Positions 1 through 64,000 of a DNA stretch of 64,000 bases are shown here, piece after piece. A model generated the notes under the pieces. It was not told the origin of the DNA, made no database searches, and worked only from the letters and a program-made list of their open reading frames with translations. A program made the position numbers and the translations under genes. This stretch comes from an uncultured Candidatus Saccharibacteria bacterium (GTDB taxonomy: Bacteria > Patescibacteriota > Dojkabacteria > J137): the NCBI GenBank assembly GCA_965230975.1, contig OZ246402.1, forward strand, positions 637,009 through 701,008. The letters run 5' to 3'. How positions within the stretch are numbered: position 1 is the first letter of the stretch; each line of letters starts with the position of its first letter.

Positions 1-628
1 AAATATCAATCTCTATTGTTTTTAGAATTTCTTTTGACCATACTATCTTTTTATCCAGAATTGTTTTGAACTGATAGTATTCAAGGAAGAGTATGGAATT
101 TAATAAATTAAAGTAATTAATTTTACTTAGAAAATAGTTTTTAGAATCTACATTTTTCAATCCTACATCAATTGCATTTAATAGTATTAACAAGTAATTC
201 TTTAGATTATCAATCGCCCCTAGAAATAAAATAATATTTTCAGTTTCATCTATATTATTAAGTGCATTAACAAGCTCATTTAGTTCAGCAATTATAAGGT
301 CGCATTTTTCTGCTAGTGAAATACTAGTTAATAAACCTGGGTAATAATTTAGTCCTCGCAATAGTACCTTTGTCTTAGTCTGAACAATCCTATATTTATT
401 AGTTGAGAAATATATACCTAGAGGAGTTAGGTTTGATTTATTTTTAAAAGTATTCAAAGGTAATTGATAAGCACCTGTTGTATGAATTGATTTTTTTATT
501 AAATCAAAGTTTTTATCTAGGGTAAGAATATTATCTTCTATTAAAGAATATCTATGTGCATATGTTTCCCAATTACCTTGAATAAGCCTACTGGGCAAAT
601 TCACAGTATGTCCTAATATGTTTTTCAT
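1..628 (-). CDS. Hypothetical protein, partial. The gene runs off the 5' edge of the window; its ATG is at 628-626 on the minus strand
   Basis: Minus-strand translation from 628 is uninterrupted (MKNILGHTVNLPSRLIQGNWETYAHRYSLIEDNIL...) down to base 1. It is absent from the ORF track, presumably because no stop lies inside the window. Confidence 0.35.
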   Translation of the reverse strand, partial: MKNILGHTVNLPSRLIQGNWETYAHRYSLIEDNILTLDKNFDLIKKSIHTTGAYQLPLNTFKNKSNLTPLGIYFSTNKYRIVQTKTKVLLRGLNYYPGLLTSISLAEKCDLIIAELNELVNALNNIDETENIILFLGAIDNLKNYLLILLNAIDVGLKNVDSKNYFLSKINYFNLLNSILFLEYYQFKTILDKKIVWSKEILKTIEIDI

Positions 629-747
629 AGATTTAGTATAAGAAGTCGATGCTTTATATCACAATACAGTCAAGGTTGCATTGTATCGCAATACAATTTT
701 TAATAATTTGAAGATTATACAAAGAATGTATAAGAAATAGAAGCTAA

Positions 748-1299
748 TTATCGAAATTTTCCAAGCCCAGTAGTGTTCTCTCCTTCATCAAGTTCGTCCT
801 CGTCATCTGATATCATTTCCGGATCCATTTCACCAGTGAACATTGGATCAAGTCCGTAAGCCAATTTTAGATCAATTGGTAGATTATAGTTTGCTATCCA
901 GACTCTACGATCATATTTCTCAATACGAATAGGTCTTGCCAGAGCCTCTGGTTCTGTAAGTTCAAAAAGTGTTATGTATCTTTTCCCCGAAACTCGTTCG
1001 AACATCCTTCTAGCGTGCTCTTCATCATCAAGTCCAACTCTATCTTGAATTGTCAATAAAATATCAAGAATCTGCATAGGGTTGGATATCTCATGATATG
1101 TAACTTTAGGGATTAAAATTCTACCAACTACTGGACCACCCGACTCCTTTACGTATAACATATCACCATCCTTGATGGCATTATAGGGTGCTATCCGTCT
1201 ATCGCTCAGTTTAATATCAATTGTTTTCTCACCATTAAACATCATGTTGATATAGTCTTTATTTCCACGTTTTCTGCTATAAATTCCTAAATGATTCAT
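748..1299 (-). CDS. ASCH/PUA-like domain protein with an acidic C-terminal tail
   Basis: GEKTIDIKLSDRR...IKDGDMLYV resembles the ASCH motif G-K-T-I-E-x-R followed by a GD beta-strand. The C-terminus is rich in D/E. Confidence 0.45.
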   Translation of the reverse strand: MNHLGIYSRKRGNKDYINMMFNGEKTIDIKLSDRRIAPYNAIKDGDMLYVKESGGPVVGRILIPKVTYHEISNPMQILDILLTIQDRVGLDDEEHARRMFERVSGKRYITLFELTEPEALARPIRIEKYDRRVWIANYNLPIDLKLAYGLDPMFTGEMDPEMISDDEDELDEGENTTGLGKFR

Positions 1300-1325
1300 A
1301 AAATGATCTACCTGTTATATAATTA

Positions 1326-1850
1326 TTGCAATGTAAATTATATTCTATGGACGATTCATTTGAAAGTACAATTGAATTTATCAAGACGGAGAAACTGAAA
1401 GGTAACAGTGTGGTATTGATGAAAGGTGTTTTTGATTTAATACATTCTGATCACATTAAATGCTTTGAGTTACTTAAGCAGAATGCGGATATTCTCGTTG
1501 TCCTAATTATTGGAAATAAAGCTACAGCTAAAATCAAGCCAGGTAGACCAATACAAGATGAACAATCACGGATGAAAATTATCTCTAGTCTTAAGGCTGT
1601 AGATTTCTGCACGCTTGATTATGATTCGACTGACCCGTTAACAGGAGAATATTCGAAAGATGTCGACATTCATAAGTTAAGACAACTTAATCCTGATATA
1701 TGGGCTGTTTCGCAAGGTCGCAAAGCGAAGTTTGAAAACTATGATTTGGGTGATATCAAGATTATAGAAGTTCCAGAAGGGCAGGATCATTCTACTACAA
1801 AGATTATCGAGAAGATTTTAGAAGTATACTCAAATCAACAAAAATCTTAA
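1326..1850 (+). CDS. Cytidylyltransferase-family nucleotidyltransferase (HxGH class, TagD/ECT/CCT-like)
   Basis: VVLMKGVFDLIHSDH matches the (T/H)xGH nucleotidyltransferase signature GxFDxxHxGH. The size is about 170 aa. Confidence 0.55.
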   Translation: MQCKLYSMDDSFESTIEFIKTEKLKGNSVVLMKGVFDLIHSDHIKCFELLKQNADILVVLIIGNKATAKIKPGRPIQDEQSRMKIISSLKAVDFCTLDYDSTDPLTGEYSKDVDIHKLRQLNPDIWAVSQGRKAKFENYDLGDIKIIEVPEGQDHSTTKIIEKILEVYSNQQKS

Positions 1851-2777
1851 TTCATCTTTTAATATCGCAACAGAAGACACAAATCTTGGGTCTTCCATGT
1901 CAATATCATTATCTTGATAGTAGGCTAATAACTGGATTTCTCTAATAACAGAAAAGAGACTAACTTGCTGAGCAAATTCTCCTAGTTTTATATTAAGTAG
2001 CTTTGAAAGTTTTTGCTCATGACGTTCATAGAGACCTAACTTATCTGCTTCCCTTAGAAGCTTTTTGAACTGTGCAAAATCTATAAATCCTAAAGACTTG
2101 ACTGCATTAGCCCAGTCGATTACATAAATAGAATTGTCGCTACTAATGATATTCTGCAACTCTAAATCTGCATGTTCCAAAACAATAGGTAATGATAGTT
2201 TATATGCATCCAATAATCTATTTTTTATTGAATTCCTATTTTTGAATGCGACATGAATAGCTTCTATATTTGAAAATTCCACAGATTTACCAATTTTCGA
2301 AATAGGATTCAGAAACATCCAGTCAATATTTTTTTGAATATCGATTTTTTGCCCTTCAAATAAAGTTTTAAAGTGTAGATATTTATCAGTTAGCCAATTT
2401 TTAAGCTGGTCGAAATCGATATCCTTACTATTAGTATTAATCCAACTTAAGATAAGGATGCCTTCCGATTTATCGGCAAAAATTAATTTTGGAGTGCCTA
2501 ATGCAGATGCAATTAGATACTTCTCATAAATATCTATCTCTCTTGCCTGCCATTGTTCTGGATTAAATACTTTTACAGCATATGTAACTTCATTTTTAGG
2601 TAGCTCGACTTTGTAGACGTCAGAAGCCTTACCCTGAGGCATATAAGTTATGACAGGTTGTTCCTTTTTCAGCCTAATTGGGAACTGCGCACTAAATAAA
2701 ATGCTTTCAATTTTAGCTAGCTGTTTCACTTCAATTTTTATCATATTTACTAACAATTCGATCAATGGGTTTAACAC
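1830..2777 (-). CDS. Phosphotransferase of the APH/choline-kinase (protein-kinase-like) fold
   Basis: HADLELQNII...IYVIDWANA matches the Brenner HxDxxxxN catalytic motif and the downstream D of the DFG-equivalent in aminoglycoside/choline kinase family enzymes. Confidence 0.5.
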   Translation of the reverse strand: MLNPLIELLVNMIKIEVKQLAKIESILFSAQFPIRLKKEQPVITYMPQGKASDVYKVELPKNEVTYAVKVFNPEQWQAREIDIYEKYLIASALGTPKLIFADKSEGILILSWINTNSKDIDFDQLKNWLTDKYLHFKTLFEGQKIDIQKNIDWMFLNPISKIGKSVEFSNIEAIHVAFKNRNSIKNRLLDAYKLSLPIVLEHADLELQNIISSDNSIYVIDWANAVKSLGFIDFAQFKKLLREADKLGLYERHEQKLSKLLNIKLGEFAQQVSLFSVIREIQLLAYYQDNDIDMEDPRFVSSVAILKDELRFLLI

Positions 2778-3570
2778 CTTGCTTATCGTATTCCTGATAC
2801 TTTTTGATTAGATCAGAATGCCAATTCCTATTTGTCCACTCAGAGTAATCTTTATATTTATCATCCAGTCTTTTAAGGTTGGTGACAATTGACTCATAAG
2901 TAGCATCATTACAAATACCCATTTCCCCATATAGACGTGTGTAGTTAATCAGCACTAAGGGTAAATAACTGAAACCTTCTGGATATACTTTTGCGAGTTG
3001 TAGACTGTAATCGTAGTCTTCATAAAGAGTTAGCGACTCATCCCAGCCTTCAATTAACTTGGTTGCTTCCGCTATATGTATTAAACCATTTGGATCGCCT
3101 TCAAATTCATGACTCCAAAGATCCGCAATGGTGGGATATGGAGACTTTGTACTTTCTTCTTTATACGTTCTAAACTCCCCGTCCACTAAGTGTAATAATC
3201 TAAAATTCAGCGCTGGATAGAGAAACTTGATTTCTTTATTAGATGAAAATTTTTCCAGTGAACTTTCAAGCCAAGTAGAATACGCAGTATTATCACTATC
3301 CAGATAAGCTATGTAGTCTCCGCTTGCTAGTTGATATCCCTGCTTACGTGCTCCTGCTGGACTGTGAGCAAATTGATTTTTAACATATTTAATTCTGTGA
3401 TCAGCCCTAAACTCTCGCATTAGCTTTTCTGTATCATCCGTTGAACGATCATCAACAACTACTAATTCCCAATTACTGTGTGTTTGACTTTGAATGCTTA
3501 AGATTGCCTTCCAAAGTACGTAGGCTCTGTTGTATGTTGGCATTACTATCGATACTTTTTTATCTTTCAT
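2731..3570 (-). CDS. Family 2 glycosyltransferase
   Basis: The N-terminal VSIVMPTYNRAYVLWKAILSIQSQTHSNWELVVVDDRSTDDT is the typical GT2 opening, followed by the DxD region YLDSDN. Confidence 0.75.
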   Translation of the reverse strand: MKDKKVSIVMPTYNRAYVLWKAILSIQSQTHSNWELVVVDDRSTDDTEKLMREFRADHRIKYVKNQFAHSPAGARKQGYQLASGDYIAYLDSDNTAYSTWLESSLEKFSSNKEIKFLYPALNFRLLHLVDGEFRTYKEESTKSPYPTIADLWSHEFEGDPNGLIHIAEATKLIEGWDESLTLYEDYDYSLQLAKVYPEGFSYLPLVLINYTRLYGEMGICNDATYESIVTNLKRLDDKYKDYSEWTNRNWHSDLIKKYQEYDKQGVKPIDRIVSKYDKN

Positions 3571-3648
3571 TTGTAAACTATAAGATCTATATAAGTGATT
3601 ATACCTTGAAGACCAAGATTAATCGCAAAATTTAACGTGCTCTAAATA

Positions 3649-4158
3649 CTATAAAATTCTTTCGAATTTGCGAGATGTTGTATCAGGCCAATAAATGTAA
3701 ACCTCTTTAAAGTAATCACTAGATAAAAACTCATTCTCGAATTCTTTACTAATTCGGTCTAAGGTGGAATCAGTAAAAAGAGGATCATAAATCCATAAAA
3801 TCAATATTCCTTTTCCATATTGATCTAAGGCATTTGTATAAGATTTCTTATTTATCTTTCTCTCTACTCCTTCAACAGTAGAATACGAAATCATTTTGTC
3901 TGGTTCAATTATAACTTCTTGGGGGCGTTGATAATCTCCTCCAGTTGCAAATGAGTACACATCTCTTGCTTCTTCTTCGCTCCTAAATACATCAGTTATT
4001 TCTATCCATTCAAGCAACTCCTTATTAGATTTTAGAATTGCATCAGGTGGATCTGGAGTTTCGTGCACTGAATAAATATTTGAATCTGAACTTATATGTT
4101 TTGCAAAATCCGTTGCTACAGCTAGTTCGTGTAGCCTTTTAACTTCTTGTGTTGTCAT
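3649..4158 (-). CDS. Hypothetical protein
   Basis: A 169-aa ORF six nucleotides downstream of the 4165-5007 ORF on the same strand. I recognised no motif. Confidence 0.35.
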   Translation of the reverse strand: MTTQEVKRLHELAVATDFAKHISSDSNIYSVHETPDPPDAILKSNKELLEWIEITDVFRSEEEARDVYSFATGGDYQRPQEVIIEPDKMISYSTVEGVERKINKKSYTNALDQYGKGILILWIYDPLFTDSTLDRISKEFENEFLSSDYFKEVYIYWPDTTSRKFERIL

Positions 4159-4164
4159 GACTAA

Positions 4165-5007
4165 TTATATCAATGTAAATTGAATTGTATTCGATAATCC
4201 ACGTTGTGTTGCTTGTACATTTATTAAGCCTTTTAGAGCATTTACATAATTAATTAGAAAAGAATAATAGGAGTCTACATAGTTAACATAAAAACTATCC
4301 ATCAAGTTTTCCTCAATTATATCTAAATCTTTATAGTTAGCTCTAATACGATACCAGTAGATTAATTCAAATATATTAATTGGGTTTCTATCTAAACTAG
4401 CTCGTTTCTCCCGATCTATTCTTGTTCTAATAGCTCCGCCCTTACAATTTCTTCTTAAATCTTCTGTCTTATATCTATGAATAATCTTAAGTATTTGTAT
4501 ACATCGCTGATCATGATTATTTGTAAGATTACTCAAATTAGCACCAGCTGGAATACTAATTGTCTTTAAACTAACTCCACTTTCCGTCCAATTAAAATAT
4601 GGTTGAGTAAAGCTAATTTCACCGCTTTTTATTAGCTGGGTTATAGCTTTTAATGATCCAATATGTGAAGCATTCAGATTTGTTAGGTTACCTGAATCTA
4701 AATATTGGATTAGGCACATCAAATGATAGATCGTATAGTAACCTTTAACCGGTAGCCAAATACTTAATAGTTTTGCGTATGCATTGTTTGTATGTGCCAT
4801 ATTAACCTCCATTTCTATGCTTTCTAATGTCAAATTAGCTAGTCCTAATTTATTATTAAGAGCTCGACTTGCAGACAGTTGGCTTCTATAAGTCTTATTT
4901 AAATTACAGCTTAACTGACTTGAAATTGCACTTAAAAATTCCAAATAGTTTTGATGGGTTGTAAAATCTTGTGAAGGTTGGAAATTAAAATTTGCAGGTA
5001 ATGGCAT
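4165..5007 (-). CDS. Hypothetical protein
   Basis: A 280-aa ORF. It forms a probable two-gene operon with 3649-4158. Confidence 0.35.
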   Translation of the reverse strand: MPLPANFNFQPSQDFTTHQNYLEFLSAISSQLSCNLNKTYRSQLSASRALNNKLGLANLTLESIEMEVNMAHTNNAYAKLLSIWLPVKGYYTIYHLMCLIQYLDSGNLTNLNASHIGSLKAITQLIKSGEISFTQPYFNWTESGVSLKTISIPAGANLSNLTNNHDQRCIQILKIIHRYKTEDLRRNCKGGAIRTRIDREKRASLDRNPINIFELIYWYRIRANYKDLDIIEENLMDSFYVNYVDSYYSFLINYVNALKGLINVQATQRGLSNTIQFTLI

Positions 5008-5066
5008 ATTTAGGAATTTATGTATATGCCTTGGATTATAACTCCACTAGATGATTTAAGACTAAT

Positions 5067-6098
5067 TTATAACAACATCTCAGCTCCATCCTTATCAACA
5101 AATTTCCACTTCTTATTACTACCAGAAGTCTTCTTATGCTTCTTAAAGAATTTTTTATTATCTTCAACCATATAAACTGTAAAGTAAGTCTTACCTTCTG
5201 AATCTTTTAATTCACGTCCAATAAGTTCACCATTTCGTTGCATTTTTCTAACTGTAGCAGAATGTATTCCAAACTCACTTTTAAATTGCCAACTTGCAAT
5301 CCAAAGATCATGGTTTTTAATAATTTCAGCTGGTATTACTCTTTCTTTTACATTTCTTCTACAATCAACACATTGAATACCATCTAAAGTCCACCAAGAT
5401 TCACTGGCTTTAAGACCTCTAGAGCAAAGATTGCATGAATAACCAGATTCTCGATCTTCTAAAAAGAAACCTTCAGGTTCCTTTTCTAATCTTTTCTTTC
5501 TTAACCTCTCAGTTATTTCTACCTTAGCAAATAATCTTGCTATTTCTGCGGTATTTGAATATTTAGAAAGTTTCTCGGGATCTAATTCTGCTTTAGGTTC
5601 TTCTTTCTTTTTACCAAACAATTCGTGCAAATCTTCATCTCTTTCATATCCTTTTAATCGTCCTGAAATATATCCTAATCTATATGAAGTACCCTCTGGT
5701 GCAAGTCTCCAGTTTGTTATCTCTAAAGCTTCTTTAATTATTTTTTCTAATTCTTTAGTACTATCTTTGGTGTTTCTATTTGTATCATTATCTTGAACAG
5801 AGAATGGGACTATGACGAATCGAGTAATTTCAGGTTTATCTAAAGCTAATCTTTTAAATTTATATTTAACTAGCTTTTTATTAAGTAACTTTTCAAGCTC
5901 AATAATGGTTAGCTTTTCTACATTAAAGGTTTTTTCATAAACAGGATCTTGATGTTTTTGAAGTTCATATTCATATACTTCATTCATAAACTTTAGTTGT
6001 TCAAATCCATCTAGTAACTCCTCGCCTTTTTCTTTTGATAAACAAAACTCAGGTCTATATTTTTCAAGTAATTCTTTCTCTTTTTGTTTTTTCTGCAC
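5067..6098 (-). CDS. Hypothetical Cys-cluster protein. It is possibly the C-terminal portion of a gene interrupted by an in-frame TGA (see 6261-6692)
   Basis: The ORF starts at GTG. It contains CNLCSRG...CVDCRR. The 54 codons upstream, up to the TGA of the preceding ORF, are in the same frame and encode a CPKC-x17-CTSC zinc ribbon with no start codon. Confidence 0.45.
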   Translation of the reverse strand: MQKKQKEKELLEKYRPEFCLSKEKGEELLDGFEQLKFMNEVYEYELQKHQDPVYEKTFNVEKLTIIELEKLLNKKLVKYKFKRLALDKPEITRFVIVPFSVQDNDTNRNTKDSTKELEKIIKEALEITNWRLAPEGTSYRLGYISGRLKGYERDEDLHELFGKKKEEPKAELDPEKLSKYSNTAEIARLFAKVEITERLRKKRLEKEPEGFFLEDRESGYSCNLCSRGLKASESWWTLDGIQCVDCRRNVKERVIPAEIIKNHDLWIASWQFKSEFGIHSATVRKMQRNGELIGRELKDSEGKTYFTVYMVEDNKKFFKKHKKTSGSNKKWKFVDKDGAEMLL

Positions 6099-6260
6099 TC
6101 TTTCTTCTTCATCTTTTTTAAAGTCATTAACTTCTACATCCTTATAACTACATGAAGTACATTTTATTGTAGTAGTAACTATATCACCCTTTCGTTTATA
6201 ACTATGTTTAACTTCTGACTTACATTTTGGACAAAGATCGGGCTCATGTACCCATTCTGT

Positions 6261-6692
6261 TCAATCTTCAAAGATATGTTTTCTTTCTTTACATACAGGA
6301 CATTCAAGGAAGAACAACACTTTCTGAGGTTTAGTATCATGCCAATCAAGTGTTTTTAATTTTACTGTCATTAACTTCTTACAAGTAGTGCATTTGATAG
6401 CTGGTGCAGGAGTATTATCATATTTATCTTGTTTCTGTTTATCCTCATTCATCCATTCATTGATTTCAGATTCTCGATTCTTGTACCTATGGAGCTTAAT
6501 ACTTAGAAGTTGTTGATTAAGGACATAATTCCAGCCTTTATTAATTTCTTCTATTGGAGTATTTTTGATTTCAGGAGATTTGAGTGAATCTTTAGCAACT
6601 TTGTTTATAAATTCGGCTTTATCGAGGCAAAGTTCAATAGTTAGTAAGTCGTAACGATCTTCATAGTATTGTTCATCTTGAAGATATTTCAT
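6261..6692 (-). CDS. Hypothetical zinc-ribbon protein. It is possibly the N-terminal portion of an interrupted gene
   Basis: The C-terminus CTTCKK-x22-CPVCK is a zinc ribbon. The ORF ends with TGA at 6263-6261, in frame with the downstream ORF. It lies immediately downstream of lexA. Confidence 0.45.
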   Translation of the reverse strand: MKYLQDEQYYEDRYDLLTIELCLDKAEFINKVAKDSLKSPEIKNTPIEEINKGWNYVLNQQLLSIKLHRYKNRESEINEWMNEDKQKQDKYDNTPAPAIKCTTCKKLMTVKLKTLDWHDTKPQKVLFFLECPVCKERKHIFED

Positions 6693-6704
6693 TAGATTTA
6701 ATAA

Positions 6705-7331
6705 TTATGCTTTAAAATCTTTGATAATCTGTATTACCTTTCCACAAATGGTGAATTTATATTGATCTTCTATATCTATGAATATAGGAGCATAGAATTT
6801 AGTGCTTTGAGATACTAGAGCAATCCTCTGATTATCTTCGTCAGTATAAATTTTTTTTATACAAGCACACCCGTCAATTATTGATACGACACAATCTCCA
6901 CTTTGAGGTGAAGTATTGGTACTATCAATGATTGCAAAATCTCCACTTTCTAGGTGTTTCCCATCGATCTTGAATTTGTTCATTGAATCTCCTATGGCTC
7001 TTATAGCAAATATTCCTCTCTTTTTTTTGATAATATTTTTGGAAACTTTTAATGAATCTGATATTGTGTCGCTAGCTAATAAGGTAGGTACTCCACAATT
7101 TGCCTCACCAAGTATAGGTATGTCTATAATTTCGTTATACGATTTTAAATCTTGGAAGATAGGTATATCTTTTTGAATAAATCCCTTTTTTTTGACCTGT
7201 TCAAGATGGTATTTTACTGTTTGCGGGTGTGAAACACCAATCAGTTTGCCCAATTTTCTTAAACTAATCTTTTCAATATCATATATTTTAGATATCTCTA
7301 CTATTTTATTCTGTGTATTATTGAAATTCAT
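6705..7331 (-). CDS. lexA: LexA-family transcriptional repressor (S24 peptidase)
   Basis: An N-terminal wHTH (LRKLGKLIGVSHPQTVKYHLEQ) plus AIRAIGDSMNKFKIDGKHLESGDFAIID (Ser nucleophile) and CIKKI (Lys), in the characteristic LexA/S24 arrangement. Length is 208 aa. Confidence 0.8.
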   Translation of the reverse strand: MNFNNTQNKIVEISKIYDIEKISLRKLGKLIGVSHPQTVKYHLEQVKKKGFIQKDIPIFQDLKSYNEIIDIPILGEANCGVPTLLASDTISDSLKVSKNIIKKKRGIFAIRAIGDSMNKFKIDGKHLESGDFAIIDSTNTSPQSGDCVVSIIDGCACIKKIYTDEDNQRIALVSQSTKFYAPIFIDIEDQYKFTICGKVIQIIKDFKA

Positions 7332-7554
7332 AAATAATTATATCACTATAATATACATTCAATCAATACTATTGACTTATTGACGAATCCGTAACATTTA
7401 CCTATTGTTTTTAGTTATGGATTATTTTATAATCTTTTCAATCTGAGGGCAAATAAAAAGCCCCACGCAAAGCATGAGGCAGTTTAGACAACTCCATTAT
7501 GAATTAAAATTCCAGGCTTTGCAAGATAAAAATTTTATTTATTAGGATATTTAT

Positions 7555-7734
7555 ATGTTCTATTTTGAGCTATACCTGGACAGAATAAATCAATGGAGAT
7601 GGAGGATCAAAAGTAGCGGTAATTATAAAACATTGGCTGATAGTGGAGAAAGTTATTACAACAAAGCTGATGCTATATATGCTATTAATTTGATAAAAAA
7701 CAATGCATTCTCTGCAATAATAATTGGTACATGA
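7555..7734 (+). CDS. DUF1508 (YegP/UPF0339) domain protein, 59 aa. It is not in the ORF track
   Basis: FELYLDRINQWRWRIKSSGNYKTLADSGESYYNKADAIYAINLIKNNA matches the YegP-repeat consensus (FEvykdk.g.wRfrLkA.NGeiia.Se.Y.sk..a.ngI.svk.NA). A rho-independent terminator follows. Confidence 0.6.
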   Translation: MFYFELYLDRINQWRWRIKSSGNYKTLADSGESYYNKADAIYAINLIKNNAFSAIIIGT

Positions 7735-7739
7735 CTACA

Positions 7740-7764
7740 GGAGCTCGATATAGAGCTCCTTTTT
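7740..7764 (+). terminator. Rho-independent terminator
   Basis: A perfect 7-bp stem GGAGCTC / GAGCTCC with a 6-nt loop, followed by TTTTT, directly after the DUF1508 ORF. Confidence 0.65.
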
Positions 7765-7779
7765 AATTTTTATAAGTAA

Positions 7780-8322
7780 TTGATGAAGACAATAGAACAA
7801 ACAATAAATATTGCGGGTATAATTTTTACAATAAAGGACGTGATCCTAATAATCCCCTTCTTATTGACAGTCGTTGGCGCTATATATTTAGCAATTAAAA
7901 CGAATATTAGATTCTCACAAAATCTAAAGCGTCCGGTTCTTTTTTTAAGTTTAGACACTGATAAAACCTGTGACTTAACTTTAGAAAAGGAAATAATCAA
8001 AAAAGCAAAATTTAAGATGACGTATGAGGCAGTACAAAATATTAGGAAATTTGAAAGTGGTGAACTTCAGGAATACTCCTGTTTAATTATTGGTTTTCAA
8101 AAAGATAAAAGTAGTTTTGAAGAACTAATTAAGGTCCTTTCACTAGTAAAATCAAATCAAAACATCCCCGTAATTATATATACTTTTGGAACAACTGCAT
8201 TTACTCCTGACCAATACAATAAAATATACGAAACCTATTCATTATATTCGATGGCAAATGTCCCGCTTAGGCTCATATCCGATTTATTTAATATTTTAGC
8301 AATTTATCCCAATGGAAAATAA
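7780..8322 (+). CDS. Small membrane protein with 1-2 N-terminal TM segments and a C-terminal alpha/beta domain
   Basis: Hydrophobic segments IAGIIFTI and VILIIPFLLTVVGAIYLAI lie within the first 40 aa. The stop overlaps the start of the next gene by 11 nt. Confidence 0.45.
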   Translation: MMKTIEQTINIAGIIFTIKDVILIIPFLLTVVGAIYLAIKTNIRFSQNLKRPVLFLSLDTDKTCDLTLEKEIIKKAKFKMTYEAVQNIRKFESGELQEYSCLIIGFQKDKSSFEELIKVLSLVKSNQNIPVIIYTFGTTAFTPDQYNKIYETYSLYSMANVPLRLISDLFNILAIYPNGK

Positions 8323-9400
8323 AACAAAGACAAATTTTAGTGAATATATCTCTGGAAAAATAACACCTAAGGAAAAAGAAAGGTCAATAATTTCTGAGCT
8401 TTACACAGAGCTATCAACAATTCTTGCTGACCAATGTTTTCAGACTGGGTCATACGCTAGATTTACTGCAAACACACCAGTGCACGACCTAGATGTTATT
8501 TGGAAATTACCTTCGGAAACTGCTCAAAGAATAAGGACTATGATGGCAAGGGCAATTAATCCTAATGATGTTGATGTTAAGGATATTCTAAACGAACTAA
8601 GAAATAAACTTGAAAGAGAGTATAAAACTTTAAATCGACAGGTTTCATTTGGAGTTCAATCACATTCCGTTACGTTAGATTTCCAAATTCCAATAGAGAA
8701 CGGAGAAATATTTGACATATCTATTGATGTTGTTCCAGGAATAATATTACCTGAGAATGACAAATTTAATGAACCTCTTTTTCTCGTTCCTGAAATAGCG
8801 CTGATGTCCAGATATAAAAGATTGATGAAGTATGAGAGGAAGGATCCCATAAATTGGATTAAATCAGATCCAAAAGGCTACATTGAATATGCCAGGCATA
8901 TGAATAATGAAAATGAACTATTTAGAAAATGTACCAAATTTCTAAAGTCTTGGAAAAACAAACAAAAGTATCTATTTGAAGATTTTAAATTAAAATCTTT
9001 TCATATAGAACTAATTGTGGCGGACTTAATTAGTAAAAAATCACACCAACTTGGTATAGACGTTTTGAAAGAATTCTTTTTAAAATTGCCAGAGTTTTTA
9101 AAGACGCCTCAATTTGTAGATTTTGCATATGAAAATGATAGTTCAAAGTATGTTGACGAATATATTGAAGATGTTCCAGAAAATGTTAAAAATTATATTT
9201 TAGCTAAGAGCCAAGAGGCTTGGGCTAAGATATCGGTGATTCATAGTGATAATGATACCAACATAGGCAGTATCTTTGATGAGATAACTCAAGTAGATGA
9301 GCAAAGTATCGAACCACAAGTAAAGATTAAATCAAATATTCCATATAAGCCATATTCTATTAATAATGAAGATAACCGAACAAGACTTACTTTACCTTAA
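8312..9400 (+). CDS. Pol-beta-superfamily nucleotidyltransferase (cGAS/DncV-like CD-NTase or SMODS-like)
   Basis: QTGSYARFTANTPVHDLDVIW fits the GS-x9-13-hDhD motif. A third acidic residue sits on a downstream strand (FDISIDVVPG). The 362-aa length and C-terminal helical region fit the family. Confidence 0.55.
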   Translation: MENKTKTNFSEYISGKITPKEKERSIISELYTELSTILADQCFQTGSYARFTANTPVHDLDVIWKLPSETAQRIRTMMARAINPNDVDVKDILNELRNKLEREYKTLNRQVSFGVQSHSVTLDFQIPIENGEIFDISIDVVPGIILPENDKFNEPLFLVPEIALMSRYKRLMKYERKDPINWIKSDPKGYIEYARHMNNENELFRKCTKFLKSWKNKQKYLFEDFKLKSFHIELIVADLISKKSHQLGIDVLKEFFLKLPEFLKTPQFVDFAYENDSSKYVDEYIEDVPENVKNYILAKSQEAWAKISVIHSDNDTNIGSIFDEITQVDEQSIEPQVKIKSNIPYKPYSINNEDNRTRLTLP

Positions 9401-10094
9401 GAACAATCAGCCAGAACTAAAGTTTACCCCACCAAACGTGATTCGTGGCAGGTTAAACTTTACAATGGAATATAATGCCAGTAAATTTCCTGGCTACAAA
9501 ATCTTCCATTTCAATGAAAACTTGGTGGAATCAGAATATTTGATTAAAGACAGTTATAATATTGAGATAAATACTGATGGTGATCTCTATGGATTGCCCG
9601 TATGTTTTTGTGTAGATAAACAAATAAATCAACAATATGAAGATCTTAAAGATAGTCCTAACCTAAAAGTTAATTGCATAAATGATCTTCACCTTAACCA
9701 AGATGCAGACTGCACTTTCTGTCTAGGATTTCCAATGGATTTTATAGATAGAAATTTGGCTAATTTGAGTCTTGAAGATTATCTTGAGGATTTTGTAGTA
9801 CCCTTTCTATATTATCAGACCTATATCTTCCGAAATCGTAAAGAACCTTGGCGTAGTTATGGTCACGGTCCTTTAATAGGACTTGGGGAATATTTTTACG
9901 AAATACGAAACGAAAAATCTAAAGCCAACGAGTCAGTAAAAAGAATTACTCCAACATTCAGAGAAAGGATTAAAGGTGTCAACATCATTTATAGTGAAAA
10001 TTGTATTTGCGGGTCTGGAAGGAAGTGGAGAGATTGCCATTTCAGAGCCGCAATGGGTTTGAAATTTATTAGGAGAATTTTATTAAGAGGTTAG
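9366..10094 (+). CDS. Hypothetical protein with a C-terminal SEC-C-like metal-binding motif
   Basis: The C-terminal CICGSGRKWRDCH resembles the SEC-C motif CPCGSGKKYKxCC. The gene overlaps the NTase gene by 35 nt, consistent with an operon. Confidence 0.45.
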   Translation: MKITEQDLLYLKNNQPELKFTPPNVIRGRLNFTMEYNASKFPGYKIFHFNENLVESEYLIKDSYNIEINTDGDLYGLPVCFCVDKQINQQYEDLKDSPNLKVNCINDLHLNQDADCTFCLGFPMDFIDRNLANLSLEDYLEDFVVPFLYYQTYIFRNRKEPWRSYGHGPLIGLGEYFYEIRNEKSKANESVKRITPTFRERIKGVNIIYSENCICGSGRKWRDCHFRAAMGLKFIRRILLRG

Positions 10095-10192
10095 CTTTAT
10101 ATTGCATAGCTTTCTATATCAATTGCTTAGCCATTCACACAGTTTTGTAATATAATCATTTCATAATACAATCAAGCATCTATAATAGTTTA

Positions 10193-13100
10193 ATGCTTAA
10201 TCAACAAAATATGAACAATGATTTAACATTCATTACAAATGAAGTAGGTAAATCCCTGCTTGATAGATTTAATACATTGATACCGAACTATACAAAAGAA
10301 TTCGACACTATAGTTGGGTACTTTTTTATTAGTGGATTTCATAAGATATATAGATCATTGGAAAACGTTGATAAAGTTAGGGTATTAGTTGGCTTATCTG
10401 TAGACAAAAAAGTTGCAGACCTAGTTACTTCAGACAGTTTACAAGCTAGATTTGACCTTGAATCCACGAAACAAATAAAAAGTGATATTGTAAGGAAAAT
10501 TCAAGATGAGGTTGCTGACTCAGAAGATACAAAAGAAGTTGAAGAGGGTATTAGAAAATTTGTGGAATGGTTAAAGAGTGGTAAGTTAGAAGTAAAGATA
10601 TATACTAAATCACCTCTTCATGCAAAAGTATATATTCTTACTTTTCAGGAAGGCGACAGAGATCCAGGAATGGTGATTACTGGCTCAAGTAATTTAACTG
10701 CAGGTGGTTTGGATGGTAACTTAGAGTTTAATGTTCAATTGCGAGATCCACGTGACTATTCCTATGCACTTGAGAAGTTTGAGCAACTTTGGGCTGAATC
10801 TGTAGAAATCACAGATCAATATATAACTACAGTTGAGCAGAAAACTCATATCTCTGATTCTATTACTCCTTACGAATTATACTTGAAATTTCTATATGAA
10901 TATTTCAAGAATGATTTAAACTATGAAAATGATGATGAGGATACACTACCAGAGGGCTATTTGGATCTAGATTATCAAAGACAAGCTGTTATAAATGCAA
11001 AAAGAATATTGGAGGAATATGGTGGTGTGTTTATTGCTGATGTAGTTGGACTTGGTAAAACTTTTATTACTTCAAGATTAGTTAAAGCACTAAATCAAAA
11101 AACATTAGTTATAGCTCCACCAGCGCTACTAGATGAGAATAATCCAGGTTCCTGGTTCAATGTATTTGATGAATTCGGGATTAGACATCGAAAATTTGAA
11201 TCAATTGGAAAGTTAGATCATATTCTTGCAATGGGCATACATGAGAATGTGGAAGTTGTAGTAATAGATGAATCCCATAGATTTAGAAATCAATCTACAG
11301 AAACGTATAATAAATTGGCTGAAATTTGCAAAGGGAAAAAAGTCATATTGGTTAGTGCAACGCCGTTTAACAATACTCCAAGTGATCTATTGTCTCAAAT
11401 TAAATTATTTCAGAATTCTAGAAAAAGTAGTATACCGAACCTCTCTGATCTAGATAATTTCTTCTCAAGGTTGAATGGTAAACTAAAGGGTCTAGATAGG
11501 AAGAGAGATTATGAAGAATATATGTCTACAGTAAAGGATAATGCTAAAGAAATAAGGGAAAAAATTTTGAAGTATTTGATGGTTAGAAGAACAAGAAGTG
11601 AAATTAGAAAATACTACGAAACTGATTTGTCCAAACAAAAATTAAGATTCCCTGATGTGATCGAACCAACCCCAGTATTTTACGAATTTAATGATCTCGA
11701 AGACAGAGCATTTCAAGAAACTATGGATTTTATTAAAGTCTTTAAATATAGTCGATATACTCCAATGCTCTACTATAAGGGAACAATTACTGAACAAGAG
11801 AAGCAAGGTCAAAGAAATTTAACTACTTTTATGAAGATGTTACTTGTAAAAAGATTTGAAAGTAGCATATATGCTTTTAAGAAAACTTTAGAAAGGTTTA
11901 TACATTCGTATGAGCTAATGATAGAAGAATATGGGAAAGGCAATGTTTATGTTAGTAATAAAAATGCAAACAAGTTATTCGAACTACTTTCAGAGCAAGA
12001 TGAAGATGGCTTATTAGATTTAATAAGTGGTGGCAAGGCAGAGGTATATAAATCTATAGACTTTAGAGACGAAATCTTGCTTGATATGAAATTTGACTTG
12101 AATATTCTAAAACAAGTATCTGCCAGCTGGGAAAACGTAAAACGTGATGTAAAACTTGAGAGGTTTTTAAATATACTTGAGTCTGATAAGGTTTTAAACC
12201 GAAATAAATTATTAATATTCACTGAATCACAGGAAACTGCTGATTATTTATCAGATAAAATTGGAGAAAAGTACCCTAACTCGGTTTTAAATTATACTGG
12301 AGCATCTTCTATTTCAAAAAGGTTTGAAGTGATTACTAATTTTGATGCAAAGTCAAAAGTACAAGAAGATACATATAGAATACTAGTTACAACTGATGTC
12401 TTGGCTGAGGGTGTTAATTTACATAGATCTAACTGTGTAATTAATTACGATATTCCATGGAACCCGACAAGAATGATTCAAAGAGTGGGTAGAATAAATA
12501 GAGTTGATACTAAATTCAAAGAAATTTATACTTACAATTTCTTCCCGACATCACAAGCAAATGATGAATTAAAATTAAAGGAATCGGCTGAAGCTAAAAT
12601 TAATATGTTTATTGAGTTACTAGGTAATGATGCAAGACTGTTAACTGATGGAGAGGAGATTAAGTCACATGACTTATTTAACAAATTGCTTTCAAAAGAA
12701 ACTTTAACTGGAGAGGACGAGAGTTTTGAAAGTGAATTAAAATACCTACAAGTAATACAGTCCATTAGAGACACAGATGTGGACTTATTTTCTAAGATAA
12801 AGGTCCTACCTAAAAAAGCACGTACAGGTAAAGTTTCCAAAGCAAACGAAATCGCACTAGTTTCCTATTTCCAAAAAGGAAATATTGATAAGTTCATACT
12901 CACAGCTGGCAATCTAACGAGTGAACTTGGTTTTTTTGATGCAGTAAAACTTATTGAATCTGAGGCGGACGTAAAGTCAAAAAAAATCTCTGAGGATTAT
13001 TACGAATATTTAAGCAAGAACAAGAATCTGTTTGATGAGTTAATAAATCAAAATATAGATGAAACTATTATCAAAAGAGGTGGTGATTCTGCTCAAAAAC

Positions 13101-13396
13101 TTGTTAAAAGATTAGGAATTTTGCTTAAGGGTATGAATAATTTAACAGAAGATCAAGACGAATATTTGAACAAGGTTATGGATAAAGCCGAAGAAGGAGC
13201 ACTATCGCGTGGAGTTGCAAAAAAATTATGGGATCTAATTAACTCTAGCGATATAGGATTAGATTCACAAAAAGTGTACTTTTCGATAAAAAAGAATTTA
13301 TCAGATAACTGGCTGAAAGATACCTTCACCGAATCAAGCCATATATCGGAAGGGAAAAGAGAAGTAATATTGTCTCAAATGATATTTCCAAATTAA
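10193..13396 (+). CDS. PLD-family nuclease fused to an SNF2-family helicase
   Basis: N-terminal HKD motif LHAKVYILTF...GSSNLTAGG. SNF2 motifs: I ADVVGLGKTFIT, II VVVIDESHRFRN, III LVSATPFNN, VI VINYDIPWNPTRMIQRVGRINR. Confidence 0.8.
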   Translation: MLNQQNMNNDLTFITNEVGKSLLDRFNTLIPNYTKEFDTIVGYFFISGFHKIYRSLENVDKVRVLVGLSVDKKVADLVTSDSLQARFDLESTKQIKSDIVRKIQDEVADSEDTKEVEEGIRKFVEWLKSGKLEVKIYTKSPLHAKVYILTFQEGDRDPGMVITGSSNLTAGGLDGNLEFNVQLRDPRDYSYALEKFEQLWAESVEITDQYITTVEQKTHISDSITPYELYLKFLYEYFKNDLNYENDDEDTLPEGYLDLDYQRQAVINAKRILEEYGGVFIADVVGLGKTFITSRLVKALNQKTLVIAPPALLDENNPGSWFNVFDEFGIRHRKFESIGKLDHILAMGIHENVEVVVIDESHRFRNQSTETYNKLAEICKGKKVILVSATPFNNTPSDLLSQIKLFQNSRKSSIPNLSDLDNFFSRLNGKLKGLDRKRDYEEYMSTVKDNAKEIREKILKYLMVRRTRSEIRKYYETDLSKQKLRFPDVIEPTPVFYEFNDLEDRAFQETMDFIKVFKYSRYTPMLYYKGTITEQEKQGQRNLTTFMKMLLVKRFESSIYAFKKTLERFIHSYELMIEEYGKGNVYVSNKNANKLFELLSEQDEDGLLDLISGGKAEVYKSIDFRDEILLDMKFDLNILKQVSASWENVKRDVKLERFLNILESDKVLNRNKLLIFTESQETADYLSDKIGEKYPNSVLNYTGASSISKRFEVITNFDAKSKVQEDTYRILVTTDVLAEGVNLHRSNCVINYDIPWNPTRMIQRVGRINRVDTKFKEIYTYNFFPTSQANDELKLKESAEAKINMFIELLGNDARLLTDGEEIKSHDLFNKLLSKETLTGEDESFESELKYLQVIQSIRDTDVDLFSKIKVLPKKARTGKVSKANEIALVSYFQKGNIDKFILTAGNLTSELGFFDAVKLIESEADVKSKKISEDYYEYLSKNKNLFDELINQNIDETIIKRGGDSAQKLVKRLGILLKGMNNLTEDQDEYLNKVMDKAEEGALSRGVAKKLWDLINSSDIGLDSQKVYFSIKKNLSDNWLKDTFTESSHISEGKREVILSQMIFPN

Positions 13397-16300
13397 TGAA
13401 TACTCAAGCCAAACTCAAAGTTAAAACACTGTTTGAAAATAGATTTAATAAGGAAAAGTTCGTCTCATTTATTGCTGACTTGCTTAATGAAGTTGAAAAT
13501 GACACCTCCTTCCCTCCACTAAGGGGAAGATATATTAAAGCACCATTTCAAAATGGAATTCATGAATATGAGAGGGTTTGTAAATATATAGATTCATTAG
13601 GAAACCAGATAGATGTACTTATAGTTAAATTGAAAGACAAAAGTAAATTAGAAAATGCAAGGACTTTTCAAAGGAACTTCGTTGTTGACTATCTTAATGG
13701 TGGGCGAGGAGGAAAACTTAAAGATGGTGCATTAGTTGCTTTTTATTCCGATGATATTTCAGATTGGAGATTTTCTTTTGTAAAGCTGGAATATGAACTT
13801 AAAGAAGAAAACGGAAAAATAAAAGAGAACAAAAAAATGAATTCAGCTAAGCGATACTCATTCCTTGTTGGTGAGAATGAAAATTCGCACACGGCTCAAA
13901 GCCAGTTACTACCTCTGCTCGAAGATGATATTAATAACCCTACTTTAAAACAAATTGAAGATGTGTTCGGAGTTGAGATAGTAACTAAAGAGTTTTTTGA
14001 AAAATATAAAGAGCTCTTTTTACAAGTTAACAACCATCTCGAAGAAATTGTAAGAAAAGATACCAATGTAAAAAATGATTTTGAAAGTAAAGAAATTAGT
14101 ATAGGTGACTTTGCTAAGAAATTATTAGGTCAAATAGTGTTCCTATACTTTTTACAAAAAAAAGGATGGTTCGGTGTTCCCATGACCAAAAAATGGGGAG
14201 AAGGAGATAGAAGATTTTTAAGAAGTATTTTTGAAAAATCTAATAAAGAGAGTAAGAACTTTTTTAATGATTATCTGGAACCTCTATTTTATGAGGCGTT
14301 AGCCAAAGAAAGAGATGGTAATTACTATAGTAGATTCGAGTGTAAAATTCCTTTTTTGAATGGAGGATTATTTGACCCTATCGGTGATTATGATTGGTGG
14401 AATACTGTTATCAATTTGCCAAATGATCTCTTTTCAAATAACTATATTTCCCAAGATAAACATAAAGATATAGGTACGGGAATCTTGGATGTTTTTGATA
14501 GATACAACTTCACAGTTAGGGAAGATGAACCTCTTGAAAAAGAAGTAGCAATCGATCCTGAAATGCTCGGCAAGGTATTCGAGAATATGCTTGAAGTAAA
14601 AGATCGAAAATCGAAAGGTACATATTATACTCCTCGAGAAATTGTTCACTATATGTGCCAGGAAAGTTTAATAAATTATCTAGAGAGTAATTTAAGTACG
14701 GTTAGTAGAGATGATCTAGTTTACCTTGTAAAAAAAGCCGAGTACGATAAGGAAAAAGAGCAAGCTGGGGTTGAGGGTATAAAAGTTTATGAAATCAACT
14801 CAAAATTTCCGGAGGATATTAAGATTTATTCAAATGAAATTGATCAGTTGCTTGCGGATATTAAAGTATGTGACCCAGCAATTGGTTCTGGTGCATTCCC
14901 AGTTGGTATGATGAATGAAATTGTAAAAGTCAGGTCTATCTTAACAGAATTCTTGCCAAACAATAGTAATCGTAGTGAGTATGAATTTAAAAGACATGCT
15001 ATAGCGAATTCTATACATGGAGTTGATATAGATCAAGGTGCAGTTGAAATTGCGAAACTTAGACTTTGGCTCTCTCTTATTGTTGATGAAGACGATATTA
15101 GCAACATAAAGCCCTTACCAAATCTTGATTATAAAATTATGCAGGGTAATAGTCTTATTGAGGAATTTGAAGGAATAAAACTATTTGATGATAGCCTATT
15201 AAACAATGATGATTCCTATAAACATGAAATTATGAAGCTGAAGGATAGACAGCACGTTCTTCAAAAAGAATACTTTGAAATTTACCATGATAATACAAAG
15301 AAAAGTGAAACAGATCAGATTAACAAGGAATTAGAATTGATTAAAAAGAAGCTAATTGATCTTAATAAACCTCAGAAAGTAAACGATGGCGAAATTGATC
15401 TATTTAAGACTAGAGATGAAGCCAAAGAGAAAGCTGATCAGTTACAAGTATTACAAAAGAAGTTTTTTGAAGCATCACAAAAGTCTGAAAAGGAAAGAAT
15501 TAAGCAACAAATTGATGATTTGATATGGGATTTGATTGAGACTACAGTTAGACATGAAGGTAGTAGCGATAAATTGGCCCATATACAAAAAATTAGAAGG
15601 TCTAATAATAAACCCTTCTTTTTATGGAAATTGAATTTTGCTGATGTGTTTAAAGAAAAAGGAGGTTTTGATGTTGTAATTGCAAATCCACCGTATGTAA
15701 AAGAATATACGCAAAAAGATGCATTTGATGGATTGAGAAAATCACCATATTATAAAGGGAAAATGGATCTGTGGTACTTTTTTGCTTGTTTTGGAATAGA
15801 TATTCTTCATGAAGGGGGAATACTTACATTAATTGCACAAAATAACTGGGTTACAAGTTATGGAGCTTCGAAGATGAGAGATAAAATAATTACTGAAACA
15901 CAAATATTAACACTAATCGATTTTGGAAATTACATGATTTTTGACACTGCTGATATCCAAACTATGGTTATGATTTTCAGTAAAGTAAAGCCATTGGGAA
16001 ACTATCATTTCAACCTAAGAAGAATAGTAGGAAAGCCTCACAGCCCCTCAATAATTAATGACTTACTTGAGGAGAAGAAGGCTGAGAATATAGAAATATT
16101 ACATCCCAATATTAAGCCGGATTCATTAATCAATAAAAGTTTCTCATTCAATAATGTTCAATCTAATAAACTACTAAATAAGTTGACTAAGGACTCCATA
16201 TTTCTTAATGGTGATAAAGAAATTGCTCAAGGTATTGTGCCTAATCCAGATGTAGTAAATAGTAGAAATATAAAAAAGATACCTGAATCAATGGTCCGAA

Positions 16301-17055
16301 GTTTGGAGATACAGGTAGGAGATGGCGTATTTGTAGTTGATGAGAATAAATTTTCTGACTTAACACTGAAAGAAAAGTTAATATTGAAACCACTCTACGA
16401 ACCATTTCAATTTGAAAAATATTTCATACCAAAGAAGACTTCAAAGAAGTTAATTTACTTTATAAAAGGTTTAAATCCAGCAGATTATCCCACACTCATA
16501 GAACATCTCAGTAAGTACAAAGAAATAATGCTTGATCGTAGAGAAAATATAAATGGAAGACTTGAATATTATCATTTGCATTGGCCAAGAGACGAAAAGT
16601 TCTTTAAAGAAGGAAAAAAAATTCTTTGTGTAAGAAAATCAAGTTATCCATTGTTTATTTACACCGAAAATCCAGCTTATGTAATGATGTCTGTAAATAT
16701 TATTAAATCTGATAGAATTAACCTTAAGTACCTTACTGCAATACTTAATAGTAGAATTGTAGCTTTCTGGTTACAAAAAAGAGGAAAATTACAAGGTTCA
16801 AACTTTCAACTAGATAAAGAGCCCCTAACCGAAATTCCAATACGACTAGCGAGCGTAGATAGTGTTAAATCAATTGTTGATATAGTTGACCAAATTCTCG
16901 CCATAACAGAAAAGTCAGATTATCTAAACAATGAAATTGAGAAATCTCAAATAAAATCTCTACAAACAAAAATTGATCAAATGATTTATAAACTGTACGA
17001 ATTATCTGATGAAGAGATTAAAATAGTTAAAGAAGAAACTCAGCATCTTTATTAA
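13396..17055 (+). CDS. Large gamma-class N6-adenine DNA methyltransferase (Eco57I/PglX/DrmMI-like), 1219 aa
   Basis: Motif X GTYYTPREIV, motif I DPAIGSGAFP, motif IV VIANPPYV. There is a long coiled-coil insertion between motifs I and IV and a C-terminal TRD-like region. The start overlaps the upstream stop (TAATG). Confidence 0.8.
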   Translation: MNTQAKLKVKTLFENRFNKEKFVSFIADLLNEVENDTSFPPLRGRYIKAPFQNGIHEYERVCKYIDSLGNQIDVLIVKLKDKSKLENARTFQRNFVVDYLNGGRGGKLKDGALVAFYSDDISDWRFSFVKLEYELKEENGKIKENKKMNSAKRYSFLVGENENSHTAQSQLLPLLEDDINNPTLKQIEDVFGVEIVTKEFFEKYKELFLQVNNHLEEIVRKDTNVKNDFESKEISIGDFAKKLLGQIVFLYFLQKKGWFGVPMTKKWGEGDRRFLRSIFEKSNKESKNFFNDYLEPLFYEALAKERDGNYYSRFECKIPFLNGGLFDPIGDYDWWNTVINLPNDLFSNNYISQDKHKDIGTGILDVFDRYNFTVREDEPLEKEVAIDPEMLGKVFENMLEVKDRKSKGTYYTPREIVHYMCQESLINYLESNLSTVSRDDLVYLVKKAEYDKEKEQAGVEGIKVYEINSKFPEDIKIYSNEIDQLLADIKVCDPAIGSGAFPVGMMNEIVKVRSILTEFLPNNSNRSEYEFKRHAIANSIHGVDIDQGAVEIAKLRLWLSLIVDEDDISNIKPLPNLDYKIMQGNSLIEEFEGIKLFDDSLLNNDDSYKHEIMKLKDRQHVLQKEYFEIYHDNTKKSETDQINKELELIKKKLIDLNKPQKVNDGEIDLFKTRDEAKEKADQLQVLQKKFFEASQKSEKERIKQQIDDLIWDLIETTVRHEGSSDKLAHIQKIRRSNNKPFFLWKLNFADVFKEKGGFDVVIANPPYVKEYTQKDAFDGLRKSPYYKGKMDLWYFFACFGIDILHEGGILTLIAQNNWVTSYGASKMRDKIITETQILTLIDFGNYMIFDTADIQTMVMIFSKVKPLGNYHFNLRRIVGKPHSPSIINDLLEEKKAENIEILHPNIKPDSLINKSFSFNNVQSNKLLNKLTKDSIFLNGDKEIAQGIVPNPDVVNSRNIKKIPESMVRSLEIQVGDGVFVVDENKFSDLTLKEKLILKPLYEPFQFEKYFIPKKTSKKLIYFIKGLNPADYPTLIEHLSKYKEIMLDRRENINGRLEYYHLHWPRDEKFFKEGKKILCVRKSSYPLFIYTENPAYVMMSVNIIKSDRINLKYLTAILNSRIVAFWLQKRGKLQGSNFQLDKEPLTEIPIRLASVDSVKSIVDIVDQILAITEKSDYLNNEIEKSQIKSLQTKIDQMIYKLYELSDEEIKIVKEETQHLY

Positions 17056-17069
17056 ATGTTTTCATAATT

Positions 17070-17774
17070 ATGAATTCTGCAAACCAAGGTTCATCATTTG
17101 ATTCATATAAAAGACATACAGAAAAGATCCTTAGTACTTTTGTTGGTATACAGAAAATAGCAAATCTTCCTGGAGAAACTATCAAAAAAGCTTATGCTCC
17201 AATTGAAAAGATCTTTGAACAGTTAAGGTACATGATTTATGTCGATCCAGATACTTTCAATACTCTTTCTGGTTTATATCAATCTGTTCAAATAGATAGC
17301 AGTATAAAATACCCTGATAAATATATAATCTACACCAATGCAGTAAAAACTCCTCAATATGATGGTCAGCAATTTATTGTTACCAAAGAGATTGCTTTAG
17401 TAATTGCCAAATTAGATTATCAGTATAGGCATAAGATTTATGGGAAAGTGAATAAAGTGCCTTTTAATAAACACTCTTCAGTACTAGAGATAGATGGTAC
17501 CTCTTTTCAAATCAAAAAGGATTTAGAAACTTTTAACTTATGCTTAATGTTATTTGGGTCAAAACAATATATTGAAAAGATATGGAAATGGGAAGATATA
17601 AAGACAAAAGTACTCGATCACGGAAAAGAAGTTATAGATGATGAAAATGCATTTAAACTCAAAGTATATCGTTTAAATAAGAGAATTGAGAATAAAATTG
17701 GCTTTATAGATATCATTTTGTACAAAAATAAAACTGTCCGTGTAAATCCCCAATATATCTACTTTTTCAAATAG
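17070..17774 (+). CDS. Hypothetical protein
   Basis: A 234-aa ORF immediately after the methyltransferase. No recognisable motif. Confidence 0.4.
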   Translation: MNSANQGSSFDSYKRHTEKILSTFVGIQKIANLPGETIKKAYAPIEKIFEQLRYMIYVDPDTFNTLSGLYQSVQIDSSIKYPDKYIIYTNAVKTPQYDGQQFIVTKEIALVIAKLDYQYRHKIYGKVNKVPFNKHSSVLEIDGTSFQIKKDLETFNLCLMLFGSKQYIEKIWKWEDIKTKVLDHGKEVIDDENAFKLKVYRLNKRIENKIGFIDIILYKNKTVRVNPQYIYFFK

Positions 17775-17841
17775 CAACCGAACCTTACCGAACACCACTT
17801 TCTGCAACAATACAATAAATTATTTATTATTTTATTGTTGT

Positions 17842-19167
17842 ATGGAAGAAAAACTTCAAACAGTTTATGTAAACATAAACGACCTCGTTAATGCTGATTA
17901 CAATCCTAGAAAATGGGATGAAAAGGCTCTCTCGGACTTAAAGGAAAGCATAAAGCGCTTCGGATTAGTTGATCCTGCAATCGTGAACATTGCCGAGAAC
18001 AGAAAGAATATAGTCATTGGTGGTCATATGCGTATTGAAGCAGCAAAAGCCCTGGGGGTTACTGAGATGCCAGTAATCTATCTAAATATCCCAAACGTCG
18101 AAAAAGAAAAAGAACTTAATATAAGGCTCAATAAGAATCATGGAGAATTCGATTTTGAACTTCTTGCAAATTTCGCCGAAGATTTTCTTACAGATATTGG
18201 CTTTAATTCAGAAGAACTAGATTCTATTTTCGATTGGGACGATGAAACCCCAGAAATATTTGATTTAGAGAAAGAGCTTGAAAAGTTAAATATCAAAAAC
18301 ATTGAGATTCAAAAGGGTGATGTATGGCAATTAGGTGAAAGCAGATTAATGTGTGGTGATTCTACAGTTAATGAAGATATGCATAAGCTTTTAAACAATG
18401 AGAAAGCTGACATGTGCTTTACTGATCCACCTTACATTCTTGATTATCTTCACGGTAAGAAAAAGAATGGTAAAGCAACAGAAGGATTTGGTGCTAAAAG
18501 AAATCGTAAATATCTAGAAACAGACATTCTTCCTGACAACTTCACTGAACTTTGGATGAAAAATATCTCAGAAGTTTCCAAAGATAATTTCCACATAATC
18601 GTTTATGAAAACTGGAAAAACATTAGAACAATATGGGGTGAAATGGAAAAGTATTGGAAAGTTAAAAACATGATTGTCTGGCATCTACCAAATCGTAATC
18701 AAGGCTTTGCCCCGAAATATAAATTCTTTTCGAAACATGATATTGCAATGGTCGGTTCAACCGAAGATAAAGAAGAATTGGATTTAAATCCTGAGGATGA
18801 ACTTTTGCAAAATGAGTATGAAACTGCTTTATATGCAATATCAGGTAAGCCTCAATGGGAAGGTTATGAAAAGGGAAAGACGATACAACCAACTGATTTT
18901 ATTGAATATAAAGCCTCTGATGAAAAAAGTTCGGGGCAAGGAATAATATTTGGAACGAAACCATTAGAAATCCTAATTCCCTACATCAAAGTACTTACTA
19001 AACGTGGAGATCTAATTGTTGAGCCTTTTGGAGGAAGCGGATCAACATTGATCGCTTCAACGAAAATGAAAAGAAGATGTTATCTAATGGAGAAATCTCC
19101 AGTTTATGCCGAAGTAATCAAAAATCGTTGGGAGAAATTAACTGGTGAGAAAGGAGTAAAGATATGA
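17842..19167 (+). CDS. ParB-like nuclease domain fused to an N6/N4 DNA methyltransferase (DPPY class)
   Basis: N-terminal ParB/Srx signature YNPRKW...GLVDPAIVN...GGHMRIEAAKALG. Methyltransferase motif IV MCFTDPPY. C-terminal SAM motif EPFGGSGST. Confidence 0.75.
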   Translation: MEEKLQTVYVNINDLVNADYNPRKWDEKALSDLKESIKRFGLVDPAIVNIAENRKNIVIGGHMRIEAAKALGVTEMPVIYLNIPNVEKEKELNIRLNKNHGEFDFELLANFAEDFLTDIGFNSEELDSIFDWDDETPEIFDLEKELEKLNIKNIEIQKGDVWQLGESRLMCGDSTVNEDMHKLLNNEKADMCFTDPPYILDYLHGKKKNGKATEGFGAKRNRKYLETDILPDNFTELWMKNISEVSKDNFHIIVYENWKNIRTIWGEMEKYWKVKNMIVWHLPNRNQGFAPKYKFFSKHDIAMVGSTEDKEELDLNPEDELLQNEYETALYAISGKPQWEGYEKGKTIQPTDFIEYKASDEKSSGQGIIFGTKPLEILIPYIKVLTKRGDLIVEPFGGSGSTLIASTKMKRRCYLMEKSPVYAEVIKNRWEKLTGEKGVKI

Positions 19168-19565
19168 AAAATCTAAAAAAAGAACTAATTGAACAACTAC
19201 GAAAAACTCCGATTATAGAAGTTGCTTGTAAGAAAGTTGGAATTGGTAGAGCGACCTTTTATAGATGGAAGAAAAGAGATGGCAAATTTGCTGATGAAGC
19301 AGAATCAGCAATTCTTGAAGGATCACAAGTTGTAAATGATATGGCTGAAAGTCAGTTAATTAATTCTATCAAGAACGGAAATTTAACTGGAATTATTTTT
19401 TGGCTTAAGAATCATCATAAACAATACTCACCTAAACTTGAAGTAACAACAAAAAGTGCAGATCTACCACTAACAGAAGAACAAAAGGAAGTTATTCGAA
19501 AGTCATTAAGTATGGCTTTTAATTTATCTATTAATGATACAAACGATGAACATGAAACAAATTAA
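19164..19565 (+). CDS. HTH protein, candidate terminase small subunit
   Basis: HTH KKVGIGRATFYRWKK. Its position immediately upstream of the terminase large subunit overlaps it, in the typical TerS-TerL arrangement. Confidence 0.4.
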   Translation: MKNLKKELIEQLRKTPIIEVACKKVGIGRATFYRWKKRDGKFADEAESAILEGSQVVNDMAESQLINSIKNGNLTGIIFWLKNHHKQYSPKLEVTTKSADLPLTEEQKEVIRKSLSMAFNLSINDTNDEHETN

Positions 19566-21084
19566 TAAGGATTTTGAAATACCAATGGAAATAATTGAAA
19601 AGATTTTAGTTGATAAAAGAGCGAGAAAAGAACTTACTCGAGAAAGTCATTACTGGTTCTTTCATCTTTACTTTAGTGAGTATGTTAAATATCCAACAGC
19701 AGATTTTCAAAGAGAAATGTTTAGCATCACAGAAGATGATGAAGTAAAAATGGCAGTTCTAATTGCTTTCAGAGGTTCCGCTAAGTCAACAATAATGACA
19801 ATGTCGTATCCTCTCTGGGCGATTTTAGGAAAGCAACAAAAGAAATGTGTTGTAATAATTTCTCAAACTCAACAACAAGTCAGAACTCACTTTGCAAATT
19901 TAAAAAGAGAACTAGAAAATAATGAAGTATTAAGAAACGACTTAGGTTCATTGGAGGAAGAATCTGATGAATGGGGATCGTATTCTTTAGTTCTACCTAA
20001 ATTCAATGCAAGACTTATTGCAGCATCAAGTGAACAAAGTATCAGAGGAATTAGGCATGGAGCAAATAGACCTGATTTAATTATTTGCGATGATGTTGAA
20101 GATTTAACTACTATAAAAACAAAGGAAGGCAGAGATAAAACATATTCTTGGCTATCTGGAGAAGTTATTCCGCTAGGGGATCAGAATACAAAGATAATAA
20201 TGATTGGAAATCTTCTGCACGAGGATTCTCTGTTAATGAGACTTAAAAAGAAAATCACGGAGGAAAATATGAATGCTATCTTCAGAGAATATCCTTTAGT
20301 TGATGATCAAAATAATATTCTTTGGTTAAGTAAGTTTAAAGATATAGATGCAATCAATGATTATAAAAAGATAATCGGGGATGATAAAGCTTGGCAAAGA
20401 GAATATATGCTTAAAATTATTCCAGAAGATGATCAATTAGTTTATCAAGAATGGATTCAGTATTACAATGAACTCCCAAAGAGTACTCAAGATTATAGAT
20501 ACACTATTATAGGTGTCGATTTAGCAATTTCAACAAGTGCTTCGGCTGACTATACTGCTATGGTTACAGCACATGTATTTGGAAATCTTGAAAACTTAAA
20601 AGTCTATATACTTCCTTTCCCTTTTAACAAAAGAGTTGAATTCACTACAATAACTGAAGTTATAAAACAAAAAGGAAAAGAACAACATTATGGAAGAAGA
20701 CCTGATATCTATATAGAAGAGGTGGGATTCCAAACAGCAGTAATTCATCAGTTAAAAAACCAAGGACTAAATACTAAAGGATTTAAAGTTCATGGACAAG
20801 ATAAAAGATCGAGATTAAATTCTGTAACTCCATTTATAAAGTTAGGACGAGTATTATTTCCCCAAAAAGGAGCTGAAGAACTAATTCAACAATTAGTCTA
20901 CTTCGGAGTGGAAAAGCATGATGATTTAGTGGATGCATTTTCCATGGTTCTTTTAAAAGTTGCGGAAAAGGATAGACCGGGAATTCAAGTCATAACAGGT
21001 GAAGCGGCTGCACTTTTGAGAGGTGGCGGTGGAAGCTGGTATGGCGGTGATTATTGGAGTTCAGGAAGTAGTCGATCGTTTTAA
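19534..21084 (+). CDS. Phage terminase large subunit
   Basis: Walker A-like AFRGSAKST, Walker B LIICDDVED and a C-terminal nuclease region. The tail is an unusual Gly-rich RGGGGSWYGGDYWSSGSS. Confidence 0.65.
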   Translation: MIQTMNMKQINKDFEIPMEIIEKILVDKRARKELTRESHYWFFHLYFSEYVKYPTADFQREMFSITEDDEVKMAVLIAFRGSAKSTIMTMSYPLWAILGKQQKKCVVIISQTQQQVRTHFANLKRELENNEVLRNDLGSLEEESDEWGSYSLVLPKFNARLIAASSEQSIRGIRHGANRPDLIICDDVEDLTTIKTKEGRDKTYSWLSGEVIPLGDQNTKIIMIGNLLHEDSLLMRLKKKITEENMNAIFREYPLVDDQNNILWLSKFKDIDAINDYKKIIGDDKAWQREYMLKIIPEDDQLVYQEWIQYYNELPKSTQDYRYTIIGVDLAISTSASADYTAMVTAHVFGNLENLKVYILPFPFNKRVEFTTITEVIKQKGKEQHYGRRPDIYIEEVGFQTAVIHQLKNQGLNTKGFKVHGQDKRSRLNSVTPFIKLGRVLFPQKGAEELIQQLVYFGVEKHDDLVDAFSMVLLKVAEKDRPGIQVITGEAAALLRGGGGSWYGGDYWSSGSSRSF

Positions 21085-21126
21085 AATCTCCTAGACTTAA
21101 TAAGAGAACAGCGGTACTGTCTTGGT

Positions 21127-22443
21127 GTGAAAACACTGAATCAACCAATACGGTACTGCTTATACGCTAGAAAATCATCTGAATCAGATGAGAAGCAGGC
21201 AATGAGCATAGATGGTCAACTGATGGAAATGAGAGAACTTGCAAAAAGGGAAAAGATCGAAATAATAGAAGTTATTACAGAAAGCCATTCAGCCAAAGAA
21301 ACAGGACAAAGATCTCAATTTAATTATATGGTTGAGAGCATTTCTAAAGGAAAATATAACGCAATAATTACTTGGGCTCCAGATAGAATTTCAAGAAATG
21401 CAGGCGATCTGGGACGAGTTGTTGACTTAATGGATCAAGGAAAATTACTTTTTATAAAGACTCACTCTCAGACTTTCAGTAATAACCCAAATGAAAAGTT
21501 TTTGCTTATGATTTTGTGTTCTCAAGCAAAGCTCGAAAACGATAATCGAGGTATTAATGTTAAGAGAGGCTTGAGGAATAAATGTGGTATTGGAATTCGA
21601 CCTGGAATGGCTCCAATTGGTTACTTAAATACAATGAGAGGAAATAGGATTGCTTCTGTAGACTTAGATCCTGAGCGAGCTCCTATAATTAAAGAAATGT
21701 TTTACAAGGTTGCAAACCAAGGATATTCCGGAAGGATGATTAAAAAGTGGCTTGATAAACAAAACTTTAAAACTAAGAAAGGATATTCAATAAGTCTAGG
21801 TAGAATTTATGTTGCTCTTAATAACCCATTTTATTATGGAGAATTCCGCTACGGAAAGAAATGGTATAAGGGAACTCATGAACCATTAATTACAAAGTAC
21901 ATTTTTGATAAAGCACAGATTCAATTGGAAGTAGTTCCGAAACAATGGAACAAACAAGTCTTCCCATTTAAAAAGATTTGTAAATGCGGAACTTGTGGTG
22001 GAAGTATAACTGCTGAAATTAAATATCGTAGAACGAAAGCAGGTAAGATAAACACCCACATTTATTATCACTGCAATAGAATTAGAGATTACGAATGCAA
22101 GGAGCCATATATTACAGAAGAAGAATTGATCAAACAATTAATAATTTTGCTACCCAATCTTAAATTGAATACTAAATATTTATGGATGGAATTTGATGAG
22201 GAGATTAAAAGACTAAATCATTTAAAAGGTATTATTTATAATCAACAAGAAGCAAGCATACAACTTACACCACATAATCTTAATAAGTTGAAATCAGAAG
22301 ATTTAAGTCCCGAAGAATATCTAATGCTACAAAGTTATTTACTGCACATTCTTCAATTTGGAACTCCTGAAGAGAGACTAAGGATTCTGACTGGAATTCA
22401 ATCTAAATTTGAATTAACTCAAAGAGTGTTGGTAGCAAAGTAA
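21127..22443 (+). CDS. Large serine recombinase (integrase)
   Basis: N-terminal resolvase domain YARKSS...DRISR with the catalytic Ser in RKSS. C-terminal zinc ribbon CKCGTCGG...YYHCNRIRDYEC. Length is 438 aa. Confidence 0.8.
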   Translation: MKTLNQPIRYCLYARKSSESDEKQAMSIDGQLMEMRELAKREKIEIIEVITESHSAKETGQRSQFNYMVESISKGKYNAIITWAPDRISRNAGDLGRVVDLMDQGKLLFIKTHSQTFSNNPNEKFLLMILCSQAKLENDNRGINVKRGLRNKCGIGIRPGMAPIGYLNTMRGNRIASVDLDPERAPIIKEMFYKVANQGYSGRMIKKWLDKQNFKTKKGYSISLGRIYVALNNPFYYGEFRYGKKWYKGTHEPLITKYIFDKAQIQLEVVPKQWNKQVFPFKKICKCGTCGGSITAEIKYRRTKAGKINTHIYYHCNRIRDYECKEPYITEEELIKQLIILLPNLKLNTKYLWMEFDEEIKRLNHLKGIIYNQQEASIQLTPHNLNKLKSEDLSPEEYLMLQSYLLHILQFGTPEERLRILTGIQSKFELTQRVLVAK

Positions 22444-22469
22444 ATTAATTCCCTTTAATTATAATTCTA

Positions 22470-23216
22470 TTGTATCAATTGGTTAGATACTGCTATTCTC
22501 TGACTATGAAATATATAGTTGTATCAATGACATCCACAAGACCAGACAAATATGGGACTGCTTTTTCGAAAGAAGCACTTTTTGATGGAGCTAAACAAAT
22601 AAATATAAAATACCTACCGGTAAATATAGAGCATGATCGTTCCAATGTTATAGGTGTGGTTTTATATGCAGAGGTCCATGAATTACTAGATGGCGAATGG
22701 TTTCTAATGAATGTTTCTGGACTATTTGAGGAAAACGATGATAAAGAATTATTTAAGGCTGGATTGTCAAATATCGAGAGCTCAAATCCAAAATACCCTA
22801 AGCTAATTGCAGATGAGCTAGAGAACTTTAGGTTACATTTAAAAACCGTGCCTATAACTAAATACAAAATACCTAATACTCTTGAAGGTCAAATTGAACA
22901 GTATCTAGACAGGACAAAAGTCGATGAAAACGGGAATGTCTATGAAATCCGTGCATTTATTGATTCGGTAGGCGATCTAAAAATAGAGATCTATCCTAAT
23001 GATCACAACCCACCACATTTTCATATCACATCAAGGCAAAGAGGCATTAATGCAAGGTTTAATTTAACTACACTTAAATTTATTGACAATAAGAAAGGAA
23101 GTCGCGGTAGATTAACTTCCAACGATATTAAAAAGTTGGAAAGTTTTTTTGAGATGCATCCTCAAGCCCAAGAAGAACTTAGGAAAAGGTATGAAGATTT
23201 TAATCAAAACAACTGA
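22470..23216 (+). CDS. DUF4160-containing protein
   Basis: C-terminal IYPNDHNPPHFHI is the DUF4160 signature. The N-terminal half is unassigned. The true start is possibly at 22506. Confidence 0.45.
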   Translation: MYQLVRYCYSLTMKYIVVSMTSTRPDKYGTAFSKEALFDGAKQINIKYLPVNIEHDRSNVIGVVLYAEVHELLDGEWFLMNVSGLFEENDDKELFKAGLSNIESSNPKYPKLIADELENFRLHLKTVPITKYKIPNTLEGQIEQYLDRTKVDENGNVYEIRAFIDSVGDLKIEIYPNDHNPPHFHITSRQRGINARFNLTTLKFIDNKKGSRGRLTSNDIKKLESFFEMHPQAQEELRKRYEDFNQNN

Positions 23217-23524
23217 ATAGAGAACAACATTCGGACCTAAAGTATCATTCCTGAATAATCAATACTCACAACAAAAAAGCTTAGAACCAGAGAGGTATGT
23301 TTAAAAGCCTAATATGGCTATTTTCAGGCTAAAACAACGATTTTGAGACATTTACGAATTATTGGAAGCCAATGTACAACACCATTCAACGCTACCAAGG
23401 TAGGTAGACGGGTCTTGCGAAACCATTTTAAAATGGCGGGGGCGACGATATTCTCACTAAAGTTTTTAAGTCTATATAAATGCCAATGGGTAAATAATTC
23501 CATTGGCATTTAAGATTAAGTTTA

Positions 23525-23776
23525 TCAGGAATTTCTTCTAGTTCTTTCAACTTTTCCTAAAATCAATTTCATCATATCTTCTCTGTCAGCTGCTAAAGAA
23601 TCGTCACTCATTTGTTCCTCAGTATAGATTCTTTCAAGGACTTTTGAAGCAACAGCCTCATTACTTAAAGTTGGCTCTTCTTGAAGAACATTCTTAATTT
23701 CAGTTCTTATTGACTCATTTATTGTTGCACCAATACTTCTTAGTCCATGTTCAATCACATTATCTAGACCATCCAT
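23525..23776 (-). CDS. Hypothetical small protein
   Basis: An 83-aa ORF between the island cargo and tRNA-Ser. No motif. Confidence 0.25.
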   Translation of the reverse strand: MDGLDNVIEHGLRSIGATINESIRTEIKNVLQEEPTLSNEAVASKVLERIYTEEQMSDDSLAADREDMMKLILGKVERTRRNS

Positions 23777-24066
23777 AAATATTATACTAATAAATAATAC
23801 TTAGATTAAACATTAAATCTTGAGCTTTTGCAACTCAATCATTTTATATTGGTTAAAATTTACAAAGTTTAAAAATAATTAGTTTTAATCGTGAACACCC
23901 ACAATAAAAAATATTAGAACCAAAAGATATTAAACTTAAGCCAAAATCAGAGGTATTCAGTAAAAAAGTAGGTATTTTAAGAAAATGAAATTCTTGGACA
24001 AAATTCGACAAGACTGTTAATGCTTTGACACCATAGTACCCAGGTCTTGTAGGATACTATAGGATA

Positions 24067-24157
24067 TGGCGGAGGAGACAGGATTCGAACCTGCGTCCCA
24101 GTTGCCCGGGAACAGTCTTTCCAGGACTGCGCACTAGACCAACTATGCGACTCCTCC
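24067..24157 (-). tRNA. tRNA-Ser (anticodon GGA), with a long variable arm and CCA encoded
   Basis: The minus strand reads GGAGGAGUCGCAUAGUUGGUCUAGUGCGCAGUCCUGGAAAGACUG...GGUUCGAAUCCUGUCUCCUCCGCCA. The anticodon loop is CUGGAAA, the T-loop is GGUUCGAAUCC, and the acceptor stem is 7 bp. Confidence 0.85.
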
Positions 24158-24233
24158 TTGAATACTCAAATGTGCTTGTAATTTTAACAGATATTTAGCA
24201 TAATTCGCACAAAAATATAATAGTAGCAAAGCA

Positions 24234-25043
24234 ATGCAATATCATTTAAATACAGAAAACACAGTAGAACTACCCGAAGAGGTCTTAAGGTACAAACACT
24301 TGTATTCTATACTAACATTTCTAACACCATACACCCTTTCCAGGCTTATAAAAATAATAGAAACATTTATACATAACCCAACATCAGTAACGCTAGAATC
24401 CGGTGAAAACATTACCATAATTAAACCAAGCAAAAGATTCACACAACGTCCCGCAGAATTTCCTGCAACTGAAATAATTAATTGGGCTTTAAAGATGCAA
24501 TTTATATCAAGCGTTACATATATTTCTTCAGATACCGGAACATTTGCCAAAGGATATCAATTTTACCAGCTAGAAGAAGCCATAAAACTAATAATTGGAT
24601 TAATGCACCTACCAAATATAGATGAGTTTTTAACTATACTAAATTCAATAGCAATTCAAACCTTTCCATCAGGAGTAAAAATGCAAGACTATAAAACTCT
24701 TTCTGGCATTTTAAGATTCTTAAAAAGTTTAGAGCCAATAGATTCTAATAATGTGGATATAGTTAATCAACTAAAAACTTACCTAACACCAGAAAATAAA
24801 GATATAAGTTCTACAAATACTAAATATCAAATAAGCTTGTGCTTTACAGCGGGTTTAATTAATGAATATAACGAATTAACTCAAAAGGGAGTTAGATTTA
24901 TCTCATCGTTGCTAGCATTAAAAAATTATTTACAAGAAATGCAATCAACTGACTATTCTCTTATAGATGGGATGGATAGTGTTTCTACAATAATTTCTGA
25001 GTTAAATATAAACTACCCACAATATCCAGGTTTTGAGGCATAA
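24234..25043 (+). CDS. Hypothetical protein
   Basis: A 269-aa ORF with no motif. Confidence 0.35.
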   Translation: MQYHLNTENTVELPEEVLRYKHLYSILTFLTPYTLSRLIKIIETFIHNPTSVTLESGENITIIKPSKRFTQRPAEFPATEIINWALKMQFISSVTYISSDTGTFAKGYQFYQLEEAIKLIIGLMHLPNIDEFLTILNSIAIQTFPSGVKMQDYKTLSGILRFLKSLEPIDSNNVDIVNQLKTYLTPENKDISSTNTKYQISLCFTAGLINEYNELTQKGVRFISSLLALKNYLQEMQSTDYSLIDGMDSVSTIISELNINYPQYPGFEA

Positions 25044-25132
25044 TAACACATTAAAAACTTTCTAAAATACACAAACCTCTTTTAACTTGACTAATAAATG
25101 TATATAATCTGACACCTATTATTAGTAACAAA

Positions 25133-25657
25133 ATGGCCCAATGCAGATATGATTTAGAAAGTAATTCCTATTTAAAAACCAGGTGGCAAAGCATAGCCAT
25201 TAATATTCCAGTTAAACCTCTACATTCTAATCATCAAGAACATATACCAGATATCGCGCAAAGAATACTTTATTATACAAATCAAGAAAACCTAGCAAAT
25301 ATGCGAGTTATAGATTTTTTTGAATATATAAAAAGCTACGGATACAGTGATGAAGTATTAAAGTCTTATGAGCAAGTTGTAAAAGCTATTAAAGCTCTTA
25401 AAGAAACAAGTGTGTTTATTGAATATATTGATGAAAAGCAATATACATTAGGGTTAATTGCAAATTGGATCTCATCAGGGCAATTTATAGAAACTACAAA
25501 TAACAAGTTGGGAAAATATAACTTTATAAGAATGCGAGGAATGGGCTTAAATTTATTACTTGTATTAATAAAATTCTTATCTGAACTTGGCCTTGTAGAT
25601 TACGAGCTTGCAATGAAACACTTATATTCTATAGAAGATTATGTCTTAGAACAATAA
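25133..25657 (+). CDS. Hypothetical protein
   Basis: A 174-aa ORF with no motif. Confidence 0.35.
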   Translation: MAQCRYDLESNSYLKTRWQSIAINIPVKPLHSNHQEHIPDIAQRILYYTNQENLANMRVIDFFEYIKSYGYSDEVLKSYEQVVKAIKALKETSVFIEYIDEKQYTLGLIANWISSGQFIETTNNKLGKYNFIRMRGMGLNLLLVLIKFLSELGLVDYELAMKHLYSIEDYVLEQ

Positions 25658-25737
25658 TTAGATACTTCTAATCTTTATATAGCATAGTTTGGTACACCCG
25701 CGTTATAATCTAAGGTTAATCTTTTTTAGGAATAAAA

Positions 25738-28700
25738 ATGGACCAGCAATATAAATCATTAGACAACTTTATTAGAATAAGTGGTGCAAGAACCAATAAC
25801 TTAAAAAATATCTCCGTTGATATTCCAAAACACAAACTAACTGTAATAACAGGTTTGTCGGGCTCGGGTAAATCTTCATTAGCATTTGATACCATATATG
25901 CAGAGGGTCAAAGAAAATACGTAGAATCTTTATCTTCTTATGCAAGGCAATTCTTAGGCTTAATGGAAAAGCCAGATGTAGATACAATAGAAGGCTTATC
26001 CCCAGCAATATCAATAGATCAAAAAACATCAGGTCATAATCCAAGGTCAACAGTAGGTACTGTAACAGAAATCTATGATTACCTTAGACTTTTATTTGCA
26101 AGAGTTGGGCACCCAAGAAGTCATATTTCGGGCAGAAGGTTAGAAAAACAAACAGTACAACAAATTGTAGATAGCATATTAAATTATCCAGCACAATTTG
26201 GTGTAGCAGAAGTTAAAATCATTTTACTATCACCATTAGTAAAAAATAGAAAAGGAACATACGAAGAGCTTTTTTCAAGGTTTTTATCCCAAGGTTATGC
26301 CAGAATTAGGGTAGATGGCAAAGTTTATTCTTTAGAAGAAGATATTAAACTAGATAAATTTGTTAAACACAATATAGAGCTTGTGGTAGATAGACTTGTT
26401 GTTAAGCCTGAAAGTGCTACAGATGCAGAATTTATGAAGCGTTTAACTGATTCTGTAGAGTTATGTGTAAACTTAGGTGAGGGGGAAATCTTAGTCAATC
26501 TCGTAGATTTTGCTAGCTTGAATTTTGACTCATTTAAAATGAAAGTTGATTCGCTTGGAGATGTATTTTACTCAGAAAAGTTAGTTGATCAAGAAACAGG
26601 AGAATCTTTCCCAGAAATTGAACCACATTCATTCTCATTTAATTCTCCATTTGGTGCCTGTCCGGTATGTAACGGCTTAGGAAGTGTAAAAGAGATAGAT
26701 GAATCTATGGTTTTTAACCCAAGGCTTACAATTAGCGAGGGCGGCATTTACCCTTGGTCAAGGCTTATGGAAAACGAAGATTCAATGACTTTTAAACTAA
26801 TAGAAACCGTAGCAAAAGAAGAGGGTTTCTCTATTAAAACACCAATAGGTAAATTATCAGAAGAACAACGTAATTTAATTTTATATGGCAAAAAAAATAA
26901 AAAATACCCAATAAGCTATTCGGGTCAAGGTGGTAATAGAACCTGGATGGCAGAATTTGAGGGCGTAATTCCAAACTTATTAAGAAGATATAACGAAACT
27001 GATTCTGAATATATTAGATCAGAAATAGAGCAATTTATGATAGAAAAAGAGTGTGATGAATGTAAGGGATATAGGCTTAAAAAAGAAACTTTAGCTGTAA
27101 CAATTAGAGGGAAAAATATAGTTGATATTGGTAGCATGTCTATCTCTGATGCTCACGAATGGATTACTGCTTTTAACAATCCCCCAACAGGGACCAACAA
27201 ACCTGGAACAATGCAACAACTATTCAACTTGGCAATAATTAATCCTTCAGAAGATGATATTTCTGAACAAGAGCGAGAGATTGGAAAGCAAATATTTAAA
27301 GAGATAGCTGTGAGATTAAACTTCTTAGTTTCTGTGGGCTTAGATTATTTATCTTTAAACAGAAGTGCTCGTACACTATCGGGCGGAGAAGCTCAAAGAA
27401 TAAGACTTGCTTCACAAATTGGAACTGGTTTAACAGGTGTTTTATATGTTTTAGATGAACCTTCTATCGGTTTGCATCAAAGAGACAATGAAAGATTAAT
27501 AAATACACTAGAAAGATTAAGAGATATTGGTAACACTGTAATTGTTGTTGAACATGATGAAGATACAATGAAAAGAGCAGATCACATTTTAGACATTGGT
27601 CCAGGAGCCGGAGAACATGGAGGCAAGGTTGTAGCACAAGGCACAATAGAAGATATAAAAGCATCTAAAGATTCGATTACGGGTAAGTACCTAAGTGGAA
27701 ATATTGTAATTACCAAAGAAAATATTTACAAAGAAATAGAGAGTATAGATGCTTTAAATAAAACGACAAACGGTGCAACAACAAATGAAAAGGGAAAATT
27801 AATTTTTACAAACGTTAAACATCACAATTTAAAAGGTGTTGATTTAGAAGTACCATTAGGCAAATTTGTTTGTGTTACTGGTGTTTCTGGTTCTGGTAAG
27901 TCATCTTTGATTAACGATGTGGTTTACAAAGCACTTTCAAAAGAACTTTATGGTTCTAAAGATAATCCCGGTCAATATTCAGAAATGCGTGGGATTGAAA
28001 ATATAGATAAAATTGTAGATATAGATCAATCTCCAATTGGAAGAACTCCAAGATCTAACCCTGCAACTTATACAGGAATATTCAACACTATTAGAGATAT
28101 TTTCTCTCAAACTAAGGAATCTAAAATTAGAGGGTATAAACCTGGTAGGTTTAGTTTTAATGTTAAGGGTGGTAGGTGTGAAAAGTGTGAAGGTGCTGGT
28201 GTAATCAAAATTTCGATGCAATTTTTGCCAGATGTTTATGTAACTTGCGAAGAGTGCCATGGTCATAGATACAATAGAGAAACTTTGCAAATTGATTATA
28301 AGGGCAAAAATATTTCAGATGTTTTAAACATGACTGTAGAAGAAGGAGTGAGCTTTTTTGAAAATATAAATATGATTGGGCCTAAATTGCAAACTTTACA
28401 AGATGTTGGTTTAGGCTATATTAGGCTTGGTCAGGGTGCTACCACTTTATCGGGTGGAGAATCTCAAAGGGTTAAACTTGCATCAGAGCTTTCCAAAAGG
28501 TCTACAGGTAAAACTTTATATATTTTAGATGAGCCAACTACTGGGTTACATTTTGAAGATGTTAGAAAACTTTTGATTGTATTGCATGGTTTGGTTGCAA
28601 AAGGTAATTCTGTGTTAGTTATTGAACATAACTTAGATTTGATTAAAACTGCAGATTGGATTATTGATTTAGGCCCAGAAGGAGGTGAAAAAGGTGGGTA

Positions 28701-28782
28701 CATTTTGGCAGAAGGAACACCTAATCAAATTGCTAACGTGAGTGAAAGTTATACGGGGCAGTGGTTAAAAAAGATAATATAA
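25738..28782 (+). CDS. uvrA: Excinuclease ABC subunit A
   Basis: [61 protein letters not shown], two ABC modules, zinc fingers ([14 protein letters not shown]) and LSGGEAQR / LSGGESQR signatures. Length is 1014 aa. Confidence 0.95.
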   Translation: [1014 protein letters not shown]

Positions 28783-28801
28783 GGTTCAGACCAATGTGGG
28801 G

Positions 28802-28829
28802 TTGACGCTTGATAGTGGCGACATATGTT
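28802..28829 (+). promoter_or_regulatory. Candidate sigma70-like promoter
   Basis: TTGACG (28802-28807), a 16-nt spacer, then TATGTT (28824-28829). It implies the downstream gene starts at the internal ATG at 28860 rather than 28809. Confidence 0.3.
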
Positions 28830-29303
28830 ATAATTACTCATACTTTTAAAATATGTTTTATGGATGATATGAATGCTAGGATTTTCAGAGATAACTCACC
28901 TGAATCATTGAACAGACTGTATTTAACAGAAGAAAGAAAGCAAGAAATAAAGTTAGCTTTATCAACTTTAAGAAATAAATTTAGATCAATATTTACATTC
29001 ACCACTCCATCCTTTGGACAAAGCAACTTGGAAATAGCAACACAATTATATACTGCTTACATTAATGATACACCATCATTAATATTAGCATTAACAGATT
29101 TTGCTAATAATTACCCAGAAACATATAATTATATAATGAGTTTTATTTTGGGTACAAGATTAGAAGAATTAGAAAATGCAATTAAAATCTTTGAAGAGTC
29201 TTCTGGTGAAGATAAACTAAAGTTCGACCATATAAGTAAAGCAGTTGTTAGCCAATTCAATTTGCTTAGAATCTTTTTAGATATTGATATTGAAGAATCT
29301 TAA
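28809..29303 (+). CDS. Hypothetical protein. The start is probably internal, at 28860
   Basis: A 164-aa ORF. Its first 17 codons overlap a promoter-like sequence. Confidence 0.35.
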   Translation: MIVATYVIITHTFKICFMDDMNARIFRDNSPESLNRLYLTEERKQEIKLALSTLRNKFRSIFTFTTPSFGQSNLEIATQLYTAYINDTPSLILALTDFANNYPETYNYIMSFILGTRLEELENAIKIFEESSGEDKLKFDHISKAVVSQFNLLRIFLDIDIEES

Positions 29304-29860
29304 ACAATTTCTAATGTAGACCTAATTTGCTTAATAGCACTTGATACATTATCTTGGATTCTTTTATCCAGTTCAATAATTTTAGATTCACTTTGAGCCA
29401 AAATTAATCTTTTTTGCTGTGCTGTGGCATAGGTTCCCAGGTTGTCTAGCAATTTAGATATTATATTGTAAGAATTAATATCACCATTTTGAATAAAAGC
29501 TAACCTATTTAAATTATTGATTAGTTCAGATGTAATTGCTCCAACATATATTTGAAGGTTTAAAATAACTTTCTCTGCTAAGTAATTATCGTTTAAGTCA
29601 AGGTCATCTAGTCCTGTCGCAATTAAGTACTGATCTAGATCGAATTCGAAACTATACTTGTTAGTAACTTTATTATTAATGTTTTTTTTGAGAGTAAGCA
29701 GTAGCGATTTTACAGAATTAGTTTCTTTTGCATTAATTAAGGAAGGTAATAGATATATAGTTATAAATTCTTCAAAAGTACTAGCTTTATTTGTAAATCT
29801 AAAAAGATTACCTGCAATTTCTGCACCTTTAGCATCTGCTATTTGTTGTTCTGTTGGCAT
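29300..29860 (-). CDS. Hypothetical protein
   Basis: A 186-aa ORF with no motif. Confidence 0.35.
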   Translation of the reverse strand: MPTEQQIADAKGAEIAGNLFRFTNKASTFEEFITIYLLPSLINAKETNSVKSLLLTLKKNINNKVTNKYSFEFDLDQYLIATGLDDLDLNDNYLAEKVILNLQIYVGAITSELINNLNRLAFIQNGDINSYNIISKLLDNLGTYATAQQKRLILAQSESKIIELDKRIQDNVSSAIKQIRSTLEIV

Positions 29861-30005
29861 AATACTTTATTTTATCACTTATATTTAAACAGTGGAACGA
29901 GTGCGAATTTATAAATATTAAATTTGAGGTGTTATTCATTCAAAACCTATAGTATAATTCTCGTCTTGGGCATTGTTTGTGGAGTTTAATCGAACTTTAT
30001 AAATA

Positions 30006-32486
30006 ATGTCTAAGCCAAAGTTAATCAAAACATTGCCTCATTTACACCCTCTTTTTTTCAATAAAGAGGCGTTAACTATATCTAGCGAATACTATTCGTT
30101 TACAGCCCGAGATTTTTTGGCTAACATGCAGGTTTTAAGCTTAAAGGAGATTAGGTTTAAGGAAGTTTTAAGATACCTTGAAGCGAACGATTTTGAACGA
30201 GTACCAAAAAATCTCGAGATAAAACAATATTCCTTACGAGGAGATGTAATAACCGCTTGGTTTGTGGGGTATGAATCACCAATAAGAATGGAATTCTTTG
30301 GAGAGGATTTAGAAAAGATGTATTTGGTAGATGAGATATATTCTAAAAAACTTAAAGATATTAAATACTTGGTTATTGGCGGAATAAATGGAAAAGATGA
30401 TTTAAATTCTATAAAAATATCTTTGCCAGAAATAACAAACGAACATTTTGACACAAAATATTTAGAGGTAGAAAAACTAATATTCACAAATTCAATACAA
30501 AATGTAGAGGGTAATGGCTACCAAATAATTAAAACTGATTATCAATTTCCACAACTATTTTATTCAAGGTTAGACCTTTTTGAAAAAGAAGTTGAAAGAT
30601 TAGAAAATCAAGGGTATCACATATATATAAAGACAGAAAACGAAGACTCTTTAGGTTATGAGTTACAAAAATACTTAGATTTACCAAAAGAAAATTCACT
30701 TTTACAAAATATTAAAAATATTGAGTTACTAGCAGGTTTTATTTCAGAGCAGGAAAAGTTGGCAGTATTTACAGATAGAGAACTATTTGGAACTATCTTC
30801 TTAACAAGACCCGAAAGACTTAAAAAATCCACATCTAATATTCAAAGACTTTTGCAACAATTTGAAGGCAATATTGAAATGGGAGATTACGTTGTTCACG
30901 AAGATTACGGAATTGGTATTTATTCTGGTTTAACCCAAGAGATGATAGATGATCAAATGTACGAATATCTATTACTAAAATACGATAAAGAAGATGAATT
31001 GTACGTGCCTATTAATCAAATAGAAAAGATAACCAAATATATTGGTAATGAAGGTGTAGACCCAAAAGTCACAAGGTTAGGTGGTGTAAGTTGGGAGAAT
31101 GTTAAAAGAAAAATTAAAGCCTCTACAAGATTATTGGCAAAAGAACTTATAGAACACTTTGCAAAAAGAGAGGTTTCTAAAGCAAAAGCGATTCCTAATA
31201 AAGATTCTAAAGATTTTAATAAGTTTGTTGAGGAGTTTAAACATGTAGAAACAGATGATCAAATTAGAGCTGTAAACGAGATTGTTGCAGACATGGAAAA
31301 GCCAGTACCAATGGATAGGCTTTTGGTTGGTGACGTTGGTTTTGGTAAAACAGAGGTGTTTATGAGGGCTGCTTTTAAAGCTGTAGAAGATGGTGGGCAA
31401 GTTGCAGTTTTGTCCCCAACAACTGTTTTAACATCTCAACACGATGAGGTCTTTAAAGAGCGTTTTAAAAACTTTCCAATAAGAATAGAGTCAATTTCCC
31501 GATTTAACACCCCACTAGAAAATAAAAAGATTATTGAGGCAGCAAATGATGGGAAAGTAGATATTTTGATTGGAACACACAGACTTTTAAGTAGTGATGT
31601 TAAATTTAAGAACTTGCAATTGGTTATTGTAGATGAAGAGCAGAGATTTGGTGTTAAACAAAAAGAGAAGATTAAACAATTAAATTACGAAGCTCATGTT
31701 TTAGCTGTAAGTGCAACCCCAATACCAAGAACTTTAAGTATGGCGTTATCAACCATTCAAGAGATTTCAATAATCACAACTCCGCCAAAGGGTCGAAAAT
31801 CTATACATACAGAAATTGTTAAAGATGATTGGAACCACATTGCCAAGGCAATTCAATTTGAAATAAATCGTGGTGGCCAAGTTTTCTTTTTACACAACAA
31901 GATTCAAAACATGGGTTTTATAGAAGAAAAACTTGGCCAGCTTGTTCCTGGTTTACGTATAGTTTCTGCACATGGTCAAATGAACTCAGATAAGCTAGAT
32001 GGCATTATGGATGACTTTTACCACAAGAAATATGATTTATTAATTTCTACCACAATAATTGAAAATGGGCTCGACCTGCCAAATGTTAATACAATTATAG
32101 TTAATAACGCACATAGATTTGGTTTATCCCAACTTTACCAGTTAAGAGGCCGGGTTGGCAGGTCCGACAGGCAATCATTTTGCTATCTTTTATATCAAGG
32201 TCAAGATTTGAAAGCTTTAGAGCAAGAGGATGAAAAGTCTAATAAAAGAAAAAGAAACAAAAAGTATTTAGAAAGATTAAACTCTTTAGTTGAAAATCAA
32301 GATTTGGGCGCAGGTTTTAGAATCGCAAGTAAAGATTTAGAGATTCGAGGCGCAGGTAATTTATTGGGCGAGCAACAGAGTGGCCATATTGCTGCAATTG
32401 GTTATGCACTTTATGTAGAATTACTAGCTCAAGAGGTAGAAAAGATTAGAGAGGTTATGAACCCTTCATACAAACCTTTGATTTAA
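30006..32486 (+). CDS. mfd: Transcription-repair coupling factor, short form (826 aa)
   Basis: RNAP-interacting motif GDYVVHEDYGIGIY. Helicase motif I GDVGFGKTEV and motif II LVIVDEEQRFGV. A C-terminal TRCF-like region is present. The N-terminus is about 200-300 aa shorter than E. coli Mfd. Confidence 0.85.
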   Translation: MSKPKLIKTLPHLHPLFFNKEALTISSEYYSFTARDFLANMQVLSLKEIRFKEVLRYLEANDFERVPKNLEIKQYSLRGDVITAWFVGYESPIRMEFFGEDLEKMYLVDEIYSKKLKDIKYLVIGGINGKDDLNSIKISLPEITNEHFDTKYLEVEKLIFTNSIQNVEGNGYQIIKTDYQFPQLFYSRLDLFEKEVERLENQGYHIYIKTENEDSLGYELQKYLDLPKENSLLQNIKNIELLAGFISEQEKLAVFTDRELFGTIFLTRPERLKKSTSNIQRLLQQFEGNIEMGDYVVHEDYGIGIYSGLTQEMIDDQMYEYLLLKYDKEDELYVPINQIEKITKYIGNEGVDPKVTRLGGVSWENVKRKIKASTRLLAKELIEHFAKREVSKAKAIPNKDSKDFNKFVEEFKHVETDDQIRAVNEIVADMEKPVPMDRLLVGDVGFGKTEVFMRAAFKAVEDGGQVAVLSPTTVLTSQHDEVFKERFKNFPIRIESISRFNTPLENKKIIEAANDGKVDILIGTHRLLSSDVKFKNLQLVIVDEEQRFGVKQKEKIKQLNYEAHVLAVSATPIPRTLSMALSTIQEISIITTPPKGRKSIHTEIVKDDWNHIAKAIQFEINRGGQVFFLHNKIQNMGFIEEKLGQLVPGLRIVSAHGQMNSDKLDGIMDDFYHKKYDLLISTTIIENGLDLPNVNTIIVNNAHRFGLSQLYQLRGRVGRSDRQSFCYLLYQGQDLKALEQEDEKSNKRKRNKKYLERLNSLVENQDLGAGFRIASKDLEIRGAGNLLGEQQSGHIAAIGYALYVELLAQEVEKIREVMNPSYKPLI

Positions 32487-32504
32487 GGTTATCTTTGACT
32501 GTAT

Positions 32505-33350
32505 TTAACCTTCTTTTGGCTCACTAACATCAAAGTGATTTGTCCAACCGAGTCCGTTTTCTCTTAATACAGCTGTTATTAGGGCAATTAAAGTCCGTGA
32601 ATATTGCGGTCCAAGTGGTAAAAATGGGTCAAATCTGTATTCCCTATATTTACTTTCTTCTAAATCTTTATTTTCAGCTCTAAGTTGTAGGCTTAACTTG
32701 CACAATGCAAGGTAAATAATAAAATCAATAAGACCAGTTACAATTAAATAAATTTGTGGGTTTTTAATATCTAAATTTAAAACCAATGCTATTGCAAAAA
32801 AAGAAAGTACCCATATTTGACTTGCCTCTAAAACCCTATCTGTTATAGTTTTATCATTAAATTTAGCTAGAATAATATCCCGTAATGACTTATCTGTGTA
32901 TTGGTTTAAATAAGTAACCCATTCGTCAATGTTATTAATATCTTTCTCGGAATTTTGGATTTTTTGAATAATAAGCTGTCTATTAAGATGCATTTCTACC
33001 GGTATTTTTCGAATAGTGTTATTAATTAAATGTAAATGTAAATCTTGTACATCTGATTTTAGTATTCTAAATTTTTTTGCCCGTTTTACTTTACCTTTAG
33101 ATCTATCCATAACCATTGTGTCACCAATACTACCTCCAAAAGAGACCACTACTTCATCTTGTCCAAGATTTTCAAAAATAATATCTATATCCGATAAACC
33201 AATAAATTTAGCAAGCCGCTCCAAGTTTTTGGGGTTGAAAACAAGTTTGGAAGCATCTGTTCCATCTGGGAACTGAAGTTTTACATAAACCGCAGATTCT
33301 GGGTTTTTATATTCAAAAACATTTTTTGGTTTATTTTCAAGATTATCCAC
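32505..33350 (-). CDS. Hypothetical membrane protein
   Basis: 281 aa with C-terminal hydrophobic segments (VLSFFAIALVLNL, IYLIVTGLIDFIIYLAL). Confidence 0.4.
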   Translation of the reverse strand: MDNLENKPKNVFEYKNPESAVYVKLQFPDGTDASKLVFNPKNLERLAKFIGLSDIDIIFENLGQDEVVVSFGGSIGDTMVMDRSKGKVKRAKKFRILKSDVQDLHLHLINNTIRKIPVEMHLNRQLIIQKIQNSEKDINNIDEWVTYLNQYTDKSLRDIILAKFNDKTITDRVLEASQIWVLSFFAIALVLNLDIKNPQIYLIVTGLIDFIIYLALCKLSLQLRAENKDLEESKYREYRFDPFLPLGPQYSRTLIALITAVLRENGLGWTNHFDVSEPKEG

Positions 33351-33543
33351 ATTAGTAATTTTGCAGGATTATAGCAGGTAGTATTTAAATTAGTAAATTT
33401 GCTATCAAAATCCTGAGCAAAGGAATAAAATATAAAAATTATCTAAAATTTATCAGTTCTTAGGCTAAATCAGACATAAAAAGAATAATTGTAAGGTTAC
33501 AGCCCTCTTTACTAGATAATTCAAACAATTAATTTATTATCAC

Positions 33544-36465
33544 TTGTTTATGACAGATGCAGTAAGAACATTGCAATCTAGCGATTTAGCAGATAATTTA
33601 TCAAATAATACTACTTATGATCTTTTGATATCAGATTTATTAAAAAAATATGAATCTAGTGGAGTAGCGTTTGCCCCTAACGATGTTAAGTATCTTTTAC
33701 TCTTTGCAAAAGAGATGCACGAAAGATGGAAAGATGGGTTAAATGGCGCAACAGCAGTAAGATCAACAACTGATATTAATTGGTTAAAAAACCATGAATC
33801 ACCAACAGAAGATGACCGAGTGTTGGTTGGCAAGTTAGCCGATGGTACTCAAGGTGCTATTATCTCTAACTGTACTTTTGATGAATTGCCACTTGATTGG
33901 AAACTTGAAAACATACAAGATTTATTAGAGGCATTCAAAATTGTTCAAGAATTTTATAAATCGGGTAGAAATATTAATAGTAAAAATATTCAAGAAGTTT
34001 CAAAGTTACTGCACACAGCATGGGTAGAAAGAACAATTGCAAGAACACCCGAAAGAGAATCTCAAATAGAAAAAGATTACGATAAGTTAAGTGCACTTTA
34101 TTTGCACCGAAATAATGCATATAGATTAGAAATGGCGAGAGATATGCTATTAAGGTTAAGGTTCTTAAATGGTGGCATTACAGAAATTAAAGACAGGAAT
34201 AGCTTAAGGCAATCTATGCAACTTGAAGTTGCAAGCAGAAAAAGATTACCAGTCCCGGTTGGATACCCAGAAGAATGGGGAAATCCGAATTTGTCTAAAA
34301 TGACTTTTACCGATCAAGAGATTTCAACTTGGGTTGAATCTGATATGCGTGGTGAAGTTTTAATACAAATGATATTGCAAAAAAGTGGAAAAACTCTATC
34401 TGAAGTAGCAAATTTAAATAACGATACGGGTCTAGGATTTTCAATTTATCCAATTCATGACAATTTGATTAAGAAACAAGGTAAATTATTAACACAAGAT
34501 AAATGGAAAATCAGAAGTGCAAATGAATATATCAGAGGAATTTACCCAGAAGATATAATCGAACGTTTGAAATCAGGAGTCAATATCCCACTATCAATTG
34601 ACCCAAGATCAGGAGAATTAACATTCTATCAGGGTTTTTACTGGGACCCAGGCTTGAATTTTGCCGGAGATGCAGTTTTAGCTGGTGCAACTATAGTGGA
34701 TGGCAGGTTAGCATTTTCTGTACTTACAATTGACCCAGCAGTGTTCCCAGGTTATAAGGCAATTCCGGGTGGAATGGTTGAGTCTGGAGATATTCAAATC
34801 AAAGGGGCAATTGCAAATAGCACTCAATTACGAGAGCTATACGAAGAAACTCATGTTCAAATTAGCCCAGAATGCAGAGTTCCAGGTACCGAACTTCAAA
34901 GAAAGGTTGTAGAAGGTAGAGGTACTTTAACAAATGTGGCATTTAGCGAAGCATTTGTTTACTTAATTCCAATTGATAGTCCTTTCGAAATTAATGCTAC
35001 ACCTGGCGATGATGCACTAGGTGCTCGAATGCAAGTTGCTAATTCAGATTTATTTAAGCAGTTTCACTCACCAACACATGTTGAATTTGTACAAGAAGCA
35101 ATTAAGATTTTTGAACAACAAAACCCGGGTCTTGTTGTTGGTGAAGATGGATACATCTATTTGACTGAAGGCGTTGAGATAAACAAGGTAGATGGTGAGC
35201 TAATGTTAAAGACGGGTTATAGATTTGATAGTGTTAACGGTAAAGTTGTATCTATTGAATCTGAAGAATTCACTAAGAACTTAAAGGTTGTAGAAGATGA
35301 AGCTGAGGCTTATGCATCCTTTAGAAACATTATTGGTGAAAATAGTAAATTTAATAAGAATATTTTTGAATTATTCAATTCAGAATATACCTCTAATCTT
35401 AAAGTATGGGGTCAAACTACAATTACTAACCTTACTGATGCTCAATTAACTCAAATAAAACAATGGGCAGAATCTGGATTTGGTAAAGGTAAGTTCTTTG
35501 TAAAAGTTTTAGGTAAAGACGTGATTATAGAAAGAGCATTCTACAAATCCGCCCCTAAAAAGATGGTAAGGCTTTATGTACCAGAAAAATTAGAAGATAG
35601 AAGGGCTTTAATTAGAGCTGAACTCTCAAATCTTTTAGAATCAGAAGAAAACAAGTTCTTGTTTGAAGATTTAAGAGGTGTAGTATCCTTAATTGGAGGT
35701 GCATCTTTAATATCTGCCGAAAAAGCTGGGTCTATAGATCGCAGGCTTCAAGATATTCTTGTAATTGTGCAACAAAAGCTTAATGGTAAATTTGCTGTTG
35801 TAGATGGTGGTACAGATACTGGCGTTATGAAATCTGTAGGTAATGCAGAAAGAAGGCTAAATGGAATGTTAACAAGCATAGGTGTTTCTCCATTGGGCGG
35901 AATGACAAACTGGTTTGCACCCTTAAATACTCAACACGATTTATCTTTAGTTTTAAATAATTGTAATGACTTTGGTGAAGAAACTGAATTCATGATGATT
36001 TTAATTTCAGAATTAATTAACTTAATGAATAGAGGCAGTGCATTCACAATCTTAGCAAATGGAGGAAAAATTACGGTTGTAGAAGCATTTAGTAATGTAA
36101 GAGAGGGTAGAAAGGTCTTAGTTTTGAGTGATTCTGGTAGAACTTGTGACTTACTTGAAACAATGTTAGCCGGGAATTCAGTAAAGATTGGCGCTACTGG
36201 TAGAGAAACTTTAGCCGGAGACGATACTAAGAACTTGAACGAAATTGTGAATCAGCTACTAAAAACTTACAACGAGCAAGGCTTTGCCGATGAAATTACT
36301 AAGTGTATTGTATCAAATGAAGGTAAGAAGATTATGGAATTCGATATTTCAAGAAGTCCTGTCATTTTAGAAAGATTAAGACAAGACTTTATTGTTGCTA
36401 AGGGGTCTACAATGTCCGAACTTGAGGCAGATGTAAATGCAATTCTGTCTTTAGCGCAAGTATAA
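33544..36465 (+). CDS. Large multidomain protein (973 aa) with a Nudix-like motif and a C-terminal SLOG/LOG/DprA-like Rossmann segment
   Basis: PGGMVESGDIQIKGAIANSTQLRELYEETHV resembles the Nudix box REUxEExGU, with divergent spacing. AVVDGGTDTGVMKSVGNAERRLNG resembles the LOG/DprA glycine-rich nucleotide-binding motif. Confidence 0.45.
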   Translation: MFMTDAVRTLQSSDLADNLSNNTTYDLLISDLLKKYESSGVAFAPNDVKYLLLFAKEMHERWKDGLNGATAVRSTTDINWLKNHESPTEDDRVLVGKLADGTQGAIISNCTFDELPLDWKLENIQDLLEAFKIVQEFYKSGRNINSKNIQEVSKLLHTAWVERTIARTPERESQIEKDYDKLSALYLHRNNAYRLEMARDMLLRLRFLNGGITEIKDRNSLRQSMQLEVASRKRLPVPVGYPEEWGNPNLSKMTFTDQEISTWVESDMRGEVLIQMILQKSGKTLSEVANLNNDTGLGFSIYPIHDNLIKKQGKLLTQDKWKIRSANEYIRGIYPEDIIERLKSGVNIPLSIDPRSGELTFYQGFYWDPGLNFAGDAVLAGATIVDGRLAFSVLTIDPAVFPGYKAIPGGMVESGDIQIKGAIANSTQLRELYEETHVQISPECRVPGTELQRKVVEGRGTLTNVAFSEAFVYLIPIDSPFEINATPGDDALGARMQVANSDLFKQFHSPTHVEFVQEAIKIFEQQNPGLVVGEDGYIYLTEGVEINKVDGELMLKTGYRFDSVNGKVVSIESEEFTKNLKVVEDEAEAYASFRNIIGENSKFNKNIFELFNSEYTSNLKVWGQTTITNLTDAQLTQIKQWAESGFGKGKFFVKVLGKDVIIERAFYKSAPKKMVRLYVPEKLEDRRALIRAELSNLLESEENKFLFEDLRGVVSLIGGASLISAEKAGSIDRRLQDILVIVQQKLNGKFAVVDGGTDTGVMKSVGNAERRLNGMLTSIGVSPLGGMTNWFAPLNTQHDLSLVLNNCNDFGEETEFMMILISELINLMNRGSAFTILANGGKITVVEAFSNVREGRKVLVLSDSGRTCDLLETMLAGNSVKIGATGRETLAGDDTKNLNEIVNQLLKTYNEQGFADEITKCIVSNEGKKIMEFDISRSPVILERLRQDFIVAKGSTMSELEADVNAILSLAQV

Positions 36466-36492
36466 GGTTAATAGCTATAATGTAACTCCCCC

Positions 36493-36522
36493 GGGCCTCA
36501 GTTTCACTGAGGCCCTTTATTT
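36493..36522. terminator. Rho-independent terminator. It is probably bidirectional, sitting between convergent genes
   Basis: GGGCCTCAG-tttca-CTGAGGCCC is a 9-bp GC-rich perfect stem followed by TTTATTT. Confidence 0.7.
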
Positions 36523-36572
36523 AGAGCTTTTTAAATCAAAGTTTTATTGACAAAGATAAAGACTATTTGTGA

Positions 36573-36953
36573 TCAAGCTTCGTAGTTTTGGTTAAAGCTT
36601 CTATTAAGTTCTTCTAATCTATCTTGCAAATTTATTTCGAACATCTCTCTGCTATAATCATGAATTACTATTAAGGCATCTGTAATTCTACTTTTTTCTT
36701 TATCTGTTGTTGCATGCTTTAGTAATTGATCTAGAGTTGTAATTGCATCTTTGTATTCAATATTGTAGTAATTTAGTACATCTAAATACACGCAAAGCTT
36801 ATCGGGGTCATCTTCTTCACATCTCAAGTCTAATTCATAGTCTTCAAGCAATTTATTTGTATGCAATAAAAACATTGTTGGAGTTAATTGGGAGGCTTCT
36901 ATAAACCATGGAGGAGTTTGTACTCTTGGATTATAATGATTTGCTAATGCCAT
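36573..36953 (-). CDS. Hypothetical protein
   Basis: A 126-aa ORF. Confidence 0.35.
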   Translation of the reverse strand: MALANHYNPRVQTPPWFIEASQLTPTMFLLHTNKLLEDYELDLRCEEDDPDKLCVYLDVLNYYNIEYKDAITTLDQLLKHATTDKEKSRITDALIVIHDYSREMFEINLQDRLEELNRSFNQNYEA

Positions 36954-37107
36954 AATTTAATCTTAGATACATGCATTTTAATACTTAAATTATAAAAGTA
37001 AACACCATTTTCTTTTATAGGATATGATTTCTTAAACTTTAAATAGATAGTATAATTCAAAGGCAGGCAGTGCAACTGTAAAACAATATAACTATAAAAC
37101 TATTATT

Positions 37108-38187
37108 ATGAACTTATCTTTAGGAATTGTGGGTTTACCAAATGTAGGTAAATCAACACTATTTAATGCATTAACTAATCAGCAAGTACCAGCAGAGAAC
37201 TATCCATTTACAACTATAGATCCAAATAGTGGAGTAGTTGCAGTAAAAGACAAAAGGTTAGATTTTTTAGTAAAAGTTGCTAACCCCGCAAAGATTACAC
37301 CAGCTGTTGTAGAATTCGTAGATATTGCAGGTTTAATTAAAGGTGCGGCATCTGGAGAGGGTTTAGGTAATAAATTTTTAGCTAATATTAAAGAGGTTAG
37401 TGCAATTGTGCATGTTGTTAGAGCTTTTCATAACAATAACATAACACACGTGGAAAACTCTGTTAACCCAACAAGAGATATAGAGCTTATAAATACAGAG
37501 CTTATTTTAAAAGATTTAGAAACTGTAGAAAAAAGAATAAAAGACTTACAAAGTAGATCTAGAGCAGATAGCAAGCTTTTAAAAGCCTACGAACATGTTA
37601 CAAAATTACACATTCATTTAAGCGAAGGTAAGTTAGGGGTAGATTTTCCGTATACCCAAGATGAATTGATAGATAAGGAAAGAAAAGATCTCTTTTTACT
37701 AACGGATAAACCAGTTATATATTTAATAAACTCTACCGATGGCGAACAGTCAGAACTTGCTCAACAAGTAATTAAAGCAATTGGAAATAAACCATACATT
37801 GTAATGGATGTAAAAACTGAACATGAGTTATCTGCCATGAACGACGAAGATAGAGCAATGTTTATGCAAGATTTAGGCATGGAAGATACTGGTTTAAATC
37901 AACTAACTAGAGTTGCGTATAAAACATTAGGCTTAATATCTTTCTTTACAGAAGGTCCTGAAGAGGTTAGAGCCTGGACAATTAAACAAGGTTTTAAAGC
38001 ACCTCAAGCTGCTGGGACAATTCATACAGATTTTGAAAAAAAGTTTATTACTGCAGAAATATGTTCTTATGAAGATTTTGAAGCAGTAGGGAGTTGGAAC
38101 AATGCCAAAGCTCAAGGCAAATTAAGATTAGAAGGTAAAGAATACTTAATGAAAGATGGTGATATTGTTATATTTAGGCACGGTTAA
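37108..38187 (+). CDS. ychF: Ribosome-binding ATPase YchF (Obg-family GTPase)
   Basis: G1 motif LSLGIVGLPNVGKSTLFNALT, G3 DIAGLIKGA, a C-terminal TGS domain. Length is 359 aa. Confidence 0.9.
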   Translation: MNLSLGIVGLPNVGKSTLFNALTNQQVPAENYPFTTIDPNSGVVAVKDKRLDFLVKVANPAKITPAVVEFVDIAGLIKGAASGEGLGNKFLANIKEVSAIVHVVRAFHNNNITHVENSVNPTRDIELINTELILKDLETVEKRIKDLQSRSRADSKLLKAYEHVTKLHIHLSEGKLGVDFPYTQDELIDKERKDLFLLTDKPVIYLINSTDGEQSELAQQVIKAIGNKPYIVMDVKTEHELSAMNDEDRAMFMQDLGMEDTGLNQLTRVAYKTLGLISFFTEGPEEVRAWTIKQGFKAPQAAGTIHTDFEKKFITAEICSYEDFEAVGSWNNAKAQGKLRLEGKEYLMKDGDIVIFRHG

Positions 38188-38207
38188 AACATAAAACCAG
38201 ACACATC

Positions 38208-39095
38208 TTAGTTAGGGTAAGAGACGGGCCCAGAAACCGGGTAAGAAGGTACACTCACTAAATTAATTTTCTTTCTTGTGTAGTTAAGAGTTACTAGCTT
38301 TTTATTGCCATAAGTGTCTGCTAATGTGAACCTTACTATATTAGAACCCTCTTCTAAATCAATTTGTTTGGTAAAATAACCGTCACTATCTGCAACTAAT
38401 AGCTCATCATCAAAAATAATTTTAGAATTAACTTCTGTATATCCATACAATCTTACAAATCTCTCTTGTGTAATAAAATTATCTCTTGGAGAGATTGATA
38501 TAAGTTCTGGCGGGGTAAAGTCTTTAAAAAACTCATACAAATAACCTTGATCGCTTAAAAATGTTATTAAAGATTTATACCTATCATCAGAGGTTAATTT
38601 AGATCTTTCAAAATCGTATTGTTCAATTTGTGAACCAACAAACAATAGTTGCGAATTTAAATTTAAAATTTTATTGTTAAAAGCCGCATCTCCATCGGTT
38701 GTTATAACACCATCTTCTGCATCAATTAAAACTTTATATTTATTTGCTAACAAATATCTGCTACCTTGAAGTTCTAAATTAAAATTCTGACCACTTAGTA
38801 AAACGGTACCTTTATTTAACTTTAAACTATCACTTGTTAATTCAATACTAGAACCAGCTAAACCATAGATTTGAAAATCGTCCGTTATTAAAGTGAAGTT
38901 GTTATCTAGTTCAATAAGGTTGCCAGTAATAGTTTTTTTATTTGAAACTCCATTAGCAAACTCTGTAACTTGAAAGCTAGTTATGCTTGGCTTTCTATTA
39001 TTTTGAATATATGTATAAATAACTATTGCGTTAATCGCAATAAATACAATGGCGCAAAAAGTTATAATTATTCTTAAGTAAATTTTCTTTTCCAT
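38208..39095 (-). CDS. Hypothetical membrane-anchored protein
   Basis: N-terminal TM IYLRIIITFCAIVFIAINAIVIYTY, then a beta-rich extracytoplasmic region. Confidence 0.4.
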   Translation of the reverse strand: MEKKIYLRIIITFCAIVFIAINAIVIYTYIQNNRKPSITSFQVTEFANGVSNKKTITGNLIELDNNFTLITDDFQIYGLAGSSIELTSDSLKLNKGTVLLSGQNFNLELQGSRYLLANKYKVLIDAEDGVITTDGDAAFNNKILNLNSQLLFVGSQIEQYDFERSKLTSDDRYKSLITFLSDQGYLYEFFKDFTPPELISISPRDNFITQERFVRLYGYTEVNSKIIFDDELLVADSDGYFTKQIDLEEGSNIVRFTLADTYGNKKLVTLNYTRKKINLVSVPSYPVSGPVSYPN

Positions 39096-39246
39096 TATTA
39101 AGCTATAAGTAAACTTAGTCTATCAAAATTTTAGTAAGAGTTTAATACAAAAGATTAGGTATTTATAAATCAATCCATATTGCCTCAAAAAGAGTATGAT
39201 AGTATCATCTTAGGATTAAATAAAATTTACTTTTTAATATAAGTTT

Positions 39247-40179
39247 ATGTCTTCTTTAAAAGTCATGGGACATGTAAACCCAGATACAGATTCAACATGC
39301 TCACCAATAGTATATGCATGGTATTTATCTAATTTTAAAGGTTTAGAAGCTAAGGCATATTTGGCTGGTGAACCTAATAAAGAAGCACTTTACGTTTTAA
39401 ACAAGTTTGGTATTGAAAAACCAACAATTATTTCTCAACTTTCAGAAGGAGATAAAATAGTATTGATAGACACTAACAATGCAGATGAGTTGTTGCCAGG
39501 ATTTGAAAAGAGCGAGATAGTTGAAATTGTGGATCACCACAAATTGTTTGGCAATTTAATAACATCATCTCCAATAAAAATAACAATGGAACCAGTTGCT
39601 TGCGTAGCAACTATTATTTGGGAAAAAATAAAATCTGAAAATCAATCTACCATGCCAATTGAAATGGCTGGTTTATTATTATCTTCTATTCTTTCAGATA
39701 CACTTAAGTTTACTAGTCCCACAACCACAGCTAAAGATAAAACTGCAGCAAATGAACTTGCAGAAATTGCATTAGTAGATATTAACGAGTTATCTAGTGC
39801 AATGTTTGAGGCAAAGTCTGACTTAAGCGGAATGACTGCAGATGATATTTTACATGTAGATAGCAAGGTTTTTGAATTTGGAGATAAGAAATTAAGAATC
39901 TCAGTTTTAGAAACTACAAAACCTGCAAATGCTCTCTCTATGATAGAAGACATAAAGCTTAGAATGAATGAACTAAAAAGAGAAGGTATAGATGGAGTTA
40001 TGTTATATGTTGTAGATATTTTAAATACATCTTCAGAAGTTATTGTTCCATCAGAGTTTGAAAGAGATATTGTTAGCAAAGCTCATAATGTAGAATTTAC
40101 AGGCGAAACAGTTACATTACCTGGAGTAGTATCTAGAAAAAAGCAAATAGCACCAAACATTGAAAAAGTTTTAAGCTAA
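39247..40179 (+). CDS. ppaC: Manganese-dependent inorganic pyrophosphatase (family II, DHH)
   Basis: N-terminal GHVNPDTDSTCSPIVYAWYL and IVDHHKL DHH motifs. The 310-aa length is typical. Confidence 0.85.
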   Translation: MSSLKVMGHVNPDTDSTCSPIVYAWYLSNFKGLEAKAYLAGEPNKEALYVLNKFGIEKPTIISQLSEGDKIVLIDTNNADELLPGFEKSEIVEIVDHHKLFGNLITSSPIKITMEPVACVATIIWEKIKSENQSTMPIEMAGLLLSSILSDTLKFTSPTTTAKDKTAANELAEIALVDINELSSAMFEAKSDLSGMTADDILHVDSKVFEFGDKKLRISVLETTKPANALSMIEDIKLRMNELKREGIDGVMLYVVDILNTSSEVIVPSEFERDIVSKAHNVEFTGETVTLPGVVSRKKQIAPNIEKVLS

Positions 40180-41453
40180 TTAATATCTGTCTCAGATATC
40201 TCTTTAAGCTGTCCTTGTGGCAGCTTAATTAGTTTTGGAGAGAAAAAGAAAGTAACTATCCCAACTAAAGCAGATATTATTGCTATTAATCCAAAAGTTG
40301 CAGAATAGCCAATTAAGTCAGAAATAAATCCAACAAAAATCGGTGTAAGAATATACGCAATAGATGAATTAGCTCTAGAAATACCAAGCAAATGAGATCT
40401 TTGCTCTCCAAGTCTATCTAGTAAGTCGGAATAAACAGCATCATTTAATGGTTGAACAAAAGATAGTAAAAAGCTTGCTAAAACAATTATAGAAACTATT
40501 AATAAATGGTTATCTCCGGCAAAAGCAATACAACCTAAGACCAGTGCCCCAAAAATTAAAGATATTTGAGATATTTTTTGTTTTGATTTTTGAGGCTTTA
40601 GTTTTGTAATAATCAAACTACCTAAAATCATTGGAAAAAAGAATAAAGATATTATTAACCATTCCATGCCGGATTCTCCAAAAACCTGTATGCCATAAAT
40701 GCCTCCAATAGTCCAAAATGCTGCTTGAATAGCTGTGATTATTATTCCAACACTTACAGTTGGCCAAACTCTAACTAATAATACTTTCCAATACTTAAGT
40801 TCAGTTAAGACATTTACCTTATATTTATAAGATTCATCATTAACAAACCCATTTCTTTTATTTTTAATAGAAAAAATTACAAAGATTGCAAACATCAAAG
40901 CCATTGCTTGAATAATTACTATGGTCAAAGTTGTATTTTGAATACTAGAAAGTAACAATGCAGAGGCTAATATTGGAGCTATGATAGATGTTGTTTGCCA
41001 AGTTAAAGATATTAAAGCCCAATCTTTACTGTAATTAATTTTATTATCTTCATTTACAACAAATAGCTGTTCTGAAAACATTATGAATTCAAAGTAAACA
41101 CCCCAAATAACAGATCCGTACAGAAAAGCCCAAGCTAGCGTGAATTCTTTACCCAAATAAATAGCTATTGGGAATGTAAAAGCCAAAATAATGGCACCCA
41201 GCAAAAAGAACTTCCAGCTTTTTGTTTTAAATAGTTGTGGAAAAGTAAAATCACAAATTAGCCCAACTACAGAAGATGCAGCCATAATTAAACCCATTAA
41301 GCCATTAGACTTTAGTGTATCTGCAACTACAATTGGGAATATAAAAGATAAAAGACTATCTGCAAAAATAATAAAAAAGAATGGAACACAAAATAGCAAT
41401 ATACTGCTTATTTTATTAGACCAACTATTTTCGAATAAATGAAGGGCTTGCAT
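40176..41453 (-). CDS. MFS-type transporter
   Basis: 425 aa with about 12 hydrophobic segments spaced throughout. Confidence 0.6.
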   Translation of the reverse strand: MQALHLFENSWSNKISSILLFCVPFFFIIFADSLLSFIFPIVVADTLKSNGLMGLIMAASSVVGLICDFTFPQLFKTKSWKFFLLGAIILAFTFPIAIYLGKEFTLAWAFLYGSVIWGVYFEFIMFSEQLFVVNEDNKINYSKDWALISLTWQTTSIIAPILASALLLSSIQNTTLTIVIIQAMALMFAIFVIFSIKNKRNGFVNDESYKYKVNVLTELKYWKVLLVRVWPTVSVGIIITAIQAAFWTIGGIYGIQVFGESGMEWLIISLFFFPMILGSLIITKLKPQKSKQKISQISLIFGALVLGCIAFAGDNHLLIVSIIVLASFLLSFVQPLNDAVYSDLLDRLGEQRSHLLGISRANSSIAYILTPIFVGFISDLIGYSATFGLIAIISALVGIVTFFFSPKLIKLPQGQLKEISETDIN

Positions 41454-41609
41454 TTACACAGTTTATATAAAAGTATGTGGTAAACGCAAGCCCTTAGGTG
41501 TAATTTAGTTTATAATCGTTATTGCTCAATGCTAAAAAGCTATTTTAAAATCTAAAGATGAACCTTATAGTAGATATCTTCTTTACAGAATGCATTATTG
41601 TAATTAAAA

Positions 41610-42911
41610 TTGGGAGTTTCTTATACATACAAATTAATGAAAAGACTTACAAATTTATTAAAATCATTAGCTTTAGTTGCTTTACTAATTGCATTATTAT
41701 TTATTTCTTTACCTCAAATTAATTTAAATATAGGTGATTCATCATATAAATATAATTTAGCTGATGAGCTATTAAAACCACAAGGTATTGGGTTTACAGA
41801 TTTTAAAAAGGGTAGTGGCCTTTACTCTACAAATGTTGTAACAGCATCCTTTTCAGAAGATACCACTTTTGAAACAGTAAATTCTGCTTATCAAATTATA
41901 GTAAATAGAATCAAAACTGCCTTGCTTACAGATATTAAGGCATCTATTTCGCAAGTTGATAACTTGTATTCTATTAAGTTTGAGTTTCCAAATTACTATG
42001 TTAACCCATCACAATATGTACAGTGGTTAACAGCAAAAGCAGATATTTACTTTGCAACTGCAGAAGAAACACCTCAAATTTTAGATTTAAATGATTATGA
42101 TATTTCCGGTGAAATCAAAAATGAATACTCCATAAATTATAAAGATCATTTATCTTTCTACTTTAGTACTGACAAGCAAAATCTGGTTTCTTCTTATTTA
42201 AGTAGTTCACAATATTTCTTAATGTATATAGATGGCACCCCTGCCATGTATGTCTTAGATTTTGACAACTACTTAGATACAAATTTAGGAAGAGTAAGGG
42301 CAGTTTCAATTTTAAGCATGTCGTCTTCAAGTGAAAGGGAAATAATTGATTATATTAATATTGTAAAGTCTTATTTTAACTCTTCAGAACTACCAGTAGT
42401 TTTAAATACAGATAGTGTTTTACAAGAAATTCCTGCAACATCAAAGTATGCTTCTTTGTCTGTAATCGCTTTGGTAATGTTCTTGTTAACTATTTTACCA
42501 AGTCTTTTACTTTCACCTACTTTAAACCTTGGAATTATATATAAAAGGTTGGTTTGGTCGTTAGTATTTGGACTACTATTTGTAGGTTTTCTTAAATTTT
42601 TTGGTGCAATTTTAAATATGGATTTACTTGTAGGGTACATATCTACATTACTAATTGTACATATGTTTATTATTAATTGGGGTAATATTAAATCTCCAAG
42701 AAAAGTATTGTTAGCCTTAACTTTAGTATTTGGGTTTATTACCAAGTTCCATTTTATTAATTATTCAATTGGGTCTATTGGTGGAACTGTAGTAGTAGGT
42801 TTAATAGCTTTTATTTTATCTACATATTATTTACCTTTGATAGATTTTGTTAAGCTTATAGCTAAATTTATACTATACAAAATTAAGAATATTAGATTTA
42901 AAAGAAAATAA
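41610..42911 (+). CDS. Hypothetical membrane protein
   Basis: An N-terminal TM, a large soluble region and C-terminal multi-TM segments. Confidence 0.4.
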   Translation: MGVSYTYKLMKRLTNLLKSLALVALLIALLFISLPQINLNIGDSSYKYNLADELLKPQGIGFTDFKKGSGLYSTNVVTASFSEDTTFETVNSAYQIIVNRIKTALLTDIKASISQVDNLYSIKFEFPNYYVNPSQYVQWLTAKADIYFATAEETPQILDLNDYDISGEIKNEYSINYKDHLSFYFSTDKQNLVSSYLSSSQYFLMYIDGTPAMYVLDFDNYLDTNLGRVRAVSILSMSSSSEREIIDYINIVKSYFNSSELPVVLNTDSVLQEIPATSKYASLSVIALVMFLLTILPSLLLSPTLNLGIIYKRLVWSLVFGLLFVGFLKFFGAILNMDLLVGYISTLLIVHMFIINWGNIKSPRKVLLALTLVFGFITKFHFINYSIGSIGGTVVVGLIAFILSTYYLPLIDFVKLIAKFILYKIKNIRFKRK

Positions 42912-43544
42912 ATGAATACATTAAAAAAGATTTCTCAAAATAACATCTTGTTTATAATTTTAAACATAGTATTAGTTATTGCCGGAGTTATTTATTTCTA
43001 TATTAATAGACCTTTATCTAATTTAAAAGACTTTGTATATGCATTTACAATTGCGTTTTTTGCTATAAATTTACTTGATTTAGCCATTAAGGTGGTTATT
43101 TTAAAACAAAAGAGTGACCTTATATTAATTGAAAAGCCATTAAGAATAACTTTTCTTGCGGGTTGTTATTTGCTTTTATCACTGTTTATTAATGTAGATA
43201 ATGTATTTCAAATATTCTTTATTACTTTTTTAATTGCTGCAATTGCTTTAGTTTTAGATTTTGTAGTAGAACATTATTTGATTTTAATTCTAATGTTTAG
43301 TTTGTCACTTATTTTTCTAACAAATAATTGGGTTTTAGTGATTAATGTTTTACCAATTCTTTTTGTTTACTTTTTTAATAAGTTTGAAACTATAAATAAG
43401 CAAAGAATCTTATCTTTAATTAAAAACTCAAATCAATCTACTAAGCTATCTATTGAATCTTCTAATTCTCAAAAAGCAAAATTAAAAGTAACTAAAAAGA
43501 AGGTTGCTAAAATCTCAAAACCTAGCAAAAAGACTAGACGTTAA
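42912..43544 (+). CDS. Hypothetical polytopic membrane protein
   Basis: 210 aa, mostly hydrophobic, with a basic C-terminal tail. Confidence 0.4.
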   Translation: MNTLKKISQNNILFIILNIVLVIAGVIYFYINRPLSNLKDFVYAFTIAFFAINLLDLAIKVVILKQKSDLILIEKPLRITFLAGCYLLLSLFINVDNVFQIFFITFLIAAIALVLDFVVEHYLILILMFSLSLIFLTNNWVLVINVLPILFVYFFNKFETINKQRILSLIKNSNQSTKLSIESSNSQKAKLKVTKKKVAKISKPSKKTRR

Positions 43545-43562
43545 ATAAATTAGTTATTAAAA

Positions 43563-44927
43563 CTACTTTATTACAACAGTTTTAATATTAGTAAATTCTC
43601 GTATTCCAAAGTAAGATAACTCTCTCCCAAAGCCAGATCTTTTTATGCCTCCGTAAGGTAGACGTGGGTCAGATCTGACTGGTTGATTTATAAATACATT
43701 TGCAACTTCAAACTTTGAAATGAATTGTTTTGCATAATTAATATCTTTTGTCCAAATTGATGCTCCCAAGCCGTACTTGGTATTATTTGCAAGTTCAATA
43801 GCTTCTTGCATTGTTGTGAATTTACAAACTGCTAAAACAGGCCCAAAAACCTCTTCGTCAAATAGTGGCATTCCAGGTCTAACATTGCTTACTATTGTTG
43901 GCTCAAAGAAATAACCTTTCCCCTTTTTACGATTTCCACCCACTTCTAATTTTGCTCCTTTTTCAATTGATTCTAGCACCTGTCTTTGTACTTCATTTAA
44001 ACCTTGTTCAGTCGCAACTGGTCCAATTTCTGTTGTTAAATCAAATGGATCACCCATTTTTACCTTTGCAAGTCTCTCTTTTGCAAGTTTAATAAATTGA
44101 GTATAAATATCTTCTTGTACAAAAACTCTTTTTGGAGAGTTGCATGCTTGACCTGCATTTCTTAATCTATTATCTACAAGTGTATTTACAGTACTTTCAA
44201 GGTCAGCATCTTTTAAAATAATAAATGCATCGCTACCGCCAAGCTCTAATAATGATTTTTTAATCTCACTGCCAGCAATGGCAGAAACTTTAGAACCTGC
44301 ATTTTCGCTACCTGAAAAACTAACTCCATTTACTCTAGGGTCTCTAATTATTGGTTCGACTCTTCCACTAGAGACTAATAAAGTTTGAAAAACTCCTTTT
44401 GGAAAACCTGCTTGTGTCATAACTTCTTCTATTAAAAGTGCAGATTGTGGCACATTTGAAGAATGTTTTAATAAAACTGTGTTTCCAGCACTAATTGTAG
44501 GAATTATAAATCTGAAAGCCATCCAAAAAGGGAAGTTCCAGGGGGCAATCCCAAGAATTGTACCCAGTGGCTCATATTTTACATAGCTAGCCATAGCTTC
44601 TGTTTCAATAACTTCATCTTTTAAAAATTCAGATATATTACCTTCATAATATCTTGCTAATAAAGAAGATTTTTCAATTTCGCTATAAACGGATTTAATT
44701 GGTTGTCCAATTTCTAATGTTGCTGATTTTGCAAGCTCTTCTTTCCTTTCAATTAATATATCTGCTAAGTTTGTTAGTAATCTGTTTCTCTCTTCGCAAG
44801 ATGAGTCTTTCCATGTTGCGAAAGCTTTTTTGGACAGTTCAATCTTTTGTTGTAAATCTTCTTCTGAAATTTCTGAGTATTCTTTGATTAATTCTTCTGT
44901 AGCTGGGTTAGTTGTAGCTATTGCCAT
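43563..44927 (-). CDS. NAD(P)-dependent aldehyde dehydrogenase
   Basis: Catalytic Glu motif LELGGSDAF and catalytic Cys motif NAGQACNSPKR. Length is 454 aa. Confidence 0.8.
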   Translation of the reverse strand: MAIATTNPATEELIKEYSEISEEDLQQKIELSKKAFATWKDSSCEERNRLLTNLADILIERKEELAKSATLEIGQPIKSVYSEIEKSSLLARYYEGNISEFLKDEVIETEAMASYVKYEPLGTILGIAPWNFPFWMAFRFIIPTISAGNTVLLKHSSNVPQSALLIEEVMTQAGFPKGVFQTLLVSSGRVEPIIRDPRVNGVSFSGSENAGSKVSAIAGSEIKKSLLELGGSDAFIILKDADLESTVNTLVDNRLRNAGQACNSPKRVFVQEDIYTQFIKLAKERLAKVKMGDPFDLTTEIGPVATEQGLNEVQRQVLESIEKGAKLEVGGNRKKGKGYFFEPTIVSNVRPGMPLFDEEVFGPVLAVCKFTTMQEAIELANNTKYGLGASIWTKDINYAKQFISKFEVANVFINQPVRSDPRLPYGGIKRSGFGRELSYFGIREFTNIKTVVIK

Positions 44928-45007
44928 AATATTAATAACAAAAATAAGACATTATCTATATTACTATAGTTAATTGTTTTTAATTCAAAATTTATTATTC
45001 TAGGGTA

Positions 45008-45802
45008 TTAAATGTTAGATCTTAAACTTTGCAAAGCACCATACAGCCCAGAGAAATCATCTAGTTGGTTGGTTTTTATAATTGGAGCATATTTAACCCT
45101 TGAGAATTCTTTAAAAAAGCTAGAAACGCTTTTGATATCAATATTGCCTCTGGTAACAATGCCTCCACCCAAAATAAAGGAATCTACTGGGTAAATCATA
45201 AATATATTCAATACAATTACAGCAAGTTGCTTTTCTATATTTAACCAAAAATCCCTATCTTCTTTTTGGGGGATATTTCCATTAAAGGCCTTTCTAATTG
45301 CTCCTCCGGAAATCAGTTCTTCAAAGCTTTTATTTGAATCAATATTAGCGATCATATGTCCTGGCTCAAAAAACTGTGAGTTTTGCAATTTCCCGTTTAT
45401 TACAATGCCACCACCAATACCGGTTCCAAGAGTTAGGTAGCAAATACTTGAATATCCTTTCCCAGATCCAAATGAATATTCACCCAGAGCGGCCATTTGA
45501 GCATCGTTTTTAATTACTATATTATTGCAATTAAGAATGTTTTTAAAATCTTGAAGTATATTTTTATTTACAAAGTCTGGTAGGTTTGGTGAAAATTTAA
45601 GCACTCCGTTTTCTATTATCCCTGCAATACCACCACAACATTTTTCAATTTCTTTATTTTTCAGTAGATTGTTTAATTCAGCTAATTCTTCTTGGTAATT
45701 ATTTTTTGTATAAAAAACCGTAGGTTCTGATTCAAACGAGTTTAAATCTTTGGAAAAAGCGAATCGCGTTTTTGTACCTCCAATATCAAATACCATGTAC
45801 AT
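45008..45802 (-). CDS. ROK-family sugar kinase (glucokinase-like)
   Basis: N-terminal MVFDIGGTKTRFA and the glycine-rich ROK signature LTLGTGIGGGIVINGK. Confidence 0.7.
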   Translation of the reverse strand: MYMVFDIGGTKTRFAFSKDLNSFESEPTVFYTKNNYQEELAELNNLLKNKEIEKCCGGIAGIIENGVLKFSPNLPDFVNKNILQDFKNILNCNNIVIKNDAQMAALGEYSFGSGKGYSSICYLTLGTGIGGGIVINGKLQNSQFFEPGHMIANIDSNKSFEELISGGAIRKAFNGNIPQKEDRDFWLNIEKQLAVIVLNIFMIYPVDSFILGGGIVTRGNIDIKSVSSFFKEFSRVKYAPIIKTNQLDDFSGLYGALQSLRSNI

Positions 45803-46009
45803 AGTAATTAGTATTAAAATTAAGAGTATTTAAATTAAGCCAATAGCAATGTCTGCTAGCTTAATATAGCTCATTTTATATATTTATAACATCATAAATA
45901 TTAAAAAAATATAAATAGTAAAAGTGAAATAATAGTGAAGTGTGTAAATTTTTATTGTGCGAATAGAACTTATCGCTTAAAATGAGAAATTATTTGTCAG
46001 CATTCAACT

Positions 46010-46810
46010 ATGGAAAACCCTGTAGAAACTGTCACTATTAACATAGAGCCATTTATAACTCCAATTGCAATGGTGTTATCTTCCCTAATTTTGGCTGGGG
46101 GATTTATTATTGGGCTAAATAGCCTAAGCGGCAAGTTAACTGTTGGTAATACAACCGCAACAACAGATACTACAACTGGCACCACGCCAGTTACGCTTGA
46201 TACAATTAAGGCTTTATTTACATCAGATAATATTACTTTTGGAGATCCAAACAGTAATCTTTTATTTGTAGAGGTATCTGACCCAAGTTGTCCTTACTGC
46301 CACATTGCAGGTGGGAAAAATCCTGAACTTAACCAGTCTGCAGGTGCTCAATTTACATTGGTTGCGAACGGTGGTACTTATGTAGCCCCTGTAGAAGAAA
46401 TGAAAAAACTTGTAGACCAAGGAAAAGCTGCATTTACATGGATTTACTCTAATGGTCATGGTAATGGTGAATTAGGTACAAAAGCACTTTATTGTGCTCA
46501 TGAGCAAGGTAAGTTCTGGCAGGCACACGATTTATTAATGTCTAGTTCAGGTTATTCTTTGCTTAACGATAATGTTAAAAATGACATAACAAAAGCTGGG
46601 GTTGTAGCTGACTTCTTGTCATCTGCATTAGATTCCGGTGCATTAAAAAGCTGTTTAGAAAGTGGTAAATACGATTCCAGAATTGCAAGTGATCAATCAA
46701 CAGCAAGATCATTAGGCGTTCAAGGTACTCCTGGGTTCTTTGTAAACACAACAAACTTCCCTGGTGCATATAATTGGACTGATATGCAAAGTGCTGTAGG
46801 TTCGGTTTAA
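46010..46810 (+). CDS. DsbA-like thiol-disulfide oxidoreductase with an N-terminal TM anchor
   Basis: N-terminal TM ITPIAMVLSSLILAGGFIIGL. CPYC active site (EVSDPSCPYCH). Second Cys pair C...C. Confidence 0.6.
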   Translation: MENPVETVTINIEPFITPIAMVLSSLILAGGFIIGLNSLSGKLTVGNTTATTDTTTGTTPVTLDTIKALFTSDNITFGDPNSNLLFVEVSDPSCPYCHIAGGKNPELNQSAGAQFTLVANGGTYVAPVEEMKKLVDQGKAAFTWIYSNGHGNGELGTKALYCAHEQGKFWQAHDLLMSSSGYSLLNDNVKNDITKAGVVADFLSSALDSGALKSCLESGKYDSRIASDQSTARSLGVQGTPGFFVNTTNFPGAYNWTDMQSAVGSV

Positions 46811-46884
46811 TTAAAACTTGTTAAATTTTAAGCTGGTGAGAAAGAAATTTCTTGCCAGTTTTTTTGTGATATTTGTTAGAAATA

Positions 46885-47238
46885 TTAGCCTATTGCAACT
46901 TGTATTAACTTGCCGTTATCTACATTCATTAAGCTAATGTACCCAATAGTTTTATTTTGAGTAGATATAGAATCTAGAAACTTGTTAAAGTGATCTAAAG
47001 AGAAGGGTGAGGTCCAATTTAAAATTACAGGTGGCGTAAACATTGCAAGAATAACAGTATACTTTTTACCCTTCTTTTTTATAATTATACCTTTTGTATT
47101 TGAGTTTACGGGAGTAGAAGGATTTGCCATGCCAAAATTTGTTGCTAATTGAACAACAGATTCTCCAACCTTATCTGGATTAGTTTCAAAAGATCCAATT
47201 ACTTTTTGATTGTTTAAAAGACCGTCTATAATGTTCAT
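46885..47238 (-). CDS. Hypothetical protein
   Basis: A 117-aa ORF. Confidence 0.3.
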   Translation of the reverse strand: MNIIDGLLNNQKVIGSFETNPDKVGESVVQLATNFGMANPSTPVNSNTKGIIIKKKGKKYTVILAMFTPPVILNWTSPFSLDHFNKFLDSISTQNKTIGYISLMNVDNGKLIQVAIG

Positions 47239-47391
47239 TTTTGTTTACTAGTAACTGCAAAGCTTAATATTGCTATGTATTAATTATATCATTCTGACAC
47301 CATAATGTGAAGACAGATATTATTTGCATAATAGATTGAAATTGGTTTAACTAAAAAGTATTATGTATAAGTTAGATTAATATAAAAACTT

Positions 47392-48063
47392 ATGGGTATT
47401 TTTGATGCTAAAAAAATAAGTACACAAGAACATTTAGATATAGAGGATATACGAGATGATTTAGTAATACTTAAGACTGGTAAGGTTTCATTAGTTATAG
47501 AAACGACATCTTTAAATTTCGATTTATTAGATAGTAAAGAGCAAGATGCAAAAATATATGGATTTGCCTCGTTCTTAAACTCTATAAGATTCCCAATTCA
47601 AATTGTAATAAGAACACAAAGAACAGATATTGCTAAGTACATTGGTCTTTTAGAAGATTACAAAAGAAAAAGTGGTTCAGAAAGTATTATGCAACAAGTA
47701 AGCATTTATCAAGATTTTATTAATAATCTAACAGAAGCTACTCAAATTTTAGATAAAAGATTTTTTACTGTTATTCCAACTACTATAACTACAGAAGTAG
47801 ATTCAAATTCATTAAAACAATTGTTTGGTAAGCAAAAAAGAATAGTAAATGTACAACAGATTATAGAAAAAGCTAAAGAGGAACTTTACCCTAAGAGGGA
47901 TGCAATAATAAAACAATATGCAAATATGGGTGTGGCAGCAAGACAATTAACTACAGATGAACTAATTAAATTATATTATTCTGTTTATGAACCGGACAAA
48001 ACAGGTATAGAAGTTCTCAATATTAGAGAGAACGATGTAGAGGCCGGTTTAGTTAGAGGCTAA
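47392..48063 (+). CDS. Hypothetical protein, translationally coupled to the VirB4-like ATPase
   Basis: A 223-aa ORF ending 2 nt before the VirB4-like start. It could correspond to the N-terminal domain missing from the short VirB4 homolog. Confidence 0.35.
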   Translation: MGIFDAKKISTQEHLDIEDIRDDLVILKTGKVSLVIETTSLNFDLLDSKEQDAKIYGFASFLNSIRFPIQIVIRTQRTDIAKYIGLLEDYKRKSGSESIMQQVSIYQDFINNLTEATQILDKRFFTVIPTTITTEVDSNSLKQLFGKQKRIVNVQQIIEKAKEELYPKRDAIIKQYANMGVAARQLTTDELIKLYYSVYEPDKTGIEVLNIRENDVEAGLVRG

Positions 48064-48065
48064 AT

Positions 48066-49910
48066 ATGAAATTACCAATAATAGGAGATTTATTACCTAC
48101 AAAACAAACAAAAGATGCCGTAAGCAAAAAAGAGGAGCAGGCTTTAAATGCAGAAGCGCAGGTCGTGCAAAATTTTACAAAAGGATTAGTCAGTGTAAAA
48201 GATGTTATTGCCCCATCTGCAATTGAGGTTAATTTTAATAACTTAGCGATAGGTAGTAAATTTTTTAGATCTTACTTTGCAGTAGGCTTTCCAAGTGTTG
48301 TTACCCCAAATTGGTTAGAACCTTTAATAAATTTTGAATATCCAATAGACATAAGCACATTTTACTACCCATTTGATACAGGAGAAATTTTAAAAATGCT
48401 TAAAAGAAAAATTGCAGAAATGCAAGCTACTATGAGCATTCAAATGGAATCTGGAAGGCCTGCAGACCCTGTTTTAAAACAGCAATTGCAAGACGCCTTA
48501 ACCTTGCAGGAGCAATTGGCTGCAGGTAACGAAAAATTCTTTCAATATGCACTTTATTTGACAATTCATGCAGATAGTATTGAAGATCTAGATAAAGTTG
48601 GTAAAAACCTAGAGGCAACCATGGCCACATTAGGGGTAATAATTAAAGTTGCCACTCTACAGCAAGAAGAGGCGTTTCAAACAACTATACCTTATGGTGT
48701 AGATAAAATTAATATGTTTAGAAACTTAGATACAACTGCTATTGCCACAACATTTCCTTTTGTAAGTTCTGAACTTACAATGGAGAAAGGCGTTTTATAC
48801 GGAATCAATTTGCATAATAGCTCTTTAGTTATTTTTGACAGATTTTCTTTACCAAATGCAAATTCTGTTGTTTTAGCAACTTCTGGAGCGGGTAAATCTT
48901 ACGCTGTTAAGTTAGAAGCTGTTAGATCTTTAATGCTTGGTATTGATGTAACAATTATTGACCCTGAAAAAGAATTTGATAGGCTTTGTGATGCTGTAGG
49001 AGGAGAATATGTTTCTTTCTCTCAAGATGGTGCCCAAAAATTGAATCCATTTGAACTATCTGGTATTTACCAAAAAGATGAAGACGAGCTTAGATTTAAA
49101 ATCCTTACTCTATCGGGTTTAATTAGAATTTTGCTTGGGGGAAACTTAAGTGCAGAAGAAGCAGCAATTTTAGATAGAGCCATAATCTTAACTTATAAAG
49201 AAAAAGGTATTACTCCAGATCCATCTACTCATGCTAACGAAGCTCCTTTAATGGAAGATCTGTACAAGATTTTAAATGCAATGGCAGAAGAAGAGGCTCA
49301 TTCAATGGCTCGAAGACTAGAAAAGTATTTAAGAGGTTCTGCAGCAGGGGTTTTTGATCAAAGATCAACAGTGGACATTAAAAACAGATTTACAGTGTTT
49401 AGCATTAGAGATTTGGCAGATGATTTAAGACCAGCTGCCATGTATGTTATGTTAGATTATATATGGACTAAAATTAAAAGAGATAAAAGAAAGAGGTTGT
49501 TAATAATAGATGAGGCTTGGATAATGATGCAGTATGAAGATGCCGCTAGATTTGTATATTCTATTGCAAAAAGAGCAAGAAAATATGGTTTAGGTTTAAC
49601 AACAATTACACAAGATGTAGATGATTTTTTAGATTCTGTTTATGGTAAGGCTATTGTAAATAACTCTGCAATGCAAATTTTGTTAAAACAATCCCCGGCT
49701 GCTATTGATAAATTGCAAAAGGTCTTTTACCTAACTGATGGAGAAAAGAACTTTTTACTTTCTGCAGGAATAGGGCAGGGCATATTTTTTGCAGGAGCAA
49801 ACCATGTAGCTATTCAAACTATTGCTAGTGATAGTGAACATGGTTTAATTACTACAAATCCTAATGAGCTTTTACCTAAACCTGGAGCTACTCCAGAAGA
49901 ACAGGTATAA
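48066..49910 (+). CDS. VirB4/TrbE/CagE-family type IV secretion ATPase
   Basis: Walker A VLATSGAGKSYAVK and Walker B LLIIDEAWIMM, with the C-terminal motifs of VirB4-like ATPases. Length is 614 aa. Confidence 0.8.
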   Translation: MKLPIIGDLLPTKQTKDAVSKKEEQALNAEAQVVQNFTKGLVSVKDVIAPSAIEVNFNNLAIGSKFFRSYFAVGFPSVVTPNWLEPLINFEYPIDISTFYYPFDTGEILKMLKRKIAEMQATMSIQMESGRPADPVLKQQLQDALTLQEQLAAGNEKFFQYALYLTIHADSIEDLDKVGKNLEATMATLGVIIKVATLQQEEAFQTTIPYGVDKINMFRNLDTTAIATTFPFVSSELTMEKGVLYGINLHNSSLVIFDRFSLPNANSVVLATSGAGKSYAVKLEAVRSLMLGIDVTIIDPEKEFDRLCDAVGGEYVSFSQDGAQKLNPFELSGIYQKDEDELRFKILTLSGLIRILLGGNLSAEEAAILDRAIILTYKEKGITPDPSTHANEAPLMEDLYKILNAMAEEEAHSMARRLEKYLRGSAAGVFDQRSTVDIKNRFTVFSIRDLADDLRPAAMYVMLDYIWTKIKRDKRKRLLIIDEAWIMMQYEDAARFVYSIAKRARKYGLGLTTITQDVDDFLDSVYGKAIVNNSAMQILLKQSPAAIDKLQKVFYLTDGEKNFLLSAGIGQGIFFAGANHVAIQTIASDSEHGLITTNPNELLPKPGATPEEQV

Positions 49911-50089
49911 CTTAACCTATATTTTTATAATGCTTAAACCTTTTTTGGTTTTATTAATTATAAATAAATTTCAAACTGCAAGGTTTTTGTAAGAAATGTA
50001 TTTCATAATATTTGTATCAATTGATTTATTGTTTTAGTTTTTAATTAAAACAATCAGATATCTGAAATATTAATATTTATGTTCTTAAT

Positions 50090-50404
50090 ATGTACATGCA
50101 ACAATTTATAGTGTTAGGCAGATCAACAAAAGACCCAGAGCTTTTAGAATCTAAAAAAAAGACTAAATTTGCCAAATTCAGTTTAGCCGTTAATGAATTT
50201 AAGAAAGAAGATAAAACTGAAACAGCAGTTTTTTACGATGTAGTTGTTACTAATAAAACAGCAAAAAATCTTTCTGAAATTCTTAAGAAAGGTGATTTGG
50301 TTTTAGTTAAAGGTAAGCCTGAGTGCGAAGGTTATTTGTCAAAAGATAATCAACCCAAAGCAAAAATAACAATTTTGGTAGATGAATGGCACGTTATAAA
50401 ATAA
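50090..50404 (+). CDS. ssb: Single-stranded DNA-binding protein, OB-fold only (104 aa)
   Basis: QFIVLGRSTKDPEL...FAKFSLAVNEF...FYDVVVTNKTAKNLSEILKKGDLVLVKGK parallels the SSB pattern LIGRLTRDPELR...ANFTLAVNR...F..VVAWGKLAE..YLKKGSLVYVEG. There is no acidic tail. Confidence 0.65.
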   Translation: MYMQQFIVLGRSTKDPELLESKKKTKFAKFSLAVNEFKKEDKTETAVFYDVVVTNKTAKNLSEILKKGDLVLVKGKPECEGYLSKDNQPKAKITILVDEWHVIK

Positions 50405-50530
50405 GTTAATATGGCTCGCTTTGATACTATTGTTGAGAGGCGAGCTGGCTTATTTTAATTGGCCTACAACATGCTCCGAAGCCCACGTCCTGAAAAGATA
50501 ATAGTAGTTATCTTTTCGTAAAATAAATAA

Positions 50531-51808
50531 TTATAGTAACTTACCTGCTACATACCCAGAAGCCCAAGCCCAGGAAAGGTTAAACCCACCAACGTCTCCA
50601 TCTACGTCTAGTATTTCACCACAAAAGTATAATTTATCTAATTTAGAAGACTCGAGAGAGCTTAGTTTTATTTCGTGAGTATCAACACCCCCAGCAGTAA
50701 ATTCTGCTTCATTCCAGCTTCTAGTAGCCTGCACATCTACTATGTAGTTTGTAAGTTTTTCAATTATTAGGTTAGTTTCAAAATCATTAAGTTCGCTTAC
50801 TGTTTTTTGAGGGTTTACACCAATTGCCTTAATTAATGTTAAAGCAATTTTATTTGGGAATATGCCATAAAAACTTTTTTCTACAGTTTGATTAGGTCTT
50901 TTTTGCCATCTATTATTTAGTATTCCTAAAACTTGTTCTTTATTCTTTCCAGGGAAAAAGTTAAGTTTTATTTGACAATCAACTTTATGTAACCTATTTA
51001 TATGAATAGAAATCTCGCGACTAATATTTAATATAGCAGGGCCAGATAACCCATATTGGGTAAACATAACATCGTCAGTTCTCGTTTTAATATTCTTTCC
51101 ATCTATAATTGAAGTAACTTCTATTTCCATTTTTGTGCCTTGAAGTTCGTGGGATAACTGATTCTTTGACACAATTGGCAGTGCAGATGGAACCGGTTCA
51201 ATAATATTGTGCCCAAAATTTTGAGCTAGCTTGTACCCGGAACCATTTGAACCCAAAGCCGGGTAAGTTTTACCTCCTGCTGAAAGTATTAAGTATTCAC
51301 TTGAAAATTCTAAAGTAGATTCGATTTTGCCATCTATAGATAGTTGATTCGCTTTAAGTTGAAAATTTGAATTTTTATTTACTTCAAAAACATCTGTATT
51401 TAAGAATACTTTAATATTCAACCTATTTAATTCATCTTCTAATAATGCTGTCACCGTTTTTGCTTGGTCTGTTACAGGAAACAGTTTGCCAATATCAGTT
51501 TTTCTTTCTACATAAAGTTCTATTCCAAGATCATTAAAAAACTCAACAATATTTGGGTAAGAAAATTGGTTGAAAATTGATTCTATAAATTCAGCTGATG
51601 CCCCATAATAGTGGTCGGCAAAACTTTTATTTAAGTTTATATTTGTAATATTGCACCTTCCAGCACCGCATACTAATATTTTACGGCCCAATGCGAACGT
51701 TCTGTCTAAAATTGCTACAGACATTTCAGGATGATGTTTTTTAGCTGATATAGCAGCCATTTGACCAGCTGCACCCCCACCAATTATTATTAAGTCAAAG
51801 TTATTCAT
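50531..51808 (-). CDS. HI0933/BaiN-like FAD-dependent flavoprotein
   Basis: N-terminal Rossmann motif FDLIIIGGGAAGQMAAISAKK. The 425-aa length and C-terminal GG motifs are typical of the HI0933 family. Confidence 0.7.
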   Translation of the reverse strand: MNNFDLIIIGGGAAGQMAAISAKKHHPEMSVAILDRTFALGRKILVCGAGRCNITNINLNKSFADHYYGASAEFIESIFNQFSYPNIVEFFNDLGIELYVERKTDIGKLFPVTDQAKTVTALLEDELNRLNIKVFLNTDVFEVNKNSNFQLKANQLSIDGKIESTLEFSSEYLILSAGGKTYPALGSNGSGYKLAQNFGHNIIEPVPSALPIVSKNQLSHELQGTKMEIEVTSIIDGKNIKTRTDDVMFTQYGLSGPAILNISREISIHINRLHKVDCQIKLNFFPGKNKEQVLGILNNRWQKRPNQTVEKSFYGIFPNKIALTLIKAIGVNPQKTVSELNDFETNLIIEKLTNYIVDVQATRSWNEAEFTAGGVDTHEIKLSSLESSKLDKLYFCGEILDVDGDVGGFNLSWAWASGYVAGKLL

Positions 51809-52350
51809 TAATTTTGTAATTCTTCTATATATTCATTAATAATTTCTTCATCCTCAGGGCAAAAATCTGTGTAAATTGAAATAACTTCTGTAATTGGAAG
51901 TTGATATCTCTCTGCAATTTTGGATAGCGCAATATAAAGGTTAAGTCCGTTGTAATTTAAGGGACTAACAATAATATGTAGCTCTTTTTCTAGAATTCTG
52001 TGAGCATTCTGAGCCAAATATTGAGATACTATCAATGCGTTTTCTAAAGATTCTTTATTCCATCCAAGGTTTGCACAAAAATAATTTTCTAGTTTACTGC
52101 CAAATCTTTTGTTTACCAATATAAATTGGTCCAATACAAGTTTTATGGGTACTTTATACTTTAAAGAGATCTCGCTTAGAAGTTTAAATATATCTGCAAA
52201 TTGTATTTTTGTTAGTTCCGTGGATTCTTCCTCTAAAGTGCTACTTCGAGCCCAAGTTGTATATGCCATGTTAAAATCTTCATCTTGCAACTCTGTAGTC
52301 ATTATACTTAAAGGATCTGATAGTGGTGGCTCAGCAAGGTTTGGCTTCAT
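51808..52350 (-). CDS. Hypothetical protein
   Basis: A 180-aa ORF. Confidence 0.3.
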   Translation of the reverse strand: MKPNLAEPPLSDPLSIMTTELQDEDFNMAYTTWARSSTLEEESTELTKIQFADIFKLLSEISLKYKVPIKLVLDQFILVNKRFGSKLENYFCANLGWNKESLENALIVSQYLAQNAHRILEKELHIIVSPLNYNGLNLYIALSKIAERYQLPITEVISIYTDFCPEDEEIINEYIEELQN

Positions 52351-52418
52351 ATTAAAGATTTAATAATATACAAAATATTACTGTGTAATTTAAATTTTGG
52401 CAATGGAATAAACTCAAG

Positions 52419-52718
52419 TTATGTCTCGCCCTTTTTATTTTTGTAAGTAGATAATAACTTTAATACTTCTTCAAAGACTTTTTCTAATTCGTCTTCTTTT
52501 AAACCTAGCTTCCTGGCAATTTCTAAAAGTAGAGTAATAAGAATATTTTGAACACCGGTTTGAATTGGTACGGCACCAGAATTACCAAATTGATTATTCT
52601 GAGATTCAATAGCGCTTTCTCTTGATGTTTCTATCATTGATTGAACATCTCCAAATGCCTCTTTAAAAACACCAATTAGTTGGGATTTGGGAATATTCGG
52701 AGTATTTTCGCTATTCAT
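52419..52718 (-). CDS. Hypothetical protein
   Basis: A 99-aa ORF. Confidence 0.3.
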   Translation of the reverse strand: MNSENTPNIPKSQLIGVFKEAFGDVQSMIETSRESAIESQNNQFGNSGAVPIQTGVQNILITLLLEIARKLGLKEDELEKVFEEVLKLLSTYKNKKGET

Positions 52719-52793
52719 TTGTTTTTTATAAGCGCCGAATTATATAGTCTATAGGGTAAATATGTCTACAAGAAAGAATATCAATAGTAGATA

Positions 52794-53975
52794 TTATTTA
52801 TTTAAGAAGGTTTCTATAATATCTGCAATGTCGTTATGTGCATTTAAATTAATTAATGATTTACCATAAGTAATAGATTCATCTATTGGGTTTCCAAAAA
52901 AATCTAGTTTTTTATTTAAGCAATTCACACCTTTATCTAAAGTTTCTGTTAAAGTCTTGTATCCAAAATCTTTTTGCTCGATTATTTCTGCTAAACCGGT
53001 ACTTTTCATAAGTTTAGCGTTTCTAAGTTGCTCATTGTTAGAACTCCACGGTATTGGGATTAGAATAGATAACTTACCAAGCGCTAAATATTCTGTAATA
53101 CTATTTGCACCAGATCTGCCAATAATAATGTCTGATTTGTTTAATGCTTCACCAACTTCTTCGGGTAATATATAGTCTTTAGGTAAATATCTATCTTGAA
53201 TTAAAGCTGGTAATTTCTTTTTTGTATCTAGAGCAGTTGTAAAATCTCCTGTTGCACTTGAATTACCAGTTTGATGAATTATGTTGTACTTTTGAAGTAG
53301 TTCTTGTAACGAACTAAAAACTACCTTGTTTAAAATATGTGAGCCTTGATTTCCACCATAAATAAGTAGTGTGGGGAACCTTTTATCAAAGTTTTTTGTT
53401 AAAGAATCGGTTTTTGCGCTTAAAATCTCTTTTCTGATTGGATTTCCTGTTAAAACTGTTTTATCTTTTTTAAAATACTTAAATGAATTATCCCAACTAA
53501 TTAATACTTTGTTAGCAAATTTGCCAATAAGTCTGTTTGCAAGTCCACTAACAATTGTTTGTTCGTGTGTTATTACAGTAATCCCCTTTAATTTTGCAGA
53601 TAAAACTATAGGTACTGCTAAATAACTACCAAATGAGATAATAATTTGAGGATTATATTTGAATATTATATAAATAGATTTTATAAATCCAGCTGGAATT
53701 AAAGCTAATTGGTATATAACATAAGGGATATCTTTTAAACCAAAACTTCTAATAATTTTCCCTGTTTTTAATTCAATAAATGGAATATTTTGTAACGTTA
53801 TTGTTCTGTATTCAGGAGATAATGATTCATTTTTTTGTTGGTTATATTTATGACCTACCCATACAAAATTTGTGTATCCACGTTTTTTAAGCTCTGCTAT
53901 TACAGATAATGCGGGCGTCATGTGCCCACCGGTAATTAAAATTGGACGTGAGTTTTTTGTTTTATAGTTTAGCAA
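52794..53975 (-). CDS. murG: MurG-like GT28 glycosyltransferase (undecaprenyl-PP-MurNAc-pentapeptide GlcNAc transferase)
   Basis: N-terminal ILITGGHMTPALSVIAELKKRGY (GGTGGHxxPAL pattern) and the C-terminal GG loop LLIYGGNQGSHILN. Confidence 0.7.
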   Translation of the reverse strand: MLNYKTKNSRPILITGGHMTPALSVIAELKKRGYTNFVWVGHKYNQQKNESLSPEYRTITLQNIPFIELKTGKIIRSFGLKDIPYVIYQLALIPAGFIKSIYIIFKYNPQIIISFGSYLAVPIVLSAKLKGITVITHEQTIVSGLANRLIGKFANKVLISWDNSFKYFKKDKTVLTGNPIRKEILSAKTDSLTKNFDKRFPTLLIYGGNQGSHILNKVVFSSLQELLQKYNIIHQTGNSSATGDFTTALDTKKKLPALIQDRYLPKDYILPEEVGEALNKSDIIIGRSGANSITEYLALGKLSILIPIPWSSNNEQLRNAKLMKSTGLAEIIEQKDFGYKTLTETLDKGVNCLNKKLDFFGNPIDESITYGKSLINLNAHNDIADIIETFLNK

Positions 53976-54042
53976 GGTGTTATTTCAAATCACTATGAAT
54001 ATAGTTTAGCAGAAGAACATGATTTTATTAATAGAACACTAT

Positions 54043-54717
54043 CTATAAAATATAATCTGATTTATGAATATATGATTTATAAATTGACAAATCTTTATTT
54101 AAAATACATATATCAAGTTCAGGCCATCTATTCTCTAAATGTTTAATTTCATCAACAGATTTCCAGCTTAACGAATCTCCCAATCTCATTTTATTCTTTT
54201 TCAAATTAGTTATGTTTACAGAGTAAATACTGAAGGCATCGTCAAATATTATTTCGTTTGTAGAGTTAATAATTGTTTTTAAATGCAAACTTGTAAAACT
54301 AAAATTTTCTGAAGATAGTTCAAGTCCTGTGTATTGATAAAATACCCTAGATAATGAGATATTTATATTCTCTCCGAAAAATGGTTTCCCACTAGGCAAA
54401 TTGTAGAAATTGAGTCTAGCATTTGGATGGGACTTCACAAGATAGTTATTATTTTCATCATGGCAAATAAATCCTATGAAAAAGGTTTTAACACCTTTAT
54501 CTTCCAGCCTGAATGGTTCATATTTAGAAATTTCTTTTACACCATCTAAAGAAATAGAGTAAACACCATTATCTTTGTAAATTAATTTATTGCTTAATAA
54601 CTTATTCAAATGGAAAACGATATTATCTTCAAAATCGTAGCCAGAGGTAAGAGTAGCGTATCTTTGATTGTTTTGAAGAGATAGTCTTTTTAATAAAATT
54701 TTTTGCAGTTGATGCAT
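54043..54717 (-). CDS. Hypothetical protein
   Basis: A 224-aa ORF. Confidence 0.3.
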   Translation of the reverse strand: MHQLQKILLKRLSLQNNQRYATLTSGYDFEDNIVFHLNKLLSNKLIYKDNGVYSISLDGVKEISKYEPFRLEDKGVKTFFIGFICHDENNNYLVKSHPNARLNFYNLPSGKPFFGENINISLSRVFYQYTGLELSSENFSFTSLHLKTIINSTNEIIFDDAFSIYSVNITNLKKNKMRLGDSLSWKSVDEIKHLENRWPELDICILNKDLSIYKSYIHKSDYIL

Positions 54718-54752
54718 AGTGTAGCTGTCTACTCTAAAAAATAACTGACTAA

Positions 54753-55166
54753 TTGTTTAAAATTCTTTCTATTACTTTAAATATTAACATTACAATTATG
54801 TTTAAGGAACTTTTTGCAGTATGTTTACTAGTAAAAAATTTTGATGTTTCGTTAAGTTTTTATAAAGATAAACTTGGTCTTTCTGTAAACCAGATAAATG
54901 ACAATTTTGCTGATTTTAAATTAAATGGTACTTCATTAGCTATCTTTCAACTAGATGATGCAGTTTCAATGTTTTCAAAGAAATATATGAATTCTGGAGG
55001 AGGCAGTGTTTTTGCTTTTCAAGTAAATAATATTAAGGAATCAGTGAAGTCTCTTAAATCGAAAGGTGTAGTAATTTTTGAAGGTCCTAAAACAACACCT
55101 TGGGGTCAAAAAGTAGCATATTTTCAAGATCCAGATAATAATATTTGGGAGATATCTGAAAAATGA
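54753..55166 (+). CDS. VOC-family protein (glyoxalase/bleomycin-resistance fold)
   Basis: LGLSVNQI..DNFADFKLNGTSLAIF and C-terminal VAYFQDPDNNIWEI are typical VOC beta-alpha-beta-beta-beta modules. Confidence 0.6.
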   Translation: MFKILSITLNINITIMFKELFAVCLLVKNFDVSLSFYKDKLGLSVNQINDNFADFKLNGTSLAIFQLDDAVSMFSKKYMNSGGGSVFAFQVNNIKESVKSLKSKGVVIFEGPKTTPWGQKVAYFQDPDNNIWEISEK

Positions 55167-55579
55167 AAAATATATTTTCCAGTCAATACGAAAAATCTGT
55201 AATGTCGGAAGAATTATTGGAAATAGCATTTGATTTTGATAGAGATTTAAATAAGCTATGGGCGGTAGAAATAGCCACTGAAGAAATGCGGCTTTCAGAA
55301 CTTGAGTGGCATTTGGACATACCATTCTTTTGGCAAGAAAATAAACCTTTTAGTTTAAAGCCAAGAGATGTTTTCAATGATCCAGTAAGGTATAAGAAAT
55401 GGATGGATAAAATTATGAACGTAGATATAAGTTATCCAATTGATATTATTTTTTGGAAGGGGAGGTGGCAAATATTAGATGGTTTGCACAGATTGTGTAA
55501 ACTTTATCTGCTAGAAGTTGAGTTTACTAAGGTAAGAAAAATCCCTCTAGAATCTTTAAAGTTAATTATGCCAGATTAG
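55163..55579 (+). CDS. Hypothetical protein
   Basis: A 138-aa ORF overlapping the upstream stop by 4 nt. Confidence 0.3.
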   Translation: MKNIFSSQYEKSVMSEELLEIAFDFDRDLNKLWAVEIATEEMRLSELEWHLDIPFFWQENKPFSLKPRDVFNDPVRYKKWMDKIMNVDISYPIDIIFWKGRWQILDGLHRLCKLYLLEVEFTKVRKIPLESLKLIMPD

Positions 55580-55632
55580 TCTTTGGCTGCAAATTATTTG
55601 AAAAAGATTAACTTTATATTAATATTGTTTAT

Positions 55633-56292
55633 ATGAAATCTACTATTTATGCCCAGGTTCTAAATAAAATAATTGAATTTTACGAAGGTTACTCTAAAGT
55701 AATAAGGGGTACGACTCAACCTTATACTTATAACAGAATAAAATCTAAATTACCTAGTCTGGATTACAAACCCGATGTAGAGCTATTTAGAGAAACATTA
55801 GTAGAGCATGTGGGTTCGTTACCAATAGTTGCAAGTACTGTTTATCCGTATATAAATGATATAGAAGTAGATTTAGGTCATGCATTATTGCTTTTATCTA
55901 TTCACGATATTGGTGAATTATCAACTGGAGATGAAATAACTTTTTTAAAAGACAAGAATAATCCACCTAATGGAATCTCAGAAAAAGATTCTGCTATAAA
56001 GTTATTAGATCCGTACTATCACGATTTGTATTTAGAGGTTGAGGAAAGAAAAACTAAGTCTGCAAGATTTGCTAAAAGTATAGATAAAATTACACCTGAT
56101 ATTCTAGATTTAATATTGCCAGCAGAGATCACAATACTACGATATAAAGAATTAATGAAGAAATCACCTAAAGAAATAGTCCCTCTTATTAAAGAGTTTA
56201 AACATCCGTATATGCTTTGGAATCCGTTTATGACAAAATTCCATCTACATCTATTAGATGAAATAGATAAGAAGTTGAAAAGTTACTACTAA
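55633..56292 (+). CDS. HD-domain phosphohydrolase (YfbR-like)
   Basis: H...LLLSIHDIGELSTGD matches the H..HD..E..GD arrangement of HD hydrolases. Confidence 0.55.
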   Translation: MKSTIYAQVLNKIIEFYEGYSKVIRGTTQPYTYNRIKSKLPSLDYKPDVELFRETLVEHVGSLPIVASTVYPYINDIEVDLGHALLLLSIHDIGELSTGDEITFLKDKNNPPNGISEKDSAIKLLDPYYHDLYLEVEERKTKSARFAKSIDKITPDILDLILPAEITILRYKELMKKSPKEIVPLIKEFKHPYMLWNPFMTKFHLHLLDEIDKKLKSYY

Positions 56293-56323
56293 AATCTTTA
56301 GTTGAAGTTATTTGAAGTTTAAA

Positions 56324-56396
56324 AGCGGACGACGAGGCTCGAACTCGCGACCTCTTCCTTGGCAAGGAAGCGTTCTACCAATTGAACTACATCCGC
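56324..56396 (-). tRNA. tRNA-Gly (anticodon GCC); CCA is not encoded
   Basis: The minus strand reads GCGGAUGUAGUUCAAUUGGUAGAACGCUUCCUUGCCAAGGAAGAGGUCGCGAGUUCGAGCCUCGUCGUCCGCU. The anticodon loop is UUGCCAA and the T-loop is GUUCGAGCC. Confidence 0.85.
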
Positions 56397-56592
56397 ATTT
56401 AACAAGTGTAATTATATTCTAATTTCTATAAACAGTCTATAGATTGAAGTTTATTTAATGTTAAAATTACAAAAATTTAAACCTTAAGTTTACAGACCCT
56501 TCAATAGACCCATCAGAGGCAAATATTCAATTAAGTCGATTGAATTTAAAATATTTGGTTGCTTAAGAATATGTTTCTGTATAACATATTAT

Positions 56593-57327
56593 ATGACCCG
56601 AAAATTTATAAGCACAATTTTAATTGCTTCTACCTTAATTGTACTTTTAGGTCTAATAACATACTTCTTGACATCTTATTCCTATTTAAAATTGGTTAGT
56701 TTAATCAATTATTACGATAAAGATTTAGTAGTTGAATTGAACGGACAAAAACATGGTTTGAAGCCATTTGACACCCAGCTTTTAAAGATCAAAGATTTAA
56801 GAAATTTGAATGTGACAGCAACTATAGATGGCCAATCTGTTTATAATAAAAGTATATCTCTTTCTTATGAAAATCAGGTTCTTGGCCTATATTTTTCCGA
56901 TGTTCAGCATTGTTATTATCAAACAAATTTAAGTAGGGAACTAAGCACTTTAACTTTCAATACTATTTCAACTCCTAATGATTTCTTATTGCAGGATGCA
57001 AATATGGATTCTACTACTTATTTCATTCCTGGGTCGGCTAAATCAGATATAGATTTAAATAAAACTCTAATTGGCTACTTACCATTGCCTTGTTTTGAAA
57101 TATCGAATGCAGAAAGTATACTTGCCAATAATCAACTCTTTTGGAATTATAATTCACAGCTTCAAAGAGAGTATTATTTTAGCAATGTAGACAAAATAAA
57201 TACCTCTACAAATATAGATCAACTTGTTGAGATTAAAGGTGTAGGCGATGATAAATTAAACTTTCTATTTATAAATGGAACTATTCTATTTAGGCAACAG
57301 GAAGAAGAATACTTTATTGTAGATTAA
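56593..57327 (+). CDS. Hypothetical membrane-anchored protein
   Basis: N-terminal TM ISTILIASTLIVLLGLITYFL. Confidence 0.35.
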   Translation: MTRKFISTILIASTLIVLLGLITYFLTSYSYLKLVSLINYYDKDLVVELNGQKHGLKPFDTQLLKIKDLRNLNVTATIDGQSVYNKSISLSYENQVLGLYFSDVQHCYYQTNLSRELSTLTFNTISTPNDFLLQDANMDSTTYFIPGSAKSDIDLNKTLIGYLPLPCFEISNAESILANNQLFWNYNSQLQREYYFSNVDKINTSTNIDQLVEIKGVGDDKLNFLFINGTILFRQQEEEYFIVD

Positions 57328-57355
57328 TCTTAAATTTTATTGTAACTTAAATGTC

Positions 57356-60300
57356 TTATAAGTCTTGAATGGCTTCTTTACAGTAATCACATTCATGGCA
57401 AAGTGGATACCCACCTTCGTTACCCGAAAACTCTAAATTTCTAATTCTTGTTACAACATCTATAATCTTTTCTTTAACTAATTGAACATCTTCTTGAATT
57501 ACTGGAAATGTTTCTTTTTTATATAAACCGGATTTGTTAGGTTTTAAAAAGTCAATTTGAACTTCTGCTACCTTATACTTATCTAAGCCTAATTTTGGTT
57601 TAAAATACTTATCACAATCTGCCAATATGTAATAAAACAACAGCTGGTAATACATTCGTGGGTCAGCCTTCTTTGTTAAACCTTTAATCTCATTTTGGGA
57701 TTGTGGGTCTTTAACTTTATAGTCTACAACTCTAACAAGGTTTTGCTCTTTATTTAGCCATTCAATCTTATCAAGTTTACCTTTTAGGACAATAGGTTCC
57801 TGTCCAGGGATTTCAAATATAGTTTCAGATTTATGAAAGGTATATTCAACCTCTGCTGGTATTTCAAATTCAGATTTATAGTGCATTATATAATCTGTTA
57901 ATATTGCTTTCCCTTCTGTTAAGACCTGTTGATAAAGATCTGAGCTGTGCAAGTTTTTGTGTAGGTAGCTCTCAAAATATTTAAGCAAATCATCAATAGA
58001 GTAGTTTTCATGATTAATTAAATGTCTACCAAGCTTTTCTAATGCAAAGTGAATAGAAGACCCCAAGATTGCTGTTTTATTTGAAGGTCTTGGCAGTTTT
58101 ATTAAATGTTCATATTTAAATTTAAGTGGACATTCTATGTATGTTAAGAATGATGTTGCGGACAATTGAAATTTTTTAACAAGCGATTCTAAATACTTCT
58201 TTTCATCTTCAGAATGGTCTATTAAGTGATTTGATGTAAGTCTCTCTTTAAAGTATGCAATGTCTTCCGACTCGTATTTGCTTGAGTCGCTTTTATCAAT
58301 TAATTTATTATCAAGCTCGTAAATAAACTGACTTGGGGACACCTCTTTTTTACCTGTAGATGAATCGTATTGGTTTGAATATGTTAGGAACAATTTTTGC
58401 TTAGCTCTTGTTAAAGCTACGTAAAGCAAACGCCTTTCATCTTCCTCCTTTTCGTTACCAGTTTTTACATCTAATTTTGTTATTGGCAGCTTAAAGAAGT
58501 TTCTTTCCGGCTTTCCTTCCCAGTTTTTATCGTAGAGGTTCATAACAAATACGTAAGGGAACTCTAACCCTTTAGATTTATGGGCAGTCATTAAATTAAC
58601 ACCATTTCTTTCAATATCTAGTTCGTTTTCGGGTATTGAAATTCGATTTTCTTCGTATAGCTTTAAGTCATTTAAGAACTCGTTTAAATTGATTTTTTTG
58701 TCTGCAGTGTAAATAGATTTAATATAGTTGTAAAAGGAGTTTACAGAGTTTATATTCTCAATGTTCTTATCTTTAAAGAATACAAAGTCCAGATAACCAG
58801 ATTCTTGAAATATCCTTTCGGTTAAATCAATAAGATTTGTGTTTTCGCTTAAAGCTCTCCAGTCTGCGAGTTTTTGTGCAAATGTAATAAACTTTTCTGG
58901 TTCTGAAACACCTGCCGCTTTAAGTTGCTCTTCTGTTGAAATTATATTGAATAAAGAGGTCTTGTTAAAAGATGCCTGGTTAGTTACTTTAAATGTATCT
59001 AATCTTTTAAATCCTAAAAAGTCATAAAAGAGTATTTTGAATAATGTAAATTCTCTATCTTCATTGGTATACATTATTGTTTTAAGTAAGTTCAAAAATT
59101 GCTGAATAATTAGTTCATCTAGTGCATTGCTTCCTGCTGCTAATTTAAAAGGCAACCCTTTTTTGATCATCGCATTAATTAAGTCTTCTGCATCTGAATG
59201 GTTTCTGTAAAAAATTGCAATATCCGAGTATGCAATACCTGAATCATTTAGTTCTTTGATTTTTTCTGTAATAAATCTGACTTCGTATTCCCCATCTTTA
59301 AATTCAAAAACTTCTGCTTGTTGGTTGGTTATGCCACTTTCTGCTTTTAAGTCTTTATTAACATCTTTAATTAAGTTGCTTAAACGCATTGTATTTTTTT
59401 CTACCAAAGATTTTGATAAATCAAGAATAGCTTGGCTAGATCTGTAGTTTTTTGTAAGGGTAATGGTTTTTACATTTTCAAATTCTTTTGTAAAGAAAAG
59501 TAAATTTTCTACATTTGCTCCTTGAAATCTGTAAATAGCTTGGTCATCATCTCCTACAGCAAATATGTTTGGCGATTTATCAAAAGAACCTAAAAGTTTA
59601 AGTAGCTGGTTTTGAGACCCGTTTGTATCTTGGTATTCATCTACTAAGATATACAAATATTTCTCTTGGTTTTCTGCTAATAAATCTTTATCCTCTTCAA
59701 ATTTATTAATTACGTAAAGAATCATATCTTCGTAATCATAAAACCCTTTCTCTTTAATTAATTCCTGATATTTTTTATATAGTTCATAAAGTTCTAGATT
59801 TTTATCTTGCCTTTGTCTATTTGTTTGCCAATCTAGCTTTGGTTTACCTGTCCTACTATTTATATCTGGATTTGCTTCTAGTTCTTGAATTATCTCTTGG
59901 GTTCTGTTTAATAATTCTTCGGGTGAAATTCCTTCTCGTTTTAATGTTTGTATTCCATTAAGTATTTGGTTTTGGTAAAAGTAGGGGTCGTGTAATGGTT
60001 TTAAAGTATGTTTTGTATCTTGAGGTAAGCTATCTAAAACTTCTCGCATTATCTTTACTTTGTTTAGGTCGTCTAGTTGTTTTAAGTCTCTTGAAAAAGA
60101 GAACTTGTTTGGATTGCTTAATATAATTTCATTACAAAAGCTGTGGAATGTGTGTATTTTCACATAATAAGCTTCTGTACCAATATATCTTAAAAGCCTT
60201 TCGCGCATGGCTGTTACACCAGATTCTGTGAATGTTAAGCAAAGAATATTTCCAGGCAAAGCATCTGTTTTTTGTAATATGTTTGCAATTCTTAAAGAAA

Positions 60301-60418
60301 GCACTTGAGTTTTACCAGTACCAGGGCCAGCAATAACCAATACTGGACCTTCTAATGTATTTACAGCCTGATATTGTTCGGGGTTAAGCCTTACTTTTTC
60401 TATCTCTGAAGTGTTCAT
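57356..60418 (-). CDS. UvrD/PcrA-family helicase fused to a C-terminal PD-(D/E)xK (RecB/Cas4-like) nuclease with a Cys cluster
   Basis: Motif I VLVIAGPGTGKTQVL and the UvrD-like motifs through the helicase core. C-terminal VVDYKVK...YYQLLFY and CHECDYCK resemble an AddB/Cas4-type nuclease. Length is 1020 aa. Confidence 0.8.
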   Translation of the reverse strand: MNTSEIEKVRLNPEQYQAVNTLEGPVLVIAGPGTGKTQVLSLRIANILQKTDALPGNILCLTFTESGVTAMRERLLRYIGTEAYYVKIHTFHSFCNEIILSNPNKFSFSRDLKQLDDLNKVKIMREVLDSLPQDTKHTLKPLHDPYFYQNQILNGIQTLKREGISPEELLNRTQEIIQELEANPDINSRTGKPKLDWQTNRQRQDKNLELYELYKKYQELIKEKGFYDYEDMILYVINKFEEDKDLLAENQEKYLYILVDEYQDTNGSQNQLLKLLGSFDKSPNIFAVGDDDQAIYRFQGANVENLLFFTKEFENVKTITLTKNYRSSQAILDLSKSLVEKNTMRLSNLIKDVNKDLKAESGITNQQAEVFEFKDGEYEVRFITEKIKELNDSGIAYSDIAIFYRNHSDAEDLINAMIKKGLPFKLAAGSNALDELIIQQFLNLLKTIMYTNEDREFTLFKILFYDFLGFKRLDTFKVTNQASFNKTSLFNIISTEEQLKAAGVSEPEKFITFAQKLADWRALSENTNLIDLTERIFQESGYLDFVFFKDKNIENINSVNSFYNYIKSIYTADKKINLNEFLNDLKLYEENRISIPENELDIERNGVNLMTAHKSKGLEFPYVFVMNLYDKNWEGKPERNFFKLPITKLDVKTGNEKEEDERRLLYVALTRAKQKLFLTYSNQYDSSTGKKEVSPSQFIYELDNKLIDKSDSSKYESEDIAYFKERLTSNHLIDHSEDEKKYLESLVKKFQLSATSFLTYIECPLKFKYEHLIKLPRPSNKTAILGSSIHFALEKLGRHLINHENYSIDDLLKYFESYLHKNLHSSDLYQQVLTEGKAILTDYIMHYKSEFEIPAEVEYTFHKSETIFEIPGQEPIVLKGKLDKIEWLNKEQNLVRVVDYKVKDPQSQNEIKGLTKKADPRMYYQLLFYYILADCDKYFKPKLGLDKYKVAEVQIDFLKPNKSGLYKKETFPVIQEDVQLVKEKIIDVVTRIRNLEFSGNEGGYPLCHECDYCKEAIQDL

Positions 60419-60481
60419 CTGTTAATATTCTCACATAGATACCATCTTCATCAATAGTTTAATTACATTTCATTATTAACT

Positions 60482-61153
60482 TTGTTGACAACGCCTTTGA
60501 GTGATATAATTGCTATATATAAATATTGTTTTATGCAACCTGTGACAAACATGCTCCATAATCTTGAACTAGAAGATGTTAATTCTAAATCGATTGACGA
60601 GCTTATTACAAAATCTTCGTTAGGTACTCTTTCTGACAACACTTTATCAGCTCTAAATATTCTATTCCAAAATAATTATCTGGTTGATGAGGATGAACTT
60701 ATAAATAGTTGGAAAGAAATTGTAAGAAGTGATCATATTTCTAAAATGTACATAATGGGACATAGAAATGCAGGCACGATAGAGCTGGCTAATTCACTAA
60801 ATTCCATGGCTTCACAATCTGCAGGTTCTTACATTACAGATCTTCAAGCAATTTTAAATGAATTTAATATTGAATTACCTTATGCTGAATCAAGTGCTCT
60901 TAAACTATCTCAACAAGAAATAATTGAATTGTCAAAGACTACAACGCTTGCCTTCCTTAGGAAGTGTCAAGGCAGGTTAAAGGCTATTGGTTATGCAGAT
61001 AGTCGATACAGAGAAGGTATTATATTTATGCTCCCAGAAAATCTAGAAAGTTTAAAACTTTTTACTTACTACGAATTTGTGATACTAGCTACTTTAATCT
61101 TAAATGATGTAGTGACATGTCCAGTTAAGTTTGTAATACCCAAAAGAAAGTAA
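60482..61153 (+). CDS. Hypothetical protein
   Basis: A 223-aa ORF. Confidence 0.3.
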   Translation: MLTTPLSDIIAIYKYCFMQPVTNMLHNLELEDVNSKSIDELITKSSLGTLSDNTLSALNILFQNNYLVDEDELINSWKEIVRSDHISKMYIMGHRNAGTIELANSLNSMASQSAGSYITDLQAILNEFNIELPYAESSALKLSQQEIIELSKTTTLAFLRKCQGRLKAIGYADSRYREGIIFMLPENLESLKLFTYYEFVILATLILNDVVTCPVKFVIPKRK

Positions 61154-61224
61154 TTTGTTTATCAAATTTGAAATTAGTCACCGATTTACCTGGAGAACTC
61201 GCGACCCACTGCTTATCCCGATAA

Positions 61225-61297
61225 AGCTAACTGTGGGAATCGAACCCACAACCTATCGCTTACGATGCGATTGCTCTACCAATTGAGCTAAGTCAGC
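61225..61297 (-). tRNA. tRNA-Thr (anticodon CGU)
   Basis: The minus strand reads GCUGACUUAGCUCAAUUGGUAGAGCAAUCGCAUCGUAAGCGAUAGGUUGUGGGUUCGAUUCCCACAGUUAGCU. This is a canonical cloverleaf with anticodon loop AUCGUAA. Confidence 0.8.
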
Positions 61298-61490
61298 TTA
61301 ATCGGGACTCTACCAGCTGAGCTAAAGTGGCACAAATGATTATATTACAAATCTTATAGTAGTAAACCATAAAACTATTCCAATCTATCCTAGAGAATTC
61401 ATATCCTTTACATAACATAAATTACGTATCATAATAATATAGTTATAGGTTAAAACTTATAACTGAAAACTTAATACTTACAACCTGATT

Positions 61491-62534
61491 ATGTACAATC
61501 CAAAATTTAGCTATACAGATAAATTAGTATCAACTTTAGTTAAAATCGAAAACTCTAGAACTGTTTTGGCCAGCATGGACTTAACTTATGACAATAAATA
61601 CAAGCTTGCATTAAATGCAAAAACTCTAGACATGTTTCATTTAGGTCACTTTTTAGAACTAGATATGACTTTAAAAGATGCAGAAAAAATAGCAAATGGC
61701 TTAAAGTTAGATGACATTAAAGATGAAAATGCAATTAAATTAAAAAACTTTAGAGATGCAATCGATTTTACAAGATCAAATGTTTCAGATAGTTATGCAG
61801 AAGTAGATTTAAACACAATAATGCACTTTCATAAAATGGTATTGCACGGTTGGAAAAAGGGTTGGGAGTCAAAACTAAGAGGGTCAAGTGACACAATTCA
61901 AAATGATGACAATTGGTCAACACTACAAAATGCTGAGATAGAATCTGACAAAATAGAGTATGAATTATACGAATTAATTGAGTGGTATAAGAACTCTACA
62001 ATTACAATTACACCTGTAGTTAGAATCGGGATTTTTATATATAGGTTGATTGAGTTATACCCATTTGCCTTTGGTAATAAACTTACAATGCTTGCTTATG
62101 TAGATTATCTTTTGTTTAAGAATAATTATGCTAGCAAAATTTATTCTTCTGTTTTAAAGATTTTTGGTACAAATGAAATGAAGTTTTTTGAAAGTATAGA
62201 ATATTCAAGAAAGAATTTTGATTTATCAATTTGGTTAGAGGCTTTCTCTCATAGCATTTTTAGAGATTTAATGGAAATCAGGGAGCATGTAAATGAGTTT
62301 GTTAAAGCCGAAGAAAAGTCTAAAGATCAACCTTTCTTAGATTTAAATAAAAGACAATTAAAGGTTTTAAAGTACTTGCAAACTGTACCGATGTTAAAAA
62401 GAGAGGATTATTGTCACATGATGGAGGTATCCACAATGACAGCATTTAGAGATTTAAACGATTTAGTTAGAAAAAAACTATTAAAAGTAGAAGGACAGGG
62501 TAGAGGCACTAAGTATAGATTAGCTAGTATGTAA
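61491..62534 (+). CDS. Fic/DOC-family protein with a degenerate Fic motif and a C-terminal wHTH
   Basis: YPFAFGNKLTML stands in place of the canonical HPFx(D/E)GNGRxxR. The C-terminal EGQGRGTKYRL is typical of the Fic-associated wHTH. Confidence 0.55.
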   Translation: MYNPKFSYTDKLVSTLVKIENSRTVLASMDLTYDNKYKLALNAKTLDMFHLGHFLELDMTLKDAEKIANGLKLDDIKDENAIKLKNFRDAIDFTRSNVSDSYAEVDLNTIMHFHKMVLHGWKKGWESKLRGSSDTIQNDDNWSTLQNAEIESDKIEYELYELIEWYKNSTITITPVVRIGIFIYRLIELYPFAFGNKLTMLAYVDYLLFKNNYASKIYSSVLKIFGTNEMKFFESIEYSRKNFDLSIWLEAFSHSIFRDLMEIREHVNEFVKAEEKSKDQPFLDLNKRQLKVLKYLQTVPMLKREDYCHMMEVSTMTAFRDLNDLVRKKLLKVEGQGRGTKYRLASM

Positions 62535-63041
62535 AGGCTGTTTTTTAATCATCTCGATTTGTGCTGGCAGTGTTTCAGGCCCAACTTTTAATACTAAAGA
62601 ACCATTTGTTTGTTCTAATAATCTACCTGTTTGTATTAAATTAAGATTAATTTTATAAAGTGGATCGGTTAAAGAATTAAATGTTACAGAACAAATACAC
62701 TCCTCTGGTTCAAAATTGAATATAACTCTCCATGATATTGCAAATTTACCTTTAATATCTTTGTATACAATTGTAACTTGCCCCATTGTTTCTTCTTCAA
62801 ATATCGGCACATATTCTATCTCCGGATCGAGTTGGAAGTTATTAGAAAATAGAATTATATCTTCGGCAATAGCTGGAATGTTTGAATTATATGGATAGTC
62901 TAAAAGTAATCCAATATTCTGTTTAACTAAGTTATATGCGATTTTTTTATATATATCAATTCTTTGCAATCTATCTACAGATTCAAATCCCATTTTATGC
63001 ATAATTCCGTCTATCATAGTGTCAACGTTGAATGATGACAC
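62520..63041 (-). CDS. Hypothetical protein
   Basis: A 173-aa ORF. Confidence 0.3.
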   Translation of the reverse strand: MSSFNVDTMIDGIMHKMGFESVDRLQRIDIYKKIAYNLVKQNIGLLLDYPYNSNIPAIAEDIILFSNNFQLDPEIEYVPIFEEETMGQVTIVYKDIKGKFAISWRVIFNFEPEECICSVTFNSLTDPLYKINLNLIQTGRLLEQTNGSLVLKVGPETLPAQIEMIKKQPLHTS

Positions 63042-63073
63042 TATTTTACTATATCAGCTATGTTTTGTTAAGT

Positions 63074-63616
63074 CTATATTTCACTCATGTAAGTGTAGTA
63101 AATATAATACCTTTGGTCTTGCACGTAGATTTCCCCAACCTTTTCAGACCCAATACCATATTTTTCATGTAATGGATTTTGAAATCCTTGTTCACCCAAA
63201 TCGTTAGGATTAAGATAAAAAATAATCCTTTCACCATTAATTTGAAGTATTGGGTTATCTTTAGTATTAAATATTACTTTAATAGAACTGTCGTTACTGT
63301 TATTGCCATTCGGTATCATTACTGAAATTTCTAGGCTATCATCTACTGCAAAATTGAAGTCATAGTTATACCTAGAGATAGGTTTATCAACTAATTTAAG
63401 ATTATTAACAAATAATTCAGTATCTAGTAAAAGCTTATGAAATATATCTTCTAATATTATTTTATTGTATTTAAATAATCTAGAATTACTATCTTTTAAT
63501 AAAGCTATAAATTCAACTAAAAAGATAGATAAAATATTTCTGGCCTCCAATTCTGTTACCCCTATCTCTTGAGTCTTTTGACCTATGCGTTTTGCAAAGT
63601 TAGTAATTATTTGCAT
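63074..63616 (-). CDS. Hypothetical protein
   Basis: A 180-aa ORF directly downstream of the partial glyS. Confidence 0.3.
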   Translation of the reverse strand: MQIITNFAKRIGQKTQEIGVTELEARNILSIFLVEFIALLKDSNSRLFKYNKIILEDIFHKLLLDTELFVNNLKLVDKPISRYNYDFNFAVDDSLEISVMIPNGNNSNDSSIKVIFNTKDNPILQINGERIIFYLNPNDLGEQGFQNPLHEKYGIGSEKVGEIYVQDQRYYIYYTYMSEI

Positions 63617-64000
63617 TTAAGCAAAACACTCTTTTAAATATGTAGGCAAATCTTCTATCTTAATTCTTTCTTGCTTCATTGTGTCTCTATCCCTAATTGT
63701 CACAGCATTATCATTTAAAGAATCAAAGTCGATAGTTACACAGTATGGTGTTCCAATCTCATCTTGTCTTCTATATCTTTTACCAATAGATGCTGTTTCA
63801 TCGTATTGAGTCATGTAATCTTTTCTTATTAAGTTTTGAACTTCTAGTGCTTTGGCTTGTAATTCTGGTTTCTTAGATAAAGGCAATATTGCAACCTTGA
63901 TTGGAGCTAATGATTTTTTTAGCTTTAATACAACTCTAGAGTCTTTTTCTCCGTTTGAGTTTGTTAATTCCTCTTCTGTCCATGCTTCTTCTAAAACCAT
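63617..64000 (-). CDS. glyS: Glycyl-tRNA synthetase, C-terminal anticodon-binding domain. The gene is partial and continues beyond the window
   Basis: IKVAILPL...IGKRYRRQDEIGTPYCVTIDFDSL..NAVTIRDRDTMKQERI is the class II aaRS anticodon-binding domain, closest to the GlyRS pattern. The apparent Met at 64000 is an artefact of the window edge. Confidence 0.7.
   Translation of the reverse strand: MVLEEAWTEEELTNSNGEKDSRVVLKLKKSLAPIKVAILPLSKKPELQAKALEVQNLIRKDYMTQYDETASIGKRYRRQDEIGTPYCVTIDFDSLNDNAVTIRDRDTMKQERIKIEDLPTYLKECFA

What the first reader, a model, noticed from the sequence alone, without database searches (positions are those of the whole stretch)
10193..17774. PLD-nuclease/SNF2-helicase fusion coupled to a 1219-aa PglX/Eco57I-like adenine methyltransferase. 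It is DISARM/BREX-like but lacks the core partners
The 1067-aa protein joins an HKD phospholipase-D-type nuclease domain to a complete SNF2 helicase core. Its stop overlaps the start of a gamma-class N6A methyltransferase (TAATG) carrying YYTP, DPAxGSGxF and NPPY motifs with a long insertion. This combination resembles DrmD+DrmMI of class-1 DISARM, with DrmC-like PLD fused in cis, or a BREX PglX-type methylase. No DrmA/DrmB, BrxC/PglZ or BrxL homologs follow. Instead a 234-aa unknown ORF (17070-17774) and a ParB-methyltransferase come next. It could be a minimal two- or three-gene modification-dependent restriction system, or an anti-restriction/DNA-protection module of the mobile element.
Basis: partly seen in the sequence, partly recalled or inferred. 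Interest (0 to 1): 0.7.

Follow-up and report, generated by a model that had tools for sequence, protein, structure and literature searches.

The report
Two-gene PLD-helicase plus methylase restriction cassette
Two translationally coupled genes (a nuclease-helicase fusion and a large adenine methylase that reads the DNA site) form a widespread but untested two-gene restriction-modification cassette, carried here as swappable defence cargo next to a CBASS system.

Summary
ORF 10193-13396 is a single-HKD PLD nuclease fused to a complete Swi2/Snf2 motor. Its TAA stop overlaps the ATG of ORF 13396-17055, a gamma-class N6-adenine methyltransferase with a TaqI_C-type specificity domain.

The pair is a conserved cassette, not a local accident. 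In 80 genome loci holding helicase homologues, 62 have the methylase homologue adjacent, and no third gene recurs. Where both genes are full length they lie on the same strand in 53 of 53 loci. From the methylase side, 3 of 3 loci checked have the helicase next door.

The 234-aa ORF is not part of it. It belongs to a conserved block (ORF234, ParB-methylase, TerS, TerL, serine recombinase) that occurs elsewhere without the pair.

It is not DISARM, BREX or MANTIS. No core partners are present, and all curated model scores fall far below their cutoffs.

The methylase N-terminal domain appears restriction-endonuclease-like but lacks the catalytic lysine. The PLD of the helicase is therefore the likely only nuclease. 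The best reading is a split, Type ISP/MmeI-like ATP-dependent R-M system.

The pair has been noted in passing in three papers but never named or tested. I rate it a new variant of a known kind, of moderate interest.

The parts
10193..13396 (+). Gene 1: HKD/PLD nuclease fused to a Swi2/Snf2 motor (1067 aa), the proposed restriction subunit
   Evidence: Pfam PLDc_2, SNF2-rel_dom and Helicase_C. PHROG 26785 matches full length at 2.7e-243. More than 7700 homologues of about 1060 aa were found. The AF2 model is closest to RapA and other Snf2 enzymes, and also matches SauUSI.
10490..10792 (+). Single PLD (HKD) nuclease domain; the catalytic H143-x-K145...GSSN167 lies at nt 10619-10693
   Evidence: H143, K145 and G164-N167 are invariant in 54 aligned homologues. 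With one HKD per chain, an active site needs a dimer; this is inferred from BfiI, SauUSI and MtsD (PMC7913695; bioRxiv 10.64898/2026.09.23.753747).
10967..12505 (+). Swi2/Snf2 ATPase core: Walker A at 11048-11062, DESH at 11267-11278, motif VI at 12479-12502
   Evidence: All motifs are invariant in the family.
12590..13393 (+). C-terminal extension of the helicase (aa 800-1066): a beta-sheet module plus a helical bundle, function unknown. It is a candidate contact site for the methylase.
   Evidence: Secondary structure is from the AF2 model. There is no Pfam match. The whole-chain match to RapA covers about 1150 alignment columns. The contact role is inferred.
13396..17055 (+). Gene 2: gamma-class N6-adenine methyltransferase with specificity domain (1219 aa), the proposed modification and recognition subunit
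   Evidence: PADLOC REase_MTase_IIG 1.8e-215. Pfam Eco57I, N6_Mtase, TaqI_C and MmeI_Mtase. PDB sequence matches to CamA and BseCI over residues 755-1198.
13396..13935 (+). N-terminal domain (aa 1-180) with alpha-beta-beta-beta-alpha-beta topology. It is tentatively restriction-endonuclease-like and lacks a (D/E)xK lysine.
13948..14835 (+). Helical spacer and NGGLF / YYTP region, typical of MmeI, PglX and Type ISP methylases
14872..15696 (+). Catalytic methyltransferase core: motif I DPAIGSGAF at 14872-14898 and motif IV NPPY at 15685-15696, split by a variable insertion of about 150 aa (15163-15630)
15973..16845 (+). Target-recognition domain (TaqI_C-like), the variable part of the family
   Evidence: Pfam TaqI_C over residues 1065-1149. 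Identity to homologues falls to 0.25-0.40 here, against 0.5-0.78 in the N-terminal half.

Best explanation
The locus is a self-contained two-gene, ATP-dependent restriction-modification cassette.

Proposed roles:
- The 1219-aa protein is the recognition and modification subunit. Its TaqI_C-type specificity domain reads a short, probably asymmetric site. Its gamma-class catalytic core methylates an adenine there, which marks host DNA as self.
- Its N-terminal domain sits where MmeI-type enzymes carry their nuclease, but it has lost the catalytic lysine. It therefore probably no longer cuts.
- The 1067-aa protein is the restriction subunit. It is a Swi2/Snf2 double-strand DNA translocase carrying one HKD half-site, so two chains must come together to build one PLD active site.
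- On unmethylated sites the methylase subunit would recruit or license the motor-nuclease. The motor-nuclease then uses ATP to move along or remodel the DNA and cleaves it.

Functionally this is a Type ISP or MmeI-like enzyme split into two polypeptides, with PLD replacing the Mrr / PD-ExK nuclease and Snf2 replacing the Type I-like motor.

What is shown: the domains, the intact catalytic motifs, the strict gene pairing and its co-inheritance, the variable specificity domain, and the absence of other partners.

What is inferred: physical interaction, which subunit cuts, site asymmetry, translocation and defence activity.

In this window the cassette is cargo in a variable defence slot, immediately downstream of a three-gene CBASS operon.
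For: 1. Intact catalytic motifs in both proteins, invariant across homologues.

2. Pairing.
- 62 of 80 genome loci found through the helicase have the methylase adjacent; most of the rest are cut contigs.
- In loci where both genes are full length, they are on the same strand in 53 of 53.
- The median gap is 2 nt.
- No third gene family recurs.
- 3 of 3 loci found through the methylase have the PLD-Snf2 gene upstream.
- The pair is also intact in 3 viral contigs and on plasmids.

3. Co-divergence. Identity of the helicase and of the methylase N-terminal half to the window proteins correlates across 53 loci (Spearman 0.76, p 5e-11).

4. The specificity domain and the insertion are variable while the rest is conserved, as expected for a specificity subunit under diversifying selection.

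5. The HxK...GSxN motif is retained in 65 of 73 full-length helicase relatives. Seven of the 8 that lack it are linked to a Type III Mod/Res pair, which brings its own nuclease.

6. The methylase N-domain lacks a (D/E)xK lysine.

7. The fold and profile neighbours are all restriction enzymes: MmeI, PglX, LlaBIII and DrdV for the methylase; RapA-like Snf2 proteins and SauUSI for the helicase.

8. Literature.
- L. lactis pLd8 orf33/orf34 have the same architecture, and the authors found no restriction domain in the methylase (PMC6098607).
- Synechocystis pSYSX slr6050 is a distant member of the pair. It is tentatively assigned the asymmetric site GA(m6A)GGC, and its knockout could not be segregated (PMC6105098). 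That is what is expected if a cognate nuclease is active.
- The related four-gene MANTIS system uses a dimeric PLD-SF2 effector with one PLD site (bioRxiv 10.64898/2026.09.23.753747).
Against: - There is no experimental test of any close member of this family.
- In MANTIS the methylase needs an AAA+ loader and a co-factor, and restriction could not be reconstituted in vitro. A two-protein mechanism may therefore be too simple.
- Interaction between the two proteins was not modelled.
- Synechocystis slr6050 is only 22-25% identical, its specificity was assigned by elimination, and a VapBC pair separates the two genes there.
Confidence: 0.62

Rival explanations
1. Two independent activities that merely travel together. 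The 1219-aa protein would be a complete stand-alone Type IIG enzyme that cuts with its own N-terminal domain, as Cj0031 or MmeI do. The PLD-Snf2 protein would be a separate helicase-nuclease effector, for example a SauUSI-like Type IV enzyme or a back-up nuclease.
For: The PADLOC Type IIG profile covers the whole methylase, including residues 3-434. The N-domain has conserved acidic residues D66 and D73. Solitary Type IIG relatives restrict phage (PMC4889913). SauUSI is a structural neighbour of the helicase.
Against: No (D/E)xK lysine occurs in 68 of 69 homologues. Pairing, strand and co-divergence are too strict for two independent systems. The helicase has no recognisable DNA-modification reader or specificity domain. 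The stop and start codons overlap.
Confidence: 0.14
2. A module serving the mobile element rather than the host. The methylase would protect element DNA from host restriction, and the Snf2-PLD protein would work in element replication or recombination, or against competing elements.
For: The pair sits beside a ParB-methyltransferase, TerS, TerL and a serine recombinase. A full-length PHROG family exists.
Against: The same backbone block occurs without the pair in related loci. Only about 3 close copies were found among 2.9 million viral contigs, and there were no close hits in 50,697 phage records. Homologues sit in chromosomes and plasmids of many phyla, next to other defence genes such as SIR2, STAND, TIR and toxin-antitoxin genes.
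Confidence: 0.07
3. A remnant or reduced form of a larger known system (class 1 DISARM, BREX type 3, or MANTIS / Type-2 BR) that has lost its other genes and is non-functional or only methylates.
For: Best partial profile hits include DrmD (4.4e-36), DrmMI (7e-31), BrxHI/II and PglX. The HKD-Snf2 architecture equals that described for Type-2 BR helicases (PMC12839542).
Against: The two-gene form is the rule in the 80 loci, not the exception. Both ORFs are intact, all motifs are conserved, and neither DUF499/DUF3780 nor DUF1998/PglZ recurs nearby. NCBIfam scores are far below the cutoffs.
Confidence: 0.04
4. The PLD-Snf2 protein is an accessory or effector of the upstream CBASS operon.
For: The top PADLOC hit is a model named 'C3a139 HKD+Snf2', which sits among models labelled like CBASS components. 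The gene starts 99 nt after the CBASS E2 gene.
Against: The CBASS operon already has its own transmembrane effector. No homologue of the cyclase, E2 or transmembrane gene was found in any of the 80 related loci. The constant partner is the methylase.
Confidence: 0.03

Closest known systems
Type ISP restriction-modification enzymes (LlaGI, LlaBIII)
   Different: Type ISP is one polypeptide with an Mrr-type PD-ExK nuclease and a Type I-like SF2 motor. Here there are two polypeptides, a metal-independent PLD nuclease that must dimerise, and a Swi2/Snf2 (RapA-like) motor. The methylase also keeps an extra N-terminal domain.
MmeI-family Type IIL/IIG enzymes (MmeI, DrdV, Cj0031-like)
   Different: Those enzymes cut with their own PD-ExK domain and need no ATP or partner. 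Here the lysine of the motif is absent, and a PLD-Snf2 gene is a constant neighbour.
MANTIS / Gao_RL / Type-2 BREX-related system (MtsA-D)
   Same: The effector has the same architecture: an N-terminal HKD nuclease on an SF2/Snf2 ATPase. It is paired with an N6-adenine methylase that reads a short asymmetric site (PMC12839542; bioRxiv 10.64898/2026.09.23.753747).
   Different: MANTIS is defined by a DUF499 AAA+ ATPase and a small DUF3780/3870 protein, both required for methylation. Neither is present here or in related loci. The methylase here is a much larger MmeI-like protein. Direct sequence comparison with MtsD and MtsC was not possible.
Class 1 DISARM (DrmA, DrmB, DrmC, DrmD, DrmMI)
   Same: It has a Snf2 helicase (DrmD), a PLD protein (DrmC) and an Eco57I-type adenine methylase (DrmMI). 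There are partial profile matches.
   Different: The DISARM core, DrmA plus the DUF1998 protein DrmB, is absent. PLD is fused to the helicase. NCBIfam scores are 137.6 against a cutoff of 610 for DrmD and 19.5 against 133 for DrmC.
SauUSI and CglI/NgoAVII (ATP-dependent PLD restriction enzymes)
   Same: A PLD nuclease is coupled to an SF2 ATPase. SauUSI is a Foldseek hit at 2.5e-10, and there is a weak RE_NgoFVII Pfam match.
   Different: SauUSI is a Type IV enzyme with its own SRA reader and no methylase. CglI and NgoAVII have separate R and H proteins and C5 methylases.
The same gene pair as already remarked in the literature
   Same: L. lactis pLd8 orf33/orf34 have the same domain architecture as described by the authors (PMC6098607). 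Loci described as 'Type II RM CDS with adjacent PLD + SNF CDS' carry programmed inversions (PMC9881135). Synechocystis pSYSX has a helicase-related protein plus slr6050, M.Ssp6803IV (PMC6105098).
   Different: These are passing annotations. No name, census, mechanism or functional test of the pair was found in 6 literature searches. The Synechocystis pair is only 22-27% identical to this one. Sequence homology of the pLd8 and inversion loci to this pair was not checked here.

Membership tests
Class 1 DISARM | DrmA helicase and DrmB (DUF1998) core genes in the locus | tested here: not met
   Pfam and PADLOC scans of the larger ORFs across the window found no DUF1998 or DrmA/YprA-type gene. No such gene recurs in the 80 related loci.
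Class 1 DISARM | The proteins reach the curated DrmD and DrmC model cutoffs | tested here: not met
   NCBIfam DrmD scores 137.6 bits against a cutoff of 610, DrmD_b 72 against 950, and DrmC 19.5 against 133.
BREX (any type) | PglZ phosphatase and BrxC ATPase present alongside PglX | tested here: not met
   No PglZ, BrxC or BrxL hit in the ORFs scanned across the window.
BREX (any type) | The methylase reaches a PglX model cutoff | tested here: not met
   NCBIfam BREX-1 PglX scores 91.6 against 500, BREX-6 63.6 against 900, and BREX-2 41.2 against 400.
MANTIS / Type-2 BR (Gao_RL) | DUF499 AAA+ ATPase (MtsA) and DUF3780/3870 protein (MtsB) in the operon | tested here: not met
   Neither is in the window. 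No gene of these sizes recurs beside the pair in related loci.
MANTIS / Type-2 BR (Gao_RL) | HKD nuclease at the N-terminus of an SF2/Snf2 helicase effector | tested here: met
   PLDc_2 over residues 100-200 followed by the Snf2 core. The model has a RapA-like overall architecture.
MANTIS / Type-2 BR (Gao_RL) | Sequence orthology to MtsD and MtsC | not testable with these tools
NCBIfam 'phospholipase D-like anti-phage protein' NF042964 scores 149.7 against a cutoff of 1100, and the origin of that model was not verified.
Type ISP R-M | Nuclease, motor, methylase and specificity domain in one polypeptide, with an Mrr-type nuclease | tested here: not met
   There are two ORFs with a TAATG overlap, and the nuclease is PLD.
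Type IIG/IIL (MmeI-like) R-M | Fused methylase plus specificity domain matching a Type IIG profile | tested here: met
Type IIG/IIL (MmeI-like) R-M | Catalytically competent PD-(D/E)xK nuclease domain in the same chain | tested here: inconclusive
   The N-domain has a compatible topology and a conserved D73. The residue two positions later is Leu in 68 of 69 sequences, and no other (D/E)xK is conserved. The fold assignment is weak.
Type IIG/IIL (MmeI-like) R-M | Acts alone, without an ATPase partner | tested here: not met
   A PLD-Snf2 gene is adjacent in 62 of 80 loci found through the helicase and in 3 of 3 found through the methylase.
CBASS accessory or effector | Co-occurrence with a CD-NTase cyclase in related loci | tested here: not met
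   tblastn with the window's cyclase, E2 and transmembrane proteins found nothing in the 80 loci. Divergent cyclases could have been missed.

The most novel reading that the evidence does not exclude
This pair represents an unnamed but very widespread class of two-component ATP-dependent restriction-modification systems in bacteria and archaea. An MmeI-like enzyme has lost its own nuclease activity and instead licenses a separate Swi2/Snf2 motor that carries a dimerising, metal-independent PLD nuclease. It would be the simplest member of the methylase-plus-Snf2 defence lineage that includes DISARM, BREX type 3 and MANTIS. It would show that this lineage can work without any AAA+ loader.
Probability: 0.5. 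Interest if true: 0.6.

Novelty: new variant of a known kind. Interest (0 to 1): 0.5.

Why it matters
If the model holds, genome annotation currently mislabels a common defence system. The methylase is called a 'Type IIG' enzyme or simply 'N-6 DNA methylase', and its nuclease partner is called a 'helicase-related protein'.

A two-protein system would be a far more tractable model than the four- to six-gene systems DISARM, BREX and MANTIS. It could be used to ask how a site-specific methylase hands unmodified DNA to a Snf2 motor-nuclease. It could also show how hemimethylating systems avoid cutting their own newly replicated DNA.

The system also matters practically. It is a barrier to transformation in many cultured organisms that carry it, including Synechocystis, Lactococcus, Parabacteroides, Paraclostridium and Thermus.

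In this particular window the result is more modest: a correct annotation of defence cargo in a variable slot.

Tried and rejected
- Nucleotide searches of the 7.6-kb region against the phage and plasmid collections found nothing.
- Protein searches against phage records found only distant helicase or methylase fragments.
- ORF234 as a third component is rejected.
- I first took the seven distant loci with helicase, a 220-aa gene, a 640-aa gene and a 1000-aa gene to be MANTIS. Reading the sequences showed a Type III Mod (DPPY) and Res (TGTGKT, DEPQ) pair instead, with a helicase relative that has lost its HKD motif.
It was replaced by three contig look-ups.
The host remains unidentified.
- A Foldseek search of the methylase N-terminal model gave no significant match.
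- Permissive Pfam scans of the methylase N-domain, the helicase C-terminus and ORF234 gave nothing usable.
- A repeat search found no inverted repeats or spare specificity cassettes that would indicate a shufflon.
- Promoter and terminator scans were at chance level.


Full report
**Observation.** The junction reads TAATG, with TAA at 13394-13396 and ATG at 13396-13398.

The first protein carries one PLD (HKD) domain (PLDc_2, 3.8e-11). It also has a complete Swi2/Snf2 ATPase (SNF2-rel_dom 9.6e-10, Helicase_C 2.7e-21). The catalytic residues are present:
- H143-x-K145...GSSN167
- Walker A GLGKT at 286-290
- DESH at 359-362
- QRVGRINR at 763-770

The second protein is a gamma-class N6-adenine methyltransferase. 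It has YYTP at 410-413, DPAIGSGAF at 493-501 and NPPY at 764-767. An insertion of about 140-150 aa splits the Eco57I-type core, and a TaqI_C specificity domain lies near the C-terminus.

**Surroundings.** Immediately upstream, at 7780-10094, lies a three-gene CBASS operon: a transmembrane effector, an oligonucleotide cyclase (7.3e-60) and an E2-like protein. Downstream come:
- ORF234 (17070-17774, no family match)
- a ParB-N6/N4 methyltransferase
- a small and a large terminase subunit
- a large serine recombinase
- a DUF4160 protein
- tRNA-Ser at 24067-24157
- the housekeeping genes uvrA, mfd and ychF

Pfam and PADLOC scans of the larger ORFs across the window found no DrmA/DrmB, PglZ/BrxC/BrxL or DUF499/DUF3780 gene.

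**The pair is a conserved cassette.** The helicase has more than 7700 homologues. The listed top hits are about 1060 aa long and 52-72% identical (one is 99%). Where a source names them, they come from Bacteroidales, Parcubacteria, Moranbacteria and Thermodesulfobacteriota, and NCBI calls them only 'helicase-related protein'.

I fetched 80 genome loci through the helicase, from bacteria and archaea, and clustered all their neighbouring ORFs. Only one other family recurs, the methylase, present in 62 of 80 loci. Most of the remaining loci are contigs that end at the helicase.

Where both genes are full length (53 loci):
- they are on the same strand in 53 of 53
- the order is helicase then methylase in 43, and the reverse in 10
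- the median gap is 2 nt
- identity to the window proteins co-varies (Spearman 0.76, p 5e-11)

Starting from the methylase, 3 of 3 long contigs have the PLD-Snf2 gene directly upstream. One of them is the complete genome of Phototrophicus methaneseepsis. The pair is also intact in the 3 viral contigs that have a close copy, and on plasmids of Parabacteroides, Thermus and Synechocystis.

**ORF234 is not a component.** It has only three homologue clusters in a 5.8-billion-protein database. In four related loci it sits in a conserved block with no PLD-Snf2 or large methylase gene. That block is a small ORF, ORF234, ParB-methyltransferase, TerS, TerL and serine recombinase.

One related contig (L081) is syntenic with the window on both sides. 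The left flank matches window 5068-6692, and the right side matches 17070-22443 and the tRNA-Ser. Between them it carries different cargo: DUF2779, a DEAD/ResIII helicase, a BrxC/BrxD-like ATPase and a TerB_C protein. In the window, the S24-peptidase gene, CBASS and the pair fill that position. The finding therefore sits in a variable defence slot beside a conserved mobile-element backbone.

**What the two proteins look like.** The helicase AF2 model (pLDDT 78) is closest to bacterial RapA (7.5e-13). Eukaryotic Snf2 remodellers follow, and the ATP-dependent PLD restriction enzyme SauUSI is also a hit (2.5e-10). There is only one HKD motif per chain. An active site therefore needs a dimer, as in BfiI, SauUSI and MANTIS MtsD (PMC7913695; bioRxiv 10.64898/2026.09.23.753747).

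In 69 aligned homologues D73 is always acidic and D66 mostly so. The residue two positions after D73 is leucine in 68 of 69, and no other (D/E)xK is conserved. This N-domain defines a family of about 1000 clusters at 50% identity. It is always at the N-terminus of proteins of roughly 1030-1340 aa.

The N-terminal half and the NPPY region are conserved. The insertion and the specificity domain are variable.

**An informative contrast.** The HxK...GSxN motif is present in 65 of 73 full-length helicase relatives. Seven of the 8 without it come from loci where the helicase is joined to a 220-aa protein and a Type III Mod/Res pair, which supplies its own nuclease. The eighth is a merged ORF. The PLD is thus kept wherever the partner is the large methylase that lacks a canonical nuclease motif.

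**Mechanism proposed.** The methylase subunit recognises a short site through its specificity domain and methylates an adenine to mark self. At unmodified sites it recruits or licenses a dimer of the Snf2-PLD protein. That dimer uses ATP to translocate or remodel DNA and cleaves it with its single composite PLD site.

The domains, the motifs, the pairing and the variable specificity domain are shown. The interaction, the identity of the cutting subunit, the strand asymmetry and the defence phenotype are inferred.

Indirect experimental support comes from Synechocystis pSYSX. A distant member of the pair (27% and 22-25% identity) includes slr6050. That gene is tentatively assigned the asymmetric motif GA(m6A)GGC and could not be fully deleted (PMC6105098). 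This is the expected behaviour of a methylase guarding against a live cognate nuclease.

**Comparison with known systems.**
- It works most like a Type ISP enzyme (LlaGI, LlaBIII) split into two chains, with PLD in place of Mrr and Snf2 in place of the Type I-like motor.
- It shares its effector architecture with MANTIS / Gao_RL / Type-2 BREX-related systems (PMC12839542; bioRxiv 10.64898/2026.09.23.753747). It lacks the DUF499 ATPase and the small co-factor that define those systems and that MANTIS needs for methylation.
- It is not DISARM. There is no DrmA or DrmB, and DrmD scores 137.6 against a cutoff of 610.
- It is not BREX. There is no PglZ or BrxC, and PglX scores 91.6 against a cutoff of 500.
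- It matches a Type IIG profile, but a competent in-cis nuclease motif could not be shown and it does not act without a partner gene.

**Novelty.** The pair has been noticed before, in passing.
- For L. lactis plasmid pLd8, the authors wrote that the Type IIG methylase has no restriction domain and that the PLD of the neighbouring Snf2 protein probably cuts (PMC6098607).
- The Synechocystis methylome paper studied slr6050 without noting its neighbour (PMC6105098).

In six literature searches I found no name, census, mechanism or functional test for the two-gene system. I class it as a new variant of a known kind (ATP-dependent R-M) and score interest at 0.5. It is widespread, tractable and mis-annotated, but its logic is what a specialist would predict from its relatives.

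**Limits.**
- The host organism was not identified.
- The recognition site is unknown.
- The restriction-endonuclease-like fold of the methylase N-domain is weakly supported.
- No complex modelling was possible.

Noticed in passing
window 7780-10094 (+): A complete three-gene CBASS operon lies directly upstream of the finding: a transmembrane effector (PADLOC C3a59, 3e-12), an oligonucleotide cyclase (7.3e-60; Pfam SMODS) and an E2-like protein with a C-terminal SEC-C motif (7e-20).
   Followed up: partly
window 6705-17055 versus L081 2495-9940: This is a variable defence-cargo slot. A related contig is syntenic on both sides (window 5068-6692 and 17070-22443 plus tRNA-Ser). In place of the S24 repressor-like gene, CBASS and the pair, it carries DUF2779, a DEAD/ResIII helicase, a BrxC/BrxD-like ATPase and a TerB_C protein.
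   Followed up: partly
window 17070-22443 (+), up to tRNA-Ser at 24067-24157: A conserved compact block occurs at 54-89% identity in other assemblies: ORF234, ParB-N6/N4 methyltransferase, 133-aa TerS, TerL and a large serine recombinase. It has no capsid or tail genes nearby. It looks like the backbone of a small integrative, possibly phage-satellite-like, element or a prophage remnant.
   Followed up: partly
L069, L070, L072, L073, L076, L078, L079 (helicase match near 10001-12500 in most): Distant relatives of the helicase (about 26% identity) have lost the HKD motif. They sit in a recurring four-gene arrangement with a 220-250-aa protein, a Type III Mod-like methylase (DPPY) and a Type III Res-like helicase-nuclease.
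   Followed up: partly
window 33544-36465 (+): A 973-aa protein whose only match is a prokaryotic SLOG (LSDAT_prok) domain at residues 712-882 (1.1e-25). It has no PADLOC match. The domain may relate to nucleotide-sensing conflict systems (my recollection, not tested here).
   Followed up: no
window 48066-49910 (+): A 614-aa protein with a partial match to the MADS component mad8 (4.6e-19) and to the C-terminus of DndH (1.1e-7). It may be a stray defence-related gene.
   Followed up: no
L167 (Synechocystis pSYSX 43696-51129): In this distant version of the pair, a VapBC-type toxin-antitoxin pair is inserted between the helicase-related gene and the methylase slr6050.
   Followed up: no
window 10080-10200 and 17030-17075: The start codons of the helicase gene and of ORF234 have no recognisable Shine-Dalgarno sequence upstream. 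The organism is unidentified, has 31% G+C, and the matching contig is about 1.19 Mb.
   Followed up: no

Follow-up and report, generated by a model that had tools for sequence, protein, structure and literature searches.

A 971-residue bacterial protein predicted to combine RyR-repeat, NUDT9-type Nudix and TRPM2-type SLOG modules

NUDT9 cleaves ADPR to AMP and ribose-5-phosphate. In TRPM2 and the choanoflagellate TRPM2 'chanzyme', a NUDT9-type Nudix domain shares one polypeptide with an LSDAT SLOG domain (MHR1/2). The SLOG domain of TRPM2, a pure binder, clamps ADPR or a cyclic analogue, and Y295, GGSHTGVM and R358 belong to the four ADPR determinants published for MHR1/2 of the human channel (PMC6759353). 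R12 domains bind adenine nucleotides. According to a 2026 preprint, the RyR fold in phage RyDEP binds 2'/3'cADPR or, in a single case, cleaves them to yield linear ADPR, by a chemistry that uses H..W, His and Asp, and 6 of the 8 phage RyDEP homologues tested were sponges that only bound the signals (PMC13232231). The RyDEP gene is flanked by NAD-salvage genes. Two-gene LSDAT-SLATT systems are known from bacteria (Burroughs et al. 2015, as cited in PMC13143021). Viral SLOG, Macro, NADAR and Nudix proteins couple several ADPR-derivative domains against NAD-derived signals, as the protein described here would; unlike in that protein, their SLOG domains are mainly YpsA-like and occur in fusions with Macro/NADAR, and their Nudix proteins are typically stand-alone (PMC9503650).

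The gene studied here lies in the window, that is, the whole stretch of 64,000 nucleotides that was analysed. An uninterrupted ORF occupies 33544..36465 on the + strand, 973 codons when counted from TTG, and stops crowd the strand opposite. The first-pass annotation described a 973-aa protein; the ORF stands but the length probably does not, since an identical protein in the databases (P0001, NCBI/Logan) has 971 aa and three orthologues open with MTDAVR, which makes the ATG 6 nt downstream of the TTG the likely start. The gene and its transcription signals are as follows.

33550..36465, + strand: gene of the 971-aa protein, from ATG 33550 to the stop at 36463-36465 (the ORF listing begins at TTG 33544)
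33513..33540, + strand: weak sigma-70-like promoter match (TAGATA-16-TATTAT), by consensus only, in the 193-nt upstream intergenic region
36493..36525, + strand: intrinsic terminator, GGGCCUCAGU-UUC-ACUGAGGCCC followed by UUUAUUU

Since the upstream neighbour is divergent and the downstream neighbour convergent, the gene is monocistronic and stands alone, as had been proposed. Promoter-like matches in the upstream intergenic region were not more frequent than in shuffled sequence. The terminator had been called strong and bidirectional: the hairpin (36493-36515) has a 10-bp stem, 7 of whose pairs are G-C (about -20 kcal/mol, z = -3.2), but bidirectionality is unsupported by the canonical criterion, because a U-tract follows the hairpin on the + strand only, the - strand reading GGGGGAGUUACA. 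Hydrophobic or transmembrane segments were not found in the protein (maximum 19-residue Kyte-Doolittle mean of 1.59), which is probably the soluble, monocistronic product of a small-genome, AT-rich bacterium, itself probably of the candidate phyla radiation (CPR). Purifying selection acts across all segments of the gene (dN/dS 0.07-0.2), with values of 0.13-0.17 for the gene against its orthologues.

On the strength of homology searches, the protein is read as RyR-repeat, NUDT9-type Nudix and TRPM2-type SLOG modules, from the N to the C terminus, in the following segments.

33550..33681, + strand: variable N-terminal helical segment (aa 1-44), with 45-48% orthologue identity against 70-83% elsewhere
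33682..34164, + strand: divergent RyR/Repeat12 (PF02026-like) tandem repeat (aa 45-205), from profile, AF2 and Foldseek matches
34252..34629, + strand: 'cap' region of the NUDT9-like module (aa 235-360), VGYPEEWGNP ... HDN ... up to GFYWDPG
34630..35157, + strand: Nudix core of NUDT9 type (aa 361-536), with RE-xx-EE (428-433), GDDA (486-489) and SPTH (507-510) kept
34765-34857, + strand: Nudix box with a 6-aa insertion (aa 406-436)
35158..35649, + strand: conserved orphan alpha/beta segment (aa 537-700, 164 residues), with no detectable relatives
35650..36294, + strand: LSDAT-type SLOG domain (aa 701-915), from Pfam LSDAT_prok and a 28-sequence family alignment
36295..36462, + strand: lineage-specific C-terminal extension (aa 916-971), outside the diverged allele segment

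The RyR/Repeat12 domain takes up about 160 of the roughly 650 residues that had been left unassigned, of which about 290 now remain so (aa 1-44, 206-234, 537-700 and 916-971), and its discovery narrows the predicted ligand to derivatives of ADP-ribose. RyR Repeat12, TRPM2 MHR1/2 SLOG and NUDT9 are the domains with which the two Ca2+-channel families of eukaryotes that are linked to ADPR/cADPR sense nucleotides. Scans of the whole protein with NCBIfam, PADLOC and PHROGs gave no match, and aa 1-44 matched no family in Pfam or among 1.84e9 representative proteins. Full-length AlphaFold2 on a 3-sequence alignment reached a pLDDT of 36; the usable model is that of the RyR domain. The earlier description of a nucleotide-processing or sensor protein holds, with the SLOG domain above its Pfam threshold and the Nudix module reached by transitive profile matches.

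The glycine-rich segment GGTDTGVM at aa 753-760 (nt 35806-35829) had been taken for a LOG/DprA-like SLOG motif. SLOG is borne out by Pfam PF18171 LSDAT_prok, whose curated gathering threshold of 25.4 bits is exceeded at 90.6 bits (E=1.1e-25, aa 712-882), but the domain belongs to the TRPM-type LSDAT clade and not to LOG/DprA. Within LSDAT it is of the prokaryotic type, with E=1e-25 for LSDAT_prok against E=1.4e-3 for LSDAT_euk. It keeps the glycine-rich nucleotide loops (GGA after strand 1, DGGTxxG, NGG and GR) and every one of the 18 columns that are invariant in the 28-sequence alignment (including G716, G717, A718, D752, G753, G754, T755, G758, M760, N837, G838, G839, G863 and R864), and the motifs read IGGAS (715-719), DGGTDTGVM (752-760), H796, F808-G-E-E811, NGGKITVVE (837-845) and SGR864. 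Against PDB, the SLOG-family profile found TRPM2 first (2.7e-22) and TRPM channels down to TRPM5, with matches confined to MHR1/2, and a Rossmann-like three-layer fold is predicted because of this sequence homology to TRPM MHR1/2 structures. Three of the four TRPM2 ADPR determinants are kept in the alignment (Y295 as F808, GGSHTGVM as GGTDTGVM, R358 as R864), corresponding to the aromatic clamp, GGxxTGVM loop and phosphate Arg of the MHR1/2 site. E845 aligns with the catalytic Glu position of LOG enzymes (PMC4979012), whereas TRPM2 has Thr there.

TRPM2 is the best PDB match of the SLOG-family profile and, after NUDT9, of the Nudix-family profile too. Judged from these alignments, the protein would have the ligand modules of TRPM2 and yet is not a TRPM2: it is without the TRP six-helix pore, MHR3/4 and transmembrane segment, its domain order is reversed (Nudix precedes SLOG), its SLOG is of the prokaryotic clade, and it carries two extra parts, the RyR domain and the orphan segment. 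The nearest relatives of its SLOG domain, mostly from cyanobacteria and about 245 aa long, are 29-38% identical to it, have all invariant motifs in common with it and belong to LSDAT-SLATT systems, in which a stand-alone SLOG gene is followed directly by a SLATT_1/DUF4231 membrane gene; here, in contrast, the domain makes up the C-terminal portion of a fused protein of 971 aa, and no SLATT/DUF4231 partner was found among the window neighbours, even at E<=10.

These likenesses bear on a rather unlikely alternative, a sensor with a built-in timer, in which detection of an ADPR-type signal by SLOG and/or RyR would switch an output, either the orphan aa 537-700 or a trans partner such as a membrane protein, and the Nudix module would hydrolyse the ligand and end the response, following the logic of the TRPM2 'chanzyme' without its channel. 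The same SLOG and NUDT9 pair gates TRPM2, the stand-alone LSDAT relatives are the sensor halves of their two-gene systems, and purifying selection is stronger on aa 537-700 (dN/dS 0.07-0.08) than on any other part of the gene. However, no SLATT or other recognisable effector lies in cis, and aa 537-700 has no detectable homologues or motifs, with no match in Pfam, PDB or 1.84e9 representative proteins.

The sequence RELYEETH (aa 428-435, nt 34831-34854) had been noted as a Nudix-type motif with non-canonical spacing, and this was confirmed. Compared with the canonical G-x5-E-x7-R-E-U-x-E-E-x-G-U, the box reads G408-x5-D414-x13-R428-E-L-Y-E-E-T-H-V, so that R-E-U-x-E-E is intact while the spacing is 6 residues longer, D414 stands for the first E and H for the final G; the 6-residue insertion is conserved in all three orthologues. 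As roughly 2% of proteins of this length would contain REx2EE alone by chance (an estimate), the motif needed profile support, which it got. Pfam NUDIX (PF00293) gave the protein itself 15.2 bits (E=0.021, aa 399-462), short of the gathering threshold of 21.1, and a CPR-only profile of the protein and two orthologues found no Nudix structure in PDB. Nudix identity was instead reached transitively: the protein matches a stand-alone Nudix protein, P0004, at E=2.4e-8 (phmmer, 1.84e9 representatives), this and its relatives P0006 and P0008 exceed the Pfam NUDIX threshold, and hhalign of the module against the stand-alone family gave a probability of 99.5% (E=2.3e-22). The stand-alone family in turn found human NUDT9 (1q33) first in PDB at 1.5e-16, then TRPM2 NUDT9-H at 2.7e-10 and 8.7e-10, with the next Nudix at 1e-6, and a mixed Nudix profile reached 5.5e-15.

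By transitive homology, the RELYEE region is therefore most likely a complete NUDT9-type ADP-ribose pyrophosphatase module. About 235 homologous columns, including the pre-Nudix region, are common to it, NUDT9 and the stand-alone relatives, along with the PGG, RE-xx-EE, R-T-L-N block, GDDA and P-x-H motifs. The cap region aligns with the N-terminal halves of P0004, P0006 and P0008 and, given its position, is probably homologous to the NUDT9 cap, the PDB alignments to NUDT9 beginning at about aa 360. Unlike those proteins, the module forms one part of a larger, multidomain chain and has a roughly 45-residue insertion in the cap region in addition to its altered box; because of the box insertion and the D in place of the first E, the predicted activity is uncertain. 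The RE-xx-EE of the Nudix helix, a metal-binding motif, is kept here, whereas the inactive human TRPM2 has lost it.

The N-terminal repeats did not match Pfam RyR (PF02026) on the domain itself. The region matches P0005, P0007 and P0009 at E values of 1e-5 to 4e-4 (against 1.84e9 proteins), and 23 of the 42 members of the resulting RyR-like family match Pfam RyR at E<0.1 (best 1.2e-6). The top 10 PDB matches of the 42-member profile are all RyR repeats (7.3e-5 to 0.097). An AF2 model of the domain (pLDDT 84) gave 6uhi as the best Foldseek match (probability 0.97, TM 0.48, E=0.12), RyR3 R12 also reached TM 0.48, and nearly all other listed matches were below 0.25, suggesting a modest structural match to RyR R12. 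Alignment of the family to RyDEP alone by hhalign was weak (probability 1.3%).

With phage RyDEP (DyoEdafos gp78) and R12, the region would share a helical RyR-repeat fold, and it keeps the H-xx-W ligand motif in both repeats (H57-xx-W60 and H155-xx-W158). It differs from RyDEP, a single-repeat homodimer, in having two repeats per chain, in being very divergent in sequence, and in being fused to other domains and cellular instead of phage-borne. At the RyDEP acid position the first repeat has E120-N121 and the second HRNN (186-189), so the Asp of the cADPR glycosidase is absent (N121; N in HRNN), and the phosphate-binding His-Pro is not evident; ligand binding without cleavage is possible. A MAFFT alignment suggested that EIKDR (aa 212-216) is the EKEKDR motif of the family, and this was rejected, D215 being G or S in orthologues. 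Larger members of the RyR-like family showed no Nudix or SLOG fusions. In one genomic context (L090) a stand-alone RyR-like gene and a NUDIX gene have 4 nt in common, weak Rosetta-stone support for the lead reading given below; Nudix adjoined RyR-like genes in only 1 of 5 sampled contexts.

Relatives of all three modules bind or cleave ADP-ribose-type nucleotides, and because of this our lead reading, held tentatively and a little short of likely, is that the protein is a soluble enzyme or sensor by which ADPR-derived signals (cADPR isomers and/or ADPR) are captured and broken down. Catalysis would centre on the Nudix module, and the RyR and SLOG domains would serve as high-affinity capture or allosteric sites, or possibly as extra glycosidase steps; by dismantling NAD-derived signalling nucleotides in this way, the protein would end or dampen signalling of the TIR/Thoeris type during biological conflict. 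We infer the ligands, catalysis, order of steps and biological role from what was observed, namely the domain homologies, the ligand-contact motifs kept, purifying selection, rarity and allele replacement. Both H-xx-W pairs, the Nudix RE-xx-EE, the three TRPM2 determinants, the first rank of TRPM2 for the SLOG-family profile, E845, the purifying selection, the allele replacement and the proximity of RyDEP and of a NUDT9-like gene (L095) to NAD-salvage or NAPRTase-family genes weigh for this lead reading. The sub-threshold Pfam results for NUDIX and RyR, the CPR-only profile, the altered Nudix box, the modest structural match to R12, the scarcity of Nudix genes beside RyR-like genes and the role-less orphan segment weigh against it, as do the RyDEP catalytic Asp that is not conserved and the fact that most tested RyDEP homologues bind only.

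The last two points also bear on a non-catalytic sponge, which we regard as quite improbable, with catalysis lost in all three modules and ADPR-type signals sequestered at three sites. The disrupted spacing of the Nudix box, the missing RyDEP acid residue, the six sponges among eight phage homologues and the purely binding SLOG of TRPM2 would fit it. It is opposed by RE-xx-EE, fully retained under purifying selection, by E845 at the LOG catalytic position, and by the cost of a 971-aa stoichiometric sponge to a 1.2-Mb genome.

Capture and breakdown of NAD-derived signals can be extended to a broader proposal, doubtful when its parts are taken jointly. The protein would be a natural 'Rosetta stone' indicating that RyR Repeat12, TRPM2 MHR1/2 SLOG and NUDT9 come from a single prokaryotic ADPR/cADPR toolkit, and would act as a three-step disassembly line, RyR converting a cADPR isomer to ADPR, Nudix converting ADPR to AMP and ribose-5-phosphate, and SLOG possibly releasing adenine from AMP or ADPR through E845, by which a CPR bacterium switches off NAD-derived immune signalling, its own or its host's. 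If so, the ligand of bacterial LSDAT-SLATT systems would be an ADPR derivative. If the ligand prediction alone holds, the LSDAT SLOG family of bacteria gains a concrete candidate signal (ADPR or cADPR isomers), and the very recent view of RyR-repeat domains as ADPR-signal modules gains independent cellular, non-phage support. The SLOG and NUDT9 pairing that defines TRPM2 would then have arisen in bacteria too, unconnected to any channel, a point relevant to the evolution of TRPM2's dual ADPR sensing.

Each of the three domains is already known, and their combination was found in no other protein in the searches made. The RyR-Nudix-SLOG fusion is represented by only three sequences among ~15 billion proteins, so 'orphan', as the first-pass annotation had it, was nearly right, three full-length homologues being known. 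It is absent from 185,579 reference (species-representative, GTDB) genomes. No further members were found in JGI metagenomes, IMG/VR or phage records, nor a phage homologue of the protein in IMG/VR, phage records or PHROGs; a plasmid scan gave SLOG-domain matches only. An exhaustive search with aa 1-700 against 1.84 billion representative proteins turned up no other protein built in this way. A eukaryotic origin by horizontal transfer was considered and rejected, given the prokaryotic-clade SLOG and core-gene-like GC, and is also opposed by the prokaryote-type assemblies from which the nearest relatives of all domains come.

The gene lies in conserved synteny among core genes (UvrA-Mfd-target-YchF), and these housekeeping neighbours weigh against the lead reading. 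So does the outcome of a scan over a subset of the window's ORFs, in which no TIR/Thoeris gene appeared. Together with a native base composition (GC of 34.9% against 33.9% for UvrA), strong purifying selection and a stand-alone NUDT9-like gene that adjoins a NAPRTase-family gene (L095), the synteny would suit housekeeping sanitation, an unlikely reading in which an ADP-ribose pyrophosphatase clears free ADPR from normal NAD turnover and the extra domains are regulatory. Such a role, however, ill fits three sequences and 0 of 185,579 species-representative genomes, two additional ligand-binding domains exceed the needs of sanitation, and the alleles of near-clonal strains differ as described below. 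Genes around the stand-alone NUDT9-like genes were unrelated to any part of the 971-aa protein.

Comparison with L002 delimited a replaced segment and, within it, a strain-specific gene.

32490..36291, no strand assigned: segment replaced between near-clonal strains, with 60-82% nucleotide identity to L002
32505..33350, - strand: strain-specific, divergently transcribed 281-aa ORF with two predicted TM helices (aa ~173-220)

The flanks of the segment are 97-100% identical to L002 and the breakpoints are clean, whereas the alleles of the two near-clonal strains share 77% protein identity, and the difference is therefore attributed to recombinational allele replacement. This replacement, with its breakpoints, is hard to reconcile with a sanitation enzyme and suggests that the locus is involved in conflict in CPR bacteria, in which case it would inform their poorly known defence and counter-defence biology, within a family of three uncultured sequences. 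The 281-aa ORF is part of a strain-specific insertion in the segment and may be an accessory gene of the system; a two-TM protein encoded within the same replaced segment of the window strain would also suit the sensor with a built-in timer, but the ORF is missing from two of the three relatives (L002 and L003). The C-terminal extension, beyond the segment, shows about 100% nucleotide identity to L002.

The open frame proposed in the first-pass annotation (33544..36465, + strand) was free of interruption in both the ORF listing and its translation, which contained the RELYEETH and GGTDTGVM motifs noted there, and the antisense strand across it was full of stops. The proposed start at 33544 was replaced: translation almost certainly begins at ATG 33550, because an identical database protein has 971 aa and MTDAVR opens all three orthologous sequences. 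A hairpin at 36493-36515, with 10 bp in its stem, an energy near -20 kcal/mol and z = -3.2, precedes UUUAUUU on the + strand and is a good intrinsic terminator for that strand; its earlier description as bidirectional is unsupported, since no U-tract lies past the hairpin on the - strand.

The SLOG domain suspected from the C-terminal glycine-rich segment was confirmed by Pfam LSDAT_prok, which matched aa 712-882 well over threshold (E=1.1e-25). Its closest relatives are stand-alone LSDAT proteins of ~245 aa, chiefly cyanobacterial, and every invariant column of their alignment is kept in the window protein. Matches of the SLOG-family profile to solved TRPM channels were confined to MHR1/2, with TRPM2 at the top (2.7e-22 for the choanoflagellate chanzyme and 2e-18 for human), followed by TRPM8, 3, 7, 1, 4 and 5. 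In human TRPM2, Y295 and the beta5-alpha3 loop form a clamp around ADPR, with R358 holding the phosphates and R302 touching the adenosine ribose, and the MHR1/2 site also takes the cyclic analogue 8-Br-cADPR (PMC6759353). By alignment, the counterpart of Y295 in the window protein is F808, where the cyanobacterial proteins have W; that of G208-GSHTGVM215 is G753-GTDTGVM760, and that of R358 is R864, which is invariant. R302 sits in a TRPM2-specific insertion. Thus Y295, the loop and R358 have counterparts and R302 has none, so that three of the four TRPM2 determinants are kept.

The catalytic motif of LOG is PGGxGTxxE, of which the final Glu is catalytic (PMC4979012). N837-GG-KIT-VV-E845 of the window protein (aa 837-845, nt 36058-36084) has the same spacing, and in the SLOG family alignment the position of the catalytic Glu is Asp in bacterial LSDATs, E845 in the window protein and Thr in TRPM2. 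The kept acidic residue hints that bacterial LSDATs could have enzymatic activity and not act as sensors alone. The LOG catalytic Arg has no evident counterpart in the window SLOG domain, which may only bind its ligand or may also cleave it. In two contexts of stand-alone LSDAT genes (L084 6001-7942 and L086 6001-7274), a SLATT_1/DUF4231 membrane gene directly follows the LSDAT gene; in L086 the two abut, with one base common to the stop of the LSDAT gene and the following start, and in L084 the pair is closely preceded by a YjeF_N/carbohydrate-kinase (NAD(P)HX repair-type) gene. Unlike these genes, the target has no SLATT partner beside it, and therefore does not represent an LSDAT-SLATT system.

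The Nudix assignment made from the RELYEETH motif held through homology to stand-alone relatives and NUDT9, although the direct Pfam score was sub-threshold (E=0.021); a profile of the three orthologues matched no Nudix structure in PDB. When aa 1-700 were searched exhaustively with phmmer against 1.84 billion representatives, the stand-alone proteins P0004 (E=2.4e-8), P0006 and P0008 matched aa 317-536, and all three exceeded the Pfam NUDIX threshold. Profile-profile comparison of an orthologue-only with a stand-alone-only alignment gave 99.5% probability (E=2.3e-22) over 235 columns, which cover the pre-Nudix region and the core. The stand-alone family profile in turn matched human NUDT9 in PDB (1.5e-16), then NUDT9-H of Nematostella and choanoflagellate TRPM2. 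Taken together, these two sequence matches place the window module with NUDT9. Residues 235-360 may represent the NUDT9 'cap', an assignment kept tentative because PDB alignments to NUDT9 itself span the core alone. The Nudix box reads G408-x5-D414-x13-R428-E-L-Y-E-E-T-H-V, with a 6-residue insertion common to all three orthologues and an unbroken RE-xx-EE metal-binding helix, and catalytic activity is plausible, not assured. The protein as a whole might be a sensor with a built-in hydrolytic timer that switches some output, a possible but rather doubtful reading.

A new third domain was found at aa 45-205. The same phmmer search returned small proteins on aa 96-200 (P0005, 1.4e-5; P0007; P0009), and the family (P0005-P0054) has at least 45 members, which are small, stand-alone and about 135-190 aa long, several from Patescibacteria and Peribacteria. 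Precomputed Pfam annotation labels 2 of 47 family proteins, and 23 of 42 aligned members individually matched Pfam RyR (best 1.2e-6). The best 10 PDB matches of the family profile were all RyR repeats (7.3e-5 to 0.097), Bacteroides 'putative ryanodine receptor' domains among them. AlphaFold2 modelled aa 41-224 confidently (pLDDT 84, pTM 0.75), and the top Foldseek match was the Bt/human RyR R12 chimera 6uhi, with probability 0.97 and, across the full length of the domain, TM 0.48; an equal TM of 0.48 was reached by human RyR3 R12 with AMP-PCP, and nearly all other listed matches were <0.25. Support for a divergent tandem RyR/Repeat12 domain is thus modest but consistent.

According to a preprint of May 2026, phage RyDEP proteins bind 2'cADPR/3'cADPR and one hydrolyses them to linear ADPR; H75 and D117 form the catalytic dyad, W78 stacks on the adenine, H100 binds the phosphates, and six of the eight homologues assayed bind only (PMC13232231). 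The H-xx-W ... H-P ... D spacing of RyDEP (DyoEdafos gp78) equals that of the canonical RyR repeat. Both window repeats keep H-xx-W (H57/W60 and H155/W158), and the acid position is altered to E120-N121 in repeat 1 and HRNN in repeat 2, which would make binding more likely than RyDEP-type cleavage. A wholly non-catalytic sponge would agree with this altered position, yet seems quite improbable beside the unbroken metal-binding helix of the Nudix module. In the light of RyDEP, the stand-alone RyR-like proteins, which are likewise divergent tandem repeats, are candidates for binding or hydrolysing cADPR isomers in cells.

The three modules converge on one chemical family: RyDEP yields linear ADPR, on which NUDT9 acts, and both bent ADPR and a cyclic analogue fit the TRPM2-type SLOG site. 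On this ground we tentatively favor a soluble protein whose role would be to capture and break down signalling nucleotides derived from ADPR; no transmembrane segment was predicted in the window protein. Gene linkage lends this ADPR reading weak support. In L090 (5570-6414), a NUDIX gene of 144 aa shares 4 nt with the start of a stand-alone RyR-like gene (P0011), and a second NUDIX gene lies 0.4 kb upstream, but this was the only one of five sampled contexts with Nudix-RyR adjacency, no such linkage being seen in the other four. In L095 (7968-9566), a stand-alone NUDT9-like gene is convergent with an NAPRTase-family (NAD salvage) gene, echoing the NAD-salvage genes that flank the RyDEP gene. 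Genes for a MazF-like toxin and for RadC also lie near this NUDT9-like gene.

The ligand-sensing SLOG and NUDT9 parts are common to TRPM2 and the window protein, which adds RyR R12; it is not a TRPM2, however, because both the pore and MHR3/4 are absent and its domain order is reversed. Nor is it a RyDEP, a single-repeat phage protein with Asp, because its repeats are tandem, the Asp is missing and it is cellular. Residues 537-700 had no homologue in Pfam, PDB or the 1.84-billion-protein library and are under stronger constraint than any other segment of the gene (dN/dS 0.07-0.08); residues 1-44, 206-234 and 916-971 are without domain assignment. All the domain kinds are already known, and only their fusion is, in the literature checked, undescribed. 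This triple fusion, which is directly testable, would surprise specialists in TRPM2 evolution or bacterial NAD-derived immunity, its weight being limited by a tiny, uncultured family.

Only three full-length non-identical sequences were found in ~15 billion proteins (77% and 69% identity), with no further members in GTDB representatives, JGI metagenome contigs, IMG/VR or phage records, and no second protein with the same architecture among the 1.84 billion representatives, the SLOG relatives or the larger RyR-like members. The order UvrA-Mfd-target-126aa-YchF is kept in both related contigs, and the target is monocistronic, with a divergent 281-aa ORF upstream and a convergent 126-aa ORF downstream.

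Genes upstream of the target
30006-32486, + strand: short Mfd-like transcription-repair coupling factor, 826 aa, with UvrB-interaction, CarD/TRCF-RID and helicase domains; no C-terminal TRCF-domain match in the domain search
32505-33350, - strand: 281-aa ORF, no family match; two TM helices predicted at aa ~173-220

Nucleotide identity between the window and related contig L002 was 97.1% in the 8.4 kb upstream, which hold tRNA, UvrA and Mfd, and 97-100% from 36292 onward, but only 60-82% across 32490-36291, which holds the target gene and its promoter region. Within the segment dS was about 1.3, against 0 over the final 56 codons; one breakpoint lies where mfd ends and the other where the SLOG domain ends (codon ~915). 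The near-identical flanks, the diverged segment and the dS contrast together indicate that a diverged allele was swapped by recombination into a near-clonal background; the L003 genome is more distant in all parts compared (85% for Mfd, 69% for the target). The window has an extra ~0.8 kb relative to L002, including the 281-aa ORF, which is present in the window strain alone; sited within the replaced segment, this ORF might serve as an accessory partner or be cargo unrelated to the target.

Purifying selection acts on both alleles. The target lies among core genes (UvrA, the short Mfd-like helicase, YchF and a DHH/DHHA2 phosphoesterase), and its GC (34.9%; window 31.5%) and GC3 are in line with theirs. 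A housekeeping ADPR sanitation enzyme would suit such a setting, but we consider it unlikely, as we infer from two strains that the swap pattern would be expected at a variable locus engaged in conflict and not for an ordinary housekeeping gene. The identical database protein is encoded on a 1.19-Mb contig, and the closest match of UvrA among 185,579 species representatives was a Candidatus Saccharibacteria MAG, at only 61%; the source is accordingly a probable candidate-phyla-radiation (Patescibacteria) bacterium.

Elsewhere in the window, a defence and mobile-element island spans 7780-24157, with a tRNA (24070-24157) as one border; the window ORFs that were scanned included no TIR gene.

Genes in and outside the island
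6705-7331, - strand: S24 LexA-like peptidase gene, just upstream of the island
8312-9400: SMODS-domain protein, in the island
9366-10094: SEC-C-motif protein, next after the SMODS gene, in the island
10193-13396: PLD-SNF2 helicase, in the island
13396-17055: Eco57I-type N6 methylase, in the island
17842-19167: ParB-methylase, in the island
19534-21084: terminase-like gene, in the island
21127-22443: serine recombinase, in the island
48066-49910, + strand: TraG/VirD4-like P-loop ATPase (PF19044, E=5e-28)

The last of these suggests a type IV secretion or conjugation component.
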